This document shows, piece by piece, positions 1 to 64,000 of a DNA stretch of 64,000 nucleotides (position 1 is its first letter; every line of letters begins with the position of its first letter). Location of the stretch: IMG/VR virus record IMGVR_UViG_3300044712_002452, positions 75,336-139,335 of that record. The stretch is one strand, 5' to 3'. The position numbers were made by a program, and so were the translations under genes. The DNA is from a virus (lineage: Duplodnaviria; Heunggongvirae; Uroviricota; Caudoviricetes). The notes below the pieces were generated by a model. The model did not search any database, had not been told where the DNA came from, and worked only from the letters and a program-made list of their open reading frames with translations.

Positions 1-199
1 ATACTACATCTATTTTCATTTGATCGATAGTATCTCGGAGAACCGTTAAGAGTTCAATAACTTCTTTTTTCGCTTCTTCGTTTTTAAGCTCAACGGCATT
101 AGTCACCAACATTTCAAGGACTTGTTTAGAACCAGGTGTCAAATGCATTGTTTCAAAACCCAAATCGATGATTTTTTGAATAAACTGTTGTTCAGTCAT
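1..199 (-). CDS. hypothetical protein, partial (N-terminal part in window, gene continues past position 1)
   Basis: Minus-strand ATG at 199..197 gives MTEQQFIQKIIDLGFETMHL..., open to the window edge. The dNMP-kinase gene stop lies 5 nt upstream. Confidence 0.4.
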   Translation of the reverse strand, partial: MTEQQFIQKIIDLGFETMHLTPGSKQVLEMLVTNAVELKNEEAKKEVIELLTVLRDTIDQMKIDVV

Positions 200-203
200 G
201 ACG

Positions 204-965
204 TTAATTTTTCATTTTTAACAGATGCCTATGAACACCGGTTACTTGTGTATAAAGGTCTTTTAAAGAACCCGTGTTATCTATGTACAAATCAAATCTC
301 AAATGATCAATAGCTGTCTCGGATTCATGCTTTTGAGCATATTGATCACCGATGTTGCGATTGACCCGAAGCGTGAAGCTATTTTTTCGCTTTTTTACCG
401 CTTCGTATTCATTGGGAAAACGTAAATCCGAAATTATCCAATTAGGAAAATCACAATTAGCGTAATCAAAGTCATTTTCCGTATAGGATACTCTTTTTGA
501 AGGATTCAGGGCTAAGTATTGAGCAAACAATACATTCACCCAGGCGTCTTGATGCAAGTGATTCCGAATGGCATCAGTGCCCAGCTTTTGCAAGAATTCC
601 CGGTAGGTCATATTGCGCTTTTTTTCAAAAATTTTACCGGGAATTACGCGAAGCTCATCTGGGATATCCCATACTTCAGGTAAACTGGCTTTTTTGAATT
701 CCTGAGATTCAAAGCAAGATTCATCCACATTGAGCATCAGGGCCGCCACTTTTTTTACACCCGCCGCAAATTTTTTGATTACGAACGGGTTTTCTAAAGT
801 GCTATACGGGTCAATTCCCGTTTCCATTCGTTGTAAAGCATCCTGGTAGTCTTCATAACTGGGTTTTAAATTCAGATCAGGATTACTCAAATTAAAAAGA
901 TATTGTAGCATAGATGCCACGGTGTCTTTTCCGGATCCCATATATCCGGATATCGCAATAATCAT
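204..965 (-). CDS. P-loop kinase, deoxynucleoside-monophosphate kinase-like
   Basis: N-terminal Walker A, IAISGYMGSGKDT, resembles the T4 gp1 dNMP kinase start. 253 aa. Adjacent to dCTP deaminase. Confidence 0.55.
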   Translation of the reverse strand: MIIAISGYMGSGKDTVASMLQYLFNLSNPDLNLKPSYEDYQDALQRMETGIDPYSTLENPFVIKKFAAGVKKVAALMLNVDESCFESQEFKKASLPEVWDIPDELRVIPGKIFEKKRNMTYREFLQKLGTDAIRNHLHQDAWVNVLFAQYLALNPSKRVSYTENDFDYANCDFPNWIISDLRFPNEYEAVKKRKNSFTLRVNRNIGDQYAQKHESETAIDHLRFDLYIDNTGSLKDLYTQVTGVHRHLLKMKN

Positions 966-969
966 AGGT

Positions 970-1530
970 TTAATTTTTGAAGTTTAGATGCATTTTACTT
1001 TCTTGAACGCCCGTTTGATTGTGGTATTTACTACCGGTTTTTTGATCGTAGCTTTCTTCAATAACGCCTTCGACCCGAGCAAATTCCAGTTGGCAGATTT
1101 TCATGTTAGGGTACACTTTAATTGGAACGGTGGCCACCAATTCAAGCACTAATGAACCGGTAAAGCCGGGGTCAATAAAACCCGCCGTAACATGCACAAA
1201 TAGACCTAATCTACCCAATGAACTTTTTCCTTCTACTTTGGCCCGTATATTACCTTTTACGCCAATTTTTTCGTTGCAGGCGTAGAGATACACGTTACCG
1301 GGCTCCAGTATATACCCTTCGTCTGGAATAACGAATTCTTTACAAATATTTGGCTTCCGTGGATCCAGATGAGGTATTTTATCATCATTTTTTTGACGCA
1401 TGTAAACTTTAAATGCGGGCGCCAGGGTTAGATCTACGCTGCAGGGATTGATGTGGTCCAGATTTAAACCGTCAATAATGATATTGCCGGCCATGATTTC
1501 TTTTTTGATAATGGAGTCTGATAATATCAT
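970..1530 (-). CDS. dcd: dCTP deaminase (Dcd/dUTPase superfamily)
   Basis: 186 aa beginning MILSD.II. The GKSSLGRLG..H...GFIDPGF pattern is typical of Dcd. Confidence 0.7.
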   Translation of the reverse strand: MILSDSIIKKEIMAGNIIIDGLNLDHINPCSVDLTLAPAFKVYMRQKNDDKIPHLDPRKPNICKEFVIPDEGYILEPGNVYLYACNEKIGVKGNIRAKVEGKSSLGRLGLFVHVTAGFIDPGFTGSLVLELVATVPIKVYPNMKICQLEFARVEGVIEESYDQKTGSKYHNQTGVQESKMHLNFKN

Positions 1531-2189
1531 GATTTTGATTCGGTTAGGTTTGCACCCAATTTGTTTAAAAATGTGATTTTCTTCATCTTGTACGCTTTTG
1601 GAGCGGTTCTTTGTGGAGTAGACCCAGTTGGATCTGTATAGAATACAGTCACCAAACCGTTGATGTCGGCAAATTTTTCTACATACAAAGATTTTCGGGT
1701 AACTACTTCTTTAACTTTGATATGCGCTTGTTTAGGATCATTCAACAGGACAACGCTGCTTAGATTATGTTCTTTGATCCAATCGATTACCGCTTCTCCG
1801 TGCCGCCCATTAATGATAGCATTGGTAGCTGTTTGTTGACTCAGCTTTTCAAAAGATATCCAAAAATTGAGATCATAAGAACCGCTTCGCAATGTTGAAC
1901 AAACCGGATTATTGGCATTTACACCATAATGATAATCCACTAAAATCATGAGTCCGCTTGGATCGCTATAGCCATTAAGAATATCAATTTTTATTTTTCC
2001 GACTCCCGGTATTTTGCTGATGGCGGTATAAGATCCATCGTGCATGTTCAAAATTTGCAAATCGCTATAAGTTTTTAATAGCTTGGTATGTTTTTCAAAA
2101 AAAGATTTATCGTTCGTAAATTCTTCAGCTTTTTTATAAGCCGATTTGAAAAGATTACGAACTTGATCTTTGGAAGAATATGTATCCAT
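1527..2189 (-). CDS. hypothetical protein in nucleotide-metabolism cluster
   Basis: 220 aa ORF translationally coupled to dcd (4-nt overlap). No recognisable motif. Confidence 0.5.
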   Translation of the reverse strand: MDTYSSKDQVRNLFKSAYKKAEEFTNDKSFFEKHTKLLKTYSDLQILNMHDGSYTAISKIPGVGKIKIDILNGYSDPSGLMILVDYHYGVNANNPVCSTLRSGSYDLNFWISFEKLSQQTATNAIINGRHGEAVIDWIKEHNLSSVVLLNDPKQAHIKVKEVVTRKSLYVEKFADINGLVTVFYTDPTGSTPQRTAPKAYKMKKITFLNKLGANLTESKS

Positions 2190-2210
2190 AGTTCATTTGA
2201 TTTTGTGAGT

Positions 2211-2426
2211 TTAACGCCAGATTTCAGTATTGTCGGATTTGGACTTTAATTTGATTAAACCTAATTGTTTCAGCTTATCAACTGTAGCTTTTTTTAGCTG
2301 AACGGGTTTGTCATAATCACTGTGTAACATATAGGATTTTTTTTCATTTTCACAGGTAATATGGATTTCGTGATCCCATAATAGTTTATCCAGTATTCGA
2401 AGCTGCTCGTTTGATAAAATAGACAT
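2211..2426 (-). CDS. hypothetical small protein
   Basis: 71 aa ORF in the same-strand gene array. Confidence 0.35.
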   Translation of the reverse strand: MSILSNEQLRILDKLLWDHEIHITCENEKKSYMLHSDYDKPVQLKKATVDKLKQLGLIKLKSKSDNTEIWR

Positions 2427-2429
2427 ATA

Positions 2430-2669
2430 CTACGTTTGTGATTTTTTAATGAGCCTTTTAACCAAGTCTTTAAAAGAGTTTCGACTTTTTCTACCGTAGC
2501 GTCTTTTATCATCACCGATTTTTTCAAGCTTAGCTTCCAAATTGTTGAAGAGTTCAATTCCGGATTGAGCTTCTTCTTTGCTATTCCATTCTAAAGCGTC
2601 GTTTAAATCAAATTTCGAGTATTCAATAGCCGCAGCTAATAAACGCGCTTCATCTTTTGTGATGTTCAT
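2430..2669 (-). CDS. hypothetical small protein
   Basis: 79 aa ORF, tightly packed. Confidence 0.4.
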   Translation of the reverse strand: MNITKDEARLLAAAIEYSKFDLNDALEWNSKEEAQSGIELFNNLEAKLEKIGDDKRRYGRKSRNSFKDLVKRLIKKSQT

Positions 2670-2679
2670 AAAATAATAT

Positions 2680-3105
2680 TTACAACGTTTTCAGTCTTTC
2701 CAATACATCTTTCCCAGTATGTCCATCAAAAGGATATTTTGCTGATTCGACTTCGGGTATTTTGAACAAATCCCAATCTTTTGCTTCGTAATGGTTAGAT
2801 ATTTGCCCTGTTGGAAGCATAGCGACAACAATAAACCACCCACCACCAAAACAAAGTTCACCGTCATGGTGTTTCCAAGACTTGTGTACATCATACATAG
2901 GTTGTTCTATGCTCCCATCAGGTTGATTGGTTCTGAATTTTGCCCACTCGTTGAATAGTGCAGCATTGTACACTTTTCTAAACTCATATAATTCGTCAAA
3001 AGTGTGATACCCGTCTGAAATTTTACCTTTCAAACCACCAACGCCTAAGCTATCGACTTCTCTTTGAACATTTGCCAAAAGTGTTTCTCTTAAATATTCA
3101 AGCAT
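2680..3105 (-). CDS. hypothetical protein
   Basis: 141 aa ORF. Confidence 0.45.
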   Translation of the reverse strand: MLEYLRETLLANVQREVDSLGVGGLKGKISDGYHTFDELYEFRKVYNAALFNEWAKFRTNQPDGSIEQPMYDVHKSWKHHDGELCFGGGWFIVVAMLPTGQISNHYEAKDWDLFKIPEVESAKYPFDGHTGKDVLERLKTL

Positions 3106-3107
3106 AT

Positions 3108-3350
3108 TTATATATTTTGCTCAGTTTTACAATACGGTATTCTTTTGAAGTTTAAATAACCTTTGGGTTTGTTCCAAATAAGCCCGATATAACCGGCGTA
3201 ATACCCCCAACAAACACCTATACCTAAAATCAAAACTTTACCAACCGCCGCTTTAACAAAAAATAGATATGGAGTAATTGCAAAATCTTCTTTATTTGTT
3301 CGGGTATCTTGAAACCCGCCAGTAAATTCAGGGGTGTACGGTTTGCTCAT
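3108..3350 (-). CDS. small membrane protein
   Basis: 80 aa with a hydrophobic helix, VLILGIGVCWGYYAGYIGLIW. Confidence 0.4.
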   Translation of the reverse strand: MSKPYTPEFTGGFQDTRTNKEDFAITPYLFFVKAAVGKVLILGIGVCWGYYAGYIGLIWNKPKGYLNFKRIPYCKTEQNI

Positions 3351-3403
3351 TTTCTTGCTTTTAATGATTTGAATTAGTTATTCAATACCCTTCCAACGTT
3401 GCT

Positions 3404-4012
3404 CTATAATAGGGTTAACAATTCGGGGTTCTCGTGAATGTTGCCGATGACTTCGGCATTTTCTTCTTTGGTCTCATTTCTATAATGCTCAAGTGTTTGC
3501 TTTAATGATTTTATGGCACCCATCAAAGAAGGTAATCTCATAGCTGCCAGTCTTCCAAGGTTAGCCAGTTCTTTATCAGTCCACTTTTTGTCAAACAATT
3601 TTTGAGGTGCGCGCTCTTGCCAAAACTTAGGTATATCCGGGTAATTCCCCGGCTTGTAGAGATACAGTCCAGCAAAAGCGGGGATCTTCTCTAGCGCTAC
3701 ATCTTTGAGGCTATCTGGCACGGCGTATGAAAAGTATTTGAGTCTGCCAAAGTATAGCTCTATGCCTGTCTTGCCGTTATAGAATACTTCGTTTATTCGT
3801 GCATGATGCTTTTTCTTAAAGTCTGCAAGCAAATCTGACCTACTTACCTTTATTTCGTAGCAATGAGCATATCCTGAATTGGTTACGGCTAGCACATCAG
3901 CCTCAAAGCTTACCAAGCCGCTTATCTCTGTTACATTTGGCACTATGATAGTAGACCTGATTTTATAGCTTCCCATGATAGCCAGCTCTATATCTAAACA
4001 ATTCACTTTCAT
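3404..4012 (-). CDS. PD-(D/E)XK nuclease-like protein
   Basis: EADVLAV...CYEIKVSRSDL matches the D...E-x-K core of the restriction-endonuclease-like fold (MmcB-like). Confidence 0.45.
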   Translation of the reverse strand: MKVNCLDIELAIMGSYKIRSTIIVPNVTEISGLVSFEADVLAVTNSGYAHCYEIKVSRSDLLADFKKKHHARINEVFYNGKTGIELYFGRLKYFSYAVPDSLKDVALEKIPAFAGLYLYKPGNYPDIPKFWQERAPQKLFDKKWTDKELANLGRLAAMRLPSLMGAIKSLKQTLEHYRNETKEENAEVIGNIHENPELLTLL

Positions 4013-4027
4013 AACTCTATTTTAGAA

Positions 4028-4453
4028 TTAACACCAATAACTGATTTTCCAATAATACCCGTTGTTTAAAGGGAAAAGTAAATACCCTGAATAATTATCT
4101 TCACAAGCCCCGGTTTTTTGCCAAACTAAACTGTGAAACTCACCATTATCATCTTGCCTCATGTAATCAATATCTTCTCCAAAAAGTACAGAATAAGAGA
4201 CATCACCTTTTATTTTGTAGAAATCGTGACTTGGATAAAAACAACTTTTATAATCTGATTTTTCAACTTGCACATAACCTTCGTGTTTCCATTCAATGCC
4301 ATCAAGTTCCATTAAATCAAAGTCGTAGTTAATATGCTTTTTTACAAATTCGATAGCTTCTTCGTTTAACTTGGCGATACGCTCATATTCGATTTTCATG
4401 GTTTGGTGAAATTCAGACAAAGCTTTTTCAACTTGTTCTTTTGTGGGTGTCAT
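4028..4453 (-). CDS. hypothetical protein
   Basis: ORF 4028..4501. The start is probably the internal Met of MTPTKEQ, which avoids a long overlap. Confidence 0.4.
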   Translation of the reverse strand: MTPTKEQVEKALSEFHQTMKIEYERIAKLNEEAIEFVKKHINYDFDLMELDGIEWKHEGYVQVEKSDYKSCFYPSHDFYKIKGDVSYSVLFGEDIDYMRQDDNGEFHSLVWQKTGACEDNYSGYLLFPLNNGYYWKISYWC

Positions 4454-4457
4454 AACT

Positions 4458-4766
4458 CTATTTTGTTTTAAACTGAGAAAAATCGAGTGTAGGGTTTGCA
4501 ATTTCTATTTCACTCTCACTTAAACGCCATTTATCTCCATTTTCATTTTGACACAAAAAACTGTTTTGTAATTCATCACAGTCAATTATTTTCACAATTT
4601 CTTCTATATCAAACCCATGTGCGCTTATACAATCTGTTACAATTACTATCATTCCGATTTCAAATTTTTTCCTTTTCTCATTCACCAATTCCAGTAGCCG
4701 ACTGAAAGATATTTGCTCACTCTCATACTCATTCAGCCATTGTCTTAGTTGTGTTGCTGTTATCAT
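4458..4766 (-). CDS. hypothetical protein (MITATQL N-terminus)
   Basis: ATG at 4766 overlaps the TGA stop of the upstream small gene (ATGA). The -1 frame stays open upstream to 4832. Confidence 0.45.
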   Translation of the reverse strand: MITATQLRQWLNEYESEQISFSRLLELVNEKRKKFEIGMIVIVTDCISAHGFDIEEIVKIIDCDELQNSFLCQNENGDKWRLSESEIEIANPTLDFSQFKTK

Positions 4767-5002
4767 TCGGATAATAGTTTGTTGTTTTGCAATATTTTTT
4801 TTCTTTCCCATCCTCCATTTGGCCTTTGACATTTACTACATTTGCATTTGCCTATAACAAATCTGCCGCATCCAATAGCGTATGTATAGCCTGCATCAAT
4901 TCTTTGTTGATACCAACCTTTATCTATCCAAGATTGCAATGTTGATGGCTTTACTATTCTTGTAGTACCTGAATAATTAACTAGTTGTGTTGCTGTTATC
5001 AT
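4746..5002 (-). repeat. 21-bp direct repeats TAGTTGTGTTGCTGTTATCAT (4746-4766 and 4982-5002) flanking the small Cys-rich gene
   Basis: Exact 21/21 match. Each copy encodes MITATQL at the start of a gene. Confidence 0.7.
4763..5002 (-). CDS. small Cys-rich zinc-ribbon-like protein, paralog A
   Basis: C-terminus WIDKGWYQQRIDAGYTYAIGCGRFVIGKCKCSKCQRPNGGWERKK. About 80% identical to the protein at 41815..42045. Start is either MITATQL (5002) or MKK (5026). Confidence 0.5.
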   Translation of the reverse strand: MITATQLVNYSGTTRIVKPSTLQSWIDKGWYQQRIDAGYTYAIGCGRFVIGKCKCSKCQRPNGGWERKKILQNNKLLSE

Positions 5003-5528
5003 TTGCTTTAGGTTTGATTTTTTCATTTACTTTTTTGATTATCGCCTCACCGAGATACTTTCGATATATCTCGGCTGTGGCTTGTCGGTTGGCATCCGCA
5101 GCCGCAGCAGCCCTCGCAGCCCACGAAGCAGCACTCGCAGCACTCGCAGTAGCCCACGAAGCAGCACTCGCAGCCCTCGCAGCCCAATCAGCAGCCGCAG
5201 TAGCCATCGTAGCCCCCCACGAAGCAGCACTCGCAGCAGCCATCGCCTCTTGCAATTCACGCTCTGTCGCTTTTCCTTCACCGTATGCTATGGCTGTATC
5301 TACGGCTTTTAGACTTCGTTCATCTTTCATTAGGTGTCTAACCGTGTTCGCAGCGTGTCCTGCGGCTAAGCATCTTAGTTGCATTGGCAGTTCTAATTTA
5401 TCTGCCAACCACCCCATCCAGTATCCTCTCTCGCACTCTTGTACTGCTTGCTCTATGGTTTTTTCGCCCACCCATTTACGGGCTTCGGAACAGGCGTTTA
5501 ATTCGGTTAGTAATTGTTGTAAATTCAT
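4977..5528 (-). CDS. hypothetical protein with Ala/Ser/Trp-rich tandem repeat
   Basis: 183 aa. Residues about 95-150 are imperfect AASAASWA repeats, encoded by 33-bp tandem DNA repeats at about 5100-5250. Confidence 0.5.
   Translation of the reverse strand: MNLQQLLTELNACSEARKWVGEKTIEQAVQECERGYWMGWLADKLELPMQLRCLAAGHAANTVRHLMKDERSLKAVDTAIAYGEGKATERELQEAMAAASAASWGATMATAAADWAARAASAASWATASAASAASWAARAAAAADANRQATAEIYRKYLGEAIIKKVNEKIKPKANDNSNTTS
5100..5250 (-). repeat. imperfect 33-bp tandem repeats (about 4 units) inside CDS 4977..5528
   Basis: Unit CACGAAGCAGCACTCGCAGC(A/C)CTCGCAG(T/C)AGCC starts at about 5122, 5155, 5185 and 5219. Confidence 0.6.
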
Positions 5529-5604
5529 TGTCCTTCTTTTTTCAGGTTAATAAATCCCTCTGTTGGGGGTTCAATCGGGTCGGGGTGGATGGAGTGTAGT
5601 TCTG

Positions 5605-6000
5605 CTAGAGCATAACTGTAATAAGATTGCCAAAACTTACCCCCCCCGAAAAACTCATAATTATTCCCGTTTGATTTTCATGAAATTTCGCCCAGTAATA
5701 CTTTCCCTCTACCCCCTCAAACGGCTTAGGTTCGGGGAGCAGGATGAGGTCGTATTCGCTTTTTATGCCTTGTTTACAATAATACCCATTATTACCTACG
5801 GGAACAGACTTGAAATTGCCTTCTTCGGTAACGTAGAAAATCACTCCCCGCTTCTCAAAATACTTCCACTCCACAGGCTTTCCCGTTCCCCTTTGCGCCA
5901 CCCTTTCAGGCTGCTTCAGTGCAATTTGAAGGTCAAAGTCAATGCACTCTTGTTGCGGTTCAATTGAGCCTAATCCTTCGTTTAGTCCTTCGTATGCCAT
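5605..6000 (-). CDS. hypothetical protein
   Basis: 131 aa ORF. Confidence 0.45.
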   Translation of the reverse strand: MAYEGLNEGLGSIEPQQECIDFDLQIALKQPERVAQRGTGKPVEWKYFEKRGVIFYVTEEGNFKSVPVGNNGYYCKQGIKSEYDLILLPEPKPFEGVEGKYYWAKFHENQTGIIMSFSGGVSFGNLITVML

Positions 6001-6011
6001 ATTATTTGTTT

Positions 6012-6320
6012 TTATAAACGGAAATATATATCTCTTAAAACTGCATCTATTTCAGAAGATTTTCCTTTTAAAGAGTTTAATAACAATTGAATATCTTCAA
6101 GCTCCTTTTTTGGGAGAAAAACAATTTCAGCTTTAAAAGTTATTATATCAGGGTGACGACTTTCATCTCGTTCAATAAAATTTTCACCAAGATCCTCAGA
6201 CAGCTTCTTGACTAGAGAATTGATTATTTCTTTTTTTATAATTTTTTCTCTATCACCTTTATGTAAATTAAGGTGCTCAAAACTTTGAGTATTTATTTGG
6301 TATTCGGCTTTTAGTCTCAT
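6012..6320 (-). CDS. hypothetical protein
   Basis: 102 aa ORF. Confidence 0.4.
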   Translation of the reverse strand: MRLKAEYQINTQSFEHLNLHKGDREKIIKKEIINSLVKKLSEDLGENFIERDESRHPDIITFKAEIVFLPKKELEDIQLLLNSLKGKSSEIDAVLRDIYFRL

Positions 6321-6388
6321 AAACTATGTTTTATAAATGTATTCTTTAAGTCTTCCTATTTCTAGGGCAACCAGTTCATGAATGGGTG

Positions 6389-6820
6389 TCATTTCGTTTT
6401 ATTTAGTTGGTTTAAAATATGATTTCTGCATATTTCTACAACACGTTTACAGTCAACTATATCAAACATGCCTATATGACAATATTTTTCATTTATACCC
6501 ATTTCTTTTGATAGCCATAAATAGGCTTTTTTACGATTGGTGACATCGGGTATATATTGAGGCCAAATACGATTAATTAATGATGTTTTGGCAATTTGGT
6601 CAAAGTAATAATGAGCTTCTTTTTTAGCTTCTCGCAGTTCTTTATTGGCCACAATTCCTAAAGCTGTATCGGTTCCTTTATGAACTCCAACGTAAGCATC
6701 ACAACTTCGGCACAAATAAATCATTCCATAGCTTTTACCGTATATGCAACTACTATCCACGTATTCTGTTGGTCGGTTGCAATAATGGCATATTTTTCCA
6801 CTGATGATATCGGAGTTCAC
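6389..6820 (-). CDS. zinc-ribbon protein
   Basis: CHYCNRP...CRSCDAY, two CxxC pairs. Confidence 0.45.
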   Translation of the reverse strand: MNSDIISGKICHYCNRPTEYVDSSCIYGKSYGMIYLCRSCDAYVGVHKGTDTALGIVANKELREAKKEAHYYFDQIAKTSLINRIWPQYIPDVTNRKKAYLWLSKEMGINEKYCHIGMFDIVDCKRVVEICRNHILNQLNKTK

Positions 6821-6845
6821 AGAATTAATTTAAAATGAGAAAAAA

Positions 6846-6866
6846 GGGGGGGAACTAAGCCCCCCG
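6846..6866 (-). terminator. rho-independent terminator
   Basis: GGGGGGGAACTAAGCCCCCC, then a T-run on the minus strand. Confidence 0.55.
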
Positions 6867-6873
6867 ATTTACT

Positions 6874-7092
6874 TTAAGCCGTTGCTGCTTTTACGGCCCA
6901 CATTGCGGCTTCTTCATAAGCTGTTTGCGCCAATGATGCTAACCGACCGTCTTTTTCCTTCAATTCTTCGCAAAGGTTGATTAGTTCAGCACTTTTTTGC
7001 TTAATCTTGTCAACAACTCCATCCGAAGAAGGATTGAAAGTTGTTCTTACTCTTTGCTCGCCGATACTGTTGGCTTTAATTTTATCGCTCAT
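6874..7092 (-). CDS. hypothetical small protein
   Basis: 72 aa ORF followed (in transcript direction) by a strong terminator hairpin at 6846-6866. Confidence 0.4.
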   Translation of the reverse strand: MSDKIKANSIGEQRVRTTFNPSSDGVVDKIKQKSAELINLCEELKEKDGRLASLAQTAYEEAAMWAVKAATA

Positions 7093-7323
7093 AACCTTTA
7101 GGGTTTTTTAAGGTCGCCCAAACCTGGATGATTAAATTCTGGAATTATCAATGTCTTTTTCTTTTTTGTATTTCTTTTTCCATTTTCTCAGATCATATAG
7201 AATAAAACCTGATAGCAAGGCTAATGTGGTGCACAAGTAAAACACAATGATTTGAGAAGATTCAGAACCAATAAAAGGTTCAGTTATCGGAGTTTCCATT
7301 TTCGTCAATTTTGAGTTTAAGGT

Positions 7324-7713
7324 TTAGGTTTTAGGTACCGTATGCTTTTTGTAAAACTCTTCCAACGTAGTAATCAATTCATCGTAGAGTCCAATTGGAC
7401 ATTGAAATACCAATTCTTGCAGCATCATTACATCACCCAAATGAGTCAAATTGCTCACTGAATCCCGAATCAGCCGGCGATCATCGCTGGTGGCCAAAAT
7501 ATCCAAAACTTGTTCAACGGCTAAATTGGTTTTATGAGCCGCTTGATTGATTTTAGATTTATCAGTACCCGTAATATTGTGCAATACCGGAGTCCATTCA
7601 AGTCGGATCTGAATTGATTTAATAGTCAAAAGCAAGTAAGTAATTAACTGCGCCAGGTTGTCTTCAGTTTTAACCGAAGATGTGTACAATTCCATTTTGC
7701 TATTTGTGTTCAT
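7324..7713 (-). CDS. hypothetical protein
   Basis: 129 aa ORF. Confidence 0.4.
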   Translation of the reverse strand: MNTNSKMELYTSSVKTEDNLAQLITYLLLTIKSIQIRLEWTPVLHNITGTDKSKINQAAHKTNLAVEQVLDILATSDDRRLIRDSVSNLTHLGDVMMLQELVFQCPIGLYDELITTLEEFYKKHTVPKT

Positions 7714-7728
7714 TGGACAAAGGATGAA

Positions 7729-8142
7729 TTAATAAATGCCGATTTGATGACCCAGCTTTAACAGCAAATTGATTTGCTTGACAATTTGTTTGGGATGTTT
7801 TAACTGAGTACGAACGATTTCATGAATGATGAATAGAATTCGGTTTATCACCGTTTCATTGACATGAAAATCCGGATTTGGGTGATACAGCGTTGTAGAA
7901 TCCCAGCGTATGTCATGATAATAATACAGTACGTCAATAAGCAAACAAATAGTCCAGTTGATTTCTGTTTCTATTGCTGATTTAGGATCTAAAAATCTTA
8001 ATCCGCCAATTTGAATGATTGCTTTAAGGCTCAATTCTTCAAGCTTATACGGACCGATATTTTGTAAAAGATTTTCGGGTTTTAATCCGAGTGCGTATTC
8101 ATCATAGATCCGCAAATGTTTGGCATTTGAGATTGTTTCCAT
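7729..8142 (-). CDS. hypothetical protein
   Basis: 137 aa ORF. Confidence 0.4.
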   Translation of the reverse strand: METISNAKHLRIYDEYALGLKPENLLQNIGPYKLEELSLKAIIQIGGLRFLDPKSAIETEINWTICLLIDVLYYYHDIRWDSTTLYHPNPDFHVNETVINRILFIIHEIVRTQLKHPKQIVKQINLLLKLGHQIGIY

Positions 8143-8152
8143 AAGTTTTGTT

Positions 8153-10231
8153 TTAGTTGAATAAGCCGAGTTCTACTTGTTGGTAAACTTTCGATTTTTC
8201 AGGTTTGATGTTGGATAATTTCACCCCTTTTAAATCGGATATTTCTTTGTAGATATTGTTTCGATAAAATTCTAAATCCACTTGATAATCCGCCCAATTT
8301 TGGTGTTCCGGAATTTTATTTACTTCTAATTGTAGCAACTTGCCGGCATGCACTTGTAGCTTTCTTTCATCTTGAGTGTTTATTTTCACCAGCTTTTGGC
8401 CTTGACGAGACATATAATAACGTACCGTACTGGGCATTTTTTTAGGTTTATTCCGACTATCCCGCAGATCGTAGCTCCAGAGTTCCCAATCACCCGATGC
8501 CCGAACGGCGCCAATAAAATCGTAGATTTCTCGGATATCTGAGAGATAGGTTTCCACCGGAATACCGTGGATGAAATAAAAATAGACGGCTTTCGGAATA
8601 CACAGAAAACTTCGGTTCTTGTGCAGAACAGAAACCACTCCTTTTTCCATTTCATACCACTCAAAGCGACCTTTACACTTAGTAGCTTGATATGCCATTA
8701 AATCGTCAATTTGCTTAAAGCGATAGTGAGGATTGCTTTTACGGACTTTTTGATACTCTTCGACAGTTTTGCACTTTTTCCAATCAAATACCGCGATATA
8801 GCTGTTTACATCCCAGATAAGCATTTCTGCATATTCATCAAATTCTAGCACCAACTGGGTTTTTTCCTGCCAGGCGGCGCATATCTGATCATAGAGTGCT
8901 TTATACTTGCGTGGAATAGCAAACTCCATACCATCCGTATTTTGCATCAAAGGAATCGCTGCCGGAATCGCTAACATTAATTCTTCAAAAAGCATCATCA
9001 AGAGTAACTGGCCGTTCAGTGTTACGCGCATCCCTAATTCGGGATCATAAAGAAAGCTGGTGGCATCGATACTCAATCCAAAAGTGGCATTCAAAATGAT
9101 CTTGAGTACGTAATTGGTCGGGTCCGACTTAGGAATAGCAATTCGCTGCTCATAGAACCATTCATAAAGTTCATTGAACTCTTTTACCGGTAAATGTGCC
9201 GGTGCCCATTTATTTCGAATGATCAAATTCGGATAATAGGATTTTACATCCAACGTGGCAATAAAGTATTCATCGTTTATCCGGTAATGGCCCGGACGCG
9301 CTCCGTGTACACCACCTAATGCAAATTTGATATCAGATCCGTGAAGATTGGTTTTAAATGAATACTTTTTTTCTCGTTCTTCTTTAGTCAACTGAACCGT
9401 GTAGTCAATTACAAGATTGCTAAACCATTTGTGTACAGCTTGAAACTCGGGAGTTTTAAAAGACACATAGGGTAAAATGATGTCTTTAGCTATTACTTTA
9501 TCCCGGGGAGTCCGTTTTTGTTTGAGTACCTTTTTAGATATCTTCAACTTTTCAGACAAGAAATGCAAAAATAGTTCTTTGCTGATACGGGGTTCAGAAG
9601 CATTCATCAAATTGATACCGTACTTGTGTGTCAAGCTTTGGCGCAAATGAATCTGCTCTTTACTTTTTTGCATGATAAACTTTGTACTCTCTACATCATT
9701 TATGCAGTACTCATCGACGATTTGTATGTCTTCCCAAGTATGAATTTCAGTATCGTGGTGAATTGGCATGGGTTGAAGATTTCTCCAGCCAGTCGCAAAT
9801 TGTAACCATTTAAGCGACACCATTTTTTGATCCCAATGATTCATTTTCATCAAATCGATGTGTCGAATCGGAAAATCCCTGGGGCTATGTAATCGGTATT
9901 CTTTTTTCCGAGATCGTTCAATGTGTTCTGCGGCCATTTTAGCCATCACTCGGGCAATGGTATCACCATCGGGTTCATCTATTAACCTGGTTCCTTCGAG
10001 CGTTAAATCCTGGAGCATATCGCAGACAAGCTGCATATCAAACTCTTCACCATTGAAATCAACCAACCAACCGTTTTGTTGAATCAATTCTCCTAAAAAA
10101 GCAATTAGCTTCGGGTAATCATTTCTCAATCGGTGAACTATGAAAACCTTTGTTTCATCACTCGATGTAGAAATAAACCGAGCCAAAAACAAATTTTTTA
10201 GGGTTTCAAAGTCAAACACCCATTGTTTCAT
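8153..10231 (-). CDS. DNA polymerase, family B
   Basis: Exo I VFDFET. Motif A LDVKSYYPNLII (DxxSLYPS-like). Motif B KIILNATFGLS (KxxxNSxYG-like). TDG in the motif C position. 692 aa. Confidence 0.7.
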   Translation of the reverse strand: MKQWVFDFETLKNLFLARFISTSSDETKVFIVHRLRNDYPKLIAFLGELIQQNGWLVDFNGEEFDMQLVCDMLQDLTLEGTRLIDEPDGDTIARVMAKMAAEHIERSRKKEYRLHSPRDFPIRHIDLMKMNHWDQKMVSLKWLQFATGWRNLQPMPIHHDTEIHTWEDIQIVDEYCINDVESTKFIMQKSKEQIHLRQSLTHKYGINLMNASEPRISKELFLHFLSEKLKISKKVLKQKRTPRDKVIAKDIILPYVSFKTPEFQAVHKWFSNLVIDYTVQLTKEEREKKYSFKTNLHGSDIKFALGGVHGARPGHYRINDEYFIATLDVKSYYPNLIIRNKWAPAHLPVKEFNELYEWFYEQRIAIPKSDPTNYVLKIILNATFGLSIDATSFLYDPELGMRVTLNGQLLLMMLFEELMLAIPAAIPLMQNTDGMEFAIPRKYKALYDQICAAWQEKTQLVLEFDEYAEMLIWDVNSYIAVFDWKKCKTVEEYQKVRKSNPHYRFKQIDDLMAYQATKCKGRFEWYEMEKGVVSVLHKNRSFLCIPKAVYFYFIHGIPVETYLSDIREIYDFIGAVRASGDWELWSYDLRDSRNKPKKMPSTVRYYMSRQGQKLVKINTQDERKLQVHAGKLLQLEVNKIPEHQNWADYQVDLEFYRNNIYKEISDLKGVKLSNIKPEKSKVYQQVELGLFN

Positions 10232-10326
10232 AGAAATAATAATTTGATGTGAAAAAAAAGGGTGATCTGGTAAATCACCCTTATAAACAGGAACACCTAC
10301 CTTGCATCTGAAAGGGTAGTGTATTT

Positions 10327-10881
10327 TTACACCTTTTTCAAAGATGTTTTAATCTCTGCCTTTTTTGCGGCTAATTCAGCAGCGGCTTTTTCGGCTGCAG
10401 CTTTTTCATCCGCTAATTTTTTCTCATACCGGGCCTGCATGATGGCTGTGGCTTCGGTTTTAAAGTCTGAATAAGTTTCTTCGGTTACTTCTTTGAGCGT
10501 TGCAAAATCAAAATTGAAAGTGTCTGGATTCATAGGCGTGACATACTTCATCAAAAACACTTGAATTTCTGAAGCATCGATGATTTGATACTCATCGTAG
10601 TTTTCAATTTCGGCATACTCTTTACGAGTACCTCGGCTGTCTGAAATTTCGTTACCGTAACTATCCAAAACATCCCGCAGGATTAAATTGCGTTTTTTGG
10701 TTTTTCCAACCAATACAAGCTTTTTGAAAATCGGATCGTAAAAGCCCTTTACAAAAGGACAATCATTGGATACCGGAATAAGGGTAAAAGATTCAAATGT
10801 GCGCTCCCAAATGGTTTTTACTGCGTACATCTGAAAGGGTGCCGGAGCAAGAAAAGGTCCCGGGGCAGTTGAATTAGACAT
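10327..10881 (-). CDS. hypothetical protein
   Basis: 184 aa. Two promoter-motif copies lie upstream at 10908-10939 and a terminator downstream at about 10254-10282. Confidence 0.5.
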   Translation of the reverse strand: MSNSTAPGPFLAPAPFQMYAVKTIWERTFESFTLIPVSNDCPFVKGFYDPIFKKLVLVGKTKKRNLILRDVLDSYGNEISDSRGTRKEYAEIENYDEYQIIDASEIQVFLMKYVTPMNPDTFNFDFATLKEVTEETYSDFKTEATAIMQARYEKKLADEKAAAEKAAAELAAKKAEIKTSLKKV

Positions 10882-10907
10882 AAAAATGGTTTGTAAATGT
10901 GGTTTAA

Positions 10908-10939
10908 TTCTACAAATATAGAATTGCCAAATCTACAAA
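10908..10939 (-). promoter_or_regulatory. two tandem TTTGTAGA(A/T)TT motif copies upstream of gene 10327..10881
   Basis: Minus strand reads TTTGTAGATTTGGCAATTCTATATTTGTAGAA. Confidence 0.45.
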
Positions 10940-10966
10940 CCAAATTTATATCTATAAAGTTAAACT

Positions 10967-11569
10967 TTATATTTCGGCAGCGGGATCCGCTTTGGATACT
11001 GCATTTTTTTTCAGTACTTCTGATCCAAAAGTCAACCCCCGGTAAGTCTCCCGATCCAGATCATACACATTGCACAGTTCTCCAACCTGTCGGATGATTG
11101 CTTCATCTACGTCGAGCAAAAAAGCGTACACGCCAAAGAATTGCTCCGGATAGATAAAAGTCTCCATATAAGCATATTCTCCCGAATTTGGACCGTAGTA
11201 ATACCGAATACGCTCTTTCAGGTGCGGAGATAGCTGAGAATACCGTCCGTCCAAAAACCGCCCCCAATCCCGCTCAAAGGATGTCATATCGTAGATATGC
11301 GCATGCCCGGTCTGCGTTAAAACCGTCTTTTCATACAATAGCGAGGCTTTGAGTACATGCTCTTCGTACAAAAGGAATTCGGGTGTATTGAGCTCAGGCA
11401 TTCGTTTGTCCACAACCAAAATCAAGCGGCAGTCTTCGGGTTTATAGTGTCCTTCCCAGGCAATAAAGCTGCTCAAACTGCGGACGTGCATGTTGTTTAC
11501 CGTACCGATCGCCGGTAGCAAAAAGCTCCGGCTCTTTTGAAAATACTTGCTGTAAGGTTTTGAAATCAT
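10967..11569 (-). CDS. hypothetical protein
   Basis: 200 aa ORF. Confidence 0.45.
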   Translation of the reverse strand: MISKPYSKYFQKSRSFLLPAIGTVNNMHVRSLSSFIAWEGHYKPEDCRLILVVDKRMPELNTPEFLLYEEHVLKASLLYEKTVLTQTGHAHIYDMTSFERDWGRFLDGRYSQLSPHLKERIRYYYGPNSGEYAYMETFIYPEQFFGVYAFLLDVDEAIIRQVGELCNVYDLDRETYRGLTFGSEVLKKNAVSKADPAAEI

Positions 11570-11593
11570 AGTGTTTTCGGGAGAGGTTTGTAA

Positions 11594-12682
11594 TCAGAGA
11601 ACTACCATCTTTTCAGCAAATTCGAAGGGTAAGTCAAATTGACGTTGTTTGTAATGGTAATCCGCTCTAAAAATCACTTCTTTTTTGAAGCGATCCTCCC
11701 ATTGTTTCAAAGTTTCAGAACGTACTTTGAAATTATAGGTGTTCAACAGATTATCGATCACCAGAAACGAAAAGCTGATTTCGTACCCTTTGCTCATTAG
11801 GTCTATGTGCTTGTAAGAAACAAGCAATTTGTACATAATGGCTTGTGCCCAATAGTTGTAGTTTTCCAACGATTCAACAAAATATTTCAATTCCCGGCCA
11901 ATGGTTTTCACATCGGTAATATGGATGATCTTTTTGTTGTGATCGATCACATAATTATCCAAAATACCTTTGATTCCAAACGCATAGTGCTTTAATTCGT
12001 AATTGATTTCTTGCTCATAAAAGCACTCGCGCCCTTCATTTTCGCTTTGATCCAAGCCCAGCAAAGTCATATACTCCGGAATGGCTTTGATTTTATCGAC
12101 TGCTTTACGGGCGTAACTGTCGATACCTTCATCGATTACGGTTTTACCCTGAGCCACCAACAAATAGTTCCAATAGGATTCATTGGCTGCACTCATCATC
12201 TTTTCCATTCTTTTGTCGTCACCGGTTTTGGCAACCACCCCGTTTTTATCGGCTTTATCGTCTTTAAGGGCTTGCCAATAGTCTAATTCGACCATTTTTT
12301 TGAGCATCAGCGCGCGGTAGCTGTACAAAGTGATCACGCCTTGATTGGTTTTACGCACTGAATCATTGTAGGCTTCATAAGCCGCATCTATTACCGCTTT
12401 GGCGTCACCGCTCGGTAAATTGGTCGGCATGACTACAAATTGCTTTCGATACTCATTTTCGGTGAGTAGTAAAGCGTGGATGGCTCTTCCGATTAACAAA
12501 TACCGGTCTTCTTTGATTTCTTTGAGTTTTAATACATACTCATCGAAAAAAGTCGCCGGGTTGTACAACAGTTTGCTCAATGAACTAAACGAAAAGAAAA
12601 ACTTTTTGGCAAAGAACTCTTCCGTTAAAATTCGGATTTCTTCTGGACTTAACTGTTCCCGTTTTGTAATCACTGTGGACAT
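11594..12682 (-). CDS. PD-(D/E)XK family exonuclease (recombination-type)
   Basis: IKGILDNYVIDHNKKIIHITDVKT matches the D...D/E-x-K core. 362 aa, sized like phage RecB-family exonucleases. Confidence 0.5.
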   Translation of the reverse strand: MSTVITKREQLSPEEIRILTEEFFAKKFFFSFSSLSKLLYNPATFFDEYVLKLKEIKEDRYLLIGRAIHALLLTENEYRKQFVVMPTNLPSGDAKAVIDAAYEAYNDSVRKTNQGVITLYSYRALMLKKMVELDYWQALKDDKADKNGVVAKTGDDKRMEKMMSAANESYWNYLLVAQGKTVIDEGIDSYARKAVDKIKAIPEYMTLLGLDQSENEGRECFYEQEINYELKHYAFGIKGILDNYVIDHNKKIIHITDVKTIGRELKYFVESLENYNYWAQAIMYKLLVSYKHIDLMSKGYEISFSFLVIDNLLNTYNFKVRSETLKQWEDRFKKEVIFRADYHYKQRQFDLPFEFAEKMVVL

Positions 12683-12744
12683 TGTGGTTGGTTTAAAATA
12701 GAAAAATCGCTTGGGTAGCGATTTTTATAGGTGAATAAATATTT

Positions 12745-13233
12745 TTAAATTCCTGGTTTCAGCATCAAATCGCGGCGGTAAAACTTACCCAAGATGTTAT
12801 CGTTGTAGCTTTCGTAAAACAATACGCCGTATTTGAACTGATAATAGATTTCGAAAAAAGTGAGTTGCTTTTTGGTCAGGCAGATTTGAAGAATTTCCCT
12901 TGAAAACTGTTCTTTACCTTGCTTTTTTACGTCTTCGATCAAAGCTGCAGCACTTCCGTAATAGTTTTTCCAGTTGCTTTCTTTACATACGGTTTTGTAG
13001 GATTTCCGACGTTTATCGGTAGATAGCTCTTTTTGAGAAAGAGCCACTTTGAGATTAGAAAACAAATTTTTTTTTCCGATGTAAAATTTCCCGGTTTGTA
13101 GATTTGTAATCTTGTATACAAAACCAAAAGGTTGAACCGGCGTACCAGGTACAACGCTATCCAAAATATTTGCTAAATCATTGATTATTAGAACAGGCTT
13201 ACCTTTATACATCCAAGAAAGTTGCTGACTCAT
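12745..13233 (-). CDS. GIY-YIG endonuclease (free-standing homing-endonuclease-like)
   Basis: FGFVYKITNLQTGKFYIGKK is a canonical GIY...YIG motif. Own promoter motifs at 13247-13261 and own terminator at 12703-12737. Confidence 0.7.
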   Translation of the reverse strand: MSQQLSWMYKGKPVLIINDLANILDSVVPGTPVQPFGFVYKITNLQTGKFYIGKKNLFSNLKVALSQKELSTDKRRKSYKTVCKESNWKNYYGSAAALIEDVKKQGKEQFSREILQICLTKKQLTFFEIYYQFKYGVLFYESYNDNILGKFYRRDLMLKPGI

Positions 13234-13247
13234 GTAATACGATATTT

Positions 13248-14330
13248 CTACAAATCTACAATAAAATGATTTATTTGTAGATTTATATTCATCGTTTTAT
13301 GAAGTTGATTCAAGAGTTCTTTACGACAAATAGAACGTTTGATTTTTTCGGTACATTCAGCCATATCTTTAATCTTAAATTGATCATTGGGTACCGGTGG
13401 TTTAAAAATGATAGGTAGTACATTCAATTCGGATCGGTATTTTTCCATGGCTTGCAGGCCGGCTGCATCCGTATCCAGTAACGTAAACACCCGATTGTTG
13501 TACCGTTGTTTTAAACCTATAATAACGGGTTCTCCCAGCAAAGTAGTTTCGCTATGTGGCGCTACGAAATCAATGCCCAGGTTTAGTTCACTCATGGCCA
13601 TTCCATCTTTGAGAGAAGCCATAATCAAACAAGACTTGTTGATTTCAGGATTGAGCTGGTCATATCCTTGCAAATAATCGAATATCTTGATGAATTTTCC
13701 TTGCGATTTACCAGGGCTGTAAATTTTGTACAATTCTCCGTTTTTGGTAAAATATCCATAAATCAATCCCGCTTGTTCAGATACCGCAAAATAGTCTTCG
13801 TATTTATTTTTGTTCACCATCACATAATAACTCAGAGGTCGAACATTAAACCGATCTAAAGTAGCGGAACTGATTTTTGGTTTGGACCAAAATTGAATAT
13901 CCAGGCTATTCCAAGAACGTACTTGATAGGCTGAGACTTCGTATTTACTTGAAACCGTGGCGTTTTCCGCTTTGGGTGTGATGGGTTTAACACAACCGCC
14001 GCTACTCAGATATTTTTGATAATCCTGGATGATGTATTGAATAGTTAACCCATAGGAAAACGAGTGACCGTATTGTTGTTCAAGTAAATAGCGCACAAGC
14101 TGAACATGATTGCCTTTTTTTCCGGTCGAAAAATCATTCCATCGCCATTTTTGAATATCCGTCGCAAAGAAAATAAACATGCTGGGTTCATTGTCACCGG
14201 CATTAAAAAGGCTTTTCATCCTGGCCGTTTTCCCTTCGATAAGGGGTTCATCTAATCCGCAATATTGTTCATAAACCCAAGTTTCCGGTACTTCATCTAT
14301 ACTTAAAATGACGTGTTGTAACTGTAGCAT
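13248..14330 (-). CDS. DNA primase, TOPRIM domain
   Basis: TOPRIM-like E...DxD: LGIDFVAPHSE...VFTLLDTDAAG. Sits next to the DnaB-like helicase. Confidence 0.5.
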   Translation of the reverse strand: MLQLQHVILSIDEVPETWVYEQYCGLDEPLIEGKTARMKSLFNAGDNEPSMFIFFATDIQKWRWNDFSTGKKGNHVQLVRYLLEQQYGHSFSYGLTIQYIIQDYQKYLSSGGCVKPITPKAENATVSSKYEVSAYQVRSWNSLDIQFWSKPKISSATLDRFNVRPLSYYVMVNKNKYEDYFAVSEQAGLIYGYFTKNGELYKIYSPGKSQGKFIKIFDYLQGYDQLNPEINKSCLIMASLKDGMAMSELNLGIDFVAPHSETTLLGEPVIIGLKQRYNNRVFTLLDTDAAGLQAMEKYRSELNVLPIIFKPPVPNDQFKIKDMAECTEKIKRSICRKELLNQLHKTMNINLQINHFIVDL

Positions 14331-14348
14331 CTGTTGAGCATTTAGAAC

Positions 14349-14389
14349 GGAAAAAAGAGCTCTTAGTGAGTTTTACCCCACTAAGAGCT
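14349..14389 (-). terminator. rho-independent terminator
   Basis: 13-bp stem AGAGCTCTTAGTG/ACTAAGAGCT, followed on the minus strand by CTTTTTTCC. Confidence 0.55.
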
Positions 14390-14416
14390 ACTTTTAAAAT
14401 AATGAATATTCCGTGA

Positions 14417-15304
14417 TTACAACAATTCAAAATCCGGCGCCGGCGTCCAGCCACCTACGGGTTCAGGGGCACTATCTTGTTGCGGATAGAGCATGTTTCC
14501 GGAAGATTGCGGAGCGGCTGCAGGCTGTGGAAACTGCGGATGCGGGGCAGTACCCACTTGACTAGCGGCTGCGGCCACAGCTTGTCTAAACGCGGGTGCC
14601 GGTGCCGCGGCTTGAGCCACACTGGCGTTGGGATCATTAGCTGCAGCAGTGCCCGCCGGAACCTTTACATACAAGTGACTTTTGTTCTTGTCTAAAGGAT
14701 GGGTTGGCAAATAATCCGCAACTTTTCTTGGATTAGCGGTAACCGGCTCGAAAGCAACAGCTGATTGCTTCCAACTGGGCAGATGCAAGTAGTACACTTC
14801 ATGACCATTTTGATTTACCGTTTGTGTACCACAAAGCAACCAATACAACCAGTTGTTTTGATCTTTTAGGATCACACGGTTAAATTCTCTGATCAAATCC
14901 GCGATCGTGCCTGCTTGCAATGAAATCACTTGATCTTCTTTACCCAAAGCTTTACCCAAAGTCCGGAGCGCTTTTTGAGTACTGGTAGTCACAAAGTATT
15001 CTCTACCTTCTGACACTTTATCTTCAAAAGCAAAAGCCGAGTACTTTACCCGAGAACTGCGCCCTTTGAAACGACCCAAACTTTCATTGTCTTTGTCAAT
15101 AAACCATCCTTCAAAAGACGGATCGGTTTCAGGTTGACCTTCCAAAAGCAAAATCAGGTCATAGGTACCTTCTTTAAAGCTCGGTTCCAAGCTTATCTGA
15201 CGAAGGTTAGCGATTACGTTTCCGGGGTGCAAGCTTTTAGGAATAAAAGACGATTCCGTTTTGATTTCATCCCAATTAGACAACTTGTTTGTTACATTCG
15301 ACAT
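14417..15304 (-). CDS. putative ssDNA-binding/annealing protein with disordered Pro/Gln/Ala-rich C-terminal tail ending DFELL
   Basis: Structured N-terminal about 200 aa, then a low-complexity tail. The C-terminal tip ...GGWTPAPDFELL is like SSB-family partner-binding tails. Located in the recombination module. Confidence 0.35.
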   Translation of the reverse strand: MSNVTNKLSNWDEIKTESSFIPKSLHPGNVIANLRQISLEPSFKEGTYDLILLLEGQPETDPSFEGWFIDKDNESLGRFKGRSSRVKYSAFAFEDKVSEGREYFVTTSTQKALRTLGKALGKEDQVISLQAGTIADLIREFNRVILKDQNNWLYWLLCGTQTVNQNGHEVYYLHLPSWKQSAVAFEPVTANPRKVADYLPTHPLDKNKSHLYVKVPAGTAAANDPNASVAQAAAPAPAFRQAVAAAASQVGTAPHPQFPQPAAAPQSSGNMLYPQQDSAPEPVGGWTPAPDFELL

Positions 15305-15352
15305 ACGATTGTGATTTACGATTTACGATTGATTTTTTTTGATTCTTTTTTG

Positions 15353-16357
15353 TTAAGAAAAATCCACTTCCGGGAAGATTTGATTCCAATAGGTTTCACC
15401 TTTCCCGAATAGATTTCCTTCGGCGTCAGCGATATCGCCGTTTTCATCGGTTTGATGCAAGTCAGCGATTTTGATGATTTTACCACCTAAATGACGCGGG
15501 CGAGCATCCAAATCCGTTTCGTCTCTTTTCTGAAAGTCAAGAAATACACCTTTGTCATTACGCACACAAATAGCAATAGCGGGAGCGTGGGCAGTGAATA
15601 TGGTGGGAAGCGCCCCTTCCAAGGCAAGGTCAACGGTCGAAATTTCTTCATCGGTTTTCTTGAGTACCGATTTTTTCATTTTGATATGACCGTTGTAAAT
15701 AATGAACGGAGCCGCGTTCTTTTCAATAAAGTTTTTGATGTTTTCCAATGCTGAGCGGATGTGTTTGGCTCCACCGTAATTATCCGCTTTGCGAATGTCT
15801 GCTTTGATTTTGTTGGGATCTGTGACAAAGTAATTAAACTCCGCCAGCGCTGCTCCATCGACCATGTTTTTAAAATGAGTCAATGTGTCAATTACAAATA
15901 CTGGAAACTTCATTTGATTGATTAATTCCACCAGCGCTTTGTAAGTATCCGGTGAACGGTCTTGTTCAAGCTGATCATACAAAGCTTCAAATTTGCTCAT
16001 ATGATTTACTTTGCGCAATTCCTGCACCACTTCGTACAAAGGCGTTGGAATAAAAGCACCGGTTTTGGTAATCATGTAAGGCGCCGGCAATTTTCCGGTA
16101 GCATCCGGAATTACCCGTGTCAATGACACCACGTTGTTGGCTTTAAAATAAGCCGTTCCCCCTTCACAATCCCCTATGAGAATTTTAGGTACATTGACCA
16201 TATTATCTGTTTTTCCTGTCTTGGGAAAAGAGATAATCACCATACTACGCGGCGACTTTAAAAAAGCATCCGCACTTTGAACCAAATTACCTTCATTATC
16301 CAAAGGCAATCTTCGATACACCGGCGGTTTAGCTGCCGGAGACACAGTTGTTGACAT
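15353..16357 (-). CDS. RecA-like P-loop ATPase (AAA_24/Sak4-like)
   Basis: Walker A IISFPKTGKTD and Walker B VFVIDTLTH. Acidic C-terminus ...EVDFS. Confidence 0.5.
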   Translation of the reverse strand: MSTTVSPAAKPPVYRRLPLDNEGNLVQSADAFLKSPRSMVIISFPKTGKTDNMVNVPKILIGDCEGGTAYFKANNVVSLTRVIPDATGKLPAPYMITKTGAFIPTPLYEVVQELRKVNHMSKFEALYDQLEQDRSPDTYKALVELINQMKFPVFVIDTLTHFKNMVDGAALAEFNYFVTDPNKIKADIRKADNYGGAKHIRSALENIKNFIEKNAAPFIIYNGHIKMKKSVLKKTDEEISTVDLALEGALPTIFTAHAPAIAICVRNDKGVFLDFQKRDETDLDARPRHLGGKIIKIADLHQTDENGDIADAEGNLFGKGETYWNQIFPEVDFS

Positions 16358-16367
16358 TTTTCTTTTT

Positions 16368-17063
16368 TTACGTGTTTTCTCTAATTAATTGATTAATCCA
16401 TGATTTACCGGAGATCGGTTTGCGAAACATTATCGCCATTAGATCTCGGGCTGAAAGTGAATGCATCGGCATATCAACCATATCATATGCCTGTGCATTC
16501 TGTGGAATCTCGTTAACCTGGGGTTTCGGATCCACGGTTTTTTTAACTGGCCCTAATTCCGAAAAAGGGGTTATTTTAAGCAATTCCAACGGATCCTGTG
16601 GAGGACTGGGTGATGGAGACTTAAACTGATTCGGTAAAACAGGGGATGGTGCCGGAGAGGGGGTAGGAATCGATGCTACCGGAGCAGCATTGTTCACCAG
16701 GCCTAACTGCCAGATAATTTTCAATTCTTCAACCGGGAAAAAATACCGTTCGTTGTGTGAAGGGAGCTCGTTGATGTAATAGGGTGAATACGGAAGAAAA
16801 TACAGTTTTCGGTCTTCATCCAAAGGTTCATAATTGTTCCGTAAAAATTCAATGTACAAATTTTTCCCACCGGTCAATTCACTTTTAAAAAGTCCGATAA
16901 CCCGTTTTCCATTGAAATTTTGCGGTATTTTACCTAAAAGCTGATATTCGCTACCTGGGTAACCGGCCGCATGTTCTTCGATGGTACGGGCATAATATTT
17001 TTCCATCTCAAGCAAACGCTCATACCGATAGGTTTTTAAATCGACAGGGTTTAAGTTACTCAT
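16368..17063 (-). CDS. hypothetical protein with Pro-rich linker
   Basis: 231 aa. Central PSPAPSPVLPNQFKSPSPSPPQDP stretch. Confidence 0.45.
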   Translation of the reverse strand: MSNLNPVDLKTYRYERLLEMEKYYARTIEEHAAGYPGSEYQLLGKIPQNFNGKRVIGLFKSELTGGKNLYIEFLRNNYEPLDEDRKLYFLPYSPYYINELPSHNERYFFPVEELKIIWQLGLVNNAAPVASIPTPSPAPSPVLPNQFKSPSPSPPQDPLELLKITPFSELGPVKKTVDPKPQVNEIPQNAQAYDMVDMPMHSLSARDLMAIMFRKPISGKSWINQLIRENT

Positions 17064-17072
17064 AAAAATAAT

Positions 17073-18143
17073 TTACGGCTGATTTAAAATTTGTGACATG
17101 CTCAAAGGTTTGAAATTTCCTAAAGGCATATTTGCTGAAAAAGCTTGATTGTGCAGATTGGATGCATTTTTTTGATTCTGCGCAATTTGAGCAGCCAAGT
17201 ATTTAGGATCATCTAATGGGTCGTATTCTACCATGCGCATATTGTGAAAATGAGCATCCAAAAAGAACATATCGATTGCACCGTTCCGCATTTTATTGAC
17301 GTGCACGGCAATGGTGTTATTAGTCACTGGGTATTTATGCGGTCCGTATTCTTTGATAGAGTGCTTACCCGGCCGGTTTAACATCAACAGCATATCGGTA
17401 TGCATCAATAAAGCGTCTGATCCGTACAAATCGGAATCCAACAAATAGTTTCCGGCACTGGCATTTTTTAATCGATCGCTGGATTCTGAATTTCGGTTTA
17501 ACTGAGAAAGTACAAAGAAGATCACCGGATAACGGCGTTTCATACGGGTCAAAGCTTCACCGAGTTTATGCAAAATCAACATATTGTCAGTATCGGTACC
17601 GTTTTTCAAAAACAACAAAGCATGGTCAATGGTGACAATCATAGGCTTATTGTAAGCTTTAAAGAAATCATCTACCATTTTTTCAAAATTGGCCACCGTT
17701 TTAGGGTCTTGCGCTACGTAGATATGCTCATACGAACGGTTAATCATGTAATGTTCTGCTGCTTTGAGATCCACATCATCCAATCGAACCCCTTTGGCAC
17801 TGGCCAGCTCTTGAATCGATTTACCAATTCCTGCACTGATGTCTCGTAAACCCATGGTTCGATAAATCATTTCCCATTGACAATCCAAAACCGCAAAATC
17901 CTGACCCGGATTTAACGCAAAAGCAGATCGGGTAAACTGATTGACAAATAGAGTTTTTCCGGTACCGGGTCGAGCACCTAATACGTTGATAGTATTCCAC
18001 TCAACCCCATCAATACCCAAATTATTCAAAGTCGGCCAAGGTGTCAATAAAGACTTAATATGACCGTCGCGCCGCCCCATAATGTAAGCGAGCGATTCTT
18101 TATAGACATCTGAAATATGTACCCAATCTGCAACAGGAAGCAT
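17073..18143 (-). CDS. replicative helicase, DnaB-like RecA-fold C-terminal domain
   Basis: Walker A LGARPGTGKT. DnaB H3/H4-like LLDSDLYGSDALLMHTDMLLMLNR. Arg finger MRNG. Confidence 0.7.
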   Translation of the reverse strand: MLPVADWVHISDVYKESLAYIMGRRDGHIKSLLTPWPTLNNLGIDGVEWNTINVLGARPGTGKTLFVNQFTRSAFALNPGQDFAVLDCQWEMIYRTMGLRDISAGIGKSIQELASAKGVRLDDVDLKAAEHYMINRSYEHIYVAQDPKTVANFEKMVDDFFKAYNKPMIVTIDHALLFLKNGTDTDNMLILHKLGEALTRMKRRYPVIFFVLSQLNRNSESSDRLKNASAGNYLLDSDLYGSDALLMHTDMLLMLNRPGKHSIKEYGPHKYPVTNNTIAVHVNKMRNGAIDMFFLDAHFHNMRMVEYDPLDDPKYLAAQIAQNQKNASNLHNQAFSANMPLGNFKPLSMSQILNQP

Positions 18144-18147
18144 ATTA

Positions 18148-18333
18148 TTATTTTAAATATATTTTATGTACCTCACGTTCAAAAAAATAAAATAGAGAAA
18201 CAATAAAATCAATTACAACCATTTCCCAAATTTTGAGTTTTCCGCCTAAAAGCATATTGATTATCGTAAAAGCCGCGACGGAAAATATAATCGAGTTCAA
18301 TAATATAAGAACCGCTCGTTTTAAATAATTCAT
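18148..18333 (-). CDS. small membrane protein
   Basis: 61 aa, two hydrophobic segments. Confidence 0.35.
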   Translation of the reverse strand: MNYLKRAVLILLNSIIFSVAAFTIINMLLGGKLKIWEMVVIDFIVSLFYFFEREVHKIYLK

Positions 18334-18536
18334 TCTTGGTCAATTAAAGATGTGTAATCGGGTTCAGTGGCCAGCCAATACTTGAATTCAGCTACTTGGA
18401 TTTCAGGTTTAAACTGATGTCCTAATTTTTCTTTGGCGTACTTGTGATAAGCTTCCCGAATTTTGGTCTTTTTAAATCCGTATTCGTCACTCATTAAAGT
18501 CACCAAATCTTCAGGGATTTCTAAGATGATGTTCAT
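18330..18536 (-). CDS. hypothetical small protein
   Basis: 68 aa, translationally coupled to neighbours. Confidence 0.35.
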   Translation of the reverse strand: MNIILEIPEDLVTLMSDEYGFKKTKIREAYHKYAKEKLGHQFKPEIQVAEFKYWLATEPDYTSLIDQE

Positions 18537-19126
18537 GAAAAAAATGGACTTTGGGTGTTTTTTAAAATAGTAGTCAGCGTTAAAGTGTGAACGGCTTGAA
18601 TTTTTGCGTCTTCGTACCCATTATGAATCGGTTTGGGTACATAGATTTCAGAATCGAACAAACTCGTCAGTGTTCGGTAACACATTTCGTTTCTAAATTC
18701 CCATGGAAGCGGTTGATCCGGCTGATATTTATCGTAGTACGATTTCAATAAGCGTAAATCGAAACTGGGTGATTTAGCCCATAAATAAGTTGATTCCATC
18801 GGGTGCATATTTAAAAATGCCCGAAATTCCGATAGCTGCAAATTATTCACATTGGATATATGCAGGGATTCAAGATATTCTTCTTTGAGCTTTTTGGCAT
18901 CTTTACCAATCCACCAAGCTAAGGTATCCAAACCCATAGTAAAACCATCTTTAAGGCTTTCCCGAACATTGAGTTTTCGATTAAAATTCGCTATCGGGTC
19001 CAGTTTGTTTTCTTTGATAGAAAATCCAACTGCCCCAATTTCAGTAATAATGGCTCCAGGTTTGTTGTCCAAAGTTTCAATGTCTACCATGATATGGTGA
19101 CCTTCCAAAAGTTTTTTACTTAGCAT
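18533..19126 (-). CDS. DEDD-family 3'-5' exonuclease (DnaQ-like)
   Basis: Exo I IMVDIETLD and Exo III H-x4-D, HNGYEDAK. Confidence 0.6.
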   Translation of the reverse strand: MLSKKLLEGHHIMVDIETLDNKPGAIITEIGAVGFSIKENKLDPIANFNRKLNVRESLKDGFTMGLDTLAWWIGKDAKKLKEEYLESLHISNVNNLQLSEFRAFLNMHPMESTYLWAKSPSFDLRLLKSYYDKYQPDQPLPWEFRNEMCYRTLTSLFDSEIYVPKPIHNGYEDAKIQAVHTLTLTTILKNTQSPFFS

Positions 19127-19743
19127 GATTGGTGTTGATTTAAAAGAATTTGTTGAACGTTTTCAGGTAATTCGTGTGGATACTGACCGTCTAAGATTCG
19201 TTGATACATATCGGCCAGCGGACTAATAATGGATTTACTGTCTTTGTCGTGTCGTAGTATAAAATACTGCGAACAATGACTAAAAGCAAAATCTTCCTGC
19301 GTTTTGATTTCCAGATACCAGGCTGTAGCCAGTAAAATGATATCCCATTCTACCATAGAGGTAAACATGGTAAAAAAGCTTTGAAAGGTTTTTTTGAGAA
19401 TCAGCGCCGGCTGCCGAGCATATTTACCACTGTCCAATAATTTTGCAGGCCACATCATCCGATAATATTCAATTAAAGCATCTGGAATTTCAATATCCGA
19501 AGGTTTCTTAGCTTTTGGCTTTTTGACTTTAATAGGCGGTGCCGGGAAGAGCTGACTTAACGCCAACTCCCCCTGTTCCGTAATGGAAGCACCTTGCATC
19601 AGACCCTTGTTTACCAAGGCGGCATACTCTTTATTAATGTCAATATCTAAGGGTTGAACTCTTTCTTTATAACACAACATCAGATAAATCTGGTTGGGTG
19701 TTAATTTGAAGGGTTTCGCACTTAGCAGAAATTTCTTTAGCAT
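19120..19743 (-). CDS. hypothetical protein
   Basis: 207 aa. Start uncertain; it may be the internal Met near 19680. Confidence 0.4.
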   Translation of the reverse strand: MLKKFLLSAKPFKLTPNQIYLMLCYKERVQPLDIDINKEYAALVNKGLMQGASITEQGELALSQLFPAPPIKVKKPKAKKPSDIEIPDALIEYYRMMWPAKLLDSGKYARQPALILKKTFQSFFTMFTSMVEWDIILLATAWYLEIKTQEDFAFSHCSQYFILRHDKDSKSIISPLADMYQRILDGQYPHELPENVQQILLNQHQSC

Positions 19744-20344
19744 ACAGGATTTCCAACTCTGTTAAGATTCTTTCGTAGATATTTTGGATAATAGGCTCTT
19801 CTTGGATCCAATCAGACCCAATCTGTAAATTGTGAATAACGGTACTGTGATCCCGGGGTTTCCGAAAGGAATTACCCAATTCTTTGAGTGAAGTAACCGA
19901 ACTGTACGTATGCGCAATCATAGCAAAACAATAGCGATAGTACAGGTATTCTCTTTCCCGATTGTAAGCCGTGACCATAATAGGGTTCAATCCATCTTGT
20001 GCAGCAATTTTTTCAACGATATCTCGAACTTGTTTGACCGGAAAGTGTTTTCTCGGTAATTCGGTCATTTTGTACCAAACTTCAGGGGCAATTCCGACTT
20101 TTTCAAAGAAAGCTTTTTTAAATTCACGGATCATTTTATCCGCCATGATGCGCTGATATTCACGGACTTCAGCCAGTTCAATATTGGTCAATTTGTCGGG
20201 ATCCGTTTTGAGTTTTTTAAACGAAAGCTCGTATTTAGGAATTCGTTCTTCTCGAGCCATTTTTACTTGATCCTGATAGTTTTGTCGTTGGTACCCTCTT
20301 CCGGGTACAAAAACCCGTTTTTTTCGTGTTCGGTGTAAGGTCAT
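19667..20344 (-). CDS. DnaA C-terminal (domain IV) DNA-binding domain homolog
   Basis: REYLYYRYCFAMIAHTYSSVTSLKELGNSFRKPRDHSTVIHN aligns with E. coli DnaA domain IV, R..ARQ.AMAL....[20 protein letters not shown]. ATG at 20344 verified; the promoter motif at 20391-20401 lies upstream. Confidence 0.6.
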   Translation of the reverse strand: MTLHRTRKKRVFVPGRGYQRQNYQDQVKMAREERIPKYELSFKKLKTDPDKLTNIELAEVREYQRIMADKMIREFKKAFFEKVGIAPEVWYKMTELPRKHFPVKQVRDIVEKIAAQDGLNPIMVTAYNREREYLYYRYCFAMIAHTYSSVTSLKELGNSFRKPRDHSTVIHNLQIGSDWIQEEPIIQNIYERILTELEILYAKEISAKCETLQINTQPDLSDVVL

Positions 20345-20390
20345 GGGGCATATTTTACTGATTGATAGATTAATTTTGTATATTTTATTA

Positions 20391-20425
20391 AGTCTACAAA
20401 TGTAACGGGTTATATTTGTAGAATT
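20391..20425. promoter_or_regulatory. divergent promoter pair carrying TTTGTAGA motif in both orientations
   Basis: AGTCTACAAATG faces the minus gene whose start is 20344. TATATTTGTAGAATT faces the plus gene whose start is 20466. TATATTTG matches the Bacteroidetes -7 element TAnnTTTG. Confidence 0.55.
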
Positions 20426-20465
20426 ATTTTTTTCACTTATTTTTTTTTGTCCAATACCTAATTCT

Positions 20466-20798
20466 ATGAGCGTGAATAACTTAACTGGATTTAAAGCTTG
20501 GTTGACTCCGGTTATCGGAAGTGTACTGTGGTTTTTTATTTGGAGAGATTTATCAGAGCTACGCAGCGATGTAAAAATTCTCTTAGAAAACAAAACCGAA
20601 TCCAGTGGAGAGATTAAAATACTCAAAGAAGATATGCAGCGGGTAAAGGACCGATTGTGGTACAATCCTTCTTCACAAACCCCAGTTTCACAGACGGCTT
20701 TTATCAATACACCCGATAATGCGCGTCAAAAAGGGCCTATGTATCCAAAATGTCGCAAAGGCTATGCGGCATTCATCCATAAAGAAGATGAAGATTAA
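20466..20798 (+). CDS. membrane protein, first gene of lysis cassette (holin-like candidate)
   Basis: N-terminal TM VIGSVLWFFIW. Sits directly upstream of spanin and lysozyme. The promoter motif TATATTTGTAGAATT lies 45 nt upstream. Confidence 0.4.
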   Translation: MSVNNLTGFKAWLTPVIGSVLWFFIWRDLSELRSDVKILLENKTESSGEIKILKEDMQRVKDRLWYNPSSQTPVSQTAFINTPDNARQKGPMYPKCRKGYAAFIHKEDED

Positions 20799-20818
20799 TC
20801 CTTATAAATCAATCAACT

Positions 20819-21478
20819 ATGAAAACCATTCAATTATTTAAGTCTACTTTGAAAACCACTATTCCCAATCTGATGATTGGGCTTTCACTTTTAATGTTTG
20901 CTCTATGGGTACTGGCATCCGGGTGTCAAACGGCTGTAAAAAAAGTTTTGCGGGATCCTGAAAAGTTCAATCAAGTCGCAGATGAAGTGTTTCGTAGGGG
21001 TTTATGCGTCAATGATACGATCGTAACCTACGATACTTCTGGCTACCGAGTGGTTTTTGACACGATTTATACAATTTCTGATACAGGTAGGATTTCTTTA
21101 GAAGGGTTTATTCCAATGATTAACACGGATTCAAGAGATTTTATGAAGCCTGGGGAATTACTTTACAAGCCGGCGGCTACTCCAAAACCGGTTATTCGAA
21201 CCGTTTATCGAGATCGTGATATTATTAAAACACTGACAGTCAAAGACCAAAAAGAACTGGAAACCGCTAAAAAAGACCATGCTAAAGAAATATCCGTGTT
21301 AGAAAAGCGAAAAAATGCCGAGATCAACGCTTTAACGGCAGAACTCAAGCATGTGCGCGGGGTACTCCGAAAGACATCGCTGGTATTATATCCTTTGCTG
21401 ATACTTATATTGATTTGGGGCGGTATTCGGCTTTATCGATTTATTGCTAAGCTGAGCATTCCGGTACCTTTCATTTAA
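20819..21478 (+). CDS. unimolecular-spanin-like lipoprotein
   Basis: Signal peptide plus lipobox LASGC at the N-terminus, and a C-terminal TM LVLYPLLILILIWGGIRLY. Located between holin-like gene and endolysin. Confidence 0.45.
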   Translation: MKTIQLFKSTLKTTIPNLMIGLSLLMFALWVLASGCQTAVKKVLRDPEKFNQVADEVFRRGLCVNDTIVTYDTSGYRVVFDTIYTISDTGRISLEGFIPMINTDSRDFMKPGELLYKPAATPKPVIRTVYRDRDIIKTLTVKDQKELETAKKDHAKEISVLEKRKNAEINALTAELKHVRGVLRKTSLVLYPLLILILIWGGIRLYRFIAKLSIPVPFI

Positions 21479-21489
21479 TACATATCCTT

Positions 21490-21954
21490 ATGAAAGCCAG
21501 TGAAAAAGGGTTAAATCTAATCAAAGAGTTCGAAGCTTTTCGATCTAAAGCCTATTTGTGCCCAGCAGGCGTACCCACCATTGGATATGGTAGCACTTTA
21601 TGGCCAGACGGTAAAAAAGTACGTTTGGGGGAAACAATCACCCTGGATGGAGCTTTAAAGCTACTGAGTATAGAAGCCACGTTCAAAGGTGCTGAAATTC
21701 TAAAATACCTGCATCCTACTCAAATCAATCAGAATCAGTTTGATGCTCTGGTTTCATTTGTATTTAATGTAGGGGTGAAGAATTTTCAAATTTCAAACTT
21801 GGCTCAAAAAGTCAAGAAGAATCCGAACAATCCGCTTATTCGGAATGAATTCATGCGCTGGAATAAACATCGGGATCCTAAAACCCGCCAACGTATAGTA
21901 AGTCGGGGGTTAACTCGCCGGCGAGGGCGAGAAGCCGATTTATACTTCAGTTGA
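21490..21954 (+). CDS. endolysin, T4-type lysozyme (GH24)
   Basis: GLNLIKEFEAFRSKAYLCPAGVPTIGYG matches the GH24 catalytic Glu region and the PTIGYG signature. Confidence 0.85.
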   Translation: MKASEKGLNLIKEFEAFRSKAYLCPAGVPTIGYGSTLWPDGKKVRLGETITLDGALKLLSIEATFKGAEILKYLHPTQINQNQFDALVSFVFNVGVKNFQISNLAQKVKKNPNNPLIRNEFMRWNKHRDPKTRQRIVSRGLTRRRGREADLYFS

Positions 21955-21961
21955 AAATAAA

Positions 21962-21992
21962 AATCCCCGGTGTAAAAGCCGGGGATTTTCGT
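21962..21992. terminator. bidirectional terminator between convergent lysozyme and CobT-like genes
   Basis: AAAAATCCCCGG-TGTAAAAG-CCGGGGATTTT. Confidence 0.6.
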
Positions 21993-24172
21993 TAAATCAC
22001 ATACCCATTTTTATCAATGTTTCGAATACGGTTTCCATCGAACACACAAATTTGACCTCGGGATTGATACTCTTCAACGTTTTTAAAATCGCTGAAATCA
22101 GATCCCGGTAATCCGATAAAATAAGCGTGTGGTGAATAGTAGCATAAATCACTTTCGGCATCGGTAATCACGATACTATTACGCTTGGTTCGCAAAATAT
22201 TGCGCAATACGTCATCCATATTAGTACCATAATTTCCGTCACTGACACTGATTACATTGATCAAATTGAGCTTAACCTCTCTTACATCATCACCAAAAAC
22301 GAATAGTTCTTGAATCAACTCACGTTTAAACAATTTGAATAGCAGGGTTTTGGCAAACATGATCCGCGACATACCAATCGAATGTATTTCATGCCCCATC
22401 GATCCTGAAATATCAATGTAGACATCAATTTTACCTCTTTTGAACTGTTCACGATTTTGGATATCTTCTATGAAGCCGGCGCGAAGTACGGGATGTAGAT
22501 AATGCAAATTTTGGGTATTGTGCAATCGACCTTTTTCAATGAAACCTTCGTAAACCGGTTTACTTAGAGACGAAAAGTAATTCAAAGACTTGTTGAGCAA
22601 GTTTTTGATCAAATTAACGACTTGTTTATCGTTCATTTGTATCTCTGAAAGCTGATTTACCAATTCTTTTATGTGATTTGGGTCATAGGTTTTCAATTCT
22701 TGTGCGGCAGAACGAACAGTATTTGAACCTATATTTTTAAAGGATTCATCCAAATCCGATTTATCATGCATCTTAGATATGTTCTTAAATTCTTCTTTAA
22801 GATCATTATCCAGTTTTTCAAACAAAGGCTTTACAATCGGATTATTTATAAACTCATCCAAAGATTTTGAAAACGGATCAATTAAATCGTTACCCAAACC
22901 CTGGCCCGATTGTTCAGCTTGATTATCAGCGGGTGAATCTCCCATTTCATGAGGATTTGTATCGGCATCTTCACTGTCACCTTCTTGATCGCCGTCTCCG
23001 GTTTGTGTAGAATCACCTGAATCACCAGAATCACCTGAATCATCATCAGACCCATCATCAGAAGCATTATCAGATTCCTCATCGTAGTCATCATTGACGT
23101 CTTCATCGGAGTTTCCGTCAGCATCGGTATCTGAACTATCGTTACTTTGATCGTTTTGATCTGAATCGTTTTGACCAGGTAAATCCATTTCAATCGGGTC
23201 TTCACCATCACCGTCCGATTCATCGAAATCATCAAAATCCATTTGCATTTCGCTTTCAGAATCCCGGCTTTCGTCTCCATCTTCGCCCGGTTGATCAGAT
23301 TCACCGTTTTCATCGGATGGATTTGAAGAATCTGAAGTATCTGCAGGCATCTGATTATCCAAACCGTCTTGTGAGTCATTTGAATTCGATTGATGATCGC
23401 CGGAATCATCATTTTTTGACGTTTCCTCAGAATCATTGTCCGATGAATCATCGGATTGAGGTTTGGGTTGTTTAGGATTAGACTCTTGCGCTTTTTTTTG
23501 TTTTTCTAGTTTCCGAATTTCTTTTTTTGCTTTGTCTTTTGCCTTTTCTACACTTTCATCCGATATATTCTTGTTTTCTTTGATTTTTTTCAATAATTCT
23601 TTGATTTCTTCAGCTAAGTCTTGATTAGATTGACTTATAGACTCATCCAATTGAATCAAGGATATAAAAAACTTCAGATAAGTAGTTTTTACTGAAAAAA
23701 GTGAGAACAAGCTATTCGAATGGGTCATGATTTTCAAACTGGGCTCATTCATTTTCTGAAGAAAACTAAAAGCTGCTTGATTGGTTGGACATCGATTGGC
23801 AAAATGCATATTGGAAAGCTTGTTGTAAAACATATTCCACATATCATAGTGAAATGAGTTTTGAAAGCTTTTTTCGTATAAAACTCCAATTTGATTCACT
23901 TTTTTTTTTATTCTCGCACTGTTTTCTTGGGGAAAAATTTTTGTTAAATCATTAAGCAACAAACCTTCGTAATTGCGAAAATAACTGTCTAACCCTTTTT
24001 GAATACTTTTTCGCACCATTATGCCGGGAGCAGGTCTAACCAACTGTGGATTTAGATCCGCTTTCATTCGAATGCGACTCATGAAATCAAATGTTTTGAC
24101 TTGATGAATCGGTTCGTTTTCAATCAAACTTTGATTGTTAAGTTTGGATTTAATTAATGCCGTTGTTGTCAT
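21992..24172 (-). CDS. vWA-domain protein, CobT-like, with long acidic low-complexity tract
   Basis: C-terminal MIDAS motif DISGSM (vWA). Central region of about 200 aa is mostly D/E/S/N. The start is probably the internal Met MTTTALIK, because ORF start 24208 lies inside a terminator hairpin. Confidence 0.55.
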   Translation of the reverse strand: MTTTALIKSKLNNQSLIENEPIHQVKTFDFMSRIRMKADLNPQLVRPAPGIMVRKSIQKGLDSYFRNYEGLLLNDLTKIFPQENSARIKKKVNQIGVLYEKSFQNSFHYDMWNMFYNKLSNMHFANRCPTNQAAFSFLQKMNEPSLKIMTHSNSLFSLFSVKTTYLKFFISLIQLDESISQSNQDLAEEIKELLKKIKENKNISDESVEKAKDKAKKEIRKLEKQKKAQESNPKQPKPQSDDSSDNDSEETSKNDDSGDHQSNSNDSQDGLDNQMPADTSDSSNPSDENGESDQPGEDGDESRDSESEMQMDFDDFDESDGDGEDPIEMDLPGQNDSDQNDQSNDSSDTDADGNSDEDVNDDYDEESDNASDDGSDDDSGDSGDSGDSTQTGDGDQEGDSEDADTNPHEMGDSPADNQAEQSGQGLGNDLIDPFSKSLDEFINNPIVKPLFEKLDNDLKEEFKNISKMHDKSDLDESFKNIGSNTVRSAAQELKTYDPNHIKELVNQLSEIQMNDKQVVNLIKNLLNKSLNYFSSLSKPVYEGFIEKGRLHNTQNLHYLHPVLRAGFIEDIQNREQFKRGKIDVYIDISGSMGHEIHSIGMSRIMFAKTLLFKLFKRELIQELFVFGDDVREVKLNLINVISVSDGNYGTNMDDVLRNILRTKRNSIVITDAESDLCYYSPHAYFIGLPGSDFSDFKNVEEYQSRGQICVFDGNRIRNIDKNGYVI

Positions 24173-24232
24173 TTTACAATAGTTGAAAAAAGAGCCGATT
24201 GAACTCAATCGGCTCTTTTATGTGATTGATTA

Positions 24233-25375
24233 TTAAACCGTAAACTGATCCGGTACATGGTTTACACCAACTTGTAGCTTACTGGCCATTTCATCGGCAA
24301 TTTTGCTGACATACAGAGCAATCTCATCTACTTCTTCTTCTGTGATGCTGTTGCTAAACTTCAACTTTTGAATTTCATCACCGATTTTAGTAAATTCAAG
24401 ATTTAGCTCTTCCTGGGTTTTGAACGTATAGATCATTTCAGCCATTTGCATCAGCTTCTTCATAGAAGCGCTGTACAAATCATCCACAATTTGAGTGGCG
24501 GCTTCTTTATTGATCATGATCTCGGTCGTTTTTACCACGGCATCTCGCATGGAACAAGACCAAATTTTGGCGATATTCCGTATCAAAGTAGGGGTATAGG
24601 TAAGCGTTCGATCCGAGCAATGATCATATCCGACCTTCAAAAAAGCTTTCAAGTGATCTTTTTGCAATTTTTGATTCACTTCGGTTTTATTGGGTACACC
24701 TAAAATAAAGTGATTTCGATTGCTGCGATCACCGTTCAGCAGGTATTTTTCCATGACATCTTCGTTCAGGCGCTCTACATTGTATTTGAGCACAAATCGA
24801 TCCCAAAACGGATTTTTGCCATCCGATTCATCCGCCGGAATTTCATTGACTGCCGCGACAAAGAGTTTCCATTTACAAGGTATTTTGTCTTTACCGTTGA
24901 AAAGAAAACGTTCGTTCATAACGCCCAGCAGCGCATTTCTGATTTCACTGCTACCTTTATCGATCTCATTGATCACAATTACTTCGGCTTCTGTGATAGG
25001 AGCCAAATGTTGAAACTTGTTTTCGGTCAGCAATTTTTCCAAATCGATCGTACCTTTTACGGCACTTTGATTGGTACCTTCATCAGTTTCCAGAATAAAC
25101 ACGGATTTATTAAACCCCCGCATGGCATTTTCTATGGCCGGCCGGTCAACCGGATTGATGCCGCGTAAAGCATAAGATTTAGCGTAATCCAAAATGGCCC
25201 GGGTTTTAGCGGTTCCCGGATCACCAATTAGTAACAAAGGTAAAGAACAGGCTTCAGCTAAAGCCAACATGCGAAATACTTCTTCTTTACCAACCAGGTT
25301 CGAGTGTATGCTACGCATATCCTGAACGGGTTCTGAAGTCAAAATAGTGGGTTTTGGTGCGATTGTTTCTTGCAT
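24233..25375 (-). CDS. MoxR-family AAA+ ATPase, CobS-like
   Basis: Walker A LLLIGDPGTAKT, Walker B VIVINEID. 380 aa. Confidence 0.65.
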   Translation of the reverse strand: MQETIAPKPTILTSEPVQDMRSIHSNLVGKEEVFRMLALAEACSLPLLLIGDPGTAKTRAILDYAKSYALRGINPVDRPAIENAMRGFNKSVFILETDEGTNQSAVKGTIDLEKLLTENKFQHLAPITEAEVIVINEIDKGSSEIRNALLGVMNERFLFNGKDKIPCKWKLFVAAVNEIPADESDGKNPFWDRFVLKYNVERLNEDVMEKYLLNGDRSNRNHFILGVPNKTEVNQKLQKDHLKAFLKVGYDHCSDRTLTYTPTLIRNIAKIWSCSMRDAVVKTTEIMINKEAATQIVDDLYSASMKKLMQMAEMIYTFKTQEELNLEFTKIGDEIQKLKFSNSITEEEVDEIALYVSKIADEMASKLQVGVNHVPDQFTV

Positions 25376-25395
25376 TTTTCTTTTTTTATGAACGT

Positions 25396-25875
25396 TTACA
25401 GTAATTCAAATCCTTCGATTTCACCCTGATCGGTATCGTCTTGGGAAGGTGTGCCCGCAATAGGCGGAAGGAAACCGGAATTTTCATTTGAATTTTCAGG
25501 CGATAGATCAGTTTCCAAATTCGCTTGTTTAGCTTCGATATCCGGCAGTTGTTCGGTATGGGCACTGAGATCCACCTCATCCAAAGCTTTAGCGCTACGT
25601 TTAGTGCCTTGTGTAACAATGGTCGGTTTATCGATTTCTGTGGGTTTGATTTCTTCCAATCCATTAGAAGGGGTATCATCCACCAACAAAAATTTGACTT
25701 CCGCGGGTTTCAGGTCTTTAAGCAAGGGATGACTAAAGAAGATTTTGGCTTCTTTATCGGTCATTCCGTACTTTTTCTGGATGCTGCCAAAGCCGACATC
25801 ATCTTGTTGAAATTTTACCATGCCGGCTTCTAAGTCCGATACGATCTGACTGAGGGTAATTTTAATTTGAGCCAT
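25396..25875 (-). CDS. hypothetical protein with acidic C-terminal tail ending EGFELL
   Basis: ATG at 25875 verified (MAQIKITL). The ORF-track start 26076 overlaps the upstream gene. The C-terminus shares the FELL tip with the 14417..15304 protein. Confidence 0.45.
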   Translation of the reverse strand: MAQIKITLSQIVSDLEAGMVKFQQDDVGFGSIQKKYGMTDKEAKIFFSHPLLKDLKPAEVKFLLVDDTPSNGLEEIKPTEIDKPTIVTQGTKRSAKALDEVDLSAHTEQLPDIEAKQANLETDLSPENSNENSGFLPPIAGTPSQDDTDQGEIEGFELL

Positions 25876-25903
25876 GATTGTTTCTTTGGTTTTGAACGTG
25901 TGA

Positions 25904-26704
25904 TTAAATAGCAGGAGCTGAAGCTGGTTGATAGAAGCTGATCGCGCTGAAGGGGTCTTTGCTGATGAGCTGTTCGTTGATTCGGGTAAATAATCGGTCC
26001 GGGTTCCAGCCACTATTTGCATAAGTTGCTCCAACGAGTGGGTGTGTTCGAGTAAAGACGGTGTGCTTGGTTTCATCGATGTACACAGTTAATGTTTGCG
26101 CTTTAGCCCCCAGGAAAACGAAAATCAATCCGTCTTTCCGGCTTGAAAGCTCATGTAATAAATAGGCGATAAAAGGCTGCCAGATTTCGGCATGGGTGTG
26201 GTGTTTACCGATTTCTACCGTCAATGGATAATTTAACAGTAACACGCCTTGTTTTGCCAAATAAGTCAAATCTTGAGCATACTTAAACTCTTCTTCCGGA
26301 ATGATTTCGCCCAAAGCGTCTGTACGAACGCCCATCATAAATTGCTGCAGGGCCAAATGAGGTTCATTTTCAGGAAAATTGCTGCAGCTAAAAAGCATAC
26401 CGTCCGACTGATTGGGTAAATTATAGGGGTCGTTTCCAACAATTACCACCTTGAGTTGGTCGATCGGACAGTTTTCAAAAGCTGCAAAAGTGGTTTTTAA
26501 AGGCGGCGTAAACCGTTTTCCACTCACAGACAAAGACTGCAGAGATTTCAAAATTTGAACCATTTCATCACTGAAAAGGAACGTTTTCAAGAAATCCCGC
26601 CATCCGGAAGCCGTTAGTTTATCAGCTAATTTGGCAGCTATGTCTTTAAAATACTGCGGATTGGTGCTAGGCGCGGCGGGCGCTACGGGAGTTTGTGTCT
26701 TCAT
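25904..26704 (-). CDS. uracil-DNA glycosylase superfamily protein (family-1-like)
   Basis: VVIVGNDPY...SDG resembles the UNG GQDPYH water-activating loop. THPLVGA resembles HPSPLS. Confidence 0.5.
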   Translation of the reverse strand: MKTQTPVAPAAPSTNPQYFKDIAAKLADKLTASGWRDFLKTFLFSDEMVQILKSLQSLSVSGKRFTPPLKTTFAAFENCPIDQLKVVIVGNDPYNLPNQSDGMLFSCSNFPENEPHLALQQFMMGVRTDALGEIIPEEEFKYAQDLTYLAKQGVLLLNYPLTVEIGKHHTHAEIWQPFIAYLLHELSSRKDGLIFVFLGAKAQTLTVYIDETKHTVFTRTHPLVGATYANSGWNPDRLFTRINEQLISKDPFSAISFYQPASAPAI

Positions 26705-26710
26705 TTTTTA

Positions 26711-26727
26711 TTTATATTTGTAGAATT
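26711..26727 (+). promoter_or_regulatory. promoter, TATATTTGTAGAATT
   Basis: 27 nt upstream of the ATG at 26743. A TTTG lies about 18 nt further upstream. Confidence 0.5.
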
Positions 26728-26742
26728 AACAAAACGATTAAT

Positions 26743-27081
26743 ATGTCTACTGTACAAGTGATTAAACCGGAAACCATCTTATCTGTAGAGATTTCTGGCT
26801 ATATGTTGCAAAAACTGCAAGGGAACTTATTGAGCTTCTATAATGCTTTACCTGCTGAAAAACAAAAGGCTCTTCAAGAGATTCTTTCAGATGAAAAACG
26901 CATTTTAGAAGACCAAGATGAAACGCTGGATATAGCGGTCAATTTGATGGCCATCATTACGGCAGCCGAAGAATATGCTCGTGAAAAAGGATTAATTGTA
27001 GAAGAAGAATTTATCATTCCTGACCCAGAATTGGAAAACTCCGATTTGAAACAAAATCCATCCACTGTTGAACAATCGTAA
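26743..27081 (+). CDS. hypothetical protein
   Basis: Start MSTVQV, 27 nt downstream of the TATATTTGTAGAATT promoter motif. Confidence 0.45.
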   Translation: MSTVQVIKPETILSVEISGYMLQKLQGNLLSFYNALPAEKQKALQEILSDEKRILEDQDETLDIAVNLMAIITAAEEYAREKGLIVEEEFIIPDPELENSDLKQNPSTVEQS

Positions 27082-27418
27082 TCATCATTGAAATTTGTTC
27101 TTTTGAACAGTTTTTAAACGATACTAATTCTTCATCACCGGTTTGATTGATTTCAATTAACCCGGTCCTTTTTTTCAACTCTTCTTTGATATCTTCTACT
27201 GAATTACCGGTTTCCATTGATAACTCACGGATGCTTTTGTACAACTTGTTAATGTGAGCCCTGGAAACATTTGAACCGGTAGATAATTGCATATTTACTT
27301 CAACTTGATCCCCCAGCGATAAAGCCTTTTTGAACGCATCATAAAGGACTTTATCTTTGGGGGTTTCAGGCACCATTCCGATATCCGTCTTCTTCATTTT
27401 GAATGTAACTTTTGACAT
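27014..27418 (-). CDS. hypothetical protein
   Basis: 134 aa. Its 3' end overlaps the convergent plus-strand gene by about 68 nt. Confidence 0.4.
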   Translation of the reverse strand: MSKVTFKMKKTDIGMVPETPKDKVLYDAFKKALSLGDQVEVNMQLSTGSNVSRAHINKLYKSIRELSMETGNSVEDIKEELKKRTGLIEINQTGDEELVSFKNCSKEQISMMITIVQQWMDFVSNRSFPILGQE

Positions 27419-27427
27419 CGTGTGGTT

Positions 27428-28735
27428 TTAAAGTTGAACTTCAGTCTGCTGCAGCGCAGGATTGGTAATAAAGCCTTGACCGTACACGTATTGTTCACCC
27501 GTTGCACACGGTATAGCGTGGCTAACAGGCAATCCATAACAATCGGTGATGCGGTTGGTTTTAGGATAAAAATGATAGATCTTTTCAGAATTGAAATCTT
27601 TGAAAGCGTTTTCACACCAGATTTCATCGATCGTATTATCATAACAAAACACATGCAGCAAAGAAGTAAAAGCTGGATCCATTCGCAAAAACCGACCTAA
27701 GCGCTGTGAACTTTGCCTTTCATTGGAATACGCATGCAAAACGATGCCTTCTCGAAGGTTTTTAAAATTCATCCCTTCTTTGAGCTGGGCAATACTGACT
27801 AGGATGCGGTTGTTACCATCTTCAAAGCTTTTCAGATTGCTTTTTTGATCTTGCGCCGTCATACCTGAATGGTAAATAGCGCTGCCGGCATATTCAGCCA
27901 AATGATTAGCTTGATCTTTGGTATTAACAAACACCAAAGTTTTGTCCTTCATGTTACGCAACACAAATTTGGCATAGTTTAATTTGGATTCATATCCCAG
28001 TAGTGCACTCAATCGATAGATTCGCAAATTTTCCAGTTGCTTTTCCTTTTCATTACTGAAAATCAGCAATTTTTTAGCTGACTCTCTTTTTTCCAATTCT
28101 AGCTCGTTGATCTTGTTAGTAAAATACTCGTAGTTCTGCTTTTCTGAAATATTGAACGTTTGGCTGTTTTGCCCACGAATGGCGATATAAGGCCGTGTAC
28201 CCAAGGGAATGTGATGGATCAAGATGCGATAATCGTTTAAAACATCTTTTTGAATCGCATTATCGGTTTTGTATTCATACATCACCGGCGCATAGGTGTT
28301 CACCATATACCCTTTGTCGCTGGTTTTGTAACGCGGCGCCGAACCGGTCAGTCCTAAAATCGGACCGCCGTATTGAGCCAAAATGAAATCATGACTATCT
28401 TTTACCAACGAATGAATTTCATCCAAATAAAGCTTTTTGTAATCGCTTAGTTTGGTTTTGGATAAAGAGCGATAAGTCACAAAATCAATGGCTTTCAATA
28501 GATATTCATAGCCGTGTTCCAGCGCATCGGTTTTCCAGGTATCGATAATAGCAATTTTAGGAATCACCACCAAAAATCGACTGTCGGAGTTGTAATTCCG
28601 AGCCATGTCTTTAATTCCCAACAAGGTTTTTCCGCCACCCATCGTGATCGCAGCGGTGCATCGGTAATTTTGAGCAATAACAGCTAAGGCTTCTTCTTGA
28701 ATCTTGGTTTTAATAGCAGCAGTTAAATGGCTCAT
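27428..28735 (-). CDS. SF2 DEAD/DEAH-box helicase (UvsW-like size)
   Basis: Motif I ITMGGGKT, motif II LYLDEIHS, motif III LGLTGS, motif VI QRLGRFLR. Confidence 0.7.
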   Translation of the reverse strand: MSHLTAAIKTKIQEEALAVIAQNYRCTAAITMGGGKTLLGIKDMARNYNSDSRFLVVIPKIAIIDTWKTDALEHGYEYLLKAIDFVTYRSLSKTKLSDYKKLYLDEIHSLVKDSHDFILAQYGGPILGLTGSAPRYKTSDKGYMVNTYAPVMYEYKTDNAIQKDVLNDYRILIHHIPLGTRPYIAIRGQNSQTFNISEKQNYEYFTNKINELELEKRESAKKLLIFSNEKEKQLENLRIYRLSALLGYESKLNYAKFVLRNMKDKTLVFVNTKDQANHLAEYAGSAIYHSGMTAQDQKSNLKSFEDGNNRILVSIAQLKEGMNFKNLREGIVLHAYSNERQSSQRLGRFLRMDPAFTSLLHVFCYDNTIDEIWCENAFKDFNSEKIYHFYPKTNRITDCYGLPVSHAIPCATGEQYVYGQGFITNPALQQTEVQL

Positions 28736-28737
28736 GT

Positions 28738-29235
28738 TTAATTGTAGTTAAATGAATTAACGTTTTCGATGATATTTCGCAGAGAATTATCTCGATTCTC
28801 AAATTTGTTTTTAACGGCCATCCGACGGTACAATTCTTTTTGGGTACGACTACCGTATTCGCTATTGAATAAAGCTTTCAAAGCTTGGTACTGTTTGTCA
28901 ATTTGATTGTATCGGCCCTGCAGATTTTTTAATTGAGAATGGGTCTTTGATAACTCCAATTTTTTGTGATTGAGTTCAGTTTCATAGCTTTCCAACTGAT
29001 TCACCAATACATGATTGCGGGCATCTAATTTGATGTTTTCAGTCATCAAATTTTCAATCTGAGCTTCTTTTTCGACACAAATAGATCGAAAATATTCACT
29101 GAGTTCAATGTAATACTTTAGGTTTTCCACATAGCTCACTGAAACCAACTGACGATTATAAATCGTAAAGTGATTCAGCGTGATCCATTCGATCAACTTA
29201 CAAAAAAGGTGACTGATTTTCTTTTTCATTTTCAT
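28738..29235 (-). CDS. coiled-coil hypothetical protein
   Basis: ORF 28738..29442 overlaps the HNH gene. Start is probably the internal MKMKKK. Confidence 0.4.
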   Translation of the reverse strand: MKMKKKISHLFCKLIEWITLNHFTIYNRQLVSVSYVENLKYYIELSEYFRSICVEKEAQIENLMTENIKLDARNHVLVNQLESYETELNHKKLELSKTHSQLKNLQGRYNQIDKQYQALKALFNSEYGSRTQKELYRRMAVKNKFENRDNSLRNIIENVNSFNYN

Positions 29236-29647
29236 TGTTTGAGTTAATAGATAACCGAGAAGCAGACAATTCGAGAATAGTGGCTTCTTTGGGATGTTCT
29301 TCGATCCAATCGTGACAGCTTCGGCAGACTGGTTTCCAGGTGTTTGTAGCCAGTAAGTATATTCCTCTACCGCGGGCGTGATGAACGTCCGTAGCCTGGT
29401 AGGTACAAACTGGTAATTGGGCACAACAGATTTGGTTTTCATCTTTTGAAAAAAAATCGGTTCTGAGTTCTAAATAAAGTTTGTCTTCCTCGATTTTTTT
29501 GACTCCTTTGGGGGCAATCGATTTAACCGGATTTTTTTTCAACCAGCAAGGCTGACAATACTTTTCACGACCTTTGGATTTCCAAATTCTGCGAGGCTTT
29601 TGACAGCCATCGCAGAATTTTAGTTTGACCCCTACAGTAGTACTCAC
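29198..29647 (-). CDS. HNH endonuclease
   Basis: CDGCQKP...CQPCW zinc knuckle, plus HHARGRG...CRSCHDWIEEH (HNH His-Me finger). Confidence 0.55.
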   Translation of the reverse strand: MSTTVGVKLKFCDGCQKPRRIWKSKGREKYCQPCWLKKNPVKSIAPKGVKKIEEDKLYLELRTDFFSKDENQICCAQLPVCTYQATDVHHARGRGIYLLATNTWKPVCRSCHDWIEEHPKEATILELSASRLSINSNNENEKENQSPFL

Positions 29648-29650
29648 GCT

Positions 29651-30175
29651 TTAAAAGTTTACTTTGTCAATATCGATATCGGATTCTTTAGGATCATTTT
29701 TAGGCGTCGGCTCTTTTCTTTTGGATTTGCCGCCACCCACCGGCGTAAGCACGGGTTTAATGGGCGCACCGTTGTTTGAGTCATAACCGTTGTAATTTCC
29801 GTCATTGTTGTATCCGTTTTTTCGATTTTGGACGCAGATTTCACACTGGCATTTACCTACATGGGCCAGTTCTGGTTCGGCTTCTGCAATCAACTCACCA
29901 TAAGGTCCGAGGATTTCCAAAATCTCACCCGTGATATTGATTTCTTCTACCAAGTCCTGCTTCTTTTTTTCGATCAAATTGCGGGAACCGCTCAAACTGA
30001 TTTCAATTGAATCCAAATTGATTTTATCCAGTTTGACTTTCAATCGATCAGAAGCTATTTTCATCTCTGAAACCGTGTTGAGCAAAAACATCAGGTGTTT
30101 ATTGGATAAGCCACCGAAAGGTTTTTGGTTTTCTGATTTTTGTGTATCCATATTACTGTAGTTTACCGCCGGCAA
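29651..30175 (-). CDS. hypothetical protein
   Basis: 174 aa with a Gly/Asn-rich C-terminal region. Confidence 0.4.
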   Translation of the reverse strand: MPAVNYSNMDTQKSENQKPFGGLSNKHLMFLLNTVSEMKIASDRLKVKLDKINLDSIEISLSGSRNLIEKKKQDLVEEINITGEILEILGPYGELIAEAEPELAHVGKCQCEICVQNRKNGYNNDGNYNGYDSNNGAPIKPVLTPVGGGKSKRKEPTPKNDPKESDIDIDKVNF

Positions 30176-30731
30176 TAGCGGGATGATGAAGGAAAAGTTT
30201 GTTTTTGGTGAATATGCGCACCAGCATTTTTTCAGTGATACCCAGTTGTCGGTAATTGAACCGGGAAGCCGCTAAATCGCTGGCATGCATACGATCGGTG
30301 ATCGTGATTAAAGGTGAGTCTTCTTTTACTGTGTGATAAGCCAAAAACATCAAATAAGCATCAACCCATTTGATTAAATGGCTACGCTTTAAATTTTGCA
30401 GAATTTCCCGGGCTTTGATGTAGCGTACTTTGATTTCGTACTGCATCATTAAAGGGAGTGAATTGAAAAACTGCAGATCATAAGCGTGCATACCGTAAAG
30501 CAGCGCTTTCATTACCGGCGGATGGCTGTTTTTAAGATCTCGTACCGGAGGTAAAAGATTTTCATCCATGGGCCGTGAATGCAAGTAACACAACTGTTGA
30601 TCACTGTTTTCCCCATAAAAAGTAGTAAACCGGGATGTCACATGGACACAAGCCAGGGTTTTTTGTTTTTGGGGTTTACTAGCTACAGAGCGAAGGGATT
30701 TCTTCGCTGGTGCGAGTGTTTGTGGGCTCAT
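30153..30731 (-). CDS. hypothetical protein
   Basis: 192 aa ORF. Confidence 0.45.
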   Translation of the reverse strand: MSPQTLAPAKKSLRSVASKPQKQKTLACVHVTSRFTTFYGENSDQQLCYLHSRPMDENLLPPVRDLKNSHPPVMKALLYGMHAYDLQFFNSLPLMMQYEIKVRYIKAREILQNLKRSHLIKWVDAYLMFLAYHTVKEDSPLITITDRMHASDLAASRFNYRQLGITEKMLVRIFTKNKLFLHHPAIAGGKLQ

Positions 30732-30857
30732 TTTTGTTAAATTGAGGGTGTAAAAATAAAGGAATATGTAGATTTATTTGTCAATTTACAGATTTATTTG
30801 TAGAATAAAGACAACAAAAAGCCGCTTGGTGTAAGCGGCCTGTAAATGACAAAGGGA

Positions 30858-31193
30858 TTATTCGCAATCTCCGGTATTCAGTTCTTCAAACTGATCATCT
30901 TCACTGGGAGATTCCTGAGAAAAGTCGTCGGCTGGTATTTCGTCTATATCTTCGAAAGAGGGGAGTTGTTTTTTGATTTCAGCCGGTATCTGAGAACGAA
31001 CCGAAGTGAGAGAAGAGCTGGCAAAAGGGTCGTTGATGTGGTCGCCGGCGTTGATGCTCATCAAATATTGATAATCTAAATCTTCCATATCTAAGTAAAT
31101 GGAAATTGGAATATCAATACAGTTTCCATTGGGTAAACTGACTATGGCCATAAAGGGTAAGGATATTGAATAACATAATGGATTACTATCCAA
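30858..31193 (-). CDS. small highly acidic protein (DNA-mimic / anti-restriction candidate)
   Basis: C-terminal half is D/E-rich: FEDIDEIPADDFSQESPSEDDQFEE. The annotated start appears to be TTG. Terminator hairpin at 30818-30840. Confidence 0.45.
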   Translation of the reverse strand: MDSNPLCYSISLPFMAIVSLPNGNCIDIPISIYLDMEDLDYQYLMSINAGDHINDPFASSSLTSVRSQIPAEIKKQLPSFEDIDEIPADDFSQESPSEDDQFEELNTGDCE

Positions 31194-31261
31194 AGTTATT
31201 TATTCTACAAATTAAAGATCAAACTTTACTCTTAATATGGTTATAAGTCAGCTACATATGG

Positions 31262-31468
31262 CTAAACGGTTGAAAAAGCTTCCGGTTTAGAACTTTTTAG
31301 ATGTTCAAATACCTGTTTCCAGTACATTTTTCGTTCGGCGGCCAGGTCCAAATTCAATTTTTCTTTCAATTCTGCGATCTCCCGGCGCAGTTGTTGATTT
31401 TCGGAAGTCAAACGAATCATATGGTTGTGAATGATTTGTTCTTGACTTAAAGGTGGAACCAAAGTCAT
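31262..31468 (-). CDS. small coiled-coil protein
   Basis: 68 aa, heptad-like ENQQLRREIAELKEKL. Confidence 0.35.
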   Translation of the reverse strand: MTLVPPLSQEQIIHNHMIRLTSENQQLRREIAELKEKLNLDLAAERKMYWKQVFEHLKSSKPEAFSTV

Positions 31469-31565
31469 GTGTTTAAGGTTTGATAAGGTTTAATAAAAAA
31501 CCCGGAACAAAACGCAGCAAAGCGCTTTATTTCCGGGCGGTATAAGAAAGGTAAGCAGAGGATAT

Positions 31566-31937
31566 TTAATAATCGATCACAATGCGATTTTGGTCGATGT
31601 TGATGGCTTTAGCCCCGCGGATCCGAATGCTACAGTTTCCGATTTGAAATTCACTGACATCTTTTAAAGGCGAAATCACCGGTTTACTGACAGGCGCAGG
31701 CTCAGGGGTTACCGTTTTGTCTTGAATGAGTTCAAAAATACGAGAACCGGCTGATTTTTTGAATGGAGCGCCTCGGTGAACCTGGGGCAATCGCAATCCA
31801 TCTTTTTTCCATAACCCCTTGTAATAATGAACCGTAGATACCGCGATTCCCATTCGGTCCGCGATTTCTTGAGGGGTTATAGATTGTTCAACCAGCTTTC
31901 TGATTTGACCCAATTCTTCAGGATTAAGTCGTTTCAT
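31566..31937 (-). CDS. helix-turn-helix DNA-binding protein
   Basis: ITPQEIADRMGIAVSTVHYY is an HTH. Promoter motif variant at 31959-31970, terminator at 31503-31543. Confidence 0.55.
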   Translation of the reverse strand: MKRLNPEELGQIRKLVEQSITPQEIADRMGIAVSTVHYYKGLWKKDGLRLPQVHRGAPFKKSAGSRIFELIQDKTVTPEPAPVSKPVISPLKDVSEFQIGNCSIRIRGAKAINIDQNRIVIDY

Positions 31938-32004
31938 GTTAGTTCATTTGAAGTCTTAAAATAGCAATTCTACATAAATATAGTGTAATTCTATAACAAA
32001 CGTG

Positions 32005-32565
32005 TTAATTTGTCGTTTTGTTTAGAAATACATGCTGGATTTGAAGATATTTTTTAAGTCTTCCATACAGTTCATCCGTTGGTTTTTGGGTAAAATACTC
32101 GTTTCCGTAGATCATTTCTTCTTTGCTTTCTTCCCAACGTTTAAGGGTTCGCATGTGTTTCCAGGTATCATCGAGTTCATGAATTTGCGGGTATTTGCCC
32201 ACCGGCTCAAAATACTGAAACAGCAAGGTTTTATGGTTACGCCCGATATCAATGATAATATTTTTTTTCGGATCCGTGGCGTGAATCAAATGCAGCCAGG
32301 CATGGTTGTATTCTACGTATCTACCTTTTTGTTGGTCTTCAAATTCACCATGAAAAATGCGGGTTTCTTTGTATCCGGATTGATTTCCGGGAAACAATAT
32401 GATTTCATCGATCAGTAAAGCTGTGAGAAAAGCCGTTTGCCGGCAGCAATTTCGTTGCCATTCGTTAAAATGAACCGGATTGTAATGGTGAAACATTTCA
32501 GTGATAGAAGGTTTCACGACATAAAAAAGCAAGGTTTTTAATTTTTCAAATTGTTCAGTAGTCAT
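32005..32565 (-). CDS. hypothetical protein
   Basis: 186 aa ORF. Confidence 0.45.
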   Translation of the reverse strand: MTTEQFEKLKTLLFYVVKPSITEMFHHYNPVHFNEWQRNCCRQTAFLTALLIDEIILFPGNQSGYKETRIFHGEFEDQQKGRYVEYNHAWLHLIHATDPKKNIIIDIGRNHKTLLFQYFEPVGKYPQIHELDDTWKHMRTLKRWEESKEEMIYGNEYFTQKPTDELYGRLKKYLQIQHVFLNKTTN

Positions 32566-32587
32566 AAAAAAGGTTTAAAATAAAAAC

Positions 32588-32612
32588 CCCGGACCAGGAA
32601 TAGTCCGGGGGA
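32588..32612 (-). terminator. terminator of tmRNA gene
   Basis: CCCCGGAC-caggaatagt-CCGGGGG, followed on the minus strand by TTTTTATTTT. Confidence 0.55.
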
Positions 32613-32634
32613 ACAACACCATTAAAAAACTCCG

Positions 32635-33143
32635 TGGAGCCGGGGGGAGTCGAACCCCCGTCTTGATAAGAATCCCCATTAGCATACTCTTACGTGCGTA
32701 GTACTGAAGTGTCCACCGCGCTACCTTCCGGCTTTGCTTTGTCTGTATTCTTCTGCACCGTAGTTAGGGCTGCTGGTTAAAGCAACCTCCACCACCAACT
32801 TTTGAGAAAAGCTGGAAAACGAATCGGAGTTAGCCTATCCGATAACCAGATTGTATGCCGAATCTCACGGCGCAACTTCGGTACTATTAGTTTGGCGTAC
32901 GCCACTCTCCCTACCAATCTGTATATAGTTTTGCGACTTTCTGTTCCACCACTGTCGCCGCGGGATCGCAAATTAAGCTGCTACAGCTTCATTCTGGAAG
33001 ATGCTTGCCAAGATGGCTTCACCTTCAGCGATGCGGGAAATCTTTGATTTGCCGTTTATAGAATTCCATGGATTGCAGGCACATGGCGCCCTTACACGAT
33101 GCTAACGTTGATCACGAATCAATCAAATTCCAAAGTCGGCCCC
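32635..33143 (-). ncRNA. ssrA: tmRNA (ssrA)
   Basis: On the minus strand the 5' end GGGGCCGACUUUGGAAUUUGAUUGAUUCGUG parallels the E. coli tmRNA 5' end. The 3' end GACGGGGGUUCGACUCCCCCCGGCUCCA has a T-arm plus acceptor, and the 7-bp acceptor pairs GGGGCCG/CGGCUCC. An internal reading frame ends ...QNEAVAA-UAA, like YALAA. A rho-independent terminator follows at 32588-32612. Length about 509 nt; 5' end is less certain. Confidence 0.6.
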
Positions 33144-33156
33144 GTTTAAATCCGGA

Positions 33157-33600
33157 TTAATTCAATCCGGATTCTAATTGAAATGCGTCCATACGACCCA
33201 ATATGAAACAAAAGCATTCCAGCGTCATTTCACGCACATGGGAAGTATGGTATTCAGCATATTGTGGATTGACTTGAACCAAGAAATATACATTGGCCAA
33301 GTCTATCATTTCTTGATACTGCGTAAGACTCATTACCATTTCTAAACAACCAATTCCATAGTACAAATACTTCAAATTGTGAGCAGATTGATACTTTGGA
33401 TTGGATTCAAATTCACGCATAATCGCCTCGATATCAGGTTTGATAATCTCGGTTGGATTGGACCCAATGGGTACAGATTTTGGATTCAGAAAATTGGATT
33501 CAAAAAAATGAACAAAAAGCGTTCGGTAAATTTCTACTTGTAAGTCTTCTTTTGAAAAATGGCATACTTCTTGCAATTTTTCTTCAATCGGTTGAGTCAT
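33157..33600 (-). CDS. hypothetical protein
   Basis: 147 aa ORF. Confidence 0.45.
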   Translation of the reverse strand: MTQPIEEKLQEVCHFSKEDLQVEIYRTLFVHFFESNFLNPKSVPIGSNPTEIIKPDIEAIMREFESNPKYQSAHNLKYLYYGIGCLEMVMSLTQYQEMIDLANVYFLVQVNPQYAEYHTSHVREMTLECFCFILGRMDAFQLESGLN

Positions 33601-33640
33601 AAGGTTAATTAACTATCGGTTTATAATTGGGGTTTATTTA

Positions 33641-34132
33641 TTAGGACAAGGAAGTTTGGTTTTGTGGCAGCAAGTATAGGTAAGCATAGCTCATATCAAC
33701 TACATATTGAATGTTCTGAGTGCTATTCCATTGCTGAAAAGCTTCATTTACATGCTCCATGGCTTCAATTAAAGTCCATTGGTTTACTTTAACCAAATGA
33801 GCTAATACGTGAGGCATTCTACCGTTGATATGGGCCAGTCCGGCATGTTTAACTTGATGGCACTCAGGACAAAGGGCTATAACGCCCGTCAGGGTTTGGA
33901 TTCGTTTTTCATGATCGATTTCCCATTTTTCGTGGCATTCGACCGGATGATTTCGACCCTGATTTTTACCATTGTCGTCGCAGATTTCGCACACATAACC
34001 GGCATTGCGATAACAGTTTTTACGAACATAATCCCATTCTAAAGCGCTTAATTCTTTTCGTAAATTGATGTATTGGGTTTTTGCCGGTACCAGCTCACAA
34101 ACAAGTTTAGGTAGGTTATTTGGGTACTGCAT
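33641..34132 (-). CDS. Cys/His-rich zinc-finger protein (HNH-like)
   Basis: CEICDDNG...HPVECHEKWEIDHE...ALCPECHQVKH. Confidence 0.45.
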   Translation of the reverse strand: MQYPNNLPKLVCELVPAKTQYINLRKELSALEWDYVRKNCYRNAGYVCEICDDNGKNQGRNHPVECHEKWEIDHEKRIQTLTGVIALCPECHQVKHAGLAHINGRMPHVLAHLVKVNQWTLIEAMEHVNEAFQQWNSTQNIQYVVDMSYAYLYLLPQNQTSLS

Positions 34133-34440
34133 GTCGGATAATTATTGGTTTAAGGTTGTCAAATATATATGCTTTATAGATATATCGTTGTAATTTGTAG
34201 ACATTTATTTTTTCTCCAAAAAGTAGATTTAATCTCCAAAATACAACCTGTTTTTCTGGATGTTTAAACATCTATTTGTTCAAAAAATTCTAATAGATTG
34301 ATTTTGACACAATTGAAAATTGAATTTCTTGCACAGAATCGAAAAATTTTAAAACCTACAAGAATACATTTTGAAGATTTAAACCTGAATTTGAGGGAAA
34401 AAAGTCTTTTTCGGATATCAAATTGCCTAAATCAAATTTT

Positions 34441-34698
34441 TTAAAACGCAAGTTCATCTTGCCGTTTGTATGCATCAGGATCTGCGATTTCTTCTTCGAA
34501 TTGTTTTTTTAACCGGGCCGTATCGGCATTAAGTTCTTCCAGTTTACCAGTTAACAAATCGATATTCCAGATTTCAGGGGTTTCAGTAGATACGGGATCT
34601 GACAAATACAGGGATTCATTGTGCATTTTTAAACACAAAGCCGACAGTTCAGCTGATTTAGCTGCGACACATAATAAGGGATGGGGGAGTTGACTCAT
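34441..34698 (-). CDS. hypothetical protein
   Basis: ORF 34441..34812. Start is probably the internal MSQLPHP. Confidence 0.3.
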   Translation of the reverse strand: MSQLPHPLLCVAAKSAELSALCLKMHNESLYLSDPVSTETPEIWNIDLLTGKLEELNADTARLKKQFEEEIADPDAYKRQDELAF

Positions 34699-35050
34699 GG
34701 CGTAAATTTTGAGAATTAGAGATTTTTGTATCGATCGCGGGCATTGATGTCCAGCGGTTGATCTTTGCCGGCAACAAGCGCAGCGTAAATCCAAATGAAC
34801 AACCCTGCGCATAAAATAGTACCCGTTAATAAGTATTTAAGTTCCATAGGTGCTTTTTTTTGAATTGAAAGAATCTGAAACTTTGGTTTTTTGGGCGTTT
34901 TGTGCCCGGCGGTTGCGCCAGTCTATGCCGTATATAATATACCACAGGGCGCCGAGTAATGCAATCTTCATTTGGAGAGTTTTAGTCTACGAATATAAAT
35001 AAATCTACACAATAAATATGTAGATTTATTTAATTTTTTTTTGAAACGCG

Positions 35051-35542
35051 TTACAGCCGTCCTTCATCGGCAAAGCTGAAATAACTTGATTCTGTTAGAA
35101 TGATATGATCCAGCAATTGAATATCCAGTAATTTACCGGCGTCTTTGATTTTTGAAGTCAGTGATTGGTCGGCTTGACTGGGTGATAAATTTCCGCTGGG
35201 GTGATTGTGACAAATAGCCAAAGCAGTAGCGTTACAAAGCAATGCTTGTGCGTACAGCAATCGGGGATCCATTACGGTACCTGTGACGCCACCGGTGCTT
35301 AAGCAAGTGTATCCAACCATTGTATTTGCCCGATTGAAAAATATAGCATAAGCGCATTCCTGGATATTAATTAGATCCTGATCGAAAATCATTCTAAAAA
35401 GCTCAACTAAAAAAGGGCTTGTGTTAACCGTAGACAAATTGCCGTATTTTGCAAATTCTTCCATGAAGCAATTCTCTGATTTTAAAGAAAGCTTTTTGAA
35501 TAACTTGGATTCCAGCATAGATTCATCGAATATTAAAGTGCT
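35051..35542 (-). CDS. RadC-like JAB/MPN domain protein
   Basis: JAMM motif HNHPSGNLSPSQAD. Start is probably the internal Met (ORF track 35617). Confidence 0.65.
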   Translation of the reverse strand, partial: STLIFDESMLESKLFKKLSLKSENCFMEEFAKYGNLSTVNTSPFLVELFRMIFDQDLINIQECAYAIFFNRANTMVGYTCLSTGGVTGTVMDPRLLYAQALLCNATALAICHNHPSGNLSPSQADQSLTSKIKDAGKLLDIQLLDHIILTESSYFSFADEGRL

Positions 35543-35625
35543 CATAATTGATTGATTTGTTGTAAAAAAAAGAGCCTGCAGAGCATAATTGCTGGCAGGC
35601 TCAAACACCAAAACCAAAATAGATA

Positions 35626-36066
35626 CTATAGTTCTTTGCGATTGTAGAGTTTAGCGAAATCAGAAACAATCGTAAACACTGCTTGAATTTCTTCTTCAAA
35701 TACGTCGGTATAAAGAGTCTCAAAAGAGTTTTTGTAAGCCGGCGTTATTCGACAATGATAGCCTTTTGCCATAGAATCGTACAGTGTATCAAACTCATCT
35801 ACTTTTTCCAAACTGCAAATGAATTTTTTGGCTTCCGCCAACCAGTTCAAATCTGAGTCGAAGTACAAATTACTCAATAATTTTTTTTCAACGTATTTTT
35901 TATCGTTTGATCCGCAACTCCAAGTTTTTGATTTATGATATAGATTGTAACAAGTTCCCTTGTAATAAACCGGAGTATTGACAAGGCTGAACCATTCTTC
36001 TATCTTAAAAACACCAAGCATCAAAGATATTTGCTTATTGCGTTCTTGTATTTCTTGTTGTTTCAC
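35626..36066 (-). CDS. hypothetical protein
   Basis: 146 aa. Terminator at 35578-35605. Confidence 0.45.
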   Translation of the reverse strand: MKQQEIQERNKQISLMLGVFKIEEWFSLVNTPVYYKGTCYNLYHKSKTWSCGSNDKKYVEKKLLSNLYFDSDLNWLAEAKKFICSLEKVDEFDTLYDSMAKGYHCRITPAYKNSFETLYTDVFEEEIQAVFTIVSDFAKLYNRKEL

Positions 36067-36433
36067 GTTCTTTAAGTTTAGTTATTAACTCTTGTTTTTG
36101 TTCCGGAGAAAGTATAAAACCGTTGTAAGAAATCTTTAAATGGTTCACACTTCCAAACTGTTTTACAAATAGTAAAAATCCTCCCGCCCCAGTCATAGCA
36201 TGTCCTATTCGTACACTAAACACATCACCTTCGTGATATATAGTAACGTCAGGTTCTTTACCATCAAAAAACTCTTTCATAGCTTCTCTCAGATCTTGCT
36301 CTGTAAAAGAAAGATTCTTCTTTTTTCTCTTTTCTTTTGGCAACAACTTCCATAGTACGTAACCAAAAAAAGCTGCACCAATAAGTATTCCAGTAAATAC
36401 TCCAATAGTTGTAAGTATTAATACATCGTTCAT
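36035..36433 (-). CDS. membrane-anchored hypothetical protein
   Basis: N-terminal TM ILTTIGVFTGILIGAAFFGYVLW. Confidence 0.4.
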   Translation of the reverse strand: MNDVLILTTIGVFTGILIGAAFFGYVLWKLLPKEKRKKKNLSFTEQDLREAMKEFFDGKEPDVTIYHEGDVFSVRIGHAMTGAGGFLLFVKQFGSVNHLKISYNGFILSPEQKQELITKLKERETTRNTRTQ

Positions 36434-36458
36434 TACTCAGGGGATTTAAAATTAAAAA

Positions 36459-36791
36459 TCAGGGTTTTCTGTCAACTATAACCATTCCCATTTCAGGATG
36501 ATATTGAATCGCACATTGATACTCCGCAGCTAATTGATAAAACTTTTCAAGAAACTCTTTATGCTTTTCGTTGATCGTATTTTTATCTAGTTCAATTTTT
36601 TGACTTTCTAAACCGGCCCGACGTAAACCTATCTCAATGCCGCGTTTAATGCCTAAATGCCATGTACTTCTCATGTCATTTTTGGTGTATTTTGTTGTTC
36701 CAAAAATTAAACCTAAAATACCATCGCTTTCTGTGAAAGATATATCACCGCTTATTTCTTCTTTAAAGATTTTATTAATTCGTAAGTCCAT
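36459..36791 (-). CDS. hypothetical protein
   Basis: 110 aa ORF. Confidence 0.4.
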   Translation of the reverse strand: MDLRINKIFKEEISGDISFTESDGILGLIFGTTKYTKNDMRSTWHLGIKRGIEIGLRRAGLESQKIELDKNTINEKHKEFLEKFYQLAAEYQCAIQYHPEMGMVIVDRKP

Positions 36792-37360
36792 TACTTGTAG
36801 TTTAGGATTTGAAAATTATCATCTACTTCAATGATTGAAATATGACTTAAGCTTTCTATGAACTGCTCTTTGTTAGGATAGTACTTAGAGTTGGCATGCG
36901 CCATTCCAGCTAAAAATGTTTTTTCCAAATCTTCTTGAGTGTATTCATTTGGGTTTGATTTCCAACCTTTTTTGAAAGCTTTAAAAAATTTCCTAAAACC
37001 AAAAATACCTCTATTACCTACGATACTTGCTCTTTTCTCGTCATCTTTATTCAAAGGTTCTTTGTATTGAGATAGTGCTAGTTTTTCAACATATTTATCC
37101 AAATTAATAACTGGTGTATCTTGAAAAAGAGATATACTTTGTGCAACTATTTTGCTTCCGGCATCTTCGTCAGCAACCCAATAAATAAGTATATCTGATT
37201 CAACAGGTCGGTATGTTTTATTTCCCTGTTTTAAGAAAGTTTTGTTGGTAATTTTTTTCATGCTATACTTTTTTCCAGTGAATGTTTTCGAGTCCAATAA
37301 GATCGTCAATTTCTTCAACATAGACTTCCCATACCAACCTTCTATTTTCACCGTTATCAT
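36791..37360 (-). CDS. hypothetical protein
   Basis: 189 aa ORF. Confidence 0.45.
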   Translation of the reverse strand: MITVKIEGWYGKSMLKKLTILLDSKTFTGKKYSMKKITNKTFLKQGNKTYRPVESDILIYWVADEDAGSKIVAQSISLFQDTPVINLDKYVEKLALSQYKEPLNKDDEKRASIVGNRGIFGFRKFFKAFKKGWKSNPNEYTQEDLEKTFLAGMAHANSKYYPNKEQFIESLSHISIIEVDDNFQILNYK

Positions 37361-37493
37361 CAGATATCATTACCTGTTGAGCATCTGACACAGTAAAAGT
37401 ATCAAGTTTCAAAGTAGCTATTTTGATAAACGCATCTTTAGATAATAGTTCGTACCCTGCGCTTAATAATTTGATTTTATCTCCGGTTTTCAT
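37263..37493 (-). CDS. hypothetical small protein
   Basis: 76 aa. Overlaps the upstream gene by about 98 nt, so the true start is unclear. Confidence 0.3.
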   Translation of the reverse strand: MKTGDKIKLLSAGYELLSKDAFIKIATLKLDTFTVSDAQQVMISDDNGENRRLVWEVYVEEIDDLIGLENIHWKKV

Positions 37494-37531
37494 ATCAAAT
37501 GCTTTAAAATGTGATCAAATGCCGTTGAAAA

Positions 37532-37753
37532 CTATAATTTTTCAAGCTCCGCTTTTATGGTGCACCAGTAGTTTGTCTTTTCAGAACTCTCGGCATTATC
37601 GGCTAGAAGTACTACGGCTACTAAAGCGGATTTTTTAGCAATGCTTTTATTTACCAGGTAAATATTTACCGGGTTGCCATCAGCATCAGTCGCCTCTTTT
37701 ACAAAATGTCGAAACTTATCCCGAAAAGCTATGGCTTGTTCTTTTAAAGTCAT
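37532..37753 (-). CDS. hypothetical small protein
   Basis: 73 aa ORF. Confidence 0.35.
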   Translation of the reverse strand: MTLKEQAIAFRDKFRHFVKEATDADGNPVNIYLVNKSIAKKSALVAVVLLADNAESSEKTNYWCTIKAELEKL

Positions 37754-38133
37754 ATCAGATGTTTTAGAATGTGATCAAATGCTGCGGAATAAGCTTCTTG
37801 TGGTGAATTTGGTGAGTCATAATTAGCTGCAATAACTTCCCATCTGGGAATAATAGTGTCACTTTTTTTGTGAAACTGTGTCCAAAATTCGCCTTTATAA
37901 TTTTGTTCGCATGATATAAAAATACCGTGATTAACTCTCAACCATTCAACAACTTGGTGTTGTTCAGGTATTGAGTAATAAGGTACTTCAGATTGGTAGT
38001 GATTCCAATCATAAGTATCCCAAAAAAATTCTGCATCAGGTAGACATAATGGCAAAATTGTTTCATCTCCAATTTTTGCAGATTTCTGTCTATATGCTAA
38101 CGTAGGTACATCAAATCCTTTTTCTTTAAGCAA
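37750..38133 (-). CDS. hypothetical protein
   Basis: 127 aa ORF. Confidence 0.45.
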   Translation of the reverse strand: MLKEKGFDVPTLAYRQKSAKIGDETILPLCLPDAEFFWDTYDWNHYQSEVPYYSIPEQHQVVEWLRVNHGIFISCEQNYKGEFWTQFHKKSDTIIPRWEVIAANYDSPNSPQEAYSAAFDHILKHLI

Positions 38134-38190
38134 TTTTGCTTGTTAAAGTGTTACGTAATGTGCCATAATTATTTATTTTTTTTTGATTGA

Positions 38191-38260
38191 AGCATGTCAG
38201 GGAATCGAACCCCGCTATTAGTCACCCGCCCAATAATCATCATCCAAGACGAACATGCTG
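38191..38260 (-). other. tRNA-like 70-nt element (T-arm plus acceptor-like 3' end; not a canonical tRNA)
   Basis: Minus strand AGCAUGU...CGGGG-UUCGAUU-CCCUG-ACAUGCU-U has a terminal 7-bp pairing and a GGGGUUCGAUUCCC T-arm, but no canonical D or anticodon arms. Confidence 0.25.
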
Positions 38261-38324
38261 AAAAAAAGACCATTCAGGAGAGTAAATACCAACCCGAATG
38301 GTCATTTAAAATTGTGATACCCGG

Positions 38325-39128
38325 TTAATTAACCGTTTTTAGTAAAGACACCGGCGCGTTTCCGTATAACGGTGTTTTCCCATCCCATTTTTCAATAAAC
38401 TGCTGCTGAAGTAACTGAGGTGTGATACCGCTACTTCGAATTTTGTTTTGCTCAGCTTGGAGCATTTCAAGTTCATTTCTTTTACGCTGCTCTAAAATTT
38501 GTTGATCCAGTACACTGACGTTCGTATTGACTTCATTTCGACTATCGATCTTGGCTTTTACTTTTTCGCTGAAATCCAAATTAGCGGAAAACGTAATCAA
38601 TTCAAGACCTTTGTTTTTAAATGACTCTTTTACTAAATCTTGGATCCGTTGTTCAAACTTTAGCGAGCCACCGTTGGCCATTAAGGTATCAGTAGTATAT
38701 TTTCGGCTTTCTTCTTTAATCAAATCGTATATGTGAGGTTCCAGTACTTTATCTTCCAAAGCTTCCATAAATGAATCGTTGCTACCTAACCGGGCGTTTT
38801 GAAATACTACGTCAACGGCTGCGGACTCAATGATCTTGTAACTGTACAAAGGTTTTGCTGTGAATTCGGTATTATCGGCTGCTTTAAGATGCAATACACT
38901 TTCTCCAAAATTGGCTCTTTGTTCAAAAGCAGGTACTTGAAATAATTCAGATCCCGGAGCAATCGTGTTCACTCGTCCTTTTTCTACTGTGTAATCAGAT
39001 TTTGATTTACCGTAGTTTGACATCAGAACACCGTAATAGTTTGGTGCAACCCGTTCACAAGAAGTGAAGGATACCATTGAAATACAAAGTGCTAATAAGG
39101 TAATAGCTACCGTTCGAAATTTTCGCAT
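38325..39128 (-). CDS. lipoprotein, possibly SPFH/band-7-like
   Basis: Signal peptide plus lipobox FTSC. 267 aa. Terminator hairpin at 38265-38300. Confidence 0.45.
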   Translation of the reverse strand: MRKFRTVAITLLALCISMVSFTSCERVAPNYYGVLMSNYGKSKSDYTVEKGRVNTIAPGSELFQVPAFEQRANFGESVLHLKAADNTEFTAKPLYSYKIIESAAVDVVFQNARLGSNDSFMEALEDKVLEPHIYDLIKEESRKYTTDTLMANGGSLKFEQRIQDLVKESFKNKGLELITFSANLDFSEKVKAKIDSRNEVNTNVSVLDQQILEQRKRNELEMLQAEQNKIRSSGITPQLLQQQFIEKWDGKTPLYGNAPVSLLKTVN

Positions 39129-39133
39129 AATGC

Positions 39134-39304
39134 TTATTGGTTTTTGTTATTAGAAAAATAGTTGATGAAATGGTTAACGATGAAAATAATGCCGAATACT
39201 CCGACACCGATTCCAATCCAAGGATGGGCACGATTAAATAACCATCCGCAGAATCCAATAAAAGCCAGGATTCCAATGACTGTAAATGCACTTTTCAGAA
39301 ACAT
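39134..39304 (-). CDS. small membrane protein (56 aa, not in ORF track frame)
   Basis: MFLKSAFTVIGILAFIGFCGWLFNRAHPWIGIGVGVFGIIFIVNHF has two TM helices. Confidence 0.35.
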   Translation of the reverse strand: MFLKSAFTVIGILAFIGFCGWLFNRAHPWIGIGVGVFGIIFIVNHFINYFSNNKNQ

Positions 39305-39334
39305 TTGTTTTGTTGGTTTTAAATTAAAAAATAG

Positions 39335-39518
39335 TACCGAGGACAGGATTCGAACCTGTATGCCGCACTTCTAGCATTTATCATTTCTGCCGACTTTCCA
39401 ATCCTAAGTAGGTCAGAATCTAGTTGTCCCACTGACTAATGGCTTTCATCAGATTTTTAATGCTTAGGGTATGGGGTGCTGCTGAATCTCATGCGTCTAC
39501 CAATTTCGCCACCTCGGC
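39335..39518 (-). tRNA. tRNA-Leu-like gene interrupted by an about 120-nt insertion
   Basis: 5' part GCCGAGGUGGCGAAAUUGGUAGACGCAUGAGAUUCAG matches the canonical tRNA-Leu start (acceptor, D-arm, CAG in the anticodon-loop position). 3' part ACAGGUUCGAAUCCUGUCCUCGGUA is a T-arm plus the acceptor CCUCGGU, complementary to GCCGAGG. The two parts are 184 nt apart. Confidence 0.4.
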
Positions 39519-39668
39519 ATATCTAATGTTTTGTAATCCTTTTGTGCGATTAAATCCACAAGCCTCGCAAGCATATTAAGCTCACCTTCCTTACAAAACA
39601 CTAGAACGTAAATTCCCCAATATTTAAAGGAGTCATAATTTTTTGCGCCATGTAATTTAGTTTTGGTT

Positions 39669-40187
39669 TTAAAAATCATGCGGTGTCAGCAACTTAATCC
39701 AATTATCCAATAATCTGCAGATTTCAGTTTTTGTTGCCTCATCTGTCAGGTGATGCTTTTGAAACTTTTCATATTTATCTAATAGATTTTTTGGAGCTTG
39801 TTTGTAAGTAATATGCTCATAGTAAATTAAAGTACTCTTCAAATTTCCGGTTCTTACCGAGTTCATCATACACGCTAAATCGTTTGAAATACTTTTATAT
39901 TTTTTTGAATTATTATCAAAAACTAAATAAGGTATATCATAAAGCGGTACCGATTCTTTATCAATTTTCCAAAGCTCTTTAAGTTTTTCGTCTGGTACAA
40001 ATCCCAGAATAGCAGCTCCGCCTAAACAAGCTGTACATGCCAAATTACCCTTCAGACTTAACCATGTAAGCATATAAAACTTAAAGCCGTGTTTGTCCAA
40101 CCGTTTAACGTCTTGTTTTACGGATTCCAGTAGTTCACATATGGTAAACTCTCCAATATTATCTAAAGTCATAATTCTTTGTGCCAT
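39669..40187 (-). CDS. hypothetical protein (MAQRIMTLDNIGEF N-terminus)
   Basis: 172 aa. Its first about 16 codons and 20-nt upstream region are duplicated at 39600-39668. Confidence 0.5.
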   Translation of the reverse strand: MAQRIMTLDNIGEFTICELLESVKQDVKRLDKHGFKFYMLTWLSLKGNLACTACLGGAAILGFVPDEKLKELWKIDKESVPLYDIPYLVFDNNSKKYKSISNDLACMMNSVRTGNLKSTLIYYEHITYKQAPKNLLDKYEKFQKHHLTDEATKTEICRLLDNWIKLLTPHDF

Positions 40188-40264
40188 GTAATTTGGTTTT
40201 GGTGTAAAAAAAAATATGAAACAAATGAGTTCTGTACAGTTTGCACAGAACTCATTGAAAACGA

Positions 40265-40468
40265 TCAGTTTTCAGATTCCCAATAACAAACAGCTTCATC
40301 TTTTTTAAATGTGAAATTTTTCACAAGATAAAAACCTCTGTAGGGGCTTTTATCTTCATTTGGCAATCTGATAGACAAATTGGTATTATCTGAAAATCCG
40401 TTACTAAAAGTGAAATTGGTTTCACTTTTCACGATCATTCCAGTTGATAATTGAGCATAGTATGCCAT
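40265..40468 (-). CDS. hypothetical small protein
   Basis: 67 aa. Terminator hairpin at 40227-40257. Confidence 0.4.
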   Translation of the reverse strand: MAYYAQLSTGMIVKSETNFTFSNGFSDNTNLSIRLPNEDKSPYRGFYLVKNFTFKKDEAVCYWESEN

Positions 40469-40479
40469 AACGGTTGGTT

Positions 40480-40836
40480 TTAAAATTCTGGTTTATCGAC
40501 ACTTTCTTGATATTGTTTTCTGACCAATTCAGCCATATTCAATTTCAAGCGATCATTTTCTTTTTTCAACTCTTCGATTCGTTTTAACGGTTCGGCATTT
40601 GCGCCGGCGCCTGCCCATACCGAAACAATTTCTACTTTCTCATCGGTATCTACGTTGATAAAACCAATGTGTGTGATCATGGGTCGGTTTTCATCAGCTA
40701 CTTTTAAAATCATTTTAAACAAATCCACCAAAGGATTCAATATATCCGTTCTGGTGAGCGATGGGTTTTTGAAAAAATAGATTCCGATAGAAATTGCATT
40801 GACTATACGCCAATAAAAGTTTTTGATTTTCTGCAT
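40480..40836 (-). CDS. hypothetical protein
   Basis: 118 aa with a C-terminal coiled coil. Confidence 0.45.
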   Translation of the reverse strand: MQKIKNFYWRIVNAISIGIYFFKNPSLTRTDILNPLVDLFKMILKVADENRPMITHIGFINVDTDEKVEIVSVWAGAGANAEPLKRIEELKKENDRLKLNMAELVRKQYQESVDKPEF

Positions 40837-40861
40837 GACGGTTGATTTGTGAATTTTGGTT

Positions 40862-41065
40862 TTAAGTTTTCCATTTGATGCGGAAGATGGCGGTGTCTTG
40901 TTTGTCTATGCCAGGCCGTAGAATATTTGGGCACATTACAACTGCACCGATAGATGCATAATTACTAACCATTATGTCTTGTATCTCCCTTTCTTCGCCT
41001 TTGTATGTTTCTGTATCGTCTATTATTCGATACCCCGGCTTCATGTCTTGTATTGGGTAGCTCAT
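40862..41065 (-). CDS. hypothetical small protein
   Basis: 67 aa ORF. Confidence 0.35.
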   Translation of the reverse strand: MSYPIQDMKPGYRIIDDTETYKGEEREIQDIMVSNYASIGAVVMCPNILRPGIDKQDTAIFRIKWKT

Positions 41066-41077
41066 GGGTGGTAGTTT

Positions 41078-41821
41078 TTAACTTTTATCGATCACAATGA
41101 TTTTACCCCCTACTAAAGTTCCACTGTTTTTGAAAGCGCCTTTTTCGATATCAATAACGGTGGCGTTTAAATCGATCATTGAACTTCTGAAATCAATTTG
41201 CTTTTTTTGACTTCCAAAAGTCCAACTTTCAGAAGTAATACAAACTAACCGACCGCCATCGGCAAGACAGTTATACATCATTTTAAGATGATCAATGTCT
41301 TGGTTATTGGTGAAAGGCGGATTAGCAATGATTTTGGTGTACTTTTTACCGGCATGCTGCAAAAAATCCGCACCGATTAAGTTGAAACGCAATCCGCTTT
41401 TATTCAAAACGATTTGGTTTACATCCATCAGTTCGTAACAATCGGGTACGACATCACAAACTTTATTGATTGCTTTTATGATGGCTCCTTGGCCGGCGCT
41501 GGGTTCCAAAATGGTATCCGTAGGCTTCAAATCCGCTAATTGAACCAATTGGTCCGCCAAAAAATCGGGTGTAGCAAAAAATTGAAACTCTTTTTTCAAA
41601 TTTCTTTGTTCGCCATTGGCTATTTGGGCCAGTAAATCCGAAGGATCTTTTTGAAATACGAATCCAGCGGTTTTCCCACCTTTCCATTTACCCCCAATAA
41701 GTTCTAAAGATTTAGCCACTTCCAGGTATAACTTGCGGTCTAATTGACCCGCAGGTAGTTTTACGATAGATCCGTCTACAGTACAATTTTGCAGTACGGC
41801 TTCTTTTGTGGTCATCAGCAT
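41078..41821 (-). CDS. DNA N6-adenine methyltransferase (orphan, gamma-type motif order)
   Basis: AdoMet motif I ILEPSAGQGAI, then catalytic motif IV IIANPPF. Start MLMTTKE overlaps the stop of the upstream small gene. The -1 frame is open upstream to 41920. Confidence 0.7.
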   Translation of the reverse strand: MLMTTKEAVLQNCTVDGSIVKLPAGQLDRKLYLEVAKSLELIGGKWKGGKTAGFVFQKDPSDLLAQIANGEQRNLKKEFQFFATPDFLADQLVQLADLKPTDTILEPSAGQGAIIKAINKVCDVVPDCYELMDVNQIVLNKSGLRFNLIGADFLQHAGKKYTKIIANPPFTNNQDIDHLKMMYNCLADGGRLVCITSESWTFGSQKKQIDFRSSMIDLNATVIDIEKGAFKNSGTLVGGKIIVIDKS

Positions 41822-42045
41822 GTAATTTTGTTGTTTTGCAATACTTTTTTTCTTTCCCAGCCACCATTGGGCCGAGAGCACCGGCTGCAGGCACACGGAT
41901 CGATCGTAAACCGACCGCATCCCAGGTTATATCGATAGCCGGCGTCAATGCGCTGTTGGTACCATCCTTTGTCAATCCAAGATTGAAGGGTACATGGTTT
42001 TAGAACGCGGGTGACGCCGGCGTAATGAGTGGGAGAGTTCATCAT
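41815..42045 (-). CDS. small Cys-rich zinc-ribbon-like protein, paralog B
   Basis: WIDKGWYQQRIDAGYRYNLGCGRFTIDPCACSRCSRPNGGWERKK. Paralog of 4763..5002. Confidence 0.5.
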   Translation of the reverse strand: MMNSPTHYAGVTRVLKPCTLQSWIDKGWYQQRIDAGYRYNLGCGRFTIDPCACSRCSRPNGGWERKKVLQNNKITC

Positions 42046-42344
42046 TGTTCAAGGCTTTGGTTTTCTAAAACGGTTTGCTCTGACTCATTTTGGCTCATGT
42101 CAGAAAGCGTTTGAAAACCCATTCCACAAACCATATGAAAGCCGGTTTCATCTTCAATCACATCGCCTACGCTGGTACTACGGCATGGATTTTCCAAATT
42201 CCAGTGTAATACAAAATTTTGACTCATACGGAAAGCGTCATCTAATGATTCAGCTTCTACGGTTCCCACAAATTCACGGGGTTGATCAGCGACAGGCATA
42301 AAACGGTTTTCACCGGTGGCGTGCCAAATACGATAAGTTTTCAT
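42042..42344 (-). CDS. hypothetical protein
   Basis: 100 aa ORF. Confidence 0.4.
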   Translation of the reverse strand: MKTYRIWHATGENRFMPVADQPREFVGTVEAESLDDAFRMSQNFVLHWNLENPCRSTSVGDVIEDETGFHMVCGMGFQTLSDMSQNESEQTVLENQSLEQ

Positions 42345-42577
42345 GATTGGTGTTTTAGTGATTCAAAAAATGATTTTCCTGAAAAATTGTAATCCTTCCA
42401 GGTCCATTTTGTCTCACCGTTTATTTCAGTTTTCATGGGCAATTTGACGGTGTTGCTATATGTGCTTATCATGATAATATCGTTTCCGTCATCGAGCAAT
42501 TTTTCAACCATTTTTATAGGAAAACTACCCTGAAAAAGCATTATTGAACCGTCGGTTCGATTTAAAATCTGGTACAT
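42341..42577 (-). CDS. hypothetical small protein
   Basis: 78 aa ORF. Confidence 0.4.
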   Translation of the reverse strand: MYQILNRTDGSIMLFQGSFPIKMVEKLLDDGNDIIMISTYSNTVKLPMKTEINGETKWTWKDYNFSGKSFFESLKHQS

Positions 42578-42591
42578 AGTGAGAGTTTAGG

Positions 42592-43083
42592 TTAATACCG
42601 AAAACTGGTAAAATGGATGATTCCGCCGGTTGTTACTTTTTGTCCTACTTTAAACCAATCGGCAAAGTCGTGTAATGTGAGACCGTCGTTTTTTGCGATT
42701 TCGATCGGAGATACGTAGACTACATTTCGCGTAATTTCAGGATAAATAGATATTTTATCATGGCTCATCCCGTATTCGTCGATTCTAACCCGTTGAATTC
42801 CGATGTCGTGCTCTTTTGTTAAGCGCTCAATTTCGAACTGAGGTGAATTATACGGAGCGCCCGACCACTGGCGGAGGGATATTTCGGCCAGGCCTTTTCG
42901 CACTTCAATAATGCGTTTCCGCCAAAGTTCATAGTTTTCCCGGATCGTGTGAATTTTTTCACGGCGCGCAATTTTCTCCGCGAAATACGTGGGATTGCCA
43001 GCTTGAGAGTGTTTAGTTGGGAATTTTTTTGATATAATTAGAACAAATGTTTTCATGATTGGTGTTTTAATAGTGAACTCCAC
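42592..43083 (-). CDS. hypothetical protein
   Basis: 163 aa ORF. Confidence 0.45.
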   Translation of the reverse strand: MEFTIKTPIMKTFVLIISKKFPTKHSQAGNPTYFAEKIARREKIHTIRENYELWRKRIIEVRKGLAEISLRQWSGAPYNSPQFEIERLTKEHDIGIQRVRIDEYGMSHDKISIYPEITRNVVYVSPIEIAKNDGLTLHDFADWFKVGQKVTTGGIIHFTSFRY

Positions 43084-43285
43084 GCATTTCTACGCAGAGT
43101 TCACCAAATTATTTAATCGTGGTCATAATAATTACAATCCACAACTGTGTACCCTTGACCCCAAGCTATGTTACAAGCTTGTTTTCTGTTTTGAGCAGAA
43201 ATATCCAACACACACCTTCCATTTGGTGTATAAACACCTACGTTATAAGAATACATTTTGAATGATTTTAATGGTGACGTTATTT

Positions 43286-43612
43286 TTACAATAATTCAGT
43301 TGCGGCGTAACCCATTATTTGATCCAATGAGCCCATTTTGCAAAATCCGTCTTTGAATTGGATAGCAAAATTTTGTGAACCAAAGCGAATAGTGTCTTCA
43401 AATACTACTACTACTTTGTTATCCATATAGCGGGTTCTTGAAAGAACGTTTTCAATTTCTGAAAACACTTTTCTTGGAACACCGACGCATTCCCTGAATT
43501 TCATTTGGGCTGTTTCATATGGAAAATACCCAACGGCATTGAAGCCTGAAAAATTGATAGGTTCTTCAAATTTGATGAAACTCTTTTTTTGCATGATTGC
43601 ACTTAATAGCAT
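43286..43612 (-). CDS. hypothetical protein
   Basis: 108 aa ORF. Confidence 0.4.
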   Translation of the reverse strand: MLLSAIMQKKSFIKFEEPINFSGFNAVGYFPYETAQMKFRECVGVPRKVFSEIENVLSRTRYMDNKVVVVFEDTIRFGSQNFAIQFKDGFCKMGSLDQIMGYAATELL

Positions 43613-43818
43613 AAATCAGTGTTTTAATGGTTAAAAATGATTCCGCGGGCGAAAAAAAAACAGCTATAGATCCGGTGGCTTAACGTGGTGATTACTCAAC
43701 TTGGTAATCACATTTCAAAGAACTAAGCTCTTTCACGCTGTCGATTTGACTATCCGACTTTCAAGGCTCTCGGTTTTATTGAGCCGCTTTACTATAGCTG
43801 TTAAACTGCTCCGATTTC

Positions 43819-44175
43819 TTATTTAGGAAGCCGGCTTTCAATTTGTTCTAGCGTGTAATGATTTATCACTTCGAAAAAGTGGTCGATTTTTTGCTGATCA
43901 TAAAGATTTCGTCCACGGCCAAGCTTGTTTATTTCTTCGGTTATAATCCCGTGTTTTTGATCGATTACAATCCCGTGCGTATGATCAATTTTTTCGATAA
44001 ATGCCGACGCGGCCTTGCGAATTTCGGCGATTTCTGATCCGGCATTCTTTATGTAGTATTGCTTTCCGGAGGTTTTAATTGTTCGCACGGCGCGTTCGAT
44101 CCGATCTTCAATTTCTTCGATGATTTCAGAAGTGCTAAATTCTTCGAGATCGATATCAACATTGATATTTGCCAT
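43819..44175 (-). CDS. hypothetical protein
   Basis: 118 aa ORF. Confidence 0.4.
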   Translation of the reverse strand: MANINVDIDLEEFSTSEIIEEIEDRIERAVRTIKTSGKQYYIKNAGSEIAEIRKAASAFIEKIDHTHGIVIDQKHGIITEEINKLGRGRNLYDQQKIDHFFEVINHYTLEQIESRLPK

Positions 44176-44192
44176 AGTCCAAGATTAGAAGG

Positions 44193-44420
44193 TTAAGAAA
44201 TGGTTCTGTTTATGTAAACATTAAAAATTATCGAACCTACACCCGGAACATCTAAATGCGGGCTGACTTTATCAATAATCTCCAGACAGGCATCATGAAT
44301 TACCAGAAGCTCTGTTTTGCTCTCAGTCAGTAGCTTTTCATCAGTGCTATCGTTTAAGGTTTTGCTATGGTACTCAGCTCGCTCATTGATAGCGTCGAAC
44401 AGGGTTTTTAAGTCGTACAT
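44193..44420 (-). CDS. hypothetical small protein
   Basis: 75 aa ORF. Confidence 0.35.
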   Translation of the reverse strand: MYDLKTLFDAINERAEYHSKTLNDSTDEKLLTESKTELLVIHDACLEIIDKVSPHLDVPGVGSIIFNVYINRTIS

Positions 44421-44474
44421 TGGTTTTGGGTTTATATGATAAATTTTATTTTCAGCCGGCGGGCGTATAATTGA

Positions 44475-44714
44475 TTAAATGATTCCGGCCTCTTCGAGTT
44501 CATCGATCCTGAACATTGGGAGCGAATCAAATTTAGAGGACACTTTGGACACCGGATCGGCAAGAGCTATAACGTCGCTCCCCGCAATAATATCTCTTGC
44601 AAGGTCTTCTGTTGCAACAAGAACGCGATGCATTTCGCCGAATTTTATTAACCGAGCGGCGGTTTCTCCAGGCATTTCGATTTCAATCGTAATAGTGACT
44701 TTTTTGTTTTCCAT
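44475..44714 (-). CDS. hypothetical small protein
   Basis: 79 aa ORF. Confidence 0.35.
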   Translation of the reverse strand: MENKKVTITIEIEMPGETAARLIKFGEMHRVLVATEDLARDIIAGSDVIALADPVSKVSSKFDSLPMFRIDELEEAGII

Positions 44715-44796
44715 TATTTTAGTGTTTGAATTATAGTTTGGGATTTATGCCCAGCGCGGGCGGTGTATACCCTTATGCTTCACTTTCTCTTTCACC

Positions 44797-45042
44797 TTAA
44801 ACTGATACAGCTTTATCATCACTTACATATAACACTATAGCTGAAGTCATAAGATCAGCATCAAAATCACGGTACACCTTAATAAACTTATCTTCATCGT
44901 CTACAAGAACCCTAACATCTACTTTACCACAGATTTTAATCCTTCCTAAGTAAAAAGGAAATGATAGATCATGTGTAGACATAAGCCTATTACAATAAGC
45001 TTTACACCATTCAGGACTATAAACAGATTTAGCAGTATACAT
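44797..45042 (-). CDS. hypothetical small protein
   Basis: 81 aa ORF. Confidence 0.35.
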   Translation of the reverse strand: MYTAKSVYSPEWCKAYCNRLMSTHDLSFPFYLGRIKICGKVDVRVLVDDEDKFIKVYRDFDADLMTSAIVLYVSDDKAVSV

Positions 45043-45310
45043 CGTCCAGTAGTTTTGATTCGTTTTAATCTGAATATTAATTTCAGACTATATATGATTT
45101 AGCCATATATGCAGCCCCTATAACATGAATAACTCTGCAAATATAGATTTATTTCGGAGATTAAGAAGATACCCGTTTTTTTGTTCCCCCATACACACTC
45201 GCACACGATTGATTGTGAGATTTCTTAGGGGATATGTATGTATGTTCCACGAAATCGTGTGATTTCAGGTTTCAAGATGAGCCGTGGGCGCAGCTTTGGA
45301 AAAAAATAAG

Positions 45311-45345
45311 GGTTTCACGGTGTCTATGTTTTCCGTGAAACCCTT
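45311..45345 (-). terminator. terminator ending the GC-rich island transcript
   Basis: GGGTTTCACGG-tgtctatgttttc-CGTGAAACCC, an 11-bp stem. The minus strand follows with TTATTTTTTTCC. Confidence 0.55.
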
Positions 45346-45608
45346 ATAATCATTGAATAATTGCGAGATGGCACACGCAAGATGAGCCACCAGCGCGGGT
45401 TTAGATAATACTGCGTACTCCTTGTGGGGTTGCGCAGTGGTAAAGTGGCACACGGGATACCCTGAAGATGCGGTACGATGTGCGCACGATAGTTGAGCGA
45501 AGCAATTGCAAGTATGCAATGCTCGCTAATAAAACCCGCCTGCAAGGCTACGCAACGCTGGACGAAGCGTTACGTAGCTTTAGACTTGCTGCGGGGTCCG
45601 ATTGGGCA

Positions 45609-46268
45609 CTATGCGCCGGCTTCGGTAAGCTTTGCCATTGCTTCTTTTTTGGCTTTCAACTCCTGCGCGCGGAGCATTCTTTGCTCCTGCAGGTTCACCT
45701 TGGCTTTGGCTTCGATGTCCACGTTGAATGCGCGGGCTTCAGCCTTGTAGGTGGCGCTGGTTTCCATGGCTGCCATGGCTGCTCTACCGAAGCTCCATTG
45801 ACCTACGACGTCGCCGTTCTTGTTCAGGGTCTGCCCTGTCAAGTAACCGTACAGCTCTTTCTGCGGGAAGCGGTCGTCGTACTTCTGACCCGTTTCAGGG
45901 TTTACGCGACCTTCGGAAACGGCTTTCAATTTGAACACCGTACCCGCCAAGCTGTCGAGCAACGTATCGTCGTCTACGTTCAGCTTGTTGTTCTTCATTC
46001 GCAACGCTGATGCGTGGATGTCGAGCGTCTTGCTCACAATGTTACCGTCAACCACGGCTTCGATTAGAAAGCGCTTGTGGTCTTGATAGCCGGTTTCCAC
46101 GTAAGCGAGAATCTTGAAGCTCTCGACTACGCCTTCTTGGCTGGCATTAGGGTCGGGTGATGACCCTGCGGCTGCGGCGGCTGCTTCTGCAGCTTCCCGG
46201 GCTTTCTTTTGAGCGGCGGTCTCTGCTGCGAATAATTTTCTGACACTGGCTGCTTTTGCTTGTTGCAT
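45609..46268 (-). CDS. hypothetical protein encoded in GC-rich island
   Basis: 219 aa, Ala/Lys-rich termini. Codon usage and GC are clearly higher than in the surrounding genes. ATG at 46268 verified. Confidence 0.5.
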   Translation of the reverse strand: MQQAKAASVRKLFAAETAAQKKAREAAEAAAAAAGSSPDPNASQEGVVESFKILAYVETGYQDHKRFLIEAVVDGNIVSKTLDIHASALRMKNNKLNVDDDTLLDSLAGTVFKLKAVSEGRVNPETGQKYDDRFPQKELYGYLTGQTLNKNGDVVGQWSFGRAAMAAMETSATYKAEARAFNVDIEAKAKVNLQEQRMLRAQELKAKKEAMAKLTEAGA

Positions 46269-46304
46269 AGCTTTTACAATTTAAAATGATAAATAAAAGA
46301 GTAC

Positions 46305-46320
46305 GGACCTTATTCTTTAA
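46305..46320 (-). promoter_or_regulatory. GACCTTATTCTTTAA motif, copy 1 of 4
   Basis: 37 nt upstream (in the minus sense) of the gene whose start is 46268. Other copies at 46531-46546, 47675-47690 and 48168-48180. Confidence 0.4.
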
Positions 46321-46645
46321 TTTTTCGAAGAAAAATTAGAGAAGAAAATACGGCGAACGATCCCGTAACAAATGTGCTCTCCAGCCCGGTGTTCTGTTCA
46401 CCCAAAACATAAAGCTCCCCTTTTTAGCTCACGCCTGCCGGAGCACAACACACAGATACGCTCAGTTTACTCACGATCACACCGCTCGCGGTGTACGTTA
46501 GTTTCTCACTAAAGCGTTACTACAGAACAAGAACCTTATTCTTTAAACTTACAACGTAAGTTTAGTGGAGAATCTGTGTGAACGATCGGAGTGTGGGTTG
46601 AGGTAAAGAAACGCCCCGAATGGTTAGTTCGGAGCGTTTGGGTGA

Positions 46646-47011
46646 TTATAGTGCGACTTCTATTAGCGCTTCTTGTTCAGCTATCGCCGGCATACCTTCA
46701 AGGGTTTTGCGATAGTCGGTTACCAATACTGTTTGCGTACCTGGAATCACGGCTTCAAAGGTTTCGCTGCCGTCGGGGTGTTGGAATCGAAACTCAGCGT
46801 AGGTAATTTCGTGATTCAGCTCGGAGATATACGCCCGCTTGATTTCTAAGCCTACGATTTGGAATTGCTTATCCTTTAGTTTTTTACTGGAATTAAAATG
46901 ATGCATTAATCCGGCTAATAAAGCGTTTCCAAAATCATTACCTGGAATATTAAGTTCCGCTGCATTGTAATACCCTGTTTCAGCAAATTGATTGCTTTTA
47001 AGTACTGACAT
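46646..47011 (-). CDS. hypothetical protein
   Basis: 121 aa ORF. Confidence 0.45.
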   Translation of the reverse strand: MSVLKSNQFAETGYYNAAELNIPGNDFGNALLAGLMHHFNSSKKLKDKQFQIVGLEIKRAYISELNHEITYAEFRFQHPDGSETFEAVIPGTQTVLVTDYRKTLEGMPAIAEQEALIEVAL

Positions 47012-47084
47012 TGTATTTGATTGAGAGTTTAAAAATTAGGATGAAAAAAAAGCGGCACCGAAATAATATCGATGCCGCTGTGAG

Positions 47085-47654
47085 TTAAAACGGAAAGTCG
47101 TCGTCTTCAGCCTGATTGGACGGATTAGCAACGGGCTTGGGAGTCATTGAATTCGCATTCTTAGCCGCCTTTTGAGTAGCTCTATGATGCTCATTCAATT
47201 CTCGCATTTGCGTTGTTTCCAAAGACTTTTCAACTTGCTTGATACCGTACGCATCGACCAGGGCTAAAAAGCTGTCGGATGGTGTGATGATATCAATGGT
47301 TCGATTGTCGAAGGTCCAAATCGTAACGGGTCCGCCGAACTTGGAAAGCTTTTTTCCTTCGATGTACTCGTTCAAATCTTTAACGGGTTCGGAGTTAAAG
47401 ACTTTTACTTCGCCGCCTTTGCTGATGTACTCGAAAGAAATGGTTTCCAAAAGCTCGATGTGGGTGCCTTGACCGAACTTGAGCAATGCCGCCGAAGTAA
47501 TGGGAAGATTACCCAAATAACGACGAATGGTGGAAACGTGCAGCTTGACGTCGAATTGTTTCTCGCCCGCAATCGCGCGAAAAATAAAAAAGATACCGTC
47601 GTTGCTGAAATTGCGTAAAAACGCTTTGAGTGTGAAACCTGTGAACTTGTGCAT
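47085..47654 (-). CDS. hypothetical protein with SSB-like acidic C-terminal tip (..AEDDDFPF)
   Basis: ATG at 47654 verified (MHKFTGF). The C-terminal DDDFPF closely resembles the bacterial SSB DDDIPF tip. Terminator at 47051-47079. Confidence 0.45.
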   Translation of the reverse strand: MHKFTGFTLKAFLRNFSNDGIFFIFRAIAGEKQFDVKLHVSTIRRYLGNLPITSAALLKFGQGTHIELLETISFEYISKGGEVKVFNSEPVKDLNEYIEGKKLSKFGGPVTIWTFDNRTIDIITPSDSFLALVDAYGIKQVEKSLETTQMRELNEHHRATQKAAKNANSMTPKPVANPSNQAEDDDFPF

Positions 47655-47769
47655 AACTGTGTATTTTAGTGTGCGACCCTTATTCTTTAAGCAGCAACTT
47701 GTTGCGCTTAGTTGAAACCCAGCGATTAAAAAACATTGCACTGTATCACTACAATGCAATGTGCTTGGA

Positions 47770-48051
47770 TTAAAACGCAATGCGTGGCGCATCACCGCTC
47801 AAGTCCATAAAGAATGTACCTGAGTTGCCCCGAACATTAAACTTTAATCCTGAACCGTCTTCAAACTCAATCATTTGAATCGGTTCATTCATCAACTGTG
47901 ATGCAGCCCGAATGCCTGCAATCATCGCTTCTGGTGTCATACCTGGTTTGTCTTTCATAATCCTTATTTTAATGGATGAATAAACGTGCAAAACATTCCC
48001 GTATCGGTTGTAAAGACCAATACGGAAATGTGAAAGGGTCGAAGCGGGCAT
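47770..48051 (-). CDS. hypothetical protein
   Basis: 93 aa. Preceded by a 27-aa hydrophobic peptide ORF at 48056..48139. Confidence 0.4.
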   Translation of the reverse strand: MPASTLSHFRIGLYNRYGNVLHVYSSIKIRIMKDKPGMTPEAMIAGIRAASQLMNEPIQMIEFEDGSGLKFNVRGNSGTFFMDLSGDAPRIAF

Positions 48052-48454
48052 AGCATTACGCTTTATCCCACTGCAGGGCTTCGGCTAATAGCACCAAAAC
48101 GCCGTACATAAAGACGTACTTTTTCATTGTACTCTTCATTTAAGTGAAACAATACGAACCTGTCAACGACCTTATTCTTTCAAGGCTCAACTTGTTGAGA
48201 CTTGAGTTACAGACATTGACCATAACTTTCCTAAAAAATCCTAAGCATTTGGTTTTCCCGGCAAACGGGCGCACGATTGGTTTGAAGGGTAGGGGGTAGG
48301 CCCCAAACATTTTTACCCCGGGGGGCTTTTTACTAGGTACCCCACACTGACTGGGGATTACAAAATTTTTCGGGGTAAAATTTTTTTTGGGGTGGTGAAA
48401 TAAAAAAGAGCTTCTTTTTGGGAAGCCCTTTTTCGGTGGTTGGTTTTCAGTTGA

Positions 48455-49252
48455 TCATAGGGAAATATCTTCTTTGTCCTGATTGGGATTTGAGATCAGG
48501 TTGCTGGGTAGGTATTGTGGATCGGCTTGTCCGGTGGTTTTATCGAACCATTCTTTGAGTCCGTAGTATCGGGTATCGCTAAAGAGTATGATGCTGTTCA
48601 GGGTACCGGCCAGTAGCTTTTGTCTTTTAGTATAGGCTTTTGGGTGTTTGAGCATATGCTCCGTTACGCGGCACATTTTATTCAGGCTCTTTTCCAGGCG
48701 GTATAGTTTGGAATGAAGGCTTCCGCCTCCTTGGGTGGGTTGGCTCAGGTGTTCGTTGAGTTCCGGGTATTGGGTGGTTACGATGCTCAGGATGTCTAAG
48801 GACGACATCATGATACCGCGTTCTTTGATGATCTTGTATAAGATGGATCCGTAGTAAAAGCGGGATTTGGTTTTGATGTCATTGAGTTCGGCTTGTACGA
48901 CGGCTATGTTGATATCCGGTGATGGGTTTGGAAGGTTGTCGGTTTCCGCCGGTTCGGTAGGGGGTACCGGACCGCAAGATTCAGTCGGTTCGTTTTTGGG
49001 TGTTTGTTCGGATGTGGTGGTAGGTATTTGCTTGGATGCGGCGATCAGGGCATTTCGGATTACGGTTGCCAGTTGCAGCTCACCATTTAACGCCTGGCTG
49101 CGGGCAATCAGGGGATTTATCAAATAGTCGATTTCTTGGATTTCCGTTTTCAGGGTGTCTATCTGCGCGTTGACTTTTTTTAAGACAAACCGAAACTCTT
49201 CGGGCGATGATTGATGGGGATGCTCACAAGCGGTAAATTTTGAAGTATTCAT
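48455..49252 (-). CDS. hypothetical protein (last minus-strand gene before the switch region)
   Basis: 265 aa with a predicted coiled coil. Promoter motifs at 49275-49300. Confidence 0.5.
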   Translation of the reverse strand: MNTSKFTACEHPHQSSPEEFRFVLKKVNAQIDTLKTEIQEIDYLINPLIARSQALNGELQLATVIRNALIAASKQIPTTTSEQTPKNEPTESCGPVPPTEPAETDNLPNPSPDINIAVVQAELNDIKTKSRFYYGSILYKIIKERGIMMSSLDILSIVTTQYPELNEHLSQPTQGGGSLHSKLYRLEKSLNKMCRVTEHMLKHPKAYTKRQKLLAGTLNSIILFSDTRYYGLKEWFDKTTGQADPQYLPSNLISNPNQDKEDISL

Positions 49253-49274
49253 GTTTTATACTTTAGGTGGAAAC

Positions 49275-49350
49275 AAATCTACAACTTAAATCTACATTTC
49301 CAAATTTATTTGTAGAATAATTTTGCGGTTTCAATTTAGTTTGTAGATTT
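49275..49350. promoter_or_regulatory. cluster of four TTTGTAGA-family motifs (two per orientation) at the edge of the switch region
   Basis: AAATCTACAAC and AAATCTACATTT on the minus side. TTTGTAGAATAA and TTTGTAGATTT on the plus side. Confidence 0.45.
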
Positions 49351-49418
49351 GCATCCAGCAATCGTGGGAGCTTAACCGGGGGCGGTTGAGATCCTTTATG
49401 TTGGGGTACAAGTTTCGT

Positions 49419-49452
49419 TAATTTTGTGTTTTAGGGACCGACCTGCGTTTTT
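49419..49452 (+). terminator. plus-strand rho-independent terminator inside the non-coding switch region
   Basis: GACCTGCG-ttttta-CGCGGGTC then TTTTTTTTG. No plus-strand CDS lies upstream of it. Confidence 0.5.
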
Positions 49453-50251
49453 ACGCGGGTCTTTTTTTTGCCTAAAAATCAAGTCTCTAAAATAATTTTG
49501 TAGATATAAAAACCGTTTGTAGATTTGTTGCCCAACATAGGATTGTTTATCAATCCATCGGTTGATGTATGTTCGGCTGCGCTATCGCCCCCGCTTTAAA
49601 ACTTGGTGACAAGTAGGGTTACGGGAATTCGGTAGGGTACCCGATGTCGGTTCTGCCGGCGCTTAAAGCACAAATTGAGGTACGTAAAATCCATGGGTCT
49701 GCTTTGATTAAAACATTATTCAAGGTTCGTTTCGGGGGAAACTAAGATTCATCTCTTGTAAAGGTTCACGGGTAAAACCGGGAACGGACAAACAAACTCT
49801 CTGAGGCTTTAAGGGTATATCAACCGCTGATCAAGCAACCGGGAAAAATTAAACCCGGTTGCTTTATACCAGGAGCGAACCCGCTCGTGTTAACCCTCGG
49901 TATATACTTCTTACAATAGGTCTTGTATGTTTTGAGTAAGGTTAGAAAAATTGACTGTATCCTTCGAATGTACTTGCTTTCAGGACCTATCCCACGCACG
50001 CACACGCGTAAGCACCCATTCCAATCGTAAAAATTTTTCCCCGCCGGCATGGGCCGGACATAAAAAAGCCCCAAGATAAATAGCTCGGGGCGTATGGTGA
50101 TATCCTGAACTTCACCATTGACCTACAACAAAAATAAAAAAATAAATGTAGGAAAGAAAATTAATTCGCTTTTTATTGTAGATATATTTTGTAGATTAAA
50201 ATACTATTTGTATGTTCGTATTATCTATTCTCTGAATTCAAGTTAAAATCC

Positions 50252-50524
50252 ATGTCTAATACAAACCAACCTACGCAAGATCAGGCTGCCGATTCAAAAG
50301 TCAGTTTTGAACAGCAGTGTGCGCGTTTGGATCAGCAAATAGCTTTGCTATCGCGTATGAGCCAAATAGCCAAAGAAAAATCCCTGATCGAAGAATATCG
50401 AGTTAAAGAATTACGGGCGCGGATAGAATACATCCACTATACGCAGCCTAATCCTGAAGATCAGGATGCTAAAAAAACCGATGAGAAACCAACCGAAAAT
50501 CCAAACCCTACGCCTGAATCATGA
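50252..50524 (+). CDS. hypothetical protein (first plus-strand late-module gene)
   Basis: 90 aa. Promoter motifs at 50177-50201. Confidence 0.4.
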   Translation: MSNTNQPTQDQAADSKVSFEQQCARLDQQIALLSRMSQIAKEKSLIEEYRVKELRARIEYIHYTQPNPEDQDAKKTDEKPTENPNPTPES

Positions 50525-50934
50525 GCCAAATTGTTAGTCTAAAAAAAGAACTTTCCCGTTTTGATACCGTGGAATTGCAAATTATCGTCTTGACAGCCTT
50601 GGATAAAGTGCGCTTGTCAGCCGGGGAAATCACCTGTTTGACGTATCTGGCCATAGCTCAGCATGATTGCAAGCCGGGCGAAGAATTGCTAATATCTGAA
50701 TTTTCAGATTACATCAAAAACGAAGAGCAGTTTTCTTCTCATATGGTGGTTCGCAATATTTTCACTTCGCTGATTCGAAAAGGATACGTCCATCCGGATC
50801 CGGCCAGGTCCAAAAAGAAATTGCGCATGACCGATAAACTCGCGCTGGGCGCGTCTTCCGTGTGTATGCTCGATTACAAGTTTAAAACTTCACCCAACCG
50901 TGCTGTCACCCAAGAAACCCAAAGCGCGAACTAA
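50521..50934 (+). CDS. hypothetical protein
   Basis: 137 aa, translationally coupled. Confidence 0.45.
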   Translation: MSQIVSLKKELSRFDTVELQIIVLTALDKVRLSAGEITCLTYLAIAQHDCKPGEELLISEFSDYIKNEEQFSSHMVVRNIFTSLIRKGYVHPDPARSKKKLRMTDKLALGASSVCMLDYKFKTSPNRAVTQETQSAN

Positions 50935-51298
50935 ATTGTTTGCGCAGCAACGAAACCTGACTGAACAACAAGCGCAAGCTTTGGTGAACGGGCTTTTTGA
51001 CAACGTTCGAAAAAAAATGAGTAACTTATCCTATCCGGCAATTCAACTCAATGGGTTGGGTATTTTTTCTGTGCGGGAAGCACCTTTACGAAAGCAGTAC
51101 AGAAAAGCCATGGAGTTAATTCAAAAACATCCCAAGCCAAAAGGGTTGGTTTATCATCATGTGCAAAAAGCCAAAGACGATGCGGGCATTTTAGGATCCT
51201 GTATTGAACAAATCAATCAGGAACGAAAAAGAGCTTCGGCCATCAAAGAAAAAAAGAAAAGCTATGAACAAAGAAAGTCTGATACAGATTTGGGCTAA
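50900..51298 (+). CDS. HU/IHF-like DNA-binding protein candidate
   Basis: LTEQQAQALVNGLFDNVRKKMS...AIQLNGLGIFSVRE resembles the HU pattern L.GFG.F.VRER. Lys-rich tail. Confidence 0.35.
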   Translation: MLSPKKPKARTKLFAQQRNLTEQQAQALVNGLFDNVRKKMSNLSYPAIQLNGLGIFSVREAPLRKQYRKAMELIQKHPKPKGLVYHHVQKAKDDAGILGSCIEQINQERKRASAIKEKKKSYEQRKSDTDLG

Positions 51299-51605
51299 AA
51301 AAAATATGATCCTGGAAGGGATCAAAAACAATATCTTCAAAAAAGAAGATGTGGAAATCATCGCCCGGGAACGAATGGAAATCTGTCGAACCAACACTTG
51401 TGGGTTTTATGATTCCCAAGGGATTTCTGAAAAAGTAATCGTCAAAGGGGTTCCTTCTTGCGCCCACTGCGGGTGCAATCTGGGTATCGCTACCCGTTCG
51501 CTGGCGTATAGCTGCCCGGTGGGAAAGTGGGAGCGGGTGCTGACCGATATGGAAGAAGCCTATTTGAATGAGAAATTGATGATGGGCAAACCTGAGAGTT
51601 TGTAG
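51264..51605 (+). CDS. Cys-rich small protein
   Basis: CRTNTCGFYD...CAHCGCNL...SCP. Start is probably MNKESL. Confidence 0.4.
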   Translation: MNKESLIQIWAKKNMILEGIKNNIFKKEDVEIIARERMEICRTNTCGFYDSQGISEKVIVKGVPSCAHCGCNLGIATRSLAYSCPVGKWERVLTDMEEAYLNEKLMMGKPESL

Positions 51606-51714
51606 CTTTAATTTTGTACATTCGCAGAAGGTACTGGTAATACCGTTATACTGCAAACAGGAAATACTGAATCGCATCTTCAAAGGGTAGTTGTTAAACC
51701 AACAACAAACCCGC

Positions 51715-52560
51715 ATGGCTATAAAATTCATTGCTGACAATCACAGTTACGTAAGTACGGATGGCGCTGGCATCAACTGGCTTTCGGCTACCACTTTTGT
51801 GTCGGCTTTTAAACAACCCTTTGACGCCAAAGGAACGGCAGAAAAAGTCGTACGAAAAAAAGCCTCCAAATGGTACGGCCTTAAACCTGATGAAGTGATT
51901 GCGCTCTGGGATAAAGAATCCAAACGAGCCACCGATTTAGGTACTTTTTACCACAATGAACGGGAGCGGGATATCTGCGCTTCTGAAACCATTTCCTTTG
52001 GGGGCTTTGATGAACTCCCCGTCATCAAACCGTTGAACGGTGAAACGGGTGAAAAGCTGGCGCCGGAACAAAAACTGGACCCAGGCATTTATCCGGAGCA
52101 TTTTGTGTACCTCAAATCCGCCGGCCTCTGCGGTCAAAGCGATATGTGCATTGTCACACCGGACAAGAAAGTTCATATTGTCGACTACAAAACCAATAAA
52201 AGCATTGACATGCAAAGCTTTAAAAATTGGGATGGAACGAGCAAAAAGATGAAGTTTCCGGTGAGTCATTTGGACGATTGCAATTTTAACCACTACGCCC
52301 TGCAGCTTTCGCTGTATATGTTCGTAGTCTTGAAACACAACCCTTTGCTCAACCCGGGCACGCTGACTTTACATCATATTTTGTTTGAAGAAAGCGGGCG
52401 GGATCAATACGATTACCCCATCACGCGCAGGCTCGCCGATGGTTCACCCATTGTAAAAGATGTGGTGCCGTATTCATTGCCGTACCTGAAATCTGAAATC
52501 ATCCAGATGATGCAGCACTATAAGGCATTTCCCGAAGAAATCCGTAACGCAAAAAAATAA
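51715..52560 (+). CDS. PD-(D/E)XK nuclease family protein
   Basis: QSDMCIVTPDKKVHIVDYKT matches the D...D-x-K core. Confidence 0.5.
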   Translation: MAIKFIADNHSYVSTDGAGINWLSATTFVSAFKQPFDAKGTAEKVVRKKASKWYGLKPDEVIALWDKESKRATDLGTFYHNERERDICASETISFGGFDELPVIKPLNGETGEKLAPEQKLDPGIYPEHFVYLKSAGLCGQSDMCIVTPDKKVHIVDYKTNKSIDMQSFKNWDGTSKKMKFPVSHLDDCNFNHYALQLSLYMFVVLKHNPLLNPGTLTLHHILFEESGRDQYDYPITRRLADGSPIVKDVVPYSLPYLKSEIIQMMQHYKAFPEEIRNAKK

Positions 52561-52731
52561 CCAGCATGCAACATTTTATCATTTGTTCGGTACCTGGATT
52601 CATTATTGATCTTTTGCTCACTTGCTTTATTGTTTACCTGACCTGGGATTTTTTAAATAACTCGAACGACAACGAACCGCCGGCATCCGGTAGCGGATTA
52701 AGCGTGGGGTAATAAAATCATCATTCGACCT

Positions 52732-53250
52732 ATGTTAATCAAACTATTTACCGTAGAAAACTCAATAGTAATACCCACCGAGCATTGCTATTCTTTGCCA
52801 ACCCTACGGCGAATTATGGATAAGTACCCGGAAGACTATATGAAAGTCTACGCTTTTCTCTTTTACATGACTTGCCCCAATCCGGATCTGAATCCTTTTT
52901 TTAACATGCCGGAAACCGATCGGGAAGAAATGGTGCTCAAAGAACTGAATTGTTCAGGCTTTACTTCTGAAGATGATGAAGTCCAGGAAGGACTCAGGCT
53001 TTGTGAAAAGCTTTATGAAACCCTAACTGTTCGAGCCTACAAAGGATTTAAGACTATGATTGATCGACTGGCCTTGTACATGGAAACCACGTCTATCGAA
53101 CATGGAAAAGACGGAAACCTGACAGCGTTGGTCAATGCCGCCAAAAACTTTGATGCTATTCGACAATCCTTCAAGGGTGTTGAAAACGACCTGAAAGAAG
53201 AACAGCAAGCGCTGGTGCGCGGCGGGCAAGAGATTGCCTACGATATGTAA
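52732..53250 (+). CDS. hypothetical protein (small terminase candidate by position)
   Basis: 172 aa, two genes upstream of TerL. No motif support. Confidence 0.35.
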   Translation: MLIKLFTVENSIVIPTEHCYSLPTLRRIMDKYPEDYMKVYAFLFYMTCPNPDLNPFFNMPETDREEMVLKELNCSGFTSEDDEVQEGLRLCEKLYETLTVRAYKGFKTMIDRLALYMETTSIEHGKDGNLTALVNAAKNFDAIRQSFKGVENDLKEEQQALVRGGQEIAYDM

Positions 53251-53281
53251 TTTTATTTGTTATCCTTTTATATTCTATTTT

Positions 53282-53668
53282 ATGCAAAACCTTAGTTATT
53301 TAGCGCACTTGATGGAAAACACGCAGCCGTTTTTTGACGTGCTTCCTGAAATGGGCAACGGTAAGCTTTTTATGCGACACCACGATTCAGAAAAAAAACT
53401 GAATGAGCAGAACTTGATGGGTACCGTTTTAGAAATTGAAATCGGTATCGATATACCTGATACGCAAGAATCTTTTGTGCTTATTAAAGAATCGTATATC
53501 CGTAATGACAATGATTTGGGAATGACTGACCTTGAAATTTTGGATCAGATAGCTTCTAAAATCATCATTGACAATTTCCGGTTTGCCATGGCTCAACAGG
53601 TTGTGATGCGACGCAAAGCAGCTTTAGAATCAAGTGTTTTGGTAGATAAACCAATGGTTGGACAGTAA
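53282..53668 (+). CDS. hypothetical protein
   Basis: Start MQNLSYL. Immediately upstream of TerL. Confidence 0.4.
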   Translation: MQNLSYLAHLMENTQPFFDVLPEMGNGKLFMRHHDSEKKLNEQNLMGTVLEIEIGIDIPDTQESFVLIKESYIRNDNDLGMTDLEILDQIASKIIIDNFRFAMAQQVVMRRKAALESSVLVDKPMVGQ

Positions 53669-53705
53669 AAGTCCAATGAGCCTTATATACTAAGGATTAA
53701 CCATT

Positions 53706-53720
53706 AATCCTTATCCTATG
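53706..53720 (+). promoter_or_regulatory. late-gene start-context motif AATCCTTATCCTATG
   Basis: The same motif abuts the ATG of terL (53718), the portal gene (55958, ATATCCTATG), the capsid gene (60176) and the gene at 63812. Confidence 0.45.
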
Positions 53721-55943
53721 AATCCTATCCTAACTGCGGCGGCAACGCCGTTTAAAGAAGTGCCGTATCTGGATGCCGATACCGGCATTTGGTCCACTCG
53801 ACTTTTTGACACCCGAGAACATTTTGTTTCCTTTCTCTGGTCTTGTTTCAAAGAACCGGGCAAATATGAGTTCGATCAGTCCGTTTTTAATATCAATGAA
53901 GAAGGCCGGAAATTTCAAGCCCGTAATTATTACACTTCACTGGTTCCCAAAACCAAAGACTGGAAGCATTACTGGGATACCCAAAAGCTTCGCTCCCGTC
54001 AAGGGGTCGTTTTAACCCACCAAGGGAAGACCTGGTATTTTACGCGGGATTACTACATGTGGTTGAACTTCTTACCCATCTACCACAAAGAAAAAAAGGT
54101 GTTTGCTTTTCCGGCTATTCGAGACGTTCAATATCATATTGCGCTATTCGAAACGATCGCTGAATACACTTTTAAGCATGTGGTATTGCTTAAAAAACGG
54201 CAGATTGCCTCTTCTTATTTCCACGCCGGCAAGCTCATCAACGGCTTTTGGTTTGAAGAAGGATTTGTGGGTAAGATGGGTGCTTCGCTTAAAGACTACA
54301 TCAATGAAAAAGGTACTTGGCTGTTTTTAAACGAATACTCCAACTTTCTCAACACCCACACGGCTTGGTACCGGCCTATGAATCCGGGAAAAGTGTTTGC
54401 TTGGGTGCAGCAAGTAGAAGTCAAAAACAACGGGCGTACGCAAACGCGCGGTTTGAAATCCCGCATTTCGGGTATGTCTTTTGAAAAAGACCCGACCAAT
54501 GGTGTAGGTGGACCTTGTACTTTTTTCTTCCATGAAGAAGGGGGTATTGCGCCACAAGCCGATACTACTTATGAGTTCATTCGACCCGCTATGCAGGATG
54601 GATTTATCACAACCGGTCTATTTGCTTTAGCGGGTTCAGTGGGTGATCTGGATCAATGTAAGCCGCTGGAAAAATACTTGAAGAACCCAATGGGGAACGG
54701 ATTTTTAGGGGTGGAAACAGATCTCTTTAATTCCAAAGGGGAACGCCGGGTATGCGGTTTGTTTATTCCCGAACAGTGGGGTATGCCGCCATTCATTGAC
54801 CCATATGGAAACTCCATGGTGAAAGAAGCCTTGGAAGCCATTATGGAACAACGGGCGGAATGGAAAAAAGACTTGGAGCCGCAGGAATATCAACTGCGGA
54901 TTTCGCAGGGGCCCATTAACATTGAAGAAGCCTTTGCTACCCGAAAGCTCTCCAAATTTCCGGCACATATCCTGCAAGCCGAAATTCAAAAAATAGAAGA
55001 CAAGACTTATCCCACTGAATACCTGGAACTCTACCGAACCGAACAAAACAAGATTCAGGCGCGTACCAGCCGGCGAACGCCGATCGTGGATTTTCCCATC
55101 AGTGCCAAAACCGAAAACAAAGAAGGGGTGCTAGTAGTGCACGAGCGGCCGGTGGAAAATGCGCCTTGGGGAAGCTACTATGCATCCATTGACCCGGTAG
55201 GTGAAGGTAAAACCACAACCTCGGATTCGCTTTGTACTATTTACGTTTACCGGGTTCCGACCGAAGTAGCGGTGTACCGCTCGGATGGCTCGCTCAATCA
55301 CACCCGTATTGATGGGGATTATGTGGTCGCGCATTGGTGCGGACGTTACGATGATATCAAAGACACCCACGAAATGCTGGAAATGATCATTGAGTGGTAC
55401 AATGCTTGGGCGCTAGTGGAAGCCAACGTCAGCTTGTTTATCAATTACATGATCACCCAGAAAAAGCAAAAATACTTGGTACCCAAAGACCAGATTGTTT
55501 TCTTAAAAGAACTGAGTGCCAACCAATCGAGCTATCAGGATTACGGATGGAAAAACACCGGCACTTTTTTCAAAACCAATTTGCTGAGTTATCTCATTGA
55601 GTTTATCAAAGAAGTGGTGAACAACGACTTTGACGAAAACGGAAAGGTAATAGAAGCCAGTAAAAAATTTGGGGTTTGCCGGATTCGAGATAAAATGGCT
55701 TTGGTAGAAGCCCTGGCTTATCAGGATGGACTCAACGTGGACCGATTGGTGGCACTGGCCGCTCTGATTGCTTTTGTCAAATTGCAGACTGCCAACCGAG
55801 GTTACAAGAAAATCAAAGAGTATGAAACCCCTTTGGTAGATACTCAAAAAAAGGCTAATTTATTAGTAAGGCAACCTTTTCGAAATCTGGAACGTGGGCG
55901 ATCCACGCAGGGTATTCGTAGACGACCTTTCAAAAATTTATAA
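53718..55943 (+). CDS. terL: terminase large subunit
   Basis: Deviant Walker A VLTHQGKT (T4 gp17 has SRQLGKT). C-terminal RNaseH-like nuclease motifs YASIDPVGEG and WALVEANVS. Gene order TerL-portal-scaffold-MCP. Confidence 0.65.
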   Translation: MNPILTAAATPFKEVPYLDADTGIWSTRLFDTREHFVSFLWSCFKEPGKYEFDQSVFNINEEGRKFQARNYYTSLVPKTKDWKHYWDTQKLRSRQGVVLTHQGKTWYFTRDYYMWLNFLPIYHKEKKVFAFPAIRDVQYHIALFETIAEYTFKHVVLLKKRQIASSYFHAGKLINGFWFEEGFVGKMGASLKDYINEKGTWLFLNEYSNFLNTHTAWYRPMNPGKVFAWVQQVEVKNNGRTQTRGLKSRISGMSFEKDPTNGVGGPCTFFFHEEGGIAPQADTTYEFIRPAMQDGFITTGLFALAGSVGDLDQCKPLEKYLKNPMGNGFLGVETDLFNSKGERRVCGLFIPEQWGMPPFIDPYGNSMVKEALEAIMEQRAEWKKDLEPQEYQLRISQGPINIEEAFATRKLSKFPAHILQAEIQKIEDKTYPTEYLELYRTEQNKIQARTSRRTPIVDFPISAKTENKEGVLVVHERPVENAPWGSYYASIDPVGEGKTTTSDSLCTIYVYRVPTEVAVYRSDGSLNHTRIDGDYVVAHWCGRYDDIKDTHEMLEMIIEWYNAWALVEANVSLFINYMITQKKQKYLVPKDQIVFLKELSANQSSYQDYGWKNTGTFFKTNLLSYLIEFIKEVVNNDFDENGKVIEASKKFGVCRIRDKMALVEALAYQDGLNVDRLVALAALIAFVKLQTANRGYKKIKEYETPLVDTQKKANLLVRQPFRNLERGRSTQGIRRRPFKNL

Positions 55944-55957
55944 TCCGGAGATATCCT

Positions 55958-58735
55958 ATGAGAGTACTCAATGCGCTGCAAATCAAAAATGGAGTCGGTG
56001 TCGGTCAAAGACGCTCCGGTACAACTTTGCTTACCCGACCCCTAAACTTCGTATCTGAAACGGAGAAAGATGAAGACTGGGCTATGGATCACATGGACTG
56101 GCTGGAAGAAGAAGGTATCAATCAGATTCGGCGTAAAGCGCCCAGCATGCTCAAAAAGTATCGATTGGCGCAAGGGGTGATTGATCGCAGCGATTATATT
56201 CCCGATGAATCCTGTAATGAGCATGCGGAACTCATTGACTTGCTCACCCGCAACGAAGAAAACACACCCAGCAAACTAAAATTCTATCCCATCATACCCA
56301 ATGTGATGCGGATCCTGCTTACCGAATTTGCCAAACGTCGATCCAAATTAGAGTTTCGGGCCATTGATACTTTATCTCAAAACGAGATCATCCGCAAAAA
56401 GACCAGTGAAATTGAAGAAGTCTTGATGTCAGAAGCTTACCAGAAGCAGCTTTTGTCGATGATGGAAATGGGTTATCAGCCGGATGATGAAGAAGTGGTA
56501 CAAGCCCTTAGTGCGGACAATTTAAAAAAACTCCCTGAAATTGAAGAGTATTACCGCCGGGATTATAAAAGCGACTATGAACTCTGGGCCAATGTCCAGC
56601 ATGCCGCAGATGTCGAGCGTTTTTGTTTTGATGAAAAAGAATTAATCGCTTACGGTGATTACCTGACAGTTGGAGAACAATATTGGCATTACCGGATGAT
56701 GGAAGACGACTATGAAGTGGAACTCTGGAATCCGGTGTTTACGTTTTCGCATAAAAGCGTCGACAAAAAATATGTGAGCGAAGGCAATTTTGTCGGAAAT
56801 ATTCAGCTCATGCCTTTTGCAGATGCCATTGACGCCTATGGTTATTTGATGGGTGACATGGATTTTGAAGATATGGAGCAACGCAATTTCCGGCACGTTT
56901 CGGGAAATAGCAATCTGTACAGCTCTAACACCCAAAATGACGGGTCGATGTACGACAGTTCCAAGTCTTATGAATGGAATACCAATCTGCCGGGCGTGGC
57001 CATGCGCCAATACTTAGATGCCCGCGGACGGTTTAACTCTTCGGATTTTATGGATGAGATTATCAATGGTTCCGGATACCAGGATCCCTTTGATACTTAT
57101 TCCGAAGATTTGGTGCGGGTATCTACAATGTATTGGATCTCCCAGCGAAAAGTGGGTATTCTAACTGAACAGCTCGGGCCGGGCATGCCGGTGACTAAAC
57201 TTGTGACTGAACAATTTAGTGTTACCCATCAGCCTATTTACAATACCACGGTTTTCACTGAAAAAAGCGAACTCAATTTGGTGTATGGTCAGCACGTAAA
57301 CTGGTTCTGGATCAAAGACCTTTGGGGTGGCGTGAAGATTTCACCCAATATGGCACCGGCCCGGCTGCGTGGTAGCAATACTTCTTTTGAACCGATTTAC
57401 CTGGGTATCGATTCCAAGAAACCCAGTCGCATGCGGTTTCAACCCAAAGGATATTCCGGTAAATATTCGGTTTGTCTGCCAGTAGAAGGATTGACAGGTA
57501 CGGCCCGAAATTCGGAAATCCGCACGCCGGTCGATTTAATGACCCCTTCTCAACTGCAATTCAATATGGTCAATAACCAAATTGCAGATATCATGATCGA
57601 TGAGAAAGGACAAGTGATGTTGCTCGATCATAATGCTTTACCCAAAAATTCAATGGGTGAAGAGTGGGGGCATGGTAATTTGGCAAAAGCCTATGCGGCT
57701 ATGCAAGATTTTGGAATCTTGCCTTTGGATACCGTGATTTCCAATACCGAAAACGCTTTGAATTTCTCTCACTACCAGGTGTTGAATTTCGAAGAAACCA
57801 ATCGTTTGCTCGGTAGAATACAACTGGCCGCTTATTTCAAGCAAGAAGCTTATTCAACTCTGGGTATCAACCCGCAGCGTATTGGCGGTGAAACCGGCCG
57901 GCAAACAGCTAAAGGCGTAGAAGAAAACCTCAACGCTTCTTACAACCAAACGGAAACTTGGTTTATCGAACACTGTGATCATTTGATGCCTCGGGTTCAC
58001 CAAATGCGGACCAATTTTGCTCAATACTATCATTCATCTAAATCCAGTTTTCGACTGCAAGTACTGACTTCCAATAGTCAGCGCAAGATGTTTGAGTTCT
58101 CCGGCGAACAATTAAACGGGCGGGATATTCACGTGTACGCGGTTACCAAAAGCAATCGCCGGGAAACTATGCGTAAACTCGAGTCTTTGGCCATCAACAA
58201 CAATACGACCGGCGGATCCTTGAATGATTTGGGATCACTGATGAACGCAGAAAGCCTGATCGAAATGACGGATGCTCTGGCACGGATTGAACAAAAGCAA
58301 CAGGCGGCGCTGGAAGCTGAGCGTGCCCACGAAAAAGAAATTGAACAGATGCGCATGCAAGAGCAAGCCGCTATTCGGGATAAAGAACTGGCCCAAGAGA
58401 AACAAATTGCAGACGATAAAAACAAGACCGATATCATCACCAGCGAAATCAAAGCGGCGGGATATGGTTCTATGGAAGATATCAATGCCAATCAGCAAAG
58501 TGATTACCTGGATGCCCTTGACCGGATTCAGGCTTCCGAGCAGTACCGGGATACCATGGACTTTAAACGGGAGCAAGAGCGCAATAAGATTCAAGTGGCT
58601 AGAGAGCAACTGAACCAGAAAATGCAGGATCGTGCGAGCAAAGAGCGGATTGCTGACAAACAACTTCAGGTTGCACGTGAAAACAAAAACAAGTACGACG
58701 TAGAAAAAAAGAAAAAAGCTAACGCAAAAAAATAA
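55958..58735 (+). CDS. portal protein with Lys/Glu/Gln-rich coiled-coil C-terminal extension
   Basis: 925 aa, lies between TerL and scaffold. The last about 150 aa are a highly charged coiled coil. Confidence 0.5.
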   Translation: MRVLNALQIKNGVGVGQRRSGTTLLTRPLNFVSETEKDEDWAMDHMDWLEEEGINQIRRKAPSMLKKYRLAQGVIDRSDYIPDESCNEHAELIDLLTRNEENTPSKLKFYPIIPNVMRILLTEFAKRRSKLEFRAIDTLSQNEIIRKKTSEIEEVLMSEAYQKQLLSMMEMGYQPDDEEVVQALSADNLKKLPEIEEYYRRDYKSDYELWANVQHAADVERFCFDEKELIAYGDYLTVGEQYWHYRMMEDDYEVELWNPVFTFSHKSVDKKYVSEGNFVGNIQLMPFADAIDAYGYLMGDMDFEDMEQRNFRHVSGNSNLYSSNTQNDGSMYDSSKSYEWNTNLPGVAMRQYLDARGRFNSSDFMDEIINGSGYQDPFDTYSEDLVRVSTMYWISQRKVGILTEQLGPGMPVTKLVTEQFSVTHQPIYNTTVFTEKSELNLVYGQHVNWFWIKDLWGGVKISPNMAPARLRGSNTSFEPIYLGIDSKKPSRMRFQPKGYSGKYSVCLPVEGLTGTARNSEIRTPVDLMTPSQLQFNMVNNQIADIMIDEKGQVMLLDHNALPKNSMGEEWGHGNLAKAYAAMQDFGILPLDTVISNTENALNFSHYQVLNFEETNRLLGRIQLAAYFKQEAYSTLGINPQRIGGETGRQTAKGVEENLNASYNQTETWFIEHCDHLMPRVHQMRTNFAQYYHSSKSSFRLQVLTSNSQRKMFEFSGEQLNGRDIHVYAVTKSNRRETMRKLESLAINNNTTGGSLNDLGSLMNAESLIEMTDALARIEQKQQAALEAERAHEKEIEQMRMQEQAAIRDKELAQEKQIADDKNKTDIITSEIKAAGYGSMEDINANQQSDYLDALDRIQASEQYRDTMDFKREQERNKIQVAREQLNQKMQDRASKERIADKQLQVARENKNKYDVEKKKKANAKK

Positions 58736-58806
58736 TTTTTTGTAGAATTTGAAATTTATTCTACAAATGATTATATTATAATTGTAGATAAAACCAACTA
58801 TTTGAT

Positions 58807-60123
58807 ATGAGTCAAAATCAAAGCGGAGCATCCGTGGTGGTTCAGGCTGCCGACGACAACGTAATCGATGATTTGTTTAATTCCATGCCGGGGTCAGATA
58901 ACATCATCAACGATCCAGGAGCAGGCGATAATGGTCCAGATGATTTGACCGAACCAAAAAACTTGTTGAGTAAACCAACACCATCGGCTATTGATCAGAT
59001 TTTTGGAGACACCCCTCGGCCGGCAGCAGTGGTAAAAGGAACGGTAAGTACTGAAACGGACGAGTTGCTCAACGATATCACCGGAGATGCGTCAAATAAC
59101 TCAGATGAAAATGGGGGTGATCCTGACCAAAAAGATACCGGTGGAAAAACAGGTTCTAAAACACCGCTGGTGAATTTCATCAAAAAGGGAGTAGAAGCGG
59201 GAACCATGCAACCCTTTGATGATTACGATGCTGAAAAAAGTTCTTTGGATGAATACCTGGCTTCTTTGACCTATGCGGAATTAGAAGAGTTGTTGGAAGC
59301 CAATAGCAGTTTGGAAAAAACGCAACTGAAAGAAACGGTTGAAAAAGAGTTCTTGGAAAATTTGCCGCGTGAAATGCAGTACGCACTGCGCTACATCGCT
59401 GAAGGGGGTACGGATATGCAAACCTTGTTTGCTTCATTGGCTCAGGCTCAACAATTGACCAATTTGGATGTAAGCAACGCCGAACACCACAGCGAAATCG
59501 CCCGACAGTATTTGCACGCAACCAATTATGGTACGCCTGAAGAGATTGAGCAAGAAATTTCCGATTGGGAAAAAGCCGGGGTATTAAATCGGAAGGCTGC
59601 GCAGTTCAAACCGAAACTGGATGCCATGCAGGATCAAATCTTGCAGGACAAGGTGGCTGAACAAGCAAGAGCCAAACAGAAAGCAAAAGAGCAAACCGAG
59701 CTTTATTTTAATAATGTGTATGAGGCTTTAAAGCCCGGTCTGATTGGAGAAGTGAAGATTGATAAGCGCATGCAGCAGTCTTTGTATGATGGATTGACCC
59801 AGTTCAATTTCCCATCTAAAAGCGGGAAAATGACCAATGAGTTAGGTCACTTGATTGAAAAGCATCAGTTCGAAGAACCCAATTTGGCTTTGCTGGCCGA
59901 AGCCCAATGGTTACTCAGAGATCCGGAAGGATACCGAGCTGAATTGTTGAAACTGGGTTCCGCTAAATCGGCCGCTGAAGCGCAGCAAGAATTGAATAAA
60001 GAGCAGAGTCGAAAATTAGCGGGAAGTGGAAAAACCGCTGAGACAACCGGTAAGCCTGCCACCGTAGAAAAAAAGGTAAGCAAACCGGCGATCACCCGGT
60101 CGGTATTAAGCCGAAAGTTTTGA
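58807..60123 (+). CDS. scaffolding protein candidate
   Basis: 438 aa, acidic N-terminus and helical/coiled-coil content. Lies between portal and capsid genes. Confidence 0.45.
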   Translation: MSQNQSGASVVVQAADDNVIDDLFNSMPGSDNIINDPGAGDNGPDDLTEPKNLLSKPTPSAIDQIFGDTPRPAAVVKGTVSTETDELLNDITGDASNNSDENGGDPDQKDTGGKTGSKTPLVNFIKKGVEAGTMQPFDDYDAEKSSLDEYLASLTYAELEELLEANSSLEKTQLKETVEKEFLENLPREMQYALRYIAEGGTDMQTLFASLAQAQQLTNLDVSNAEHHSEIARQYLHATNYGTPEEIEQEISDWEKAGVLNRKAAQFKPKLDAMQDQILQDKVAEQARAKQKAKEQTELYFNNVYEALKPGLIGEVKIDKRMQQSLYDGLTQFNFPSKSGKMTNELGHLIEKHQFEEPNLALLAEAQWLLRDPEGYRAELLKLGSAKSAAEAQQELNKEQSRKLAGSGKTAETTGKPATVEKKVSKPAITRSVLSRKF

Positions 60124-60175
60124 TCTGAAAACCTATGAAAAATTATATTAATCAATAATCCTTAATCCTTATCCT

Positions 60176-61801
60176 ATGGCAACTCCCGTTCTTAATAACG
60201 GTATTTTCTTGCGGGAAGTTTCTTACGAAACTACCGCCCATGTGGATTCTTATCACCTCTACAACCTCATCGGGAAAGATGCCATGACGGATCTGGGTCC
60301 GGTAGAGTTGTTTGCCCACGCGCAAAAGGTAGAAATACCTTTGTATCAGATGGCAAGCTTTGGCGGTAAGAATGTCATCATGGTTCAAAACAGTCGTGGT
60401 GAATTCAAATGGGATATTCCCATTCTGCAAGATTTGCCAACGTTCATGGAAGACATCGAACCCGGTAACACCGAAAAGGGTCGTGATGGTAGCACCTTCA
60501 AAGTGAAAGTAAGCCGTCGGGCCTTCTCTCACGGAGATGTGTTTTCTTATGACAAATACAACGGTGTCGAAATTTACATCACCGATGAAGACATCCTGGA
60601 TGGTGGTGATAAAGCCGTGATTTACACGTGTCGCTTGGTCAACAACGACAACGCGAAGTTTCTGGACAACAAGTACATCAAGCATGGTACCAAGTTGTTC
60701 CGTAAGACTTCTGCCAAATCCGGCGAGTACGGTGAGAAGTTCTCTGATTTGGGTAACCAAACGGCCGGACACCGTGAGTACTACAACTATGTAGGGGGTG
60801 CCGAAGCACACTGTCATTTCCATATTTCGTCTAAGGCGGATATGATGGCAAAAGGTGGTTTGCTCAACAATGGCCGGGTGCCGGTAACGGAACTCTGGCG
60901 TTCATTCGACAGCAACTTGGATCCTTCCATCCGCAGCTTGGATGAAATGGCCAAAAAAATGGGTAAGGACTACATGAAAAAGTCTTACGAAAAAGGTACT
61001 CTGGTACGCAATTTCGTGACCACCATCGAATCCAAGTGTATTCAAAAAGTCGCCAACGACATCGAAAGTTACGCGATGTGGGGTCATGGTGGTCGTCTGC
61101 GTCAAGACGGGCCTGATGATTTCCGTTTGAGCGTAGGTCTTTGGAAGCAATTGGATAACGCCTGGAAGAAGAAGTATAACAAAGGTGCTTTCACCATGGA
61201 CTTCTTCAAGGGTGAAATTTTCAACTTCTTCGCAGGTCGCGTAAGTTTTGAAGGTCCGGATCCTAAGCGTAAACTGATCGTTCAAACCGGTATAGCGGGT
61301 ATGCGCGTAGTAAGTGCTGCCATCGAGCGTTATGCATTCGCTTCCAATCTGGTGATGAATGCTACGGAGCTGGGTGCGATCACCGGTAAGGGTATGAACC
61401 TAGACTTCGGTTTTGCGTTCACTTCTTTCACCATTCCGTATCTGGCAAACGTTCAGTTCGTATTGAACCCTGCTTTTGACAGCGTTCATACCAACGATAT
61501 TGAAAACCCGATCATTGACGGTCATCCGCTGAGCTCTTACAGCTTTGTGATCTTTGACGTTACCGATCAAGGTTCTGACAATATCTTCTTGCTCAAATGG
61601 GCGCATGACCATGAATTGAAGTGGTTCTACCAAAATGGTACCATGGACTACATGGGTCGTTCAACCGGATTTGCATCTACCGGCCTGTTCTCAGGTTACA
61701 AGGTGTATATGCAACAAACCATGCCGGCCATTTGGGTTAAAGACCCAACTCGCGTGTTGAAGATCGTGATGACCAATCCGATCACAGGCGGTTCACTGTA
61801 A
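60176..61801 (+). CDS. major capsid protein candidate
   Basis: 541 aa. Highly-expressed-gene codon bias (GGT/CGT/AAG). Followed by the strongest terminator in the window. Confidence 0.55.
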   Translation: MATPVLNNGIFLREVSYETTAHVDSYHLYNLIGKDAMTDLGPVELFAHAQKVEIPLYQMASFGGKNVIMVQNSRGEFKWDIPILQDLPTFMEDIEPGNTEKGRDGSTFKVKVSRRAFSHGDVFSYDKYNGVEIYITDEDILDGGDKAVIYTCRLVNNDNAKFLDNKYIKHGTKLFRKTSAKSGEYGEKFSDLGNQTAGHREYYNYVGGAEAHCHFHISSKADMMAKGGLLNNGRVPVTELWRSFDSNLDPSIRSLDEMAKKMGKDYMKKSYEKGTLVRNFVTTIESKCIQKVANDIESYAMWGHGGRLRQDGPDDFRLSVGLWKQLDNAWKKKYNKGAFTMDFFKGEIFNFFAGRVSFEGPDPKRKLIVQTGIAGMRVVSAAIERYAFASNLVMNATELGAITGKGMNLDFGFAFTSFTIPYLANVQFVLNPAFDSVHTNDIENPIIDGHPLSSYSFVIFDVTDQGSDNIFLLKWAHDHELKWFYQNGTMDYMGRSTGFASTGLFSGYKVYMQQTMPAIWVKDPTRVLKIVMTNPITGGSL

Positions 61802-61810
61802 TTCATCAAT

Positions 61811-61850
61811 GAAGTGTCGCAGCCTTAAACAAGCTACGGCACTTCATTTT
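61811..61850 (+). terminator. rho-independent terminator after major capsid gene
   Basis: GAAGTGTCGCAGC...GCTACGGCACTTC, 12/13-bp stem, followed by ATTTTAT. Confidence 0.6.
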
Positions 61851-61854
61851 ATAA

Positions 61855-61926
61855 AGCGGGGTAGAGCAGAGGTAGCTCGTTAGGCTCATAACCTAAAGGC
61901 CGGTGGTTCGATCCCATCTCCCGCTA
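61855..61926 (+). tRNA. tRNA-Met (CAT anticodon; elongator or Ile-lysidine type)
   Basis: Cloverleaf: acceptor AGCGGGG/TCCCGCT, D-arm GAGC-AGAGGTA-GCTC, anticodon arm TTAGG-CTCATAA-CCTAA, T-arm GGTGG-TTCGATC-CCATC. Confidence 0.75.
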
Positions 61927-61958
61927 CTGATTCGATAAACCAACACAACCACTTCACT

Positions 61959-62984
61959 ATGTCAAAGTCATTTGAAGAAATGATCAGCGATGATAAGCTG
62001 AGTCAGCCACAATCTGAAATTTTCATTCGTCCTTTTGTAGAAAAGGGTAAACTGAACATGGGGCTTGAACGATACGAGCAAGTTCTTTTTGAAGGCTGTT
62101 TTCACGAAGAAACTCTTTCTTGCTTAGAGTCAAACGGTATCAAGCGTTACTTGACCGGTCTTGACGAATTTGCCCCTGAAATCAAACGCTTACCTACGGA
62201 AGAGCGTGTAGCTAAAGTCAAACAAATTCGCGCAACGGTAGCGGAACTGGAAAAAGTGCTGGCCGGAAATGTGCTGGATGTAGAAAGTGCTGATTTTTGG
62301 AAAGATGTGCAAATTTTGACCCCTAAGAATTATGATTTTTGGGAAACGGTAAAAGTGAAATTGGGTAACGAGCCAACGTTACTGGATACCAACAATCCCA
62401 TCGATATCATCAAGTTGGCAGCCATCGAAGCCGGCGGATTCAGCATCATCGCCAAAGATTTGGAAACCGCCCGTAAAATGGCGATTGCCCCTAAATTTTA
62501 CCTGGACAAGCGAGAAGATACCGCCACTTATGTGACCGAGCCTAAAAAACTATACGGTCGTTGTCAATCAGAGCTAATGAAGCTCTACGATAAGATGCCC
62601 AACAAGATGTTCATGATCTGTAAGGTCTTTGATATCAACGGCACTCAGTTGAAAAAAACAACTTCTCCGGATGTCGTGTACAATTACTTGTACGATACGC
62701 TGGATGGTACGCGCGGTGAGTCCAGAAACCTGAATAAAACGCACACTATGTTTTTGGACTTGTGTGCGCAAAACATGGAAGTATTGACCATGCGGGCTAT
62801 TATTCGGGATGGATCCCACTGGAAAAAAGTGCACACCAAAGCTGACGGCTTTATTTACCATACGGCTACCAATACCATGATGGGTAAAAATCCCAGTGAC
62901 GTATTGGAGTTTTTGAAAAACCCGCTCAATGAAGCGGTGTTGCGTGAGCTGCAGGATGAAGTAGAGCAAATCTGGAAACGCTAA
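61959..62984 (+). CDS. hypothetical structural-module protein
   Basis: 341 aa ORF. Confidence 0.45.
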   Translation: MSKSFEEMISDDKLSQPQSEIFIRPFVEKGKLNMGLERYEQVLFEGCFHEETLSCLESNGIKRYLTGLDEFAPEIKRLPTEERVAKVKQIRATVAELEKVLAGNVLDVESADFWKDVQILTPKNYDFWETVKVKLGNEPTLLDTNNPIDIIKLAAIEAGGFSIIAKDLETARKMAIAPKFYLDKREDTATYVTEPKKLYGRCQSELMKLYDKMPNKMFMICKVFDINGTQLKKTTSPDVVYNYLYDTLDGTRGESRNLNKTHTMFLDLCAQNMEVLTMRAIIRDGSHWKKVHTKADGFIYHTATNTMMGKNPSDVLEFLKNPLNEAVLRELQDEVEQIWKR

Positions 62985-63003
62985 TTCAATTTGAATAACT
63001 GAT

Positions 63004-63714
63004 ATGACCATTCAACTTTTACAGATCAAGTTTCAACAGCGGCTTAACAAGCTGGCTTCTCAGGATTTCGACAATATTGAATCCTGGCAAATTGTTGAAG
63101 CTTATGATAAAGCCGAACTGCAAGTAGTTCGGGATCTGTTGGATGGAAAAACGCTTAAAAGAGATGGCCAAGGTTCGTCACTATTTTCGGTGACGGACCT
63201 TCAGCCTTTAATTACACCCAATCATACCTTAAACGGTACGGATCAGGGTGACTATTTTGTTTCTTTGCCCTTACCGGAAAATTTCATGCAGTGGGTGGAT
63301 GTTTCTGTAAAAGCCCAATCGGGTTGTTGCCCTGGAGAAAAAAGAAACCTTACTTGTTGGTTGGTACCGATTGAAAAAAAATCGTTGTGGGAAAAGGATG
63401 AATCCTTTAAAGCTAGTTTCTATTTTGCTGAAACCTTTGCATACCTGGCTTCCAATCAAATTCATATTTGTCAGCAAGATGAGTTTAAAGTGTGCGAAGC
63501 GGTTTTGTCATACTATCGCTTGCCCCGCGGGATTCAAATTGCCGGAACGATTTCTCCGTCTACCGGAAAAATGGCGATTAAAGACACGCTTCCCGAATTA
63601 AAAGATGATTTGGTAGAACTGATCATTGATCAAGCGGTGGCTATTATTGCAGCAGATACCGAGAATTGGAATCAAGCACAAAGAGCCGGTCAAAACGTAG
63701 CGCAACACGTGTAA
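63004..63714 (+). CDS. hypothetical structural-module protein
   Basis: 236 aa ORF. Confidence 0.45.
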   Translation: MTIQLLQIKFQQRLNKLASQDFDNIESWQIVEAYDKAELQVVRDLLDGKTLKRDGQGSSLFSVTDLQPLITPNHTLNGTDQGDYFVSLPLPENFMQWVDVSVKAQSGCCPGEKRNLTCWLVPIEKKSLWEKDESFKASFYFAETFAYLASNQIHICQQDEFKVCEAVLSYYRLPRGIQIAGTISPSTGKMAIKDTLPELKDDLVELIIDQAVAIIAADTENWNQAQRAGQNVAQHV

Positions 63715-63811
63715 AATATTTTTTTTCTAAAAATCAAAAGCCTTCTATTTTTTGATTATATTCTAATTGCAAGCTTTACTTAAACTTTTTATTTTATAAA
63801 ACCCTTATCCT

Positions 63812-64000
63812 ATGAGTCATTTTCCCAATGCGTTTAAAAAGGTTTTTGTTGTTACGGATTTCTTGAATGCCGGTGCAACTAAAACCCATCAACTGACTAA
63901 AAATCAGTTTGCGTTCTACGATTTCAATACTTGGGCCTTGGTGCCTACAGCCGAAGCTACTCAAGCCCAACACCCGTTGGTTCGTTTGGTAGCGGGTAAT
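63812..64000 (+). CDS. hypothetical protein, partial (continues past window end)
   Basis: ATG directly preceded by CCCTTATCCT. MSHFPNAFKKVFVVTDFLNAG... Confidence 0.4.
   Translation, partial: MSHFPNAFKKVFVVTDFLNAGATKTHQLTKNQFAFYDFNTWALVPTAEATQAQHPLVRLVAGN

Follow-up and report, generated by a model that had tools for sequence, protein, structure and literature searches.

The stretch of DNA analysed here (the window, 64,000 nucleotides) comes from a crAss-like phage. Its features of interest are collected in Table 1. All genes at the methylase locus are located on the minus strand, and stop/start overlaps extend through an entire chain of four genes: the ATGA overlaps at 42042-42045 and 42341-42344 form the two upstream junctions and are of the same style as the junction at the methylase, where TGA and ATG share one base (TGATG) at 41815. 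The overlap of the small ORF with the start of the methylase, which the initial annotation had reported, is confirmed; a start at the ATG of 41821 would lengthen it to 7 nt. Translational coupling, which had been proposed for this pair, is plausible from the stop/start overlap, but it is not specific; since the two upstream genes overlap in the same way, coupling belongs to the gene array and not to the Cys-protein/methylase pair. Translation of the methylase would probably proceed by ordinary termination-reinitiation coupling, as for its neighbours. Scans with Pfam, PHROG and NCBIfam gave nothing for the small Cys protein or its neighbours, relatives of the 100-aa upstream protein were not found in IMG/VR, and blastn of positions 40000-44000 against GenBank phages yielded no match. 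A scan of sigma-70 promoters gave 17 matches versus 11.7 expected.

Table 1. Positions of the genes and repeated elements described in the text (window coordinates).
Feature	Position	Strand	Remarks
102-aa gene, function without assignment	4458..4766	-	Downstream of copy A; start overlaps copy A stop (ATGA)
21-nt direct repeat, second copy	4746..4766	-	Forms the start (MITATQL) of the 102-aa gene that follows copy A
Copy A, small Cys-rich protein	4763..5026	-	87 aa from ATG 5026; called as 79 aa from Met 5002 (P0001)
21-nt exact direct repeat, first copy, ATGATAACAGCAACACAACTA	4982..5002	-	Copy A start (MITATQL) and 3'-terminal codons of the 183-aa gene upstream
Stand-alone methyltransferase, 245 aa	41078..41815	-	ORF, motifs, homologues, AF2/Foldseek
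Copy B, small Cys-rich protein, 76 aa	41815..42045	-	ORF, paralogy, codon comparison, family alignment
A-rich block of 32 nt, 3' end of copy B, GGGAAAGAAAAAAAGTATTGCAAAACAACAAA	41827..41858	-	One base different from 4778..4809; holds the in-frame A_AAA_AAA heptamer
100-aa gene, function without assignment	42042..42344	-	Stop overlaps copy B start (ATGA); ORF
78-aa gene, function without assignment	42341..42577	-	First of the four-gene stop/start-overlapping chain; ORF

The second copy of the Cys-rich module is real: copy B shows 75% identity over 68 aa to copy A (BLASTP E 5e-42), although its length had been given as 85 aa and is 76 aa, counted from the ATG (42045..41815). Further ORFs related to it were not found in the window beyond copies A and B. 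A comparison of codons 8-62 of the two copies gave 27 synonymous-only changes, 14 non-synonymous changes and 14 identical codons, a pattern which points to purifying selection between them. Paralogy, the synonymous-only codon changes, homologues elsewhere and an identical copy B sequence in an independent assembly together indicate that the small ORF is a real gene. It is unannotated in public assemblies, where it falls in an uncalled gap of 226 nt, and its exact sequence was not found in the protein collection; gene callers have skipped it because of its atypical, GC-rich codon usage. The Cys residues of copy B are at positions 43, 51, 53 and 56, and all four are invariant in the family (27 sequences). 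The isoelectric point is 9.5 for copy B and 9.5-9.8 for the small proteins, which have a net charge of about +8; the AF2 model of the small protein has a pLDDT of 81.8. A tblastn search with the small Cys protein against GenBank phages gave no match.

These small, basic phage proteins, in which four Cys are conserved, constitute a family that had not been described before; at 50% identity it comprises 45 clusters, and at 90% at least 179. The members are nearly all 55-90 aa long and nearly all free-standing; the spacing C-x7-C-x-C-x2-C, in the C-terminal half, is invariant across 27 members, and the C-terminal helix is conserved across the family. The genes following the relatives are all different (loci L002-L005 and L074-L086); at every other Cys-gene locus examined there followed an unrelated gene, non-coding DNA or a terminator-like hairpin. 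In one member, P0134, which was seen on two contigs, the module continues in frame into a Tad2-like anti-defence domain; this fusion is the only case, and anti-defence domains did not consistently adjoin other family members. The N-terminal helix motif TLQSWIDKGW is present five times over in P0153, a GIY-YIG nuclease, outside its catalytic part, one family member matched Pfam I-TevI_ZnF weakly (E 0.1), and a search for structural neighbours of the small Cys protein found none. The family behaves as a mobile single-gene cassette, and the 76-aa protein is probably a zinc-stabilised nucleic-acid binder which acts alone.

The start of the methylase is the ATG at 41815 (MTTKEAV), in agreement with the 245-aa protein P0004, which is 100% identical over 245 aa, and with the conserved N-termini of homologues. 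Motifs I and IV, which the initial annotation had named, are present as TILEPSAGQGAII and KIIANPPF. The motif order is that of the gamma class, i.e., FFATP, EPSAGQG (motif I, residues 104-110) and NPPF (motif IV, residues 165-168), so that motif IV follows motif I without a recognition domain between them; FQFFATP lies ahead of motif I, a placement also seen in TaqI and BseCI, and EPSAGQG and NPPF did not vary in sets of 18 and of 27 homologues. A structure predicted from an alignment of database proteins (AF2, pLDDT 81.6) showed the alternating beta/alpha elements of a class I SAM-dependent Rossmann fold. A C-terminal target recognition domain was not found; the protein ends about 77 residues past NPPF, with strands of the catalytic domain only. 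Contact with DNA is probably made through an N-terminal domain of about 70 aa, which is conserved, since there is neither a partner endonuclease nor a conventional recognition domain.

More than 3,600 homologous clusters belong to the methylase family; almost all are stand-alone and nearly all are 243-246 aa long. In 47 of 68 viral methylase loci the conserved MTTKE start is preceded, at a distance of no more than 9 codons, by an in-frame stop. N-terminal extensions of other kinds, about 75 aa long, are present in some homologues, and some are fused to a second, HsdM-like methylase or are embedded in very large phage proteins. Homologues of cultured phages are annotated as methylases, the best match being from a Bacteroides phage; one homologue is labelled Bacteroidota, and the family is common in viral contigs. 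The statement that no restriction partner is nearby was borne out, as Pfam detected no nuclease, HsdS or HsdR domain in the ORFs between 33 and 49 kb; an adjacent endonuclease or specificity gene, as in a restriction-modification system, was not found. Across the 68 methylase loci there was no conserved neighbour upstream or downstream, and none of the other window genes from 34-50 kb recurred beside the methylase. The motifs, together with the lack of a detected restriction partner and of a conserved neighbour, support an orphan phage methylase with gamma-type motif order. From the orphan status, the phage context and the missing conserved neighbour, an anti-restriction role is a sensible deduction: the enzyme most likely methylates adenine N6 in the phage's own DNA via S-adenosylmethionine and would thereby blunt host restriction.

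The proposal of the initial annotation, a self-regulating unit of Cys protein and methylase, finds no support in these distributions, since none of the 68 viral methylase loci had a Cys protein within 4 kb and the relatives of the Cys gene precede unrelated genes. Copy A, which precedes a 102-aa gene that is not a methyltransferase, gives no support to a dedicated pair either, and there is no homology to Mu Com. The methylase is autonomous, as is the family of the small protein.

The surroundings of the two copies suggest how they may have come to their present places. Each small-gene copy is placed exactly at a gene junction. Copy A is held in a unit of 236 nt which is bracketed by the two 21-nt repeats, and the repeat has exactly two matches in the window and none in shuffles. 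Relatives of the 102-aa protein were not found in IMG/VR; related loci lacking copy A or B, which could prove an insertion, were not found with the 100-aa and 102-aa flanking proteins as queries. The 32-nt block, which was also searched in part as a repeated element, likewise has only two matches in the window and none in 100 shuffles, and in either copy a gap of 11 nt separates its end from the downstream ATG. Within it, nine degenerate codons in a row are without synonymous change; codons 63-73 show no synonymous difference between the copies, whereas elsewhere in the gene such differences approach saturation. In its core, copy B has a GC content of 0.548 and a GC3 of 0.565, compared with GC3 values of 0.40 +/- 0.06 for the genome, 0.31-0.40 for the flanking genes and 0.19 for the core of copy A; the tails of both copies are AT-rich. 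The block and its peptide were not found in relatives. A search of metagenome contigs with the pattern WIDKGWYQQRIDAGY as degenerate DNA gave no match, nor did the tail peptide WERKK[VI]LQNNK, as a degenerate DNA pattern, in metagenome and viral contigs, although differently encoded tails could escape such a search.

We consider it fairly probable that two independent genes, an orphan methylase and a stand-alone small Cys protein, are neighbours in a compact accessory operon and were joined by cassette shuffling. This reading draws on the fold, motifs and orphan status of the methylase and on the family, conservation and purifying selection of the small protein. Cassette shuffling could have made the Cys gene and the methylase adjacent; the 21-nt duplication around copy A would represent a duplicated junction, the 32-nt tail would be left over from a recent duplication or gene conversion, and the core of copy B may later have been replaced by a GC-richer allele. 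The 32-nt tail is best read as a recombination remnant.

The 32-nt block and the Cys4 protein could instead constitute a portable cis module which controls the gene behind it, either by Com-like binding or by a low-level -1 frameshift that grafts the Cys module onto an effector; this is unlikely in our judgement. The identity of the 32 nt and the constant spacing of 11 nt could reflect a shared cis function and speak to that extent against the recombination remnant. Candidate effectors for a grafted Cys module would be the methylase here and the Tad2-like sponge in P0134. With this fusion and the N-terminal extensions of about 75 aa in some methylases, a link between small module and effector is not absurd.

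The first of these two routes can be considered by itself as a Com-like switch, in which the small Cys4 protein would bind the 32-nt block in mRNA or DNA and activate or repress translation of the following gene, i.e., the methylase or the 102-aa protein. The basic character and the four conserved Cys of the small protein would be in keeping with such a function, as would the almost identical block, which in each copy stops 11 nt short of the downstream ATG, with a stop/start overlap. There is precedent for com-like genes ahead of phage modification genes (PMC3299994, PMC6483171): com is located directly upstream of mom in one operon, Com homologues precede Hia5, Hin1523, Nme1821 and ORF48 of phage B3, and Hia5, Hin1523 and Nme1821 are non-specific m6A methylases (PMC3299994); Com binds an RNA hairpin adjoining a translation-inhibition structure (PMC6483171). 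At the present locus a small predicted zinc-protein gene overlaps a modification gene in one operon, but in this genome only, and the association is not kept among relatives, where the Cys genes precede unrelated genes or terminator-like sequences. None of 27 family members matched the Pfam Com zinc-ribbon family at E <= 1, and hhalign gave a probability of 0.65% against a working sequence of Mu Com. The zinc ribbon of Mu Com has the pattern CxxC-x16-CxxC at the N-terminus, so that both spacing and position of the Cys residues are different here. Minimum free energy folds of 161-nt segments around both junctions showed no hairpin that sequesters either downstream start codon, and no translation-inhibition structure was found at the target start. 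The block is missing from relatives, and the compositional mosaic accounts for it without a function. A switch of this type is therefore unlikely.

It could also be asked if the methyltransferase is anti-restriction at all, or is rather a modifier of RNA or protein, or the modification half of a restriction-modification or defence system with an unrecognised nuclease. Its structural and profile neighbours are mixed: a PDB search with the single sequence found only an Erm-type rRNA methyltransferase and MJ0882, the PDB profile search had MJ0882 on top and included Erm/KsgA and HemK, and with NCBIfam HemK and Erm/KsgA were found but no model was passed. The Pfam scores for DNA methylases are under the cut-offs (Eco57I, 23.4 bits vs 25.3; N6_Mtase, 20.3 vs 20.4), a canonical recognition domain is absent, and many ORFs nearby are without a detectable domain. 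Against these points stand FxTP, EPSAGQG and NPPF, which fit gamma-type DNA m6A enzymes, and PHROG families annotated as DNA methyltransferase, which match at E 1e-26 to 1e-31. The best Foldseek matches (E 2e-9 to 1e-7) include HsdM, M.BseCI, PacII M, CamA and TaqI, besides tRNA/rRNA methyltransferases, of which TrmN ranks second. The homologues fused to an HsdM-like methylase or embedded in very large phage proteins speak for a DNA methylase too, and the 68 loci without a conserved neighbour are contrary to an obligate partner. Such other roles are quite unlikely, and we retain a probable orphan DNA methylase.

The possibility that the methylase is reached by a frameshift was also raised in the initial annotation. 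A programmed -1 frameshift, or transcriptional slippage, on A_AAA_AAA would lead a fraction of the ribosomes to place residues 1-67 of the small protein ahead of the methylase in a fusion of about 324 aa, and likewise at copy A; the predicted junction peptide would be GGWERKK-KSIAKQQNYMLMTTK. The heptamer is located at 41851..41845, with its equivalent within an A8 run at 4802..4795; each copy has it in the right zero-frame register, and from there the -1 frame runs without a stop into the next ORF. These two occurrences are not independent evidence, since the DNA is shared. The DNA around the heptamer is unusually conserved, and the P0134 protein and the extended methylases provide natural precedent for in-frame fusions. 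On the other hand, A/T runs of at least 7 are common (82 in 64 kb vs about 20 expected); no stimulatory hairpin or pseudoknot was found 3' of the heptamer, where the A-rich sequence is unstructured, and downstream of the 32-nt block the copies differ. Relatives of the Cys gene have no A-run and their -1 frame is closed by stops, the C-terminal helix conserved across the Cys-protein family would be removed by the shift, and the stop just upstream of the start in 47 of 68 methylase homologues also argues against a fusion. With a site absent from relatives and no stimulatory structure, frameshifting is very improbable.

That the small ORF is spurious and the true gene a 280-aa methyltransferase ORF from the ATG at 41920, as might be thought from the interval left empty by public gene calls and from the methylase frame being open up to 41926, can practically be dismissed, since the frame of the small ORF is conserved in protein with copy A and has homologues in other phages, the methylase homologues start at MTTKE, the 280-aa form was not found in the protein collection, and the codon usage of the small ORF accounts for the missed call.

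For crAss-like phages, a self-regulating pair of zinc protein and methylase would have meant a new Com-like circuit, but the evidence does not support such a pair. Compared with many relatives of each, the Cys gene and the methylase look like two separately mobile genes, and the finding is mostly ordinary. What remains is a real unannotated gene, a newly noticed family of small proteins and a large family of orphan methylases, which is a modest but useful result. The Cys-protein family, with at least 179 clusters, has no Pfam, PHROG or NCBIfam model. The family of 245-aa orphan methyltransferases is very large and highly conserved but without a curated family model; it bears on restriction evasion by these phages and on the reading of their methylomes.

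With respect to known systems, the methylase resembles the gamma-type m6A DNA methyltransferases (M.TaqI, M.BseCI, HsdM, CamA) and orphan phage methylases in its Rossmann fold and in the gamma order of FxTP, motif I and NPPF, and the latter also in being phage-borne without an endonuclease partner. It differs from the gamma-type enzymes in having only 245 aa and, in place of a C-terminal recognition domain, an N-terminal domain of about 70 aa that is peculiar to its family, and in remaining below the Pfam gathering cut-offs. Mu com-mom, Hia5/Hin1523/Nme1821 and ORF47/48 of phage B3 share with the present locus a four-Cys gene directly upstream of, and co-oriented with, a phage DNA-modification gene without a restriction partner; here, however, the small protein has no sequence or profile similarity to Com and carries its C-x7-C-x-C-x2-C in the C-terminal half, a translation-inhibition hairpin was not found, and the association is unconserved in relatives of either gene. 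Hia5-type methylases carry DPPY, whereas the methylase described here has NPPF and gamma-type order. Sites for -1 frameshifting, as in dnaX (A_AAA_AAG), IS elements and phage tail-assembly chaperone genes, are similar in the zero-frame X_XXY_YYZ heptamer and the open -1 frame into the next gene, but at the present sites a stimulatory structure and conservation are missing and each downstream gene begins at a conserved start of its own. Finally, the small Cys protein does not have the nuclease domain of the free-standing GIY-YIG homing endonucleases, its matches to their I-TevI-type modules are short or non-significant, and a structural match was not found; it is, however, like them in the TLQSWIDKGW helix motif present in P0153, in the weak I-TevI_ZnF match, and in the location of its gene at gene junctions, with copy A bracketed by a 21-nt duplication.

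The small ORF (copy B), whose Cys-rich product is encoded directly upstream of the 245-aa methyltransferase gene (the methylase), is considered a real gene because of purifying selection, homologues outside this genome, invariant cysteines and a confident structural model. Among the stop-to-stop ORFs of the window, BLASTP found a single relative of its 76-aa product, namely copy A (75% identity over 68 aa, E 5e-42), which confirmed the suggestion of the initial annotation that the module is present twice. In codons 8–62 the two copies have 27 synonymous-only differences, 14 non-synonymous ones and 14 identical codons, a signature of purifying selection in the frame of the small ORF. C43, C51, C53 and C56 (C-x7-C-x-C-x2-C) were invariant in 27 of 27 aligned sequences, and the AlphaFold model of copy B had a mean pLDDT of 81.8. 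Neither public assembly calls the gene (the Logan annotation has an uncalled gap of 226 nt there), probably due to its atypical codon usage; its exact sequence was absent from a collection of 15 billion proteins.

Coordinates of features in the window
Feature	Position	Strand	Remarks
dNMP kinase (DNMK) and dCTP deaminase genes	204-1530	-	nucleotide metabolism; left end of window
WDGH-domain protein	2680-3105		
21-nt direct repeat, second	4746-4766	-	
Copy A	5026-4763	-	
21-nt direct repeat, first	4982-5002	-	
183-aa ORF	4977-5528	-	
DUF3268 protein	6485-6820 (as called)		adjoins 72-aa gene
72-aa gene, Acb2/Tad1-hairpin domain	6874-7092	-	
tmRNA match (RF00023)	32632-33143	-	
RadC-like JAB domain protein	35051-35617	-	
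tRNA match (Rfam)	39335-39518	-	
Inverted repeat	40224-40256	-	
Methylase	41815-41078	-	
Copy B	42045-41815	-	core 41860-42045
GC-rich island	45200-46000		
ORF overlapping island	45468-46010	+	
ORF overlapping island	45609-46268	-	no Pfam hit
crAss-like major capsid protein	60176-61801		Pfam Crass_capsid, E 2e-24
tRNA-Met	61855-61927		ARAGORN

When 1.84 billion representatives were searched with a profile, 45 clusters of the small-protein family were found, and at least 179 clusters were present in a 90%-identity collection; the clusters carried no Pfam domain. Nearly all members are free-standing proteins of 55–90 aa with the conserved core Y-x-G-t-l-R-I-x-N-x-x-T-L-Q-x-W-i-d-x-G-x-Y-Q...G-Y-x-f-x-x-G-C-G-R-F-x4-C-x-C-x-k-C-r, followed in many of them by an amphipathic helix (L-x2-V-[LI]-x2-N). 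The small protein is basic (pI 9.5–9.8). Two hints suggest that it may bind nucleic acids: P0153, a GIY-YIG nuclease, has five occurrences of the motif TLQSWIDKGW outside its catalytic part, and the family resembles the eL37 and I-TevI zinc fingers, at sub-threshold scores only. This small, basic family with four conserved Cys is newly noticed. At all other loci examined the small gene was located within arrays of small hypothetical phage genes; what follows it there is an unrelated gene, a terminator-like hairpin or non-coding DNA. One member, P0134 (L087:266-784), is an in-frame fusion with a Tad2-like (Thoeris anti-defence 2) domain (PF11195, E 2.9e-12); the fusion is present on two contigs and, judging by an internal Met at the boundary of the domain, probably arose when a stop between two adjacent genes was lost.

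The methyltransferase motifs described previously, TILEPSAGQGAII and KIIANPPF, are present in the downstream gene. Its start was placed at the ATG at 41815, since an identical database protein (P0004) has the 245-aa form and homologues open with a conserved MTTKE; thus the TGA of the small ORF and the ATG of the methylase share one base (TGATG), and the overlap of the two genes had been recognized correctly. More than 3,600 homologous clusters were found; the best 120 of these were 71–79% identical (one being the identical protein itself), almost all 243–246 aa long, and carried no precomputed Pfam domain. Scores for Pfam Eco57I and N6_Mtase were slightly under the cut-offs. PHROG families annotated as DNA methyltransferases matched at 1e-26 to 1e-31, the best matches lying inside very large phage proteins, and homologues from cultured phages (≤45% identity, e.g., Bacteroides phage BS-TP3) are annotated as methylases. 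A family profile search gave MJ0882 first (E 1e-7), then the DNA m6A enzymes 7vru, M.BseCI and M.TaqI at 1e-5 to 1e-4, alongside Erm/KsgA and HemK. The AlphaFold model (pLDDT 81.6) was closest to type I HsdM, M.BseCI, PacII M, CamA and M.TaqI, with scores in the same range for the tRNA/rRNA methyltransferases TrmN, RlmL and DIMT1/KsgA. The order FxTP, motif I, NPPF, with no insert between them, corresponds to the gamma arrangement; unlike gamma-type enzymes, the methylase has no C-terminal recognition domain, but instead a conserved N-terminal domain of ~70 aa. We infer that its substrate is DNA and its role anti-restriction. In some homologues the protein also includes a second, HsdM-like methylase as a fusion (FTPxxV...DPACGSS); in others it is extended at the N-terminus by a different segment of ~75 aa that lacks Cys (EHN..L...W.D.Y); such fusions or extensions are represented by loci L048 and L055 and proteins P0007, P0051, P0086, P0095 and P0115.

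No nuclease or restriction domain was detected from 33 to 49 kb, where only the RadC-like JAB domain, Band_7 and a sub-threshold bacterial PH-domain hit were found. Across 68 IMG/VR loci the methylase had no conserved upstream or downstream neighbour, and no other gene from 34 to 50 kb of the window recurred beside its homologues. The methylase is thus an orphan and individually mobile gene, in agreement with the missing restriction partner noted initially. At two loci (L009, L010) a gene resembling Tad2/DUF2829, as judged by eye, lies 211 nt 3' of it. The proposed dedicated pair of zinc protein and methylase did not hold: by hmmsearch of six-frame ORFs, a member of the small family within 4 kb of the methylase was found at 0 of 68 viral loci, none of the small-protein loci examined contained the methylase, and copy A precedes a 102-aa non-methylase gene in the same genome. 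Genes of 78, 100 and 76 aa form a chain with the methylase, with overlaps of 4, 4 and 1 nt, so the stop/start overlap is not special to copy B and the methylase. Of the mechanism suggested, orphan status and coupling could be retained, self-regulation and frameshifting, like the pair itself, could not. The best explanation, and a fairly probable one, appears to be that the two genes are independent and mobile and share a coupled accessory operon. The methylase would be an orphan gamma-type adenine methylase, probably protecting phage DNA, and the other gene would encode the small basic protein with four conserved Cys.

Codons 63–73 of the two copies, within their near-identical 3' ends (32 nt), show zero synonymous differences, while the remainder is near synonymous saturation. 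The core of copy B (codons 1–62) is a sharp compositional island (GC 0.548, GC3 0.565); GC3 was 0.40 ± 0.06 in 17 long genes of the window, 0.31–0.40 in the genes flanking copy B and 0.19 in the core of copy A. The tails of both copies are AT-rich. Because of this combination of GC-rich core and AT-rich tail, the core resembles a GC-richer allele of foreign origin that entered a resident gene by recombination; the tail of this gene would still be common to copy A, through either gene conversion or recent descent. An exact direct repeat of 21 nt flanks copy A on both sides; it is a duplication of the sequence where the 183-aa and 102-aa genes meet, and both of these genes stay intact. In the first repeat lie the final codons of the 183-aa gene together with the Met of copy A; the second gives the 102-aa gene its start (MITATQL), and copy A has borrowed the first seven codons of that gene. 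The repeat looks like a scar, as expected for the remnant of a cassette insertion at a gene junction. Relatives without copy A or copy B, which would prove such an insertion, were not found in the searches made; a functional cis element is therefore possible for the 32-nt block, whose distance from the downstream ATG is exactly 11 nt in both copies. The 183-aa ORF has an Ala/Ser/Trp-rich repetitive centre (AASAASWA...) and a GC content of 0.50; long ORFs, both antisense and in alternative frames, overlap it. The 72-aa gene, whose Acb2/Tad1-hairpin domain is that of an anti-CBASS/anti-Thoeris sponge family, is located ~2 kb from copy A and may, with the DUF3268 and WDGH-domain proteins, mark an anti-defence neighbourhood.

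The window corresponds, at 100% identity, to part of a metagenomic contig of 139 kb (JGI 3300042876 Ga0451577_0000178), and over 5,738 nt it is likewise 100% identical to an independent Logan assembly; no nucleotide match was found in 50,697 records of GenBank phages. From ~1 to 50 kb nearly every gene is on the minus strand. The DNMK, dCTP deaminase and RadC-like genes may have a bearing on phage DNA modification or repair. The tmRNA match covered the full model (57.1 bits, gathering score 47, E 9.6e-20) and may represent a tmRNA encoded by the phage, unusual in its length of 512 nt; it was not reported by ARAGORN, whose sole tRNA was tRNA-Met. The tRNA match of 184 nt (model positions 1 to 71, 32.5 bits versus 29) could be a tRNA-like gene interrupted by an insertion or intron of ~110 nt; otherwise it is a marginal hit. 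The GC-rich island reaches 0.56 within this genome of 40% GC. An inverted repeat 3' of the gene array, AATGAGTTCTGTGCA-AAC-TGTACAGAACTCATT (15-bp stem), is terminator-like, yet without a clean T-run.

A portable module, Com-like or based on frameshifting, appears rather unlikely when both variants are taken together. The identical spacing of the 32-nt block from the downstream ATG would suit a cis element; however, the small protein was rejected as a Com homologue, and no hairpin sequestering the start codon was predicted. Both copies end in TGGGAAAGAAAAAAA[G/A]TATTGCAAAACAACAAA, with an A_AAA_AAA heptamer in the zero frame, and the -1 frame, which is that of the downstream gene, is open across it in both, so a -1 shift would yield a fusion of the module with the methylase. 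Such a shift is of low probability, in spite of the in-frame fusion in P0134 and the different N-terminal extensions of some methylase homologues, since A/T runs of ≥7 are abundant (82 in 64 kb), no stimulatory structure follows the heptamer, relatives lack the A-run, have ERKA instead of ERKK and carry stops in the -1 frame, the conserved C-terminal helix would be removed, and in 47 of the 68 methylase homologues a stop lies ≤9 codons upstream of the start. The nearest known analogue of the proposed zinc protein-methylase pair would be com-mom of Mu, together with the com-like genes which precede the non-specific m6A methylases Hia5, Hin1523, Nme1821 and phage B3 ORF48 (PMC3299994, PMC6483171).

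Follow-up and report, generated by a model that had tools for sequence, protein, structure and literature searches.

A probable promoter and small-RNA cassette in the gene-free divergent junction of a crAss-like phage genome

Introduction

crAss-like phages are among the most abundant known viruses, and their gene regulation is barely understood. To our knowledge, a single crAss-like phage has a transcription map, which shows abundant non-coding RNAs of unexplained function, and we know of no characterised Hfq-type pathway in the host phylum, Bacteroidota. Trans-acting or antisense small RNAs (sRNAs) of phages and prophages include lambda OOP, P22 sar and DicF, while T4 oriF/oriG, the T7 primary origin and ColE1 RNA II/RNA I represent transcription-activated or iteron-type replication origins.

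In the Cellulophaga phage phi14:2, which is crAss-like, abundant non-coding RNAs come from long intergenic stretches, these gene-free stretches are transcribed above most genes, and the middle and late genes are read by the host RNA polymerase from sigma-A-like promoters (Drobysheva et al., bioRxiv 10.1101/2020.03.07.982082). The Bacteroidota sigma-A promoter consensus consists of TTTG at -33 and TAnnTTTG at -7; the promoters of Flavobacterium johnsoniae follow TAHHTTTG, with G almost absent at -10 (PMC6847099).

The DNA analysed here (the window) is a 64-kb stretch of the 139-kb genome of an uncultured, environmental crAss-like phage, whose host probably belongs to the Bacteroidota; its source samples are JGI 3300042876 and SRR24010765. 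At positions 49253-50251, about 1 kb without genes (the gap) separates two oppositely transcribed genome halves. An original prediction, made by reading the letters, described it as a switch region between modules, and this view is supported by its anatomy, with divergent promoters clustering at the module switch.

Results

Coding content of the gap

The gap is the longest intergenic gap within the 64-kb window, and its predicted non-coding character was borne out. It has no ORF of at least 85 aa, and neither the JGI nor the Logan gene caller predicts a gene there. By codon usage, the gap ORFs all score between -0.25 and 0.05 and each 150-nt gap window scores at most 0.06, compared with 0.22-0.35 for real genes (5th percentile, 0.145). 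Since stop-codon reassignment is known from crAss-like phages, a hidden gene with a reassigned stop was considered. It was ruled out by the lack of a codon-usage signal and by the several stop-codon types present in each reading frame, which are mixed so that recoding of a single stop yields no ORF. A decayed gene was rejected as well, as tblastx against related loci and the remaining window gave no match.

The search against Rfam proposed with the original prediction was run on 49150-50350 with Rfam 15 and matched no family at the gathering threshold; the best match at E up to 10 scored 24 bits where 52 are required, and such matches are terminator look-alikes. ARAGORN found neither tRNA nor tmRNA in the gap. 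The higher GC content that had been noted holds relative to the AT-rich promoter flanks (0.43-0.46 vs 0.28-0.39), but equals the coding average.

Promoter cassettes

The gap carries four copies of a cassette of about 34 nt built on the phage-wide motif TTTGTAGA(W)T. One of them, P_L, is directed leftward; the rightward copies are P1, P2 and P3, the last of which is degenerate.

49274..49308, minus strand: P_L, leftward promoter cassette for the ORFan gene (consensus match)
49304->49301 (TTTG), N19, 49281->49274 (TAGATTTG), minus strand: P_L boxes, exact consensus match
49308->49301, minus strand: alternative -7 box of P_L, TAAATTTG
49277-49283 and 49290-49296: TGTAGAT copies in P_L
49309..49351, plus strand: P1, rightward promoter cassette (consensus match; repeat families D1, D2 and I2)
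49309-49317, plus strand: P1 element TTTGTAGAA
49318-49325, plus strand: canonical -7 candidate of P1, TAATTTTG
49322-25 (TTTG), N18, 49344-51 (TAGATTTG), plus strand: P1 boxes, exact consensus match
49493..49527, plus strand: P2, rightward promoter cassette, reference for repeat family D1 (34 nt)
49493-49500 (TAATTTTG), or 49497-500 (TTTG), N19, 49520-27 (TAGATTTG), plus strand: P2 boxes
50176..50218, plus strand: P3, degenerate cassette copy (family D1, 76% identity to P2)

P_L, P1 and P2 are exact fits to the Bacteroidota pattern TTTG-N18/19-TAnnTTTG, with -33 and -7 boxes at the spacing of sigma-A promoters (about 17-21 nt). On both strands of the 64 kb (128 kb in total), TTTG-N17-21-TAnnTTTG has nine exact matches, three of which fall inside this 1 kb. 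Sigma-70 promoters were also scanned for and occur at chance level (6 vs 4.6 expected), the Bacteroidota consensus being the relevant one.

The plus-directed motifs predicted at 49309 and 49340 are present and correspond to TTTGTAGAA and TTTGTAGAT; the 64 kb contain 8 copies of the latter where 0.83 would be expected, and half of them (4/8) lie within the gap. The "promoter pairs" described before are thus real as motifs, but were recast as the four cassette copies of about 34 nt. Eighteen of the 33 TTGTAGA sites are intergenic, in a window of which 17% is intergenic (p = 1e-6). The sites often stand in tandem or inverted pairs, and the motif is over-represented across the clade.

The shared box TAGATTTG breaks the TAHHTTTG rule through its G at -10, and for this reason the start sites are uncertain by about 25 nt. 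The boxes that satisfy the stricter pattern are TAATTTTG (49318 and 49493), TAAATTTG (49308->49301) and TATTTTTG (50136->50129), and those of TAATTTTG and TAAATTTG overlap cassettes holding TAGATTTG. For P1, the transcription start could lie around 49330 or around 49357, and some of the cassettes may act as operators, not promoters. P3 has two TGTAGAT copies 13 nt apart and directly precedes the first plus-strand gene (ATG at 50252). Its position is that of the first-gene promoter of the relatives, two of which (loci L163 and L165) have a tandem TTGTAGA at the matching place.

Candidate short transcription unit from P1 to T1

49352..49469, plus strand: sRNA1 candidate, about 110-140 nt depending on the start site (fold, no ORF, no Rfam family)
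49440..49469, plus strand: T1, intrinsic terminator GACCTGCGT-TTTT-ACGCGGGTC followed by T8 (terminator scan)
7300..7322, minus strand: possible sRNA1 target, 23 nt directly 5' of an AUG (complementarity to 49413-49435)

A plus-strand terminator had been placed at 49419-49452; it exists, but its true position is 49440-49469. Its stem has 9 bp, 6 of them G-C pairs, with a 4-nt loop and 8 T. Since T1 has nothing else to terminate, it supports a short plus-strand transcription unit. From P1 (49322-49351) to T1, this unit has what is expected of an sRNA gene, namely its own promoter, no ORF and a Rho-independent terminator within about 50-300 nt. The predicted sRNA of about 100 nt, the sequence of which had been quoted correctly, therefore fits in its anatomy (plus-strand promoter, about 110 nt, strong terminator). 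The candidate is laid out as a 5' stem-loop (49354-49405), a U-rich unpaired middle and then the terminator, and its minimum free energy of -43.3 kcal/mol (z = -4.15) was equalled by 0 of 200 shuffles. Conservation, which would also mark an sRNA gene, fails here, as no homologue was found in any collection searched.

At the possible target, 20 of 23 nt are complementary to 49413-49435, and the ORF that follows (7132-7299) encodes a 55-aa membrane protein. The duplex has an energy of -36.2 kcal/mol; none of 200 shuffles was as good, while 8 of 400 real 48-mers were (empirical p of about 0.02), and the BLAST E-value is only about 1. Pairing of sRNA1 with 7300-7322 is therefore a lead only. sRNA1 could also pair with the P2 RNA at its 5' end (inverted repeat I10), but this was discarded, a 9-bp match in 1 kb being judged at chance level.

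Candidate downstream RNA from P2 and a possible opposing minus-strand unit

49533..49870, plus strand: untranslated RNA candidate from P2 (no coding signal)
49833..49864, plus strand: 11-bp hairpin AAGCAACCGGG-N10-CCCGGTTGCTT followed by TATACC (inverted repeat I9)
49872-49888: second hairpin near the candidate terminator T2
49880..50059, unstranded: spacer with ordinary folding (z = +0.09 and -0.09)
50044-50057: small CCGGC/GCCGG hairpin at the end of the spacer
50060..50136, minus strand: minus-strand unit (terminator scan; fold z = -3.38)
50136->50129, minus strand: -7 box TATTTTTG of this unit (putative promoter)
50091->50060, minus strand: terminator GCCCCGAG-N8-CTTGGGGC followed by T6 (terminator scan)

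The 3' end of the P2 RNA candidate is not clear-cut. A weak plus-strand terminator (T2) may be formed by the hairpin at 49833-49864; the RNA would be about 340 nt long if ended there, and longer with read-through towards P3. This hairpin had been reported as CAACCGGG at 49838-63. It is real, but located at 49836-49861 and extending to 49833-49864.

About 600 nt of structured sequence had been predicted downstream of T1. This description holds for 49760-49899 (z = -3.64, equalled by 0 of 200 shuffles), the sole locally outstanding fold in 49530-50100, and not for 49530-49789 (z = -1.4 and -0.6) or 49880-50100, which fold ordinarily (z from -1.4 to +0.1 over both parts). A fold of 571 nt gave z-scores between -3.6 and -3.9 for the plus strand and between -2.7 and -4.6 for the minus strand, against a background of -1.1 +/- 1.3 in windows of the same size, 5 of 60 of which were at or below -3. 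The long structured non-coding RNA that had been proposed was thus not supported: no Rfam family matches, the fold z-score falls in the tail of the distribution for coding windows, and most sub-domains are unremarkable.

The GCCCC...GGGGC hairpin noted earlier exists at 50068-50091, but it is the terminator of the possible minus-strand unit, with its T-run at 50067-50060, and not a plus-strand structure. Judging from the sequence, TATTTTTG would drive a two-hairpin RNA of about 65 nt (50124->50060).

Relatives and flanking sequence

48455..49252, minus strand: ORFan gene, 265 aa, driven by P_L (coding score 0.238)
48405..48440, unstranded: terminator hairpin that separates element E from the ORFan gene (called on the plus strand by the scan)
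48284..48356, plus strand: element E, clade-conserved, non-coding, about 75 nt (nhmmer profile; alignments A2 and A3)

The closest relatives have a TerL at most 63% identical. Absence or free variation of the region in related phages had been named as evidence against a functional switch region, and the region is indeed absent: blastn, nhmmer and tblastx against up to 166 related loci found neither nucleotide nor translated similarity. No similarity was found in the phage collection or in phi14:2, exact-pattern scans of viral and genome collections were empty, and the use of flanking proteins as anchors for homologues of the gap gave nothing. The only other copies of the segment are identical ones. 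The 265-aa ORFan matches only itself, among 5.8 billion clustered proteins as well as among 1.84 billion representatives.

The HU-like/p133/exonuclease/TerL block is collinear with that of the relatives, and the distance from element E to TerL is 5.4 kb here and 3.3-3.5 kb in freshwater relatives. Since element E is displaced 900 nt leftward, gap and ORFan together look like a lineage-specific insertion of about 1.8 kb in a hypervariable slot. In the relatives, this slot is filled by six tRNA genes (L163), by genes of bacterial type (L164) or by a different gene beside a 1-kb gap (L165).

The hairpin at 48405-48440 may be a bidirectional terminator; a T-run on its minus side was seen by eye and not flagged by the scan.

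Element E, of which 120 or more copies are known, has the core GGGGGTAG..CCGGGGGGC..CTAGGTACCCCACAC. In the relatives, it is found 90-250 nt upstream of the gene that opens the TerL-side operon. The GGGGGTA..GGGGAG..TAG.TACC profile has no match within the gap, and the window copy is at 48284-48356, so the conserved junction element falls outside the gap. A profile from freshwater relatives that includes the window copy gave an nhmmer E-value of 2.5e-14, while an independent marine-only profile (A1) gave only 0.15. A secondary structure was also considered for element E, but RNAalifold found no supported helix and a best-stem test scored no better than shifted controls (5.28 vs 5.39), and it was therefore taken as a sequence element only.

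Discussion

We favour, with a probability of roughly 0.55, the reading of the gap as a lineage-specific non-coding promoter and small-RNA cassette that occupies a hypervariable slot at the junction from which the two halves of this crAss-like phage genome diverge. Strong intrinsic terminators divide it into short units, two or three of them terminated. From P1 to T1, the host RNA polymerase would produce an sRNA of about 110-140 nt, and from P2 an RNA that is untranslated and about 340 nt long or longer; it may also yield the minus-strand RNA of about 65 nt ending at 50060. P3 would be the promoter that the middle/late operon (HU-like protein, exonuclease, TerL and portal) had ancestrally. Pairs of TTTGTAGA probably double as operators for a phage regulator, coupling the promoters to the phage programme. 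The obvious candidate for this regulator is a winged-helix-like protein of 137 aa (50521-50934), an assignment that is a guess. The sRNAs most likely base-pair with phage or host mRNAs, and as a concrete candidate sRNA1 might occlude the start region of the membrane-protein ORF 7132-7299. In a bolder version, which is very unlikely, sRNA1 acts as an antisense RNA in trans and masks the 23 nt before the start codon of this ORF, 42 kb away, a control that would suit the host phylum, where translation is initiated without Shine-Dalgarno pairing; the P2 transcript is a long non-coding RNA, and both would be the first crAss-like regulatory RNAs with a definable mechanism.

The gap could instead be mostly non-functional filler, recombination debris in a hypervariable slot, with duplicates of the promoter cassette, stray terminators and a fragment either decayed or foreign, in which only P_L and P3 have a role. 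Every relative lacks the segment, each lineage has different cargo in the slot, 49530-49789 and 49880-50100 fold as random sequence, and several coding windows reach the z-score of the whole region. However, the genomes of phages are compact and no gene-free stretch of the window is longer than this one, a perfect consensus is kept in three promoter copies, T1 is a perfect terminator with nothing else to end, and neither tblastx nor codon usage shows a trace of a decayed gene; we regard filler as unlikely. It is distinctly unlikely that the main product is the P2 RNA (0.34-0.7 kb), as a long structured non-coding RNA or as a cis leader, for instance for antitermination, of the middle/late operon. 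A perfect promoter followed by 720 gene-free nt, the global fold (z = -3.6 to -3.9), the central domain (z = -3.64) and the precedent of phi14:2 speak for it, but there is neither an Rfam family nor a homologue, the minus strand folds about equally well, the sub-domains are mostly ordinary, and the same operon works in relatives without the segment. A continuous leader into the operon is further opposed by the 49833-49864 hairpin and the opposing terminator at 50091-50060.

A replication origin, which the original prediction had also suggested, would be either transcription-primed from P2, like those of T4, T7 and ColE1, or of the iteron type, with the DnaA-domain-IV protein (19667-20707) binding TGTAGAT repeats beside the AT-rich 50100-50250. 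In Carjivirus communis, origins are predicted where the forward module begins (PMC10983915), which is in line with this location. The phage encodes DnaB-like and DnaA_C-like proteins, eight TGTAGA copies flank the AT-rich tract (28% GC), and by inspection 7 of 9 positions of TGTAGATAW agree with a reverse-complemented DnaA box. Cumulative GC skew is lowest at about 44-48 kb, and the sign of the AT skew flips at about 50 kb; however, the turn falls exactly at the coding-strand switch, so that skew is uninformative for an origin. DnaA boxes are neither enriched nor clustered (21 found vs 18.7 expected), with zero in the gap, and besides the promoter motif TTTGTAGA the gap contains no tandem repeats or iterons. 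The TGTAGA motif is intergenic genome-wide, at the places expected of promoters, and the AT-rich tract near the end of the gap also serves as the P3 promoter. Relatives with the same replication genes lack the segment, whereas an essential origin should be conserved in position, and the conserved element of the junction is E. Overall, an origin in the gap is highly improbable.

Under the preferred reading as a promoter and small-RNA cassette, the window would add a clean example, deduced from sequence features, of stand-alone small transcription units with host-type promoters. It also adds a phage-wide promoter/operator motif, TTTGTAGA(W)T, that is common to related phages, and it presents the early vs middle/late junction as a hypervariable cargo slot adjoined by the short, widely conserved element E. 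For understanding the clade, element E is a better target than the gap.

Comparison with known systems

With transcription-activated origins of the T4, T7 and ColE1 type, the gap shares a promoter, several hundred untranslated nt, an AT-rich tract, short repeats and a skew turn, but its repeats are genome-wide promoter motifs, it has no DnaA boxes and its position is not conserved. The likeness to phage sRNA and moron cassettes lies in the anatomy (own promoter, RNA of about 100 nt, 5' hairpin, unpaired centre and Rho-independent terminator) and in the placement within an accessory, lineage-specific segment. Unlike those sRNAs, the gap has no homology to a described sRNA in Rfam, and the target of sRNA1 is a weak lead. 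P_L, P1 and P2 match the Bacteroidota sigma-A pattern TTTG-N18/19-TAnnTTTG exactly, but the box they share, TAGATTTG, has the rare G at -10, and the boxes are embedded in the phage repeat TTTGTAGA(W)T, copies of which are also arranged as operator-like inverted pairs.

The phi14:2 genome is laid out as the mirror image of the window and has no sequence similarity to the gap. Its RNAs sit 5-7 kb within the early block and not at a divergent junction as here, and they are measured transcripts, whereas those of the gap are candidates predicted from sequence. Among the phi14:2 RNAs, that at 4031-4502 is scored as a tmRNA; the tmRNA of the window lies in another place (32632-33143). Nevertheless, both phages are crAss-like, have Bacteroidota hosts (a probable one for the phage analysed here) and have long gene-free stretches near the early/TerL-side junction. 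In the bolder, very unlikely version given above, the long non-coding RNA from P2 would be a functional analogue of the phi14:2 intergenic RNAs.

Coding content and composition of the gap

The gap at 49253-50251, between the minus-strand left block and the plus-strand terminase (TerL)-side block, is the longest intergenic stretch within the window. The non-coding character claimed in the original prediction was confirmed: the longest ORF has 84 aa, two gene callers reported no gene, and codon-usage signal was absent (gap ORFs, -0.25 to 0.05; sliding windows, <=0.06; real genes, 0.22-0.35). Recoding of a single stop codon was discarded, since every frame is interrupted by more than one kind of stop. 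The anatomy described was also largely present, with corrections. The plus-strand terminator exists, but had been placed about 20 nt too far left; the hairpin at 50068-50091 is real, but is a minus-strand terminator; and the higher GC content (0.43-0.46 at 49500-50100) holds relative to the AT-rich promoter flanks only. The features are as follows.

Predicted signals in the gap
49304->49274 (-): P_L, leftward promoter cassette, exact consensus match
49322-49351 (+): P1, rightward promoter cassette, exact consensus match
49440-49469 (+): T1, terminator
49497-49527 (+): P2, rightward promoter cassette, exact consensus match
50091->50060 (-): terminator hairpin, ending a candidate minus-strand unit
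50136->50129 (-): canonical TATTTTTG box; from here to the end of the 50091->50060 terminator is about 65 nt
50176-50218 (+): P3, degenerate cassette copy directly 5' of the first plus-strand gene

Promoter motif and cassettes

The promoter motifs noted originally are copies of TTTGTAGA(W)T. In the window, TTTGTAGAT occurs 8 times against 0.8 expected, half of them (4/8) within the gap, and TGTAGAT 18 times against 6 expected (7/18 within the gap). TTGTAGA sites, often paired in tandem or inverted, are intergenic in 18 of 33 cases, with intergenic DNA making up 17% of the sequence (p = 1e-6). By frequency in 1.9 Mb of related phages, this heptamer ranks third of its 210 permutations, and in L163 and L165, the nearest relatives, tandem copies stand directly 5' of the first plus-strand gene. 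The extended form (A/T)TTTGTAGA(A/T)TT is a phage-specific promoter extension or operator.

Examples from across the window lie at 10909-10943, 13252-13282, 20393-20423, 35003-35025 and 58740-58789; tandem pairs 13-23 nt apart are frequent, as are inverted pairs.

Four copies of a cassette of about 34 nt built from the motif are found in the gap (repeat families D1, D2, I1 and I2). Three of the four, P_L, P1 and P2, match exactly the Bacteroidota consensus TTTG-N18/19-TAnnTTTG, which PMC6847099 gives together with its refinement to TAHHTTTG; the whole 64 kb holds only 9 exact matches on both strands. The TAGATTTG box common to the cassettes departs from TAHHTTTG by a G at -10, and a canonical box (TAATTTTG or TAAATTTG) overlaps it in each cassette, so that start sites can be placed only to within about 25 nt. 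The cassette repeats may double as operators.

Predicted transcription units

Since T1 would act only on transcripts starting inside the gap, P1 and T1 define a candidate RNA of about 110-140 nt (sRNA1), so that the small RNA of about 100 nt originally proposed is credible as a candidate on purely anatomical grounds. In its predicted fold (z = -4.15, -43.3 kcal/mol), a stem-loop at the 5' end is separated from the terminator by a U-rich centre that stays unpaired. The unpaired centre (49413-49435) is complementary at 20/23 positions to the 23 nt immediately preceding the AUG start codon of ORF 7132-7299, which would encode a 55-aa membrane protein and scores 0.23 for coding. For the duplex (-36.2 kcal/mol), 0/200 shuffles did as well, but 8/400 real 48-mers did, and BLAST E is about 1; this start region is the only concrete target candidate, and is no more than a lead.

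Downstream of P2, 720 nt contain no gene. When 49530-50100 was folded, z ranged from -3.6 to -3.9 for the plus strand and from -2.7 to -4.6 for the minus strand, against a mean of -1.1 +/- 1.3 for 60 same-size windows of this genome, 5/60 of which reached <=-3. The original description as structured sequence holds for 49760-49899, the only locally exceptional segment (z = -3.64), while the remainder behaves like shuffled sequence. That segment holds an 11-bp hairpin (49833-49864) followed by a weak U-tract, which may terminate an RNA of about 340 nt from P2, and a second hairpin. On the minus strand, the candidate RNA between the TATTTTTG box and its terminator has two hairpins (z = -3.38). 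Taken together, two or three short units would converge on an unstructured spacer, which the operon promoter follows, with all expression predicted from sequence.

Conserved element E

Comparison of the relatives' junction sequences, followed by alignment (A1-A4, with 53 copies in A4), revealed a G-run-rich non-coding element of about 75 nt, E (GGGGGTA..GGGGAG(CAG)..TAG.TACC), also present in L176-L252 and conserved at the divergent junction in this environmental crAss-like clade. Its marine-type core is present in at least 120 IMG/VR contigs. Without exception E is found on the TerL strand, a short way 5' of the gene that opens the TerL-side operon; in freshwater relatives, 90-250 nt separate it from the first plus-strand gene.

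48284-48356 (+): E, window copy; nhmmer E = 2.5e-14 (freshwater profile built with this copy among its sequences)

An independent marine-only profile gave only E = 0.15 on this copy, which lies 900 nt left of the gap, with a 265-aa ORFan gene (48455-49252, minus strand) and a terminator in between. E had no Rfam match and, despite strong sequence conservation, no statistically supported secondary structure. Possible roles include a leader RNA, a site for packaging (pac) or replication (ori), and an early promoter used by the virion RNA polymerase.

Directly 3' of E, 48357-48400 (+) contains three GGGG(T/A)...AAAATTTTT units (GGGGATTACAAAATTTTTC, GGGGTAAAATTTTTTTT and GGGGTGGTGAAATAAAAAAG); further spaced G-runs follow E in marine relatives too.

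Absence from relatives and the variable slot

The original prediction held that absence of the region from related phages would refute it, and no similarity was found in the loci searched: blastn and nhmmer against related loci (sets of 80 and 166), tblastx against related loci, searches of a phage collection and phi14:2, and exact-pattern scans of viral and genome collections all failed to detect gap-like sequence. The adjacent ORFan has no homolog found at all. Since the downstream block (HU-like protein, p133, exonuclease, TerL) is collinear with relatives and the distance from E to TerL is 5.4 kb here versus 3.3-3.5 kb in freshwater relatives, the ORFan and gap together (about 1.8 kb) look like a lineage-specific segment inserted between E and P3. 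The equivalent slot holds six tRNA genes in L163, the closest long relative (3921-4388 and 5516-5589), bacterial-type genes in L164, a different gene adjoining a 1-kb gap in L165, and extra genes in marine relatives.

Ahead of the L163 tRNA genes stand a copy of the TTGTAGA motif and a terminator with a short hairpin. In L164 (1-6129; Logan SRR28678146, 102-kb contig), whose TerL is 61% identical to that of the window, a crAss-like structural module adjoins SusC-like TonB-dependent receptor, FecR and ECF-sigma genes, with the module boundary at the slot; L164 is either a chimeric assembly or part of a Bacteroidota genome carrying an integrated crAss-like prophage.

Phage identity and host

The window matches part of JGI metagenome contig Ga0451577_0000178 (139,318 bp) with full identity, and likewise a Logan contig. 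Genes on its right side specify portal and capsid proteins and a large terminase of crAss type (phrog_6681, phrog_6547; Crass_capsid in relatives). The terminase shares only 23-25% identity with gut crAss-like phages, and its best identity among 5.8 billion proteins is 63%. Crass-like affiliation, promoter type, the label "Cytophagia bacterium" on one TerL homolog and the SusC, FecR and ECF-sigma genes beside a relative suggest a Bacteroidota host. The minus-strand left block encodes DnaB-like, DnaA_C-like, helicase and nuclease proteins and two RNA genes, neither called by ARAGORN:

32632-33143 (-): tmRNA, 512 nt, with long insertions (Rfam 57 bits, E = 1e-19)
39335-39518 (-): tRNA-like gene; acceptor, D and T arms fit the tRNA model (32.5 bits)

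The latter has an insert of about 110 nt in the anticodon and variable region, and may be a disrupted tRNA or one with an intron.

Proposed role of the gap

The gap is probably (roughly 55%) an accessory cassette of small transcription units driven by the host RNA polymerase, together with the promoters of the ORFan gene and the middle/late operon. The common promoter/operator motif would link these units, and a phage regulator could plausibly bind the TTTGTAGA pairs, the obvious candidate being a conserved winged-helix-like protein whose gene lies two genes downstream. That the gap is filler in a recombination hot spot would fit its lack of conservation, but is unlikely, as perfect promoters and a terminator do not fit filler in a compact genome.

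A long functional RNA or leader transcribed from P2, close to the structured long RNA first suggested, has a precedent in phi14:2; it is more doubtful still, and neither folding nor comparison clearly supports it: the fold scores overlap the background tail, the sequence was not found in the relatives searched, and the same operon runs there without it. The replication origin also suggested is not supported and is the least probable of these rivals: all that speaks for it is an analogy with predictions for Carjivirus communis (PMC10983915) and a turn in the skew, and this turn falls where the coding strand changes. DnaA boxes are no commoner than expected by chance, the repeats are only the genome-wide promoter motif, and the segment has no positional conservation.

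Comparison with known systems

The layout of the Cellulophaga phage phi14:2 mirrors that of the window, its early genes diverging from the TerL-leading operon. In phi14:2 (NC_021806), 4031-4502 (+) gives a full-length match to the Rfam tmRNA model (E = 2.6e-16; 46 bits, one short of the gathering score of 47). Drobysheva et al. left two abundant long non-coding RNAs unexplained, of which this "g005-g006 junction" is one; their preprint does not call it tmRNA (bioRxiv 10.1101/2020.03.07.982082). This tmRNA score, the conserved element E and the TTTGTAGA motif are the more general finds, while the gap itself would be a lineage-specific instance of phage accessory promoter and sRNA cassettes, a kind already known.

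Follow-up and report, generated by a model that had tools for sequence, protein, structure and literature searches.

Bacteroidota ribosomes raise the question of how start codons are chosen and ranked without Shine-Dalgarno (SD) pairing, and the phages of these bacteria, including the very abundant Crassvirales, raise that of how very high capsid expression and late timing are reached. A short block of sequence found in the phage DNA analyzed here, a window of 64,000 nucleotides, bears on both. The source is a crAss-like phage with an SD-less, Bacteroidota-type host. The block, which is compact, conserved and fused to the start codon, is specific for late genes and departs from two of the known "Kozak-like" rules.

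A conserved block abutting the start codons of late genes

In its exact form, CCTTATCCT-ATG, the block is found three times in the window, at the genes for TerL, the major capsid protein (MCP) and a product of 395 aa starting with MSHFPNAFKK (gene 63812, named for the position of its ATG). Searches with PHROG identified TerL, portal and major head protein, and those with Pfam identified Crass_capsid. The scan for copies of the block covered 73.7 kb, the part of the phage genome that was read, which extends past the window end. The copies and the elements close to them are the following:

53692 to 53712, + strand: inverted repeat AAGGATTAA-cca-TTAATCCTT, whose "anti-block" pairs with the first TerL unit
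53705 to 53717, + strand: TerL copy, TAATCCTTATCCT (ccaTTAATCCTTATCCT-ATG), abutting ATG 53718
55951 to 55957, + strand: portal copy, ATATCCT (ggagATATCCT-ATG), abutting ATG 55958
60156 to 60175, + strand: MCP copy, three tandem units TAATCCT-TAATCCT-TATCCT (TAATCCTTAATCCTTATCCT-ATG), abutting ATG 60176
63798 to 63811, + strand: gene 63812 copy, AAAACCCTTATCCT (aaaaCCCTTATCCT-ATG), abutting the ATG
65005 to 65016 (window-equivalent), + strand: exact CCTTATCCT-ATG copy past the window end
69541: variant TTATATTAATCCGTATCC-ATG past the window end
72032 to 72043 (window-equivalent), + strand: exact CCTTATCCT-ATG copy past the window end

All five exact copies in the 73.7 kb lie on the + strand with the ATG at distance 0, while about 0.01 copies of the exact 12-mer would be expected by chance from base composition. 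The 9-mer CCTTATCCT by itself occurs exactly three times in 128 kb (both strands), each time abutting the ATG of a long ORF. When up to two mismatches were allowed, the 12-mer gave nine matches against 3.9 expected, and those located at gene starts were only the three exact copies and one at 20457. The four sequences described in the original prediction, at TerL, portal, MCP and 63812, are all present as given, and the copies are more numerous than it reported. The block is real and conserved.

It is built of two or three WAYCCT units (AATCCTT at −12 and TATCCT at −6 in TerL), with a single one at the portal gene, inside the 14-nt spacer that follows the TerL stop codon. The last unit is at distance 0 from the ATG in six genes of this phage, and the unit positions differ among genes (−6, −8, −12, −19 and −22). 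The block is free of G, the TerL, MCP and 63812 copies have AA at −12/−11, and all the exact copies carry C at −3 and T at −6. No purine run or SD sequence was found at the block genes or at any other gene among 104 upstream regions, in which G accounts for 2 to 13% at −21 to −6 and A for 59 to 64% at −12 to −10. A scan of the window with Rfam 15 retrieved only a tmRNA and two tRNA matches, the second of these weak, and none of the three is at the block.

The start regions of the block genes as a group are not shifted in predicted structure compared to the other genes (114 genes in total), and individual copies cover both extremes. The TerL RNA (53683 to 53735) folds at −9.9 kcal/mol (z = −3.5) with the block and the AUG sequestered, and the TerL start region is one of the most structured (rank 100 of 114 in unpaired probability). 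The MCP leader is unstructured (−1.4 kcal/mol, rank 8 of 114), as is that of 63812. The MCP start codon itself is fixed by the N terminus MATPVLNNGI, conserved among relatives, and just past this gene there is an initiator-like tRNA-Met that only this lineage encodes. Past the window end, the copy at 65005 to 65016 opens an ORF of a mere 25 codons and lies at the base of a terminator stem, and the one with ATG 72041 is preceded by a terminator-like hairpin 27 nt before the ATG.

Late-class specificity and the lysis cassette

The T-flavored unit WATCC was located no more than 25 nt upstream of 11 of the 27 late genes versus 4 of the 79 early or middle genes (P = 3 × 10−5), and CC(Y)T abutting the ATG was found in 7 of 27 and 2 of 79, respectively (P = 9 × 10−4). 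This class test, together with the counts and the lack of G, bears out the earlier description of the block as nonrandom, unlike an SD sequence and linked to late genes. The late class marked by WATCC includes a three-gene lysis cassette, transcribed from the + strand inside a module of the opposite strand:

20457 to 20465, + strand: CCTAATTCT, block-like, abutting ATG 20466 of the first cassette gene
20796 to 20804, + strand: TAATCCTTA, 14 nt upstream of ATG 20819, within a 20-nt spacer and overlapping the stop of the upstream gene
21482 to 21489, + strand: ATATCCTT, abutting the phage lysozyme start, ATG 21490; spacer of 11 nt

Conservation in relatives

In the nearest relative (L282, MCP identity of 70%), an identical 15-mer, AATCCTTATCCT-ATG, is found at a different, non-orthologous gene, and its retention there argues for sequence-specific recognition. 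In the large 68% clade, only two genes carry TAACCCTTAAA...GCCCT-ATG, one being MCP and the other the 63812 orthologue (MYFPNAFRK). This version of the motif follows a T-rich tract and is bipartite, with TAACCCTTAAAT, 5 to 7 AT-rich nucleotides, a purine and CCCT-ATG in that order. Among the relatives, TAACCC co-occurs with a YCCYT end in 49 of 61 sequences, and a purine is found at −5 in both clades, while the position of the unit differs between them (−12 versus −22). The family version also supplies AAA at −11 to −13.

The anchoring to the ATG is tight. Over 71 distinct relatives the distance from TAAYCC to ATG has a standard deviation of 1.7 nt (22 to 24 nt in 60 of them), compared to 6.5 for the MCP intergenic length (23 to 54 nt) and 8.0 for the promoter-to-ATG distance of the neighbor gene. 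The family version is kept at a constant distance from the ATG of two orthologous genes in over 70 distinct genomes. Many relatives have the motif starting at the upstream stop codon or no more than ca. 5 nt from it, in spacers of 23 to 31 nt, and in those of the L053 type a TATATT at −33 is fused to TAACCC. In a sister subclade, this place in the MCP intergenic region is taken by nothing more than an A-rich leader of about the same length, and in phage phi14:2 the MCP gene is preceded by a 31-nt A-rich spacer with no pyrimidine block, its promoter being one gene upstream (g092). These A-rich spacers point to a translation initiation region (TIR) as the ancestral role of the spacer. No start-fused motif was described in the Crassvirales literature that we searched.

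Promoter-like elements and the late-promoter alternative

Several promoter-like elements were found in the vicinity of the block:

20411 to 20418, + strand: Bacteroidetes −7 box TATATTTG, exact, 48 nt upstream of ATG 20466
53683 to 53689: TTATATA, counterpart of the TTATATT box, upstream of TerL
58768 to 58788, + strand: promoter TGATTATATTATAATTGTAGA, conserved in the family and belonging to the gene before MCP; comparison element
60143 to 60149, + strand: AT-rich box TTATATT, 33 nt before the MCP ATG, possibly part of a promoter
63752 to 63769, + strand: host-type promoter-like TTGATTATATTCTAATTG, 43 to 60 nt upstream of ATG 63812, nearly identical to the promoter at 58768 to 58788

The element at 63752 places the 63812 block in a predicted leader of ca. 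36 nt. The box-to-transcription start site (TSS) spacing in Flavobacterium johnsoniae is 4 to 5 nt (PMC6847099), so promoter boxes located 40 to 55 nt upstream, as at 20411 and 63752, would leave the block inside the leader. The gene behind the 58768 promoter, which is kept in all the relatives, lacks the block, and its leader is of the ordinary A/C-rich kind. AT-rich boxes of the TTATATT type are shared by the upstream regions of late genes, at 10 to 47 nt from the block, distances too variable for box and block to make up a bipartite promoter. A −35/−10-like pair, TTGATC-N18-TATATT, scored 9 of 12 at 60120 to 60149. The motif TTTGTAGAWTT appeared 35 times versus 7.6 expected. A scan with a sigma-70-type consensus gave promoters in no excess (24 versus 25.6 expected).

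The block could itself be a late promoter or initiator on the DNA, read either by a phage polymerase or by RNA polymerase that a late factor of the phage redirects, with transcription starting in the block or at the ATG and producing leaderless mRNAs or leaders of 1 to 10 nt. We consider this possible but unlikely. The link to late genes proposed along with this idea held, and such temporal class specificity is the usual signature of promoters, more typical of them than of ribosome-binding sites; the bipartite motif of the 68% clade resembles a recognition box plus a start site. Small phage late promoters such as that of T4, TATAAATA, do precede individual genes within operons. If the hairpin before ATG 72041 is a terminator, the promoter must be in or near the block, within the 27 nt left, and the initiator-like tRNA-Met after MCP could favor leaderless initiation. 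However, the proposed −10 fit failed. The most conserved unit, the invariant TATCCT at −6 to −1, is too close to the ATG and as a −10-type element would put the start site inside the coding region, and the MCP start codon is firmly placed by its N terminus. The block matches neither the sigma-70 −10 element nor the −7 box TAnnTTTG of the Bacteroidetes primary sigma factor: it has no TTTG, true matches being those at 20411, 58768 and 63752, and the sigma-70/leaderless signature TAnnnT, a hexamer ca. 7 nt before the TSS and, in leaderless genes, at ca. −12 to −7 from the ATG, is missing, as positions −13 to −8 read TAATCC, AAACCC or TAAGCC, all lacking the terminal T. The unit positions, which vary between genes and between clades, agree with no single TSS geometry. 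Two block genes already have canonical promoters upstream, a separate family-conserved promoter motif is present nearby, and the family motif often starts next to the upstream stop codon. Should the block prove to be a promoter, this crAss-like branch would have its first late-promoter motif, and leaderless late mRNAs would be implied.

A putative translation initiation element

Judging from the sequence, the block most likely signals the start of translation of late genes, and a promoter or a DnaA box is a less likely reading. More specifically, we give a slightly better than even chance to its being a start-associated leader element for SD-independent initiation on late mRNAs. The original prediction had offered an initiation signal for SD-less Bacteroidetes ribosomes as one option, and this is the one that best fits the anchoring to the ATG, the tiny spacers and the promoters upstream. 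The motif is present gene by gene in spacers of 11 to 20 nt (lysis operon, TerL-portal), and the genome-wide start context, with no SD and with A at −12 to −10, matches the Bacteroidetes pattern (PMC6847099).

In the mechanism that we propose, one to three G-free WAYCCU units (AAUCCU, UAUCCU, AACCCU), the last one fused to the AUG, would form the TIR of late mRNAs. Late transcription would come from promoters further upstream or in operons (20411, 63752, and 58768 for the MCP operon), so the block would lie in a 5′ leader or an intercistronic spacer. There, an unstructured pyrimidine/A leader might recruit the 30S subunit and position the adjacent AUG, either via the ribosomal protein bS1 or through a late factor made by the phage that reads WAUCCU. 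At TerL, the "anti-block" arm would fold over the block and the AUG and hold translation down; masking by this statistically significant predicted hairpin would be as expected for a low-copy protein. We infer transcription of the block only from promoter consensus matches, and its positive effect on translation and its binding partner are likewise inferred.

Some observations fit less well. A-3 and A-6 promote initiation in F. johnsoniae and Escherichia coli (PMC6847099), and with C at −3 and U at −6 both adenines are missing, so the block is not an optimal host TIR by the known rules. The copy at 65005 to 65016, with its short ORF and terminator stem, is not explained by a pure start signal. 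No RNA-binding protein, bS21 or sigma-like factor was recognizable among the 102 window proteins, nor was an RNA complementary to the block found in the 73.7 kb.

A more speculative possibility, which we regard as doubtful, is a phage-specific "late ribosome-binding code," in which a factor reading AUG-fused WAUCCU repeats would select late mRNAs in an SD-blind Bacteroidota host. The factor could be phage encoded, or a phage-modified ribosome or initiation complex, and the phage initiator-like tRNA-Met might be involved. Late expression would then be timed at translation, including that of the lysis genes behind a host-type promoter. As a variant, a block promoter might yield late mRNAs without leaders, on which the initiator tRNA of the phage would act. 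If the block is translational, it could provide a strong portable TIR for Bacteroidota engineering and a handle toward the factor that reads it.

Three other explanations deserve consideration. The block may be an operator for a sequence-specific RNA- or DNA-binding protein and not recruit ribosomes, as with a T4 RegA-like translational repressor or an RNA-processing or stability site setting the 5′ ends of late mRNAs. An exact 12- to 15-mer kept across 30% protein divergence and at non-orthologous genes would suit such a site, and so would the repeated units, the inverted-repeat version at TerL, the copy that adjoins a terminator instead of a gene and the poor match to the positive TIR determinants at −3 and −6. 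We nevertheless consider it improbable, given that no candidate binding protein was found among the 102 window proteins, that repression is implausible for the capsid gene, bearer of the strongest (triple) version, that a 7-nt unit spacing is unsuited to a DNA-binding dimer, and that no known nuclease site is suggested by the sequence. It is very improbable that the copies are functionless, derived from the spread of one leader cassette by recombination or duplication, or from chance. Identical copies within a genome are also a product of recent gene conversion, and the element precedes other genes in L282 than in the window, but the excess of exact 12-mers over chance, the survival of the same 15-mer in a lineage with 70% MCP identity and the family version at two orthologous genes speak against it.

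As for the suggestion of a DnaA-box-like site, the phage does encode the predicted homologue of DnaA domain IV (19667 to 20344; Bac_DnaA_C, E = 1.2 × 10−7, 32.1 bits versus a cutoff of 31.5), and TTATCC corresponds to the first six bases of TTATCCACA. The idea did not survive closer comparison and appears extremely improbable. TTATCC is all that the block shares with TTATNCACA, continuing as TAT instead of ACA; full TTATNCACA boxes are not enriched (4 versus 3.0 expected), and none is near the block. Relatives keep the element as TAACCC...GCCCT, without TTATCC, and neither strict single orientation nor fusion to the ATG is a property of DnaA boxes.

Comparison with known systems

The closest known analogue is the start-associated sequences (SAS) of Cluster K mycobacteriophages (Pope et al. 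2011, PMC3203893), the function of which is still untested (PMC12699233). Both are short asymmetric repeats of ca. 13 bp, present in several copies per genome in a single orientation, a few nucleotides from start codons and strongly associated with the ATG. Both are found in only part of the genome, a subset or a functional half, and are conserved across lineages even where the genes that follow are not the same. An inverted repeat precedes some SAS (ESAS), reminiscent of that at TerL. In contrast, SAS, with the sequence GGGATAGGAGCCC, contain an AGGAG SD core 3 to 7 bp from the start and mark nonstructural right-arm genes, while the block has no purine run, stands at distance 0 in an SD-less system and marks late genes for structure, packaging and lysis. 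The two are related neither in sequence nor by phylogeny. Since its sequence differs from GGGATAGGAGCCC, it has no SD and it belongs to a Crassvirales-like phage, the block is an analogue of SAS and not a member; if translational, it would be a second, independent case of this phenomenon.

The T7 capsid gene (gene 10) leader contains the "epsilon" enhancer, UUAACUUUA, a short non-SD sequence that raises translation, acting together with a strong SD and with a proposed pairing to helix 17 of E. coli 16S rRNA. The family version, UUAACCCUUAAA, looks like epsilon, although both are AT rich and the likeness may be coincidental; the block has no SD, and no complementarity to rRNA could be shown. 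The T4 late promoter, TATAAATA, is likewise compact. Among the relatives, ATTAACCCT matches 9 nt of the T3 promoter. Promoters of the T7/T3 type are conserved over ca. 23 bp, with a fixed spacing to the +1 G; this type was rejected because the spacing from ATTAACCCT to the G varies by 3 nt and there is no single-subunit polymerase among the window proteins.

The SD-independent TIR of Bacteroidetes, with its "Kozak-like" adenines, for which bS1 was proposed as leader reader (Baez et al. 2019, PMC6847099), shares with the block the lack of an SD, a G-poor leader and adenines at ca. −11 to −13, within the A enrichment described at −11 to −14. It has A-3 and A-6 where the block has C and U, and it is a compositional bias, whereas the block is a specific repeated sequence limited to one temporal class of phage genes. 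The phiKZ late motif, TATG, overlaps the start site, its G being the TSS (PMC4666361). Late promoters of T4 and phiKZ are, like the block, short, class specific and located directly upstream of individual late genes. TATG even reads like the end of the block, but a TSS at the G would delete the start codon here, and the distance of the block units to any plausible TSS is not constant. Neither a phiKZ-type nor a T7-type polymerase was found among the window proteins. Finally, the middle/late promoters of phi14:2, another member of the Crassvirales (Drobysheva et al., bioRxiv 10.1101/2020.03.07.982082), share with this phage a host RNA polymerase-type TTTGC...TAnnTTTG before the gene upstream of MCP (58768 here), which differs from the block in both sequence and location.

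A start-fused block marks the late genes

In the 139-kb crAss-like phage contig that contains the window, the − strand genes, up to ~49.3 kb, belong to replication and nucleotide metabolism (DnaB-like helicase, helicase, PD-(D/E)XK nuclease, dCTP deaminase and DnaA domain IV protein), and the + strand genes run from 50252 onward. The G-free block is fused to start codons of late genes, and the four sequences quoted for it in the original prediction proved exact on re-reading. The window has three copies of CCTTATCCT, every one abutting the ATG of a long open reading frame (ORF), and two further exact copies of CCTTATCCTATG lie beyond the window in L279, the database locus of the same contig (window 53004 to 73714, identical in the overlap). 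Over the 73.7 kb read for block copies (window plus L279 extension), we found five exact 12-mers, all on one strand, versus ~0.01 expected, and the start-fused block is confirmed. Genes and copies are as follows (PHROG annotation for the first three; coordinates past the window end are window equivalents).

53718–55943, +, large terminase (TerL), block at the ATG, two units
55958–58735, +, portal, block at the ATG, one unit
60176–61801, +, major head protein (MCP; Crass_capsid in Pfam), block of three tandem units, TAATCCT TAATCCT TATCCT
63812, +, start of a gene whose product begins MSHFPNAFKK, two units
65005–65016, +, exact CCTTATCCTATG just after the stop of gene 63812
69541, L279 extension, variant TTATATTAATCCGTATCC-ATG
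72032–72043, +, exact CCTTATCCTATG before the gene of a 311-aa secreted L,D-transpeptidase-like protein (start 72041), two units

Alignment of all copies showed that the block is built of WAYCCT units (W = A or T; Y = C or T), the last of which, TATCCT, abuts the ATG in six cases. A looser single unit, WAHCC(Y)T, lies within 30 nt upstream of 24 of the 113 genes (5.6 expected). [AT]ATCC was present within 25 nt upstream of 11 of the 27 + strand (late-class) genes versus 4 of the 79 − strand genes (Fisher p = 3e-5), and a CC(Y)T end abutted the ATG in 7/27 and 2/79, respectively (p = 9e-4). Counted within the late class is a three-gene + strand island (20466 to 21954) inside the − strand replication module; since its last gene encodes a phage lysozyme (E = 1.5e-32), we consider it a lysis cassette, located away from the structural module. 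All three of its leaders are block-like (CCTAATTCT-ATG, TAATCCTTA-N14-ATG and ATATCCTT-ATG), the second and third lying in spacers of 20 and 11 nt.

For most block-bearing genes, sequence searches of PHROG, Pfam and PDB gave no annotation. The product of gene 72041–72973 (L279 19038 to 19970) begins with MKKTFWVLLL, which resembles a signal peptide, contains a YkuD-like L,D-transpeptidase domain (PDB 5e51/4jmn, E = 2e-5) and may be a second cell-wall enzyme.

Conservation of the element in related phages

No close relative was found among GenBank phages. The best MCP match anywhere had 70% identity (L282, the nearest lineage), followed by a very large clade at 67 to 69%. In 80 IMG/VR loci (~68% MCP identity), the MCP gene is preceded by a composite motif, (T-rich)-TAACCCYTAAA, 10 to 12 nt, (G)CCCT-ATG, which recurs at one other place only, before a ~450-aa gene starting MYFPNAFRK, the orthologue of gene 63812. 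The composite was absent from the opposite strand of these relatives (1.3 Mb), and no motif was found at the TerL gene of the ~68% relatives, which overlaps or abuts the gene upstream. The TAACCC core and the YCCYT end occurred together in 49 of 61 sequences, and another subclade has neither, with a plain A-rich leader of similar length. L282 is intermediate, with AAATCCTAAACCCTTAAAAATCCT-ATG at the MCP gene and TTAATCCTAAATCCCTTTAAAA-ATG at the orthologue of 63812, and it carries an exact AATCCTTATCCT-ATG at a different gene, one after this orthologue. These comparisons indicate that the element is old. It differs in flavour from lineage to lineage, shows one flavour across the genes of a given genome and is able to relocate from one gene to another.

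An exact-pattern scan of IMG/VR for AAYCCTTATCCTATG returned 118 matches, nearly all due to chance or lying in frame within coding sequence (peptide NPYPM of portal genes from unrelated phages). The L184 match neighbours a tRNA-like sequence of the opposite strand, and as a leader the pattern appeared in only one unrelated capsid-like gene (L188); the scan was uninformative.

Leader element or promoter

Across 71 distinct relatives, the distance from TAAYCC to the ATG has a standard deviation (SD) of 1.7 nt, versus 6.5 nt for the length of the same MCP intergenic spacer (23 to 54 nt, with the motif often starting at the upstream stop codon) and 8.0 nt for the distance between a clear promoter and the ATG of the neighbouring gene. 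The motif is therefore tied to the start codon, which in the MCP gene is fixed by N-terminal conservation, and not to the upstream gene or a free-floating transcription start site (TSS). This anchoring speaks against a late promoter giving leaderless or near-leaderless mRNAs, as does the invariant TATCCT at −6 to −1, too near the ATG for a −10-type element of its own gene.

Promoter-like elements of the host type were also found. In all subclades, the gene before MCP is headed by a strongly conserved one that differs from the block, TTTAAAGTTG-TATATT-nnTnATG-TAGAG (58768 to 58788 in the window), and in phi14:2, where 5′ ends were mapped, a TTTGC...TATATTTG promoter is found at the equivalent gene g092 (bioRxiv 10.1101/2020.03.07.982082). 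The phi14:2 MCP gene is preceded only by a 31-nt A-rich spacer. In the simplest model, MCP would be transcribed from the promoter one gene upstream (58768 type), and its spacer would act as a translation initiation region. Two block genes have a promoter box 40 to 55 nt upstream, an exact TATATTTG before the lysis cassette (20411 to 20418) and TTGATTATATTCTAATTG at 63752 to 63769. Given the box-to-TSS spacing of 4 to 5 nt in Flavobacterium johnsoniae (PMC6847099), the block at both genes falls inside the predicted leader, again contrary to a promoter role. Eight late genes have an AT-rich box, TTATATW, 14 to 56 nt before the start, and this box recurs on the + strand only; as some of these genes are without the block and the distance between the two varies from 10 to 47 nt, box and block are independent modules. 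Contig ends were also used as a proxy for transcript 5′ ends. A metagenome scan with the MCP N-terminal coding pattern returned long contigs whose ends did not pile up, and short Logan contigs begin 68 and 175 nt upstream; neither set located a TSS.

On balance, the sequence evidence favors somewhat a late-class, start-associated leader element that would act in translation initiation. A late promoter is a rather doubtful alternative, for which there are arguments: specificity for one gene class is commoner among promoters, the family motif is bipartite with a −5 purine and so resembles a recognition box plus start site, and at 72041 the gap from hairpin to ATG is only 27 nt. We regard an operator or processing site as improbable, and functionless copies left by recombination or duplication as highly improbable. 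Least probable of all is the DnaA box suggested in the original prediction, since only TTATCC is shared, full boxes are not enriched and TTATCC is missing from the element as conserved in relatives; the homologue of DnaA domain IV itself is real. Two known promoter types were also discarded. A T3/T7-like promoter, suggested by the resemblance of ATTAACCCT to that of T3, is at odds with the variable spacing, and the window encodes no single-subunit polymerase; with a phiKZ-type TATG late promoter, transcription from the G would leave the mRNA without its start codon.

Over both strands, the window has 35 copies of the 11-mer TTTGTAGAWTT, a −7 box of Bacteroidetes type with its start region (7.6 expected), often in inverted or direct pairs, with clusters at 49275 to 49526, 20375 to 20425, 10906 to 10939, 13244 to 13284, 35001 to 35027 and 58739 to 58767. 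Between portal and the next gene, a perfect inverted repeat, TTGTAGAAT-N9-ATTCTACAA, spans 58741 to 58767.

Translation initiation and known start-associated sequences

A Shine-Dalgarno sequence was absent at every gene, and the 104 upstream regions are G-poor (A at 59 to 64% at −12 to −10), the pattern described for Bacteroidetes (PMC6847099), in keeping with the earlier claim that the block is not a Shine-Dalgarno sequence. The AA of the block at −12/−11 agrees with the Bacteroidetes adenine rule. However, A at −3 and −6 promotes initiation in F. johnsoniae and Escherichia coli (PMC6847099), and at these positions the block has C and U, respectively; thus, it is not simply the optimal context of the host. 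Together with the late-class specificity and exact conservation, these bases suggest a specific reader, possibly bS1 or a phage late factor. Pfam detected no sigma, bS21, S1, KH or CSD protein among the 102 window proteins.

The closest parallel is with the Start-Associated Sequences (SAS) of Cluster K mycobacteriophages, 13-bp asymmetric repeats in one orientation, 3 to 7 bp from start codons and ATG associated, which mark a subset of genes, are conserved across subclusters at different gene families and in some cases have an upstream inverted repeat (PMC3203893); their function was untested to date (PMC12699233). The block has all of these formal properties. Unlike SAS, it has an unrelated sequence without a Shine-Dalgarno core, is fused to the ATG in a system without Shine-Dalgarno sequences and marks late genes, whereas SAS mark nonstructural ones. 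We therefore consider it an analogue of SAS and not a member. In the literature examined, no paper describes a motif of this kind for Crassvirales. The block, whose function we infer, is robust, conserved and directly testable, and it bears on how starts are selected, and late genes expressed at a high level, where Shine-Dalgarno pairing is lacking.

RNA structure and pairing partners

The leaders of MCP and 63812 have essentially no structure (−1.4 and −0.6 kcal/mol, respectively). That of TerL forms a hairpin (−9.9 kcal/mol, z = −3.5) in which the first unit is paired with an upstream AAGGAUUAA arm (hairpin arm AAGGATTAA) and the AUG is covered by the outer stem, which would fit a strong start signal masked for a protein needed in low amount. 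The idea that the block merely makes the start region unstructured was set aside, as block genes do not rank consistently high for accessibility and are not unusually accessible as a group. No Rfam family matched at the block, and the only complementary RNA partners in the 73.7 kb were its own antisense and the TerL hairpin arm. We also considered pairing with 16S rRNA, at the 790 loop (AGGAUUA) or at GGAU next to the anti-Shine-Dalgarno. Such helices would be weak or would engage rRNA that is itself structured, and they would be lost with the C-flavoured motif of the family.

The 65005 to 65016 copy lies at the foot of an extended terminator stem, an arrangement repeated in L282 with a degenerate copy. 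The ATGAAA that follows is the A-tract base of the stem in both phages, and the ORF length, 25 versus 7 codons, is not conserved, so that a translated leader peptide is unsupported and a mini-ORF or attenuator was discarded. The terminator itself (L279 11990 to 12060, window equivalent 64993 to 65063; L282 15630 to 15700) has in both lineages an A-tract/U-tract extended stem (−22 kcal/mol, z ~ −5) of bidirectional shape, with the block or its degenerate copy at the 5′ foot.

Other features of the genome

Two of the 102 window proteins matched an Acb2/Tad1 hairpin domain (anti-CBASS/anti-Thoeris sponge family, E = 1.8e-14) and a SegE-type GIY-YIG endonuclease (E = 6e-27), respectively. The TerL of L282 (2635 to 5580) has 981 aa versus 741 in the window phage and a weak LAGLIDADG_3 match, suggesting an intein or homing-endonuclease insertion. 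At the junction of the two strand modules, long noncoding stretches (49253 to 49819 and 50051 to 50251) are rich in TTTGTAGA/TCTACAAA repeats, with a strong bidirectional-looking terminator at 49440 to 49461. As phi14:2 has intergenic regions that are highly transcribed, an origin, a cluster of early promoters or a noncoding RNA may, by analogy, be located in these stretches.

A phage tmRNA gene was detected at 32632 to 33143 (−) with the full-length Rfam model (RF00023, 57 bits, E = 1e-19), in an ORF-free stretch of 591 nt; ARAGORN gave no call. A weak Rfam tRNA match at 39335 to 39518 (−; 32.5 bits, just over gathering), spanning 184 nt, is either a possible tRNA interrupted by a long insertion or intron or a false positive. 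A tRNA-Met (CAU) gene (61855 to 61927, +) immediately follows the terminator hairpin of MCP (~61811 to 61846); no tRNA-Met gene was found in the loci of the 24 relatives scanned. It has initiator-like marks (5′ GCGGGG, A11:U24 pair, CUCAUAA loop and two of three anticodon-stem G-C pairs), with A1-U72 in place of the bacterial C1xA72 mismatch, and is 85% identical to a tRNA-Met of uncultured crAss phage cr60_1.
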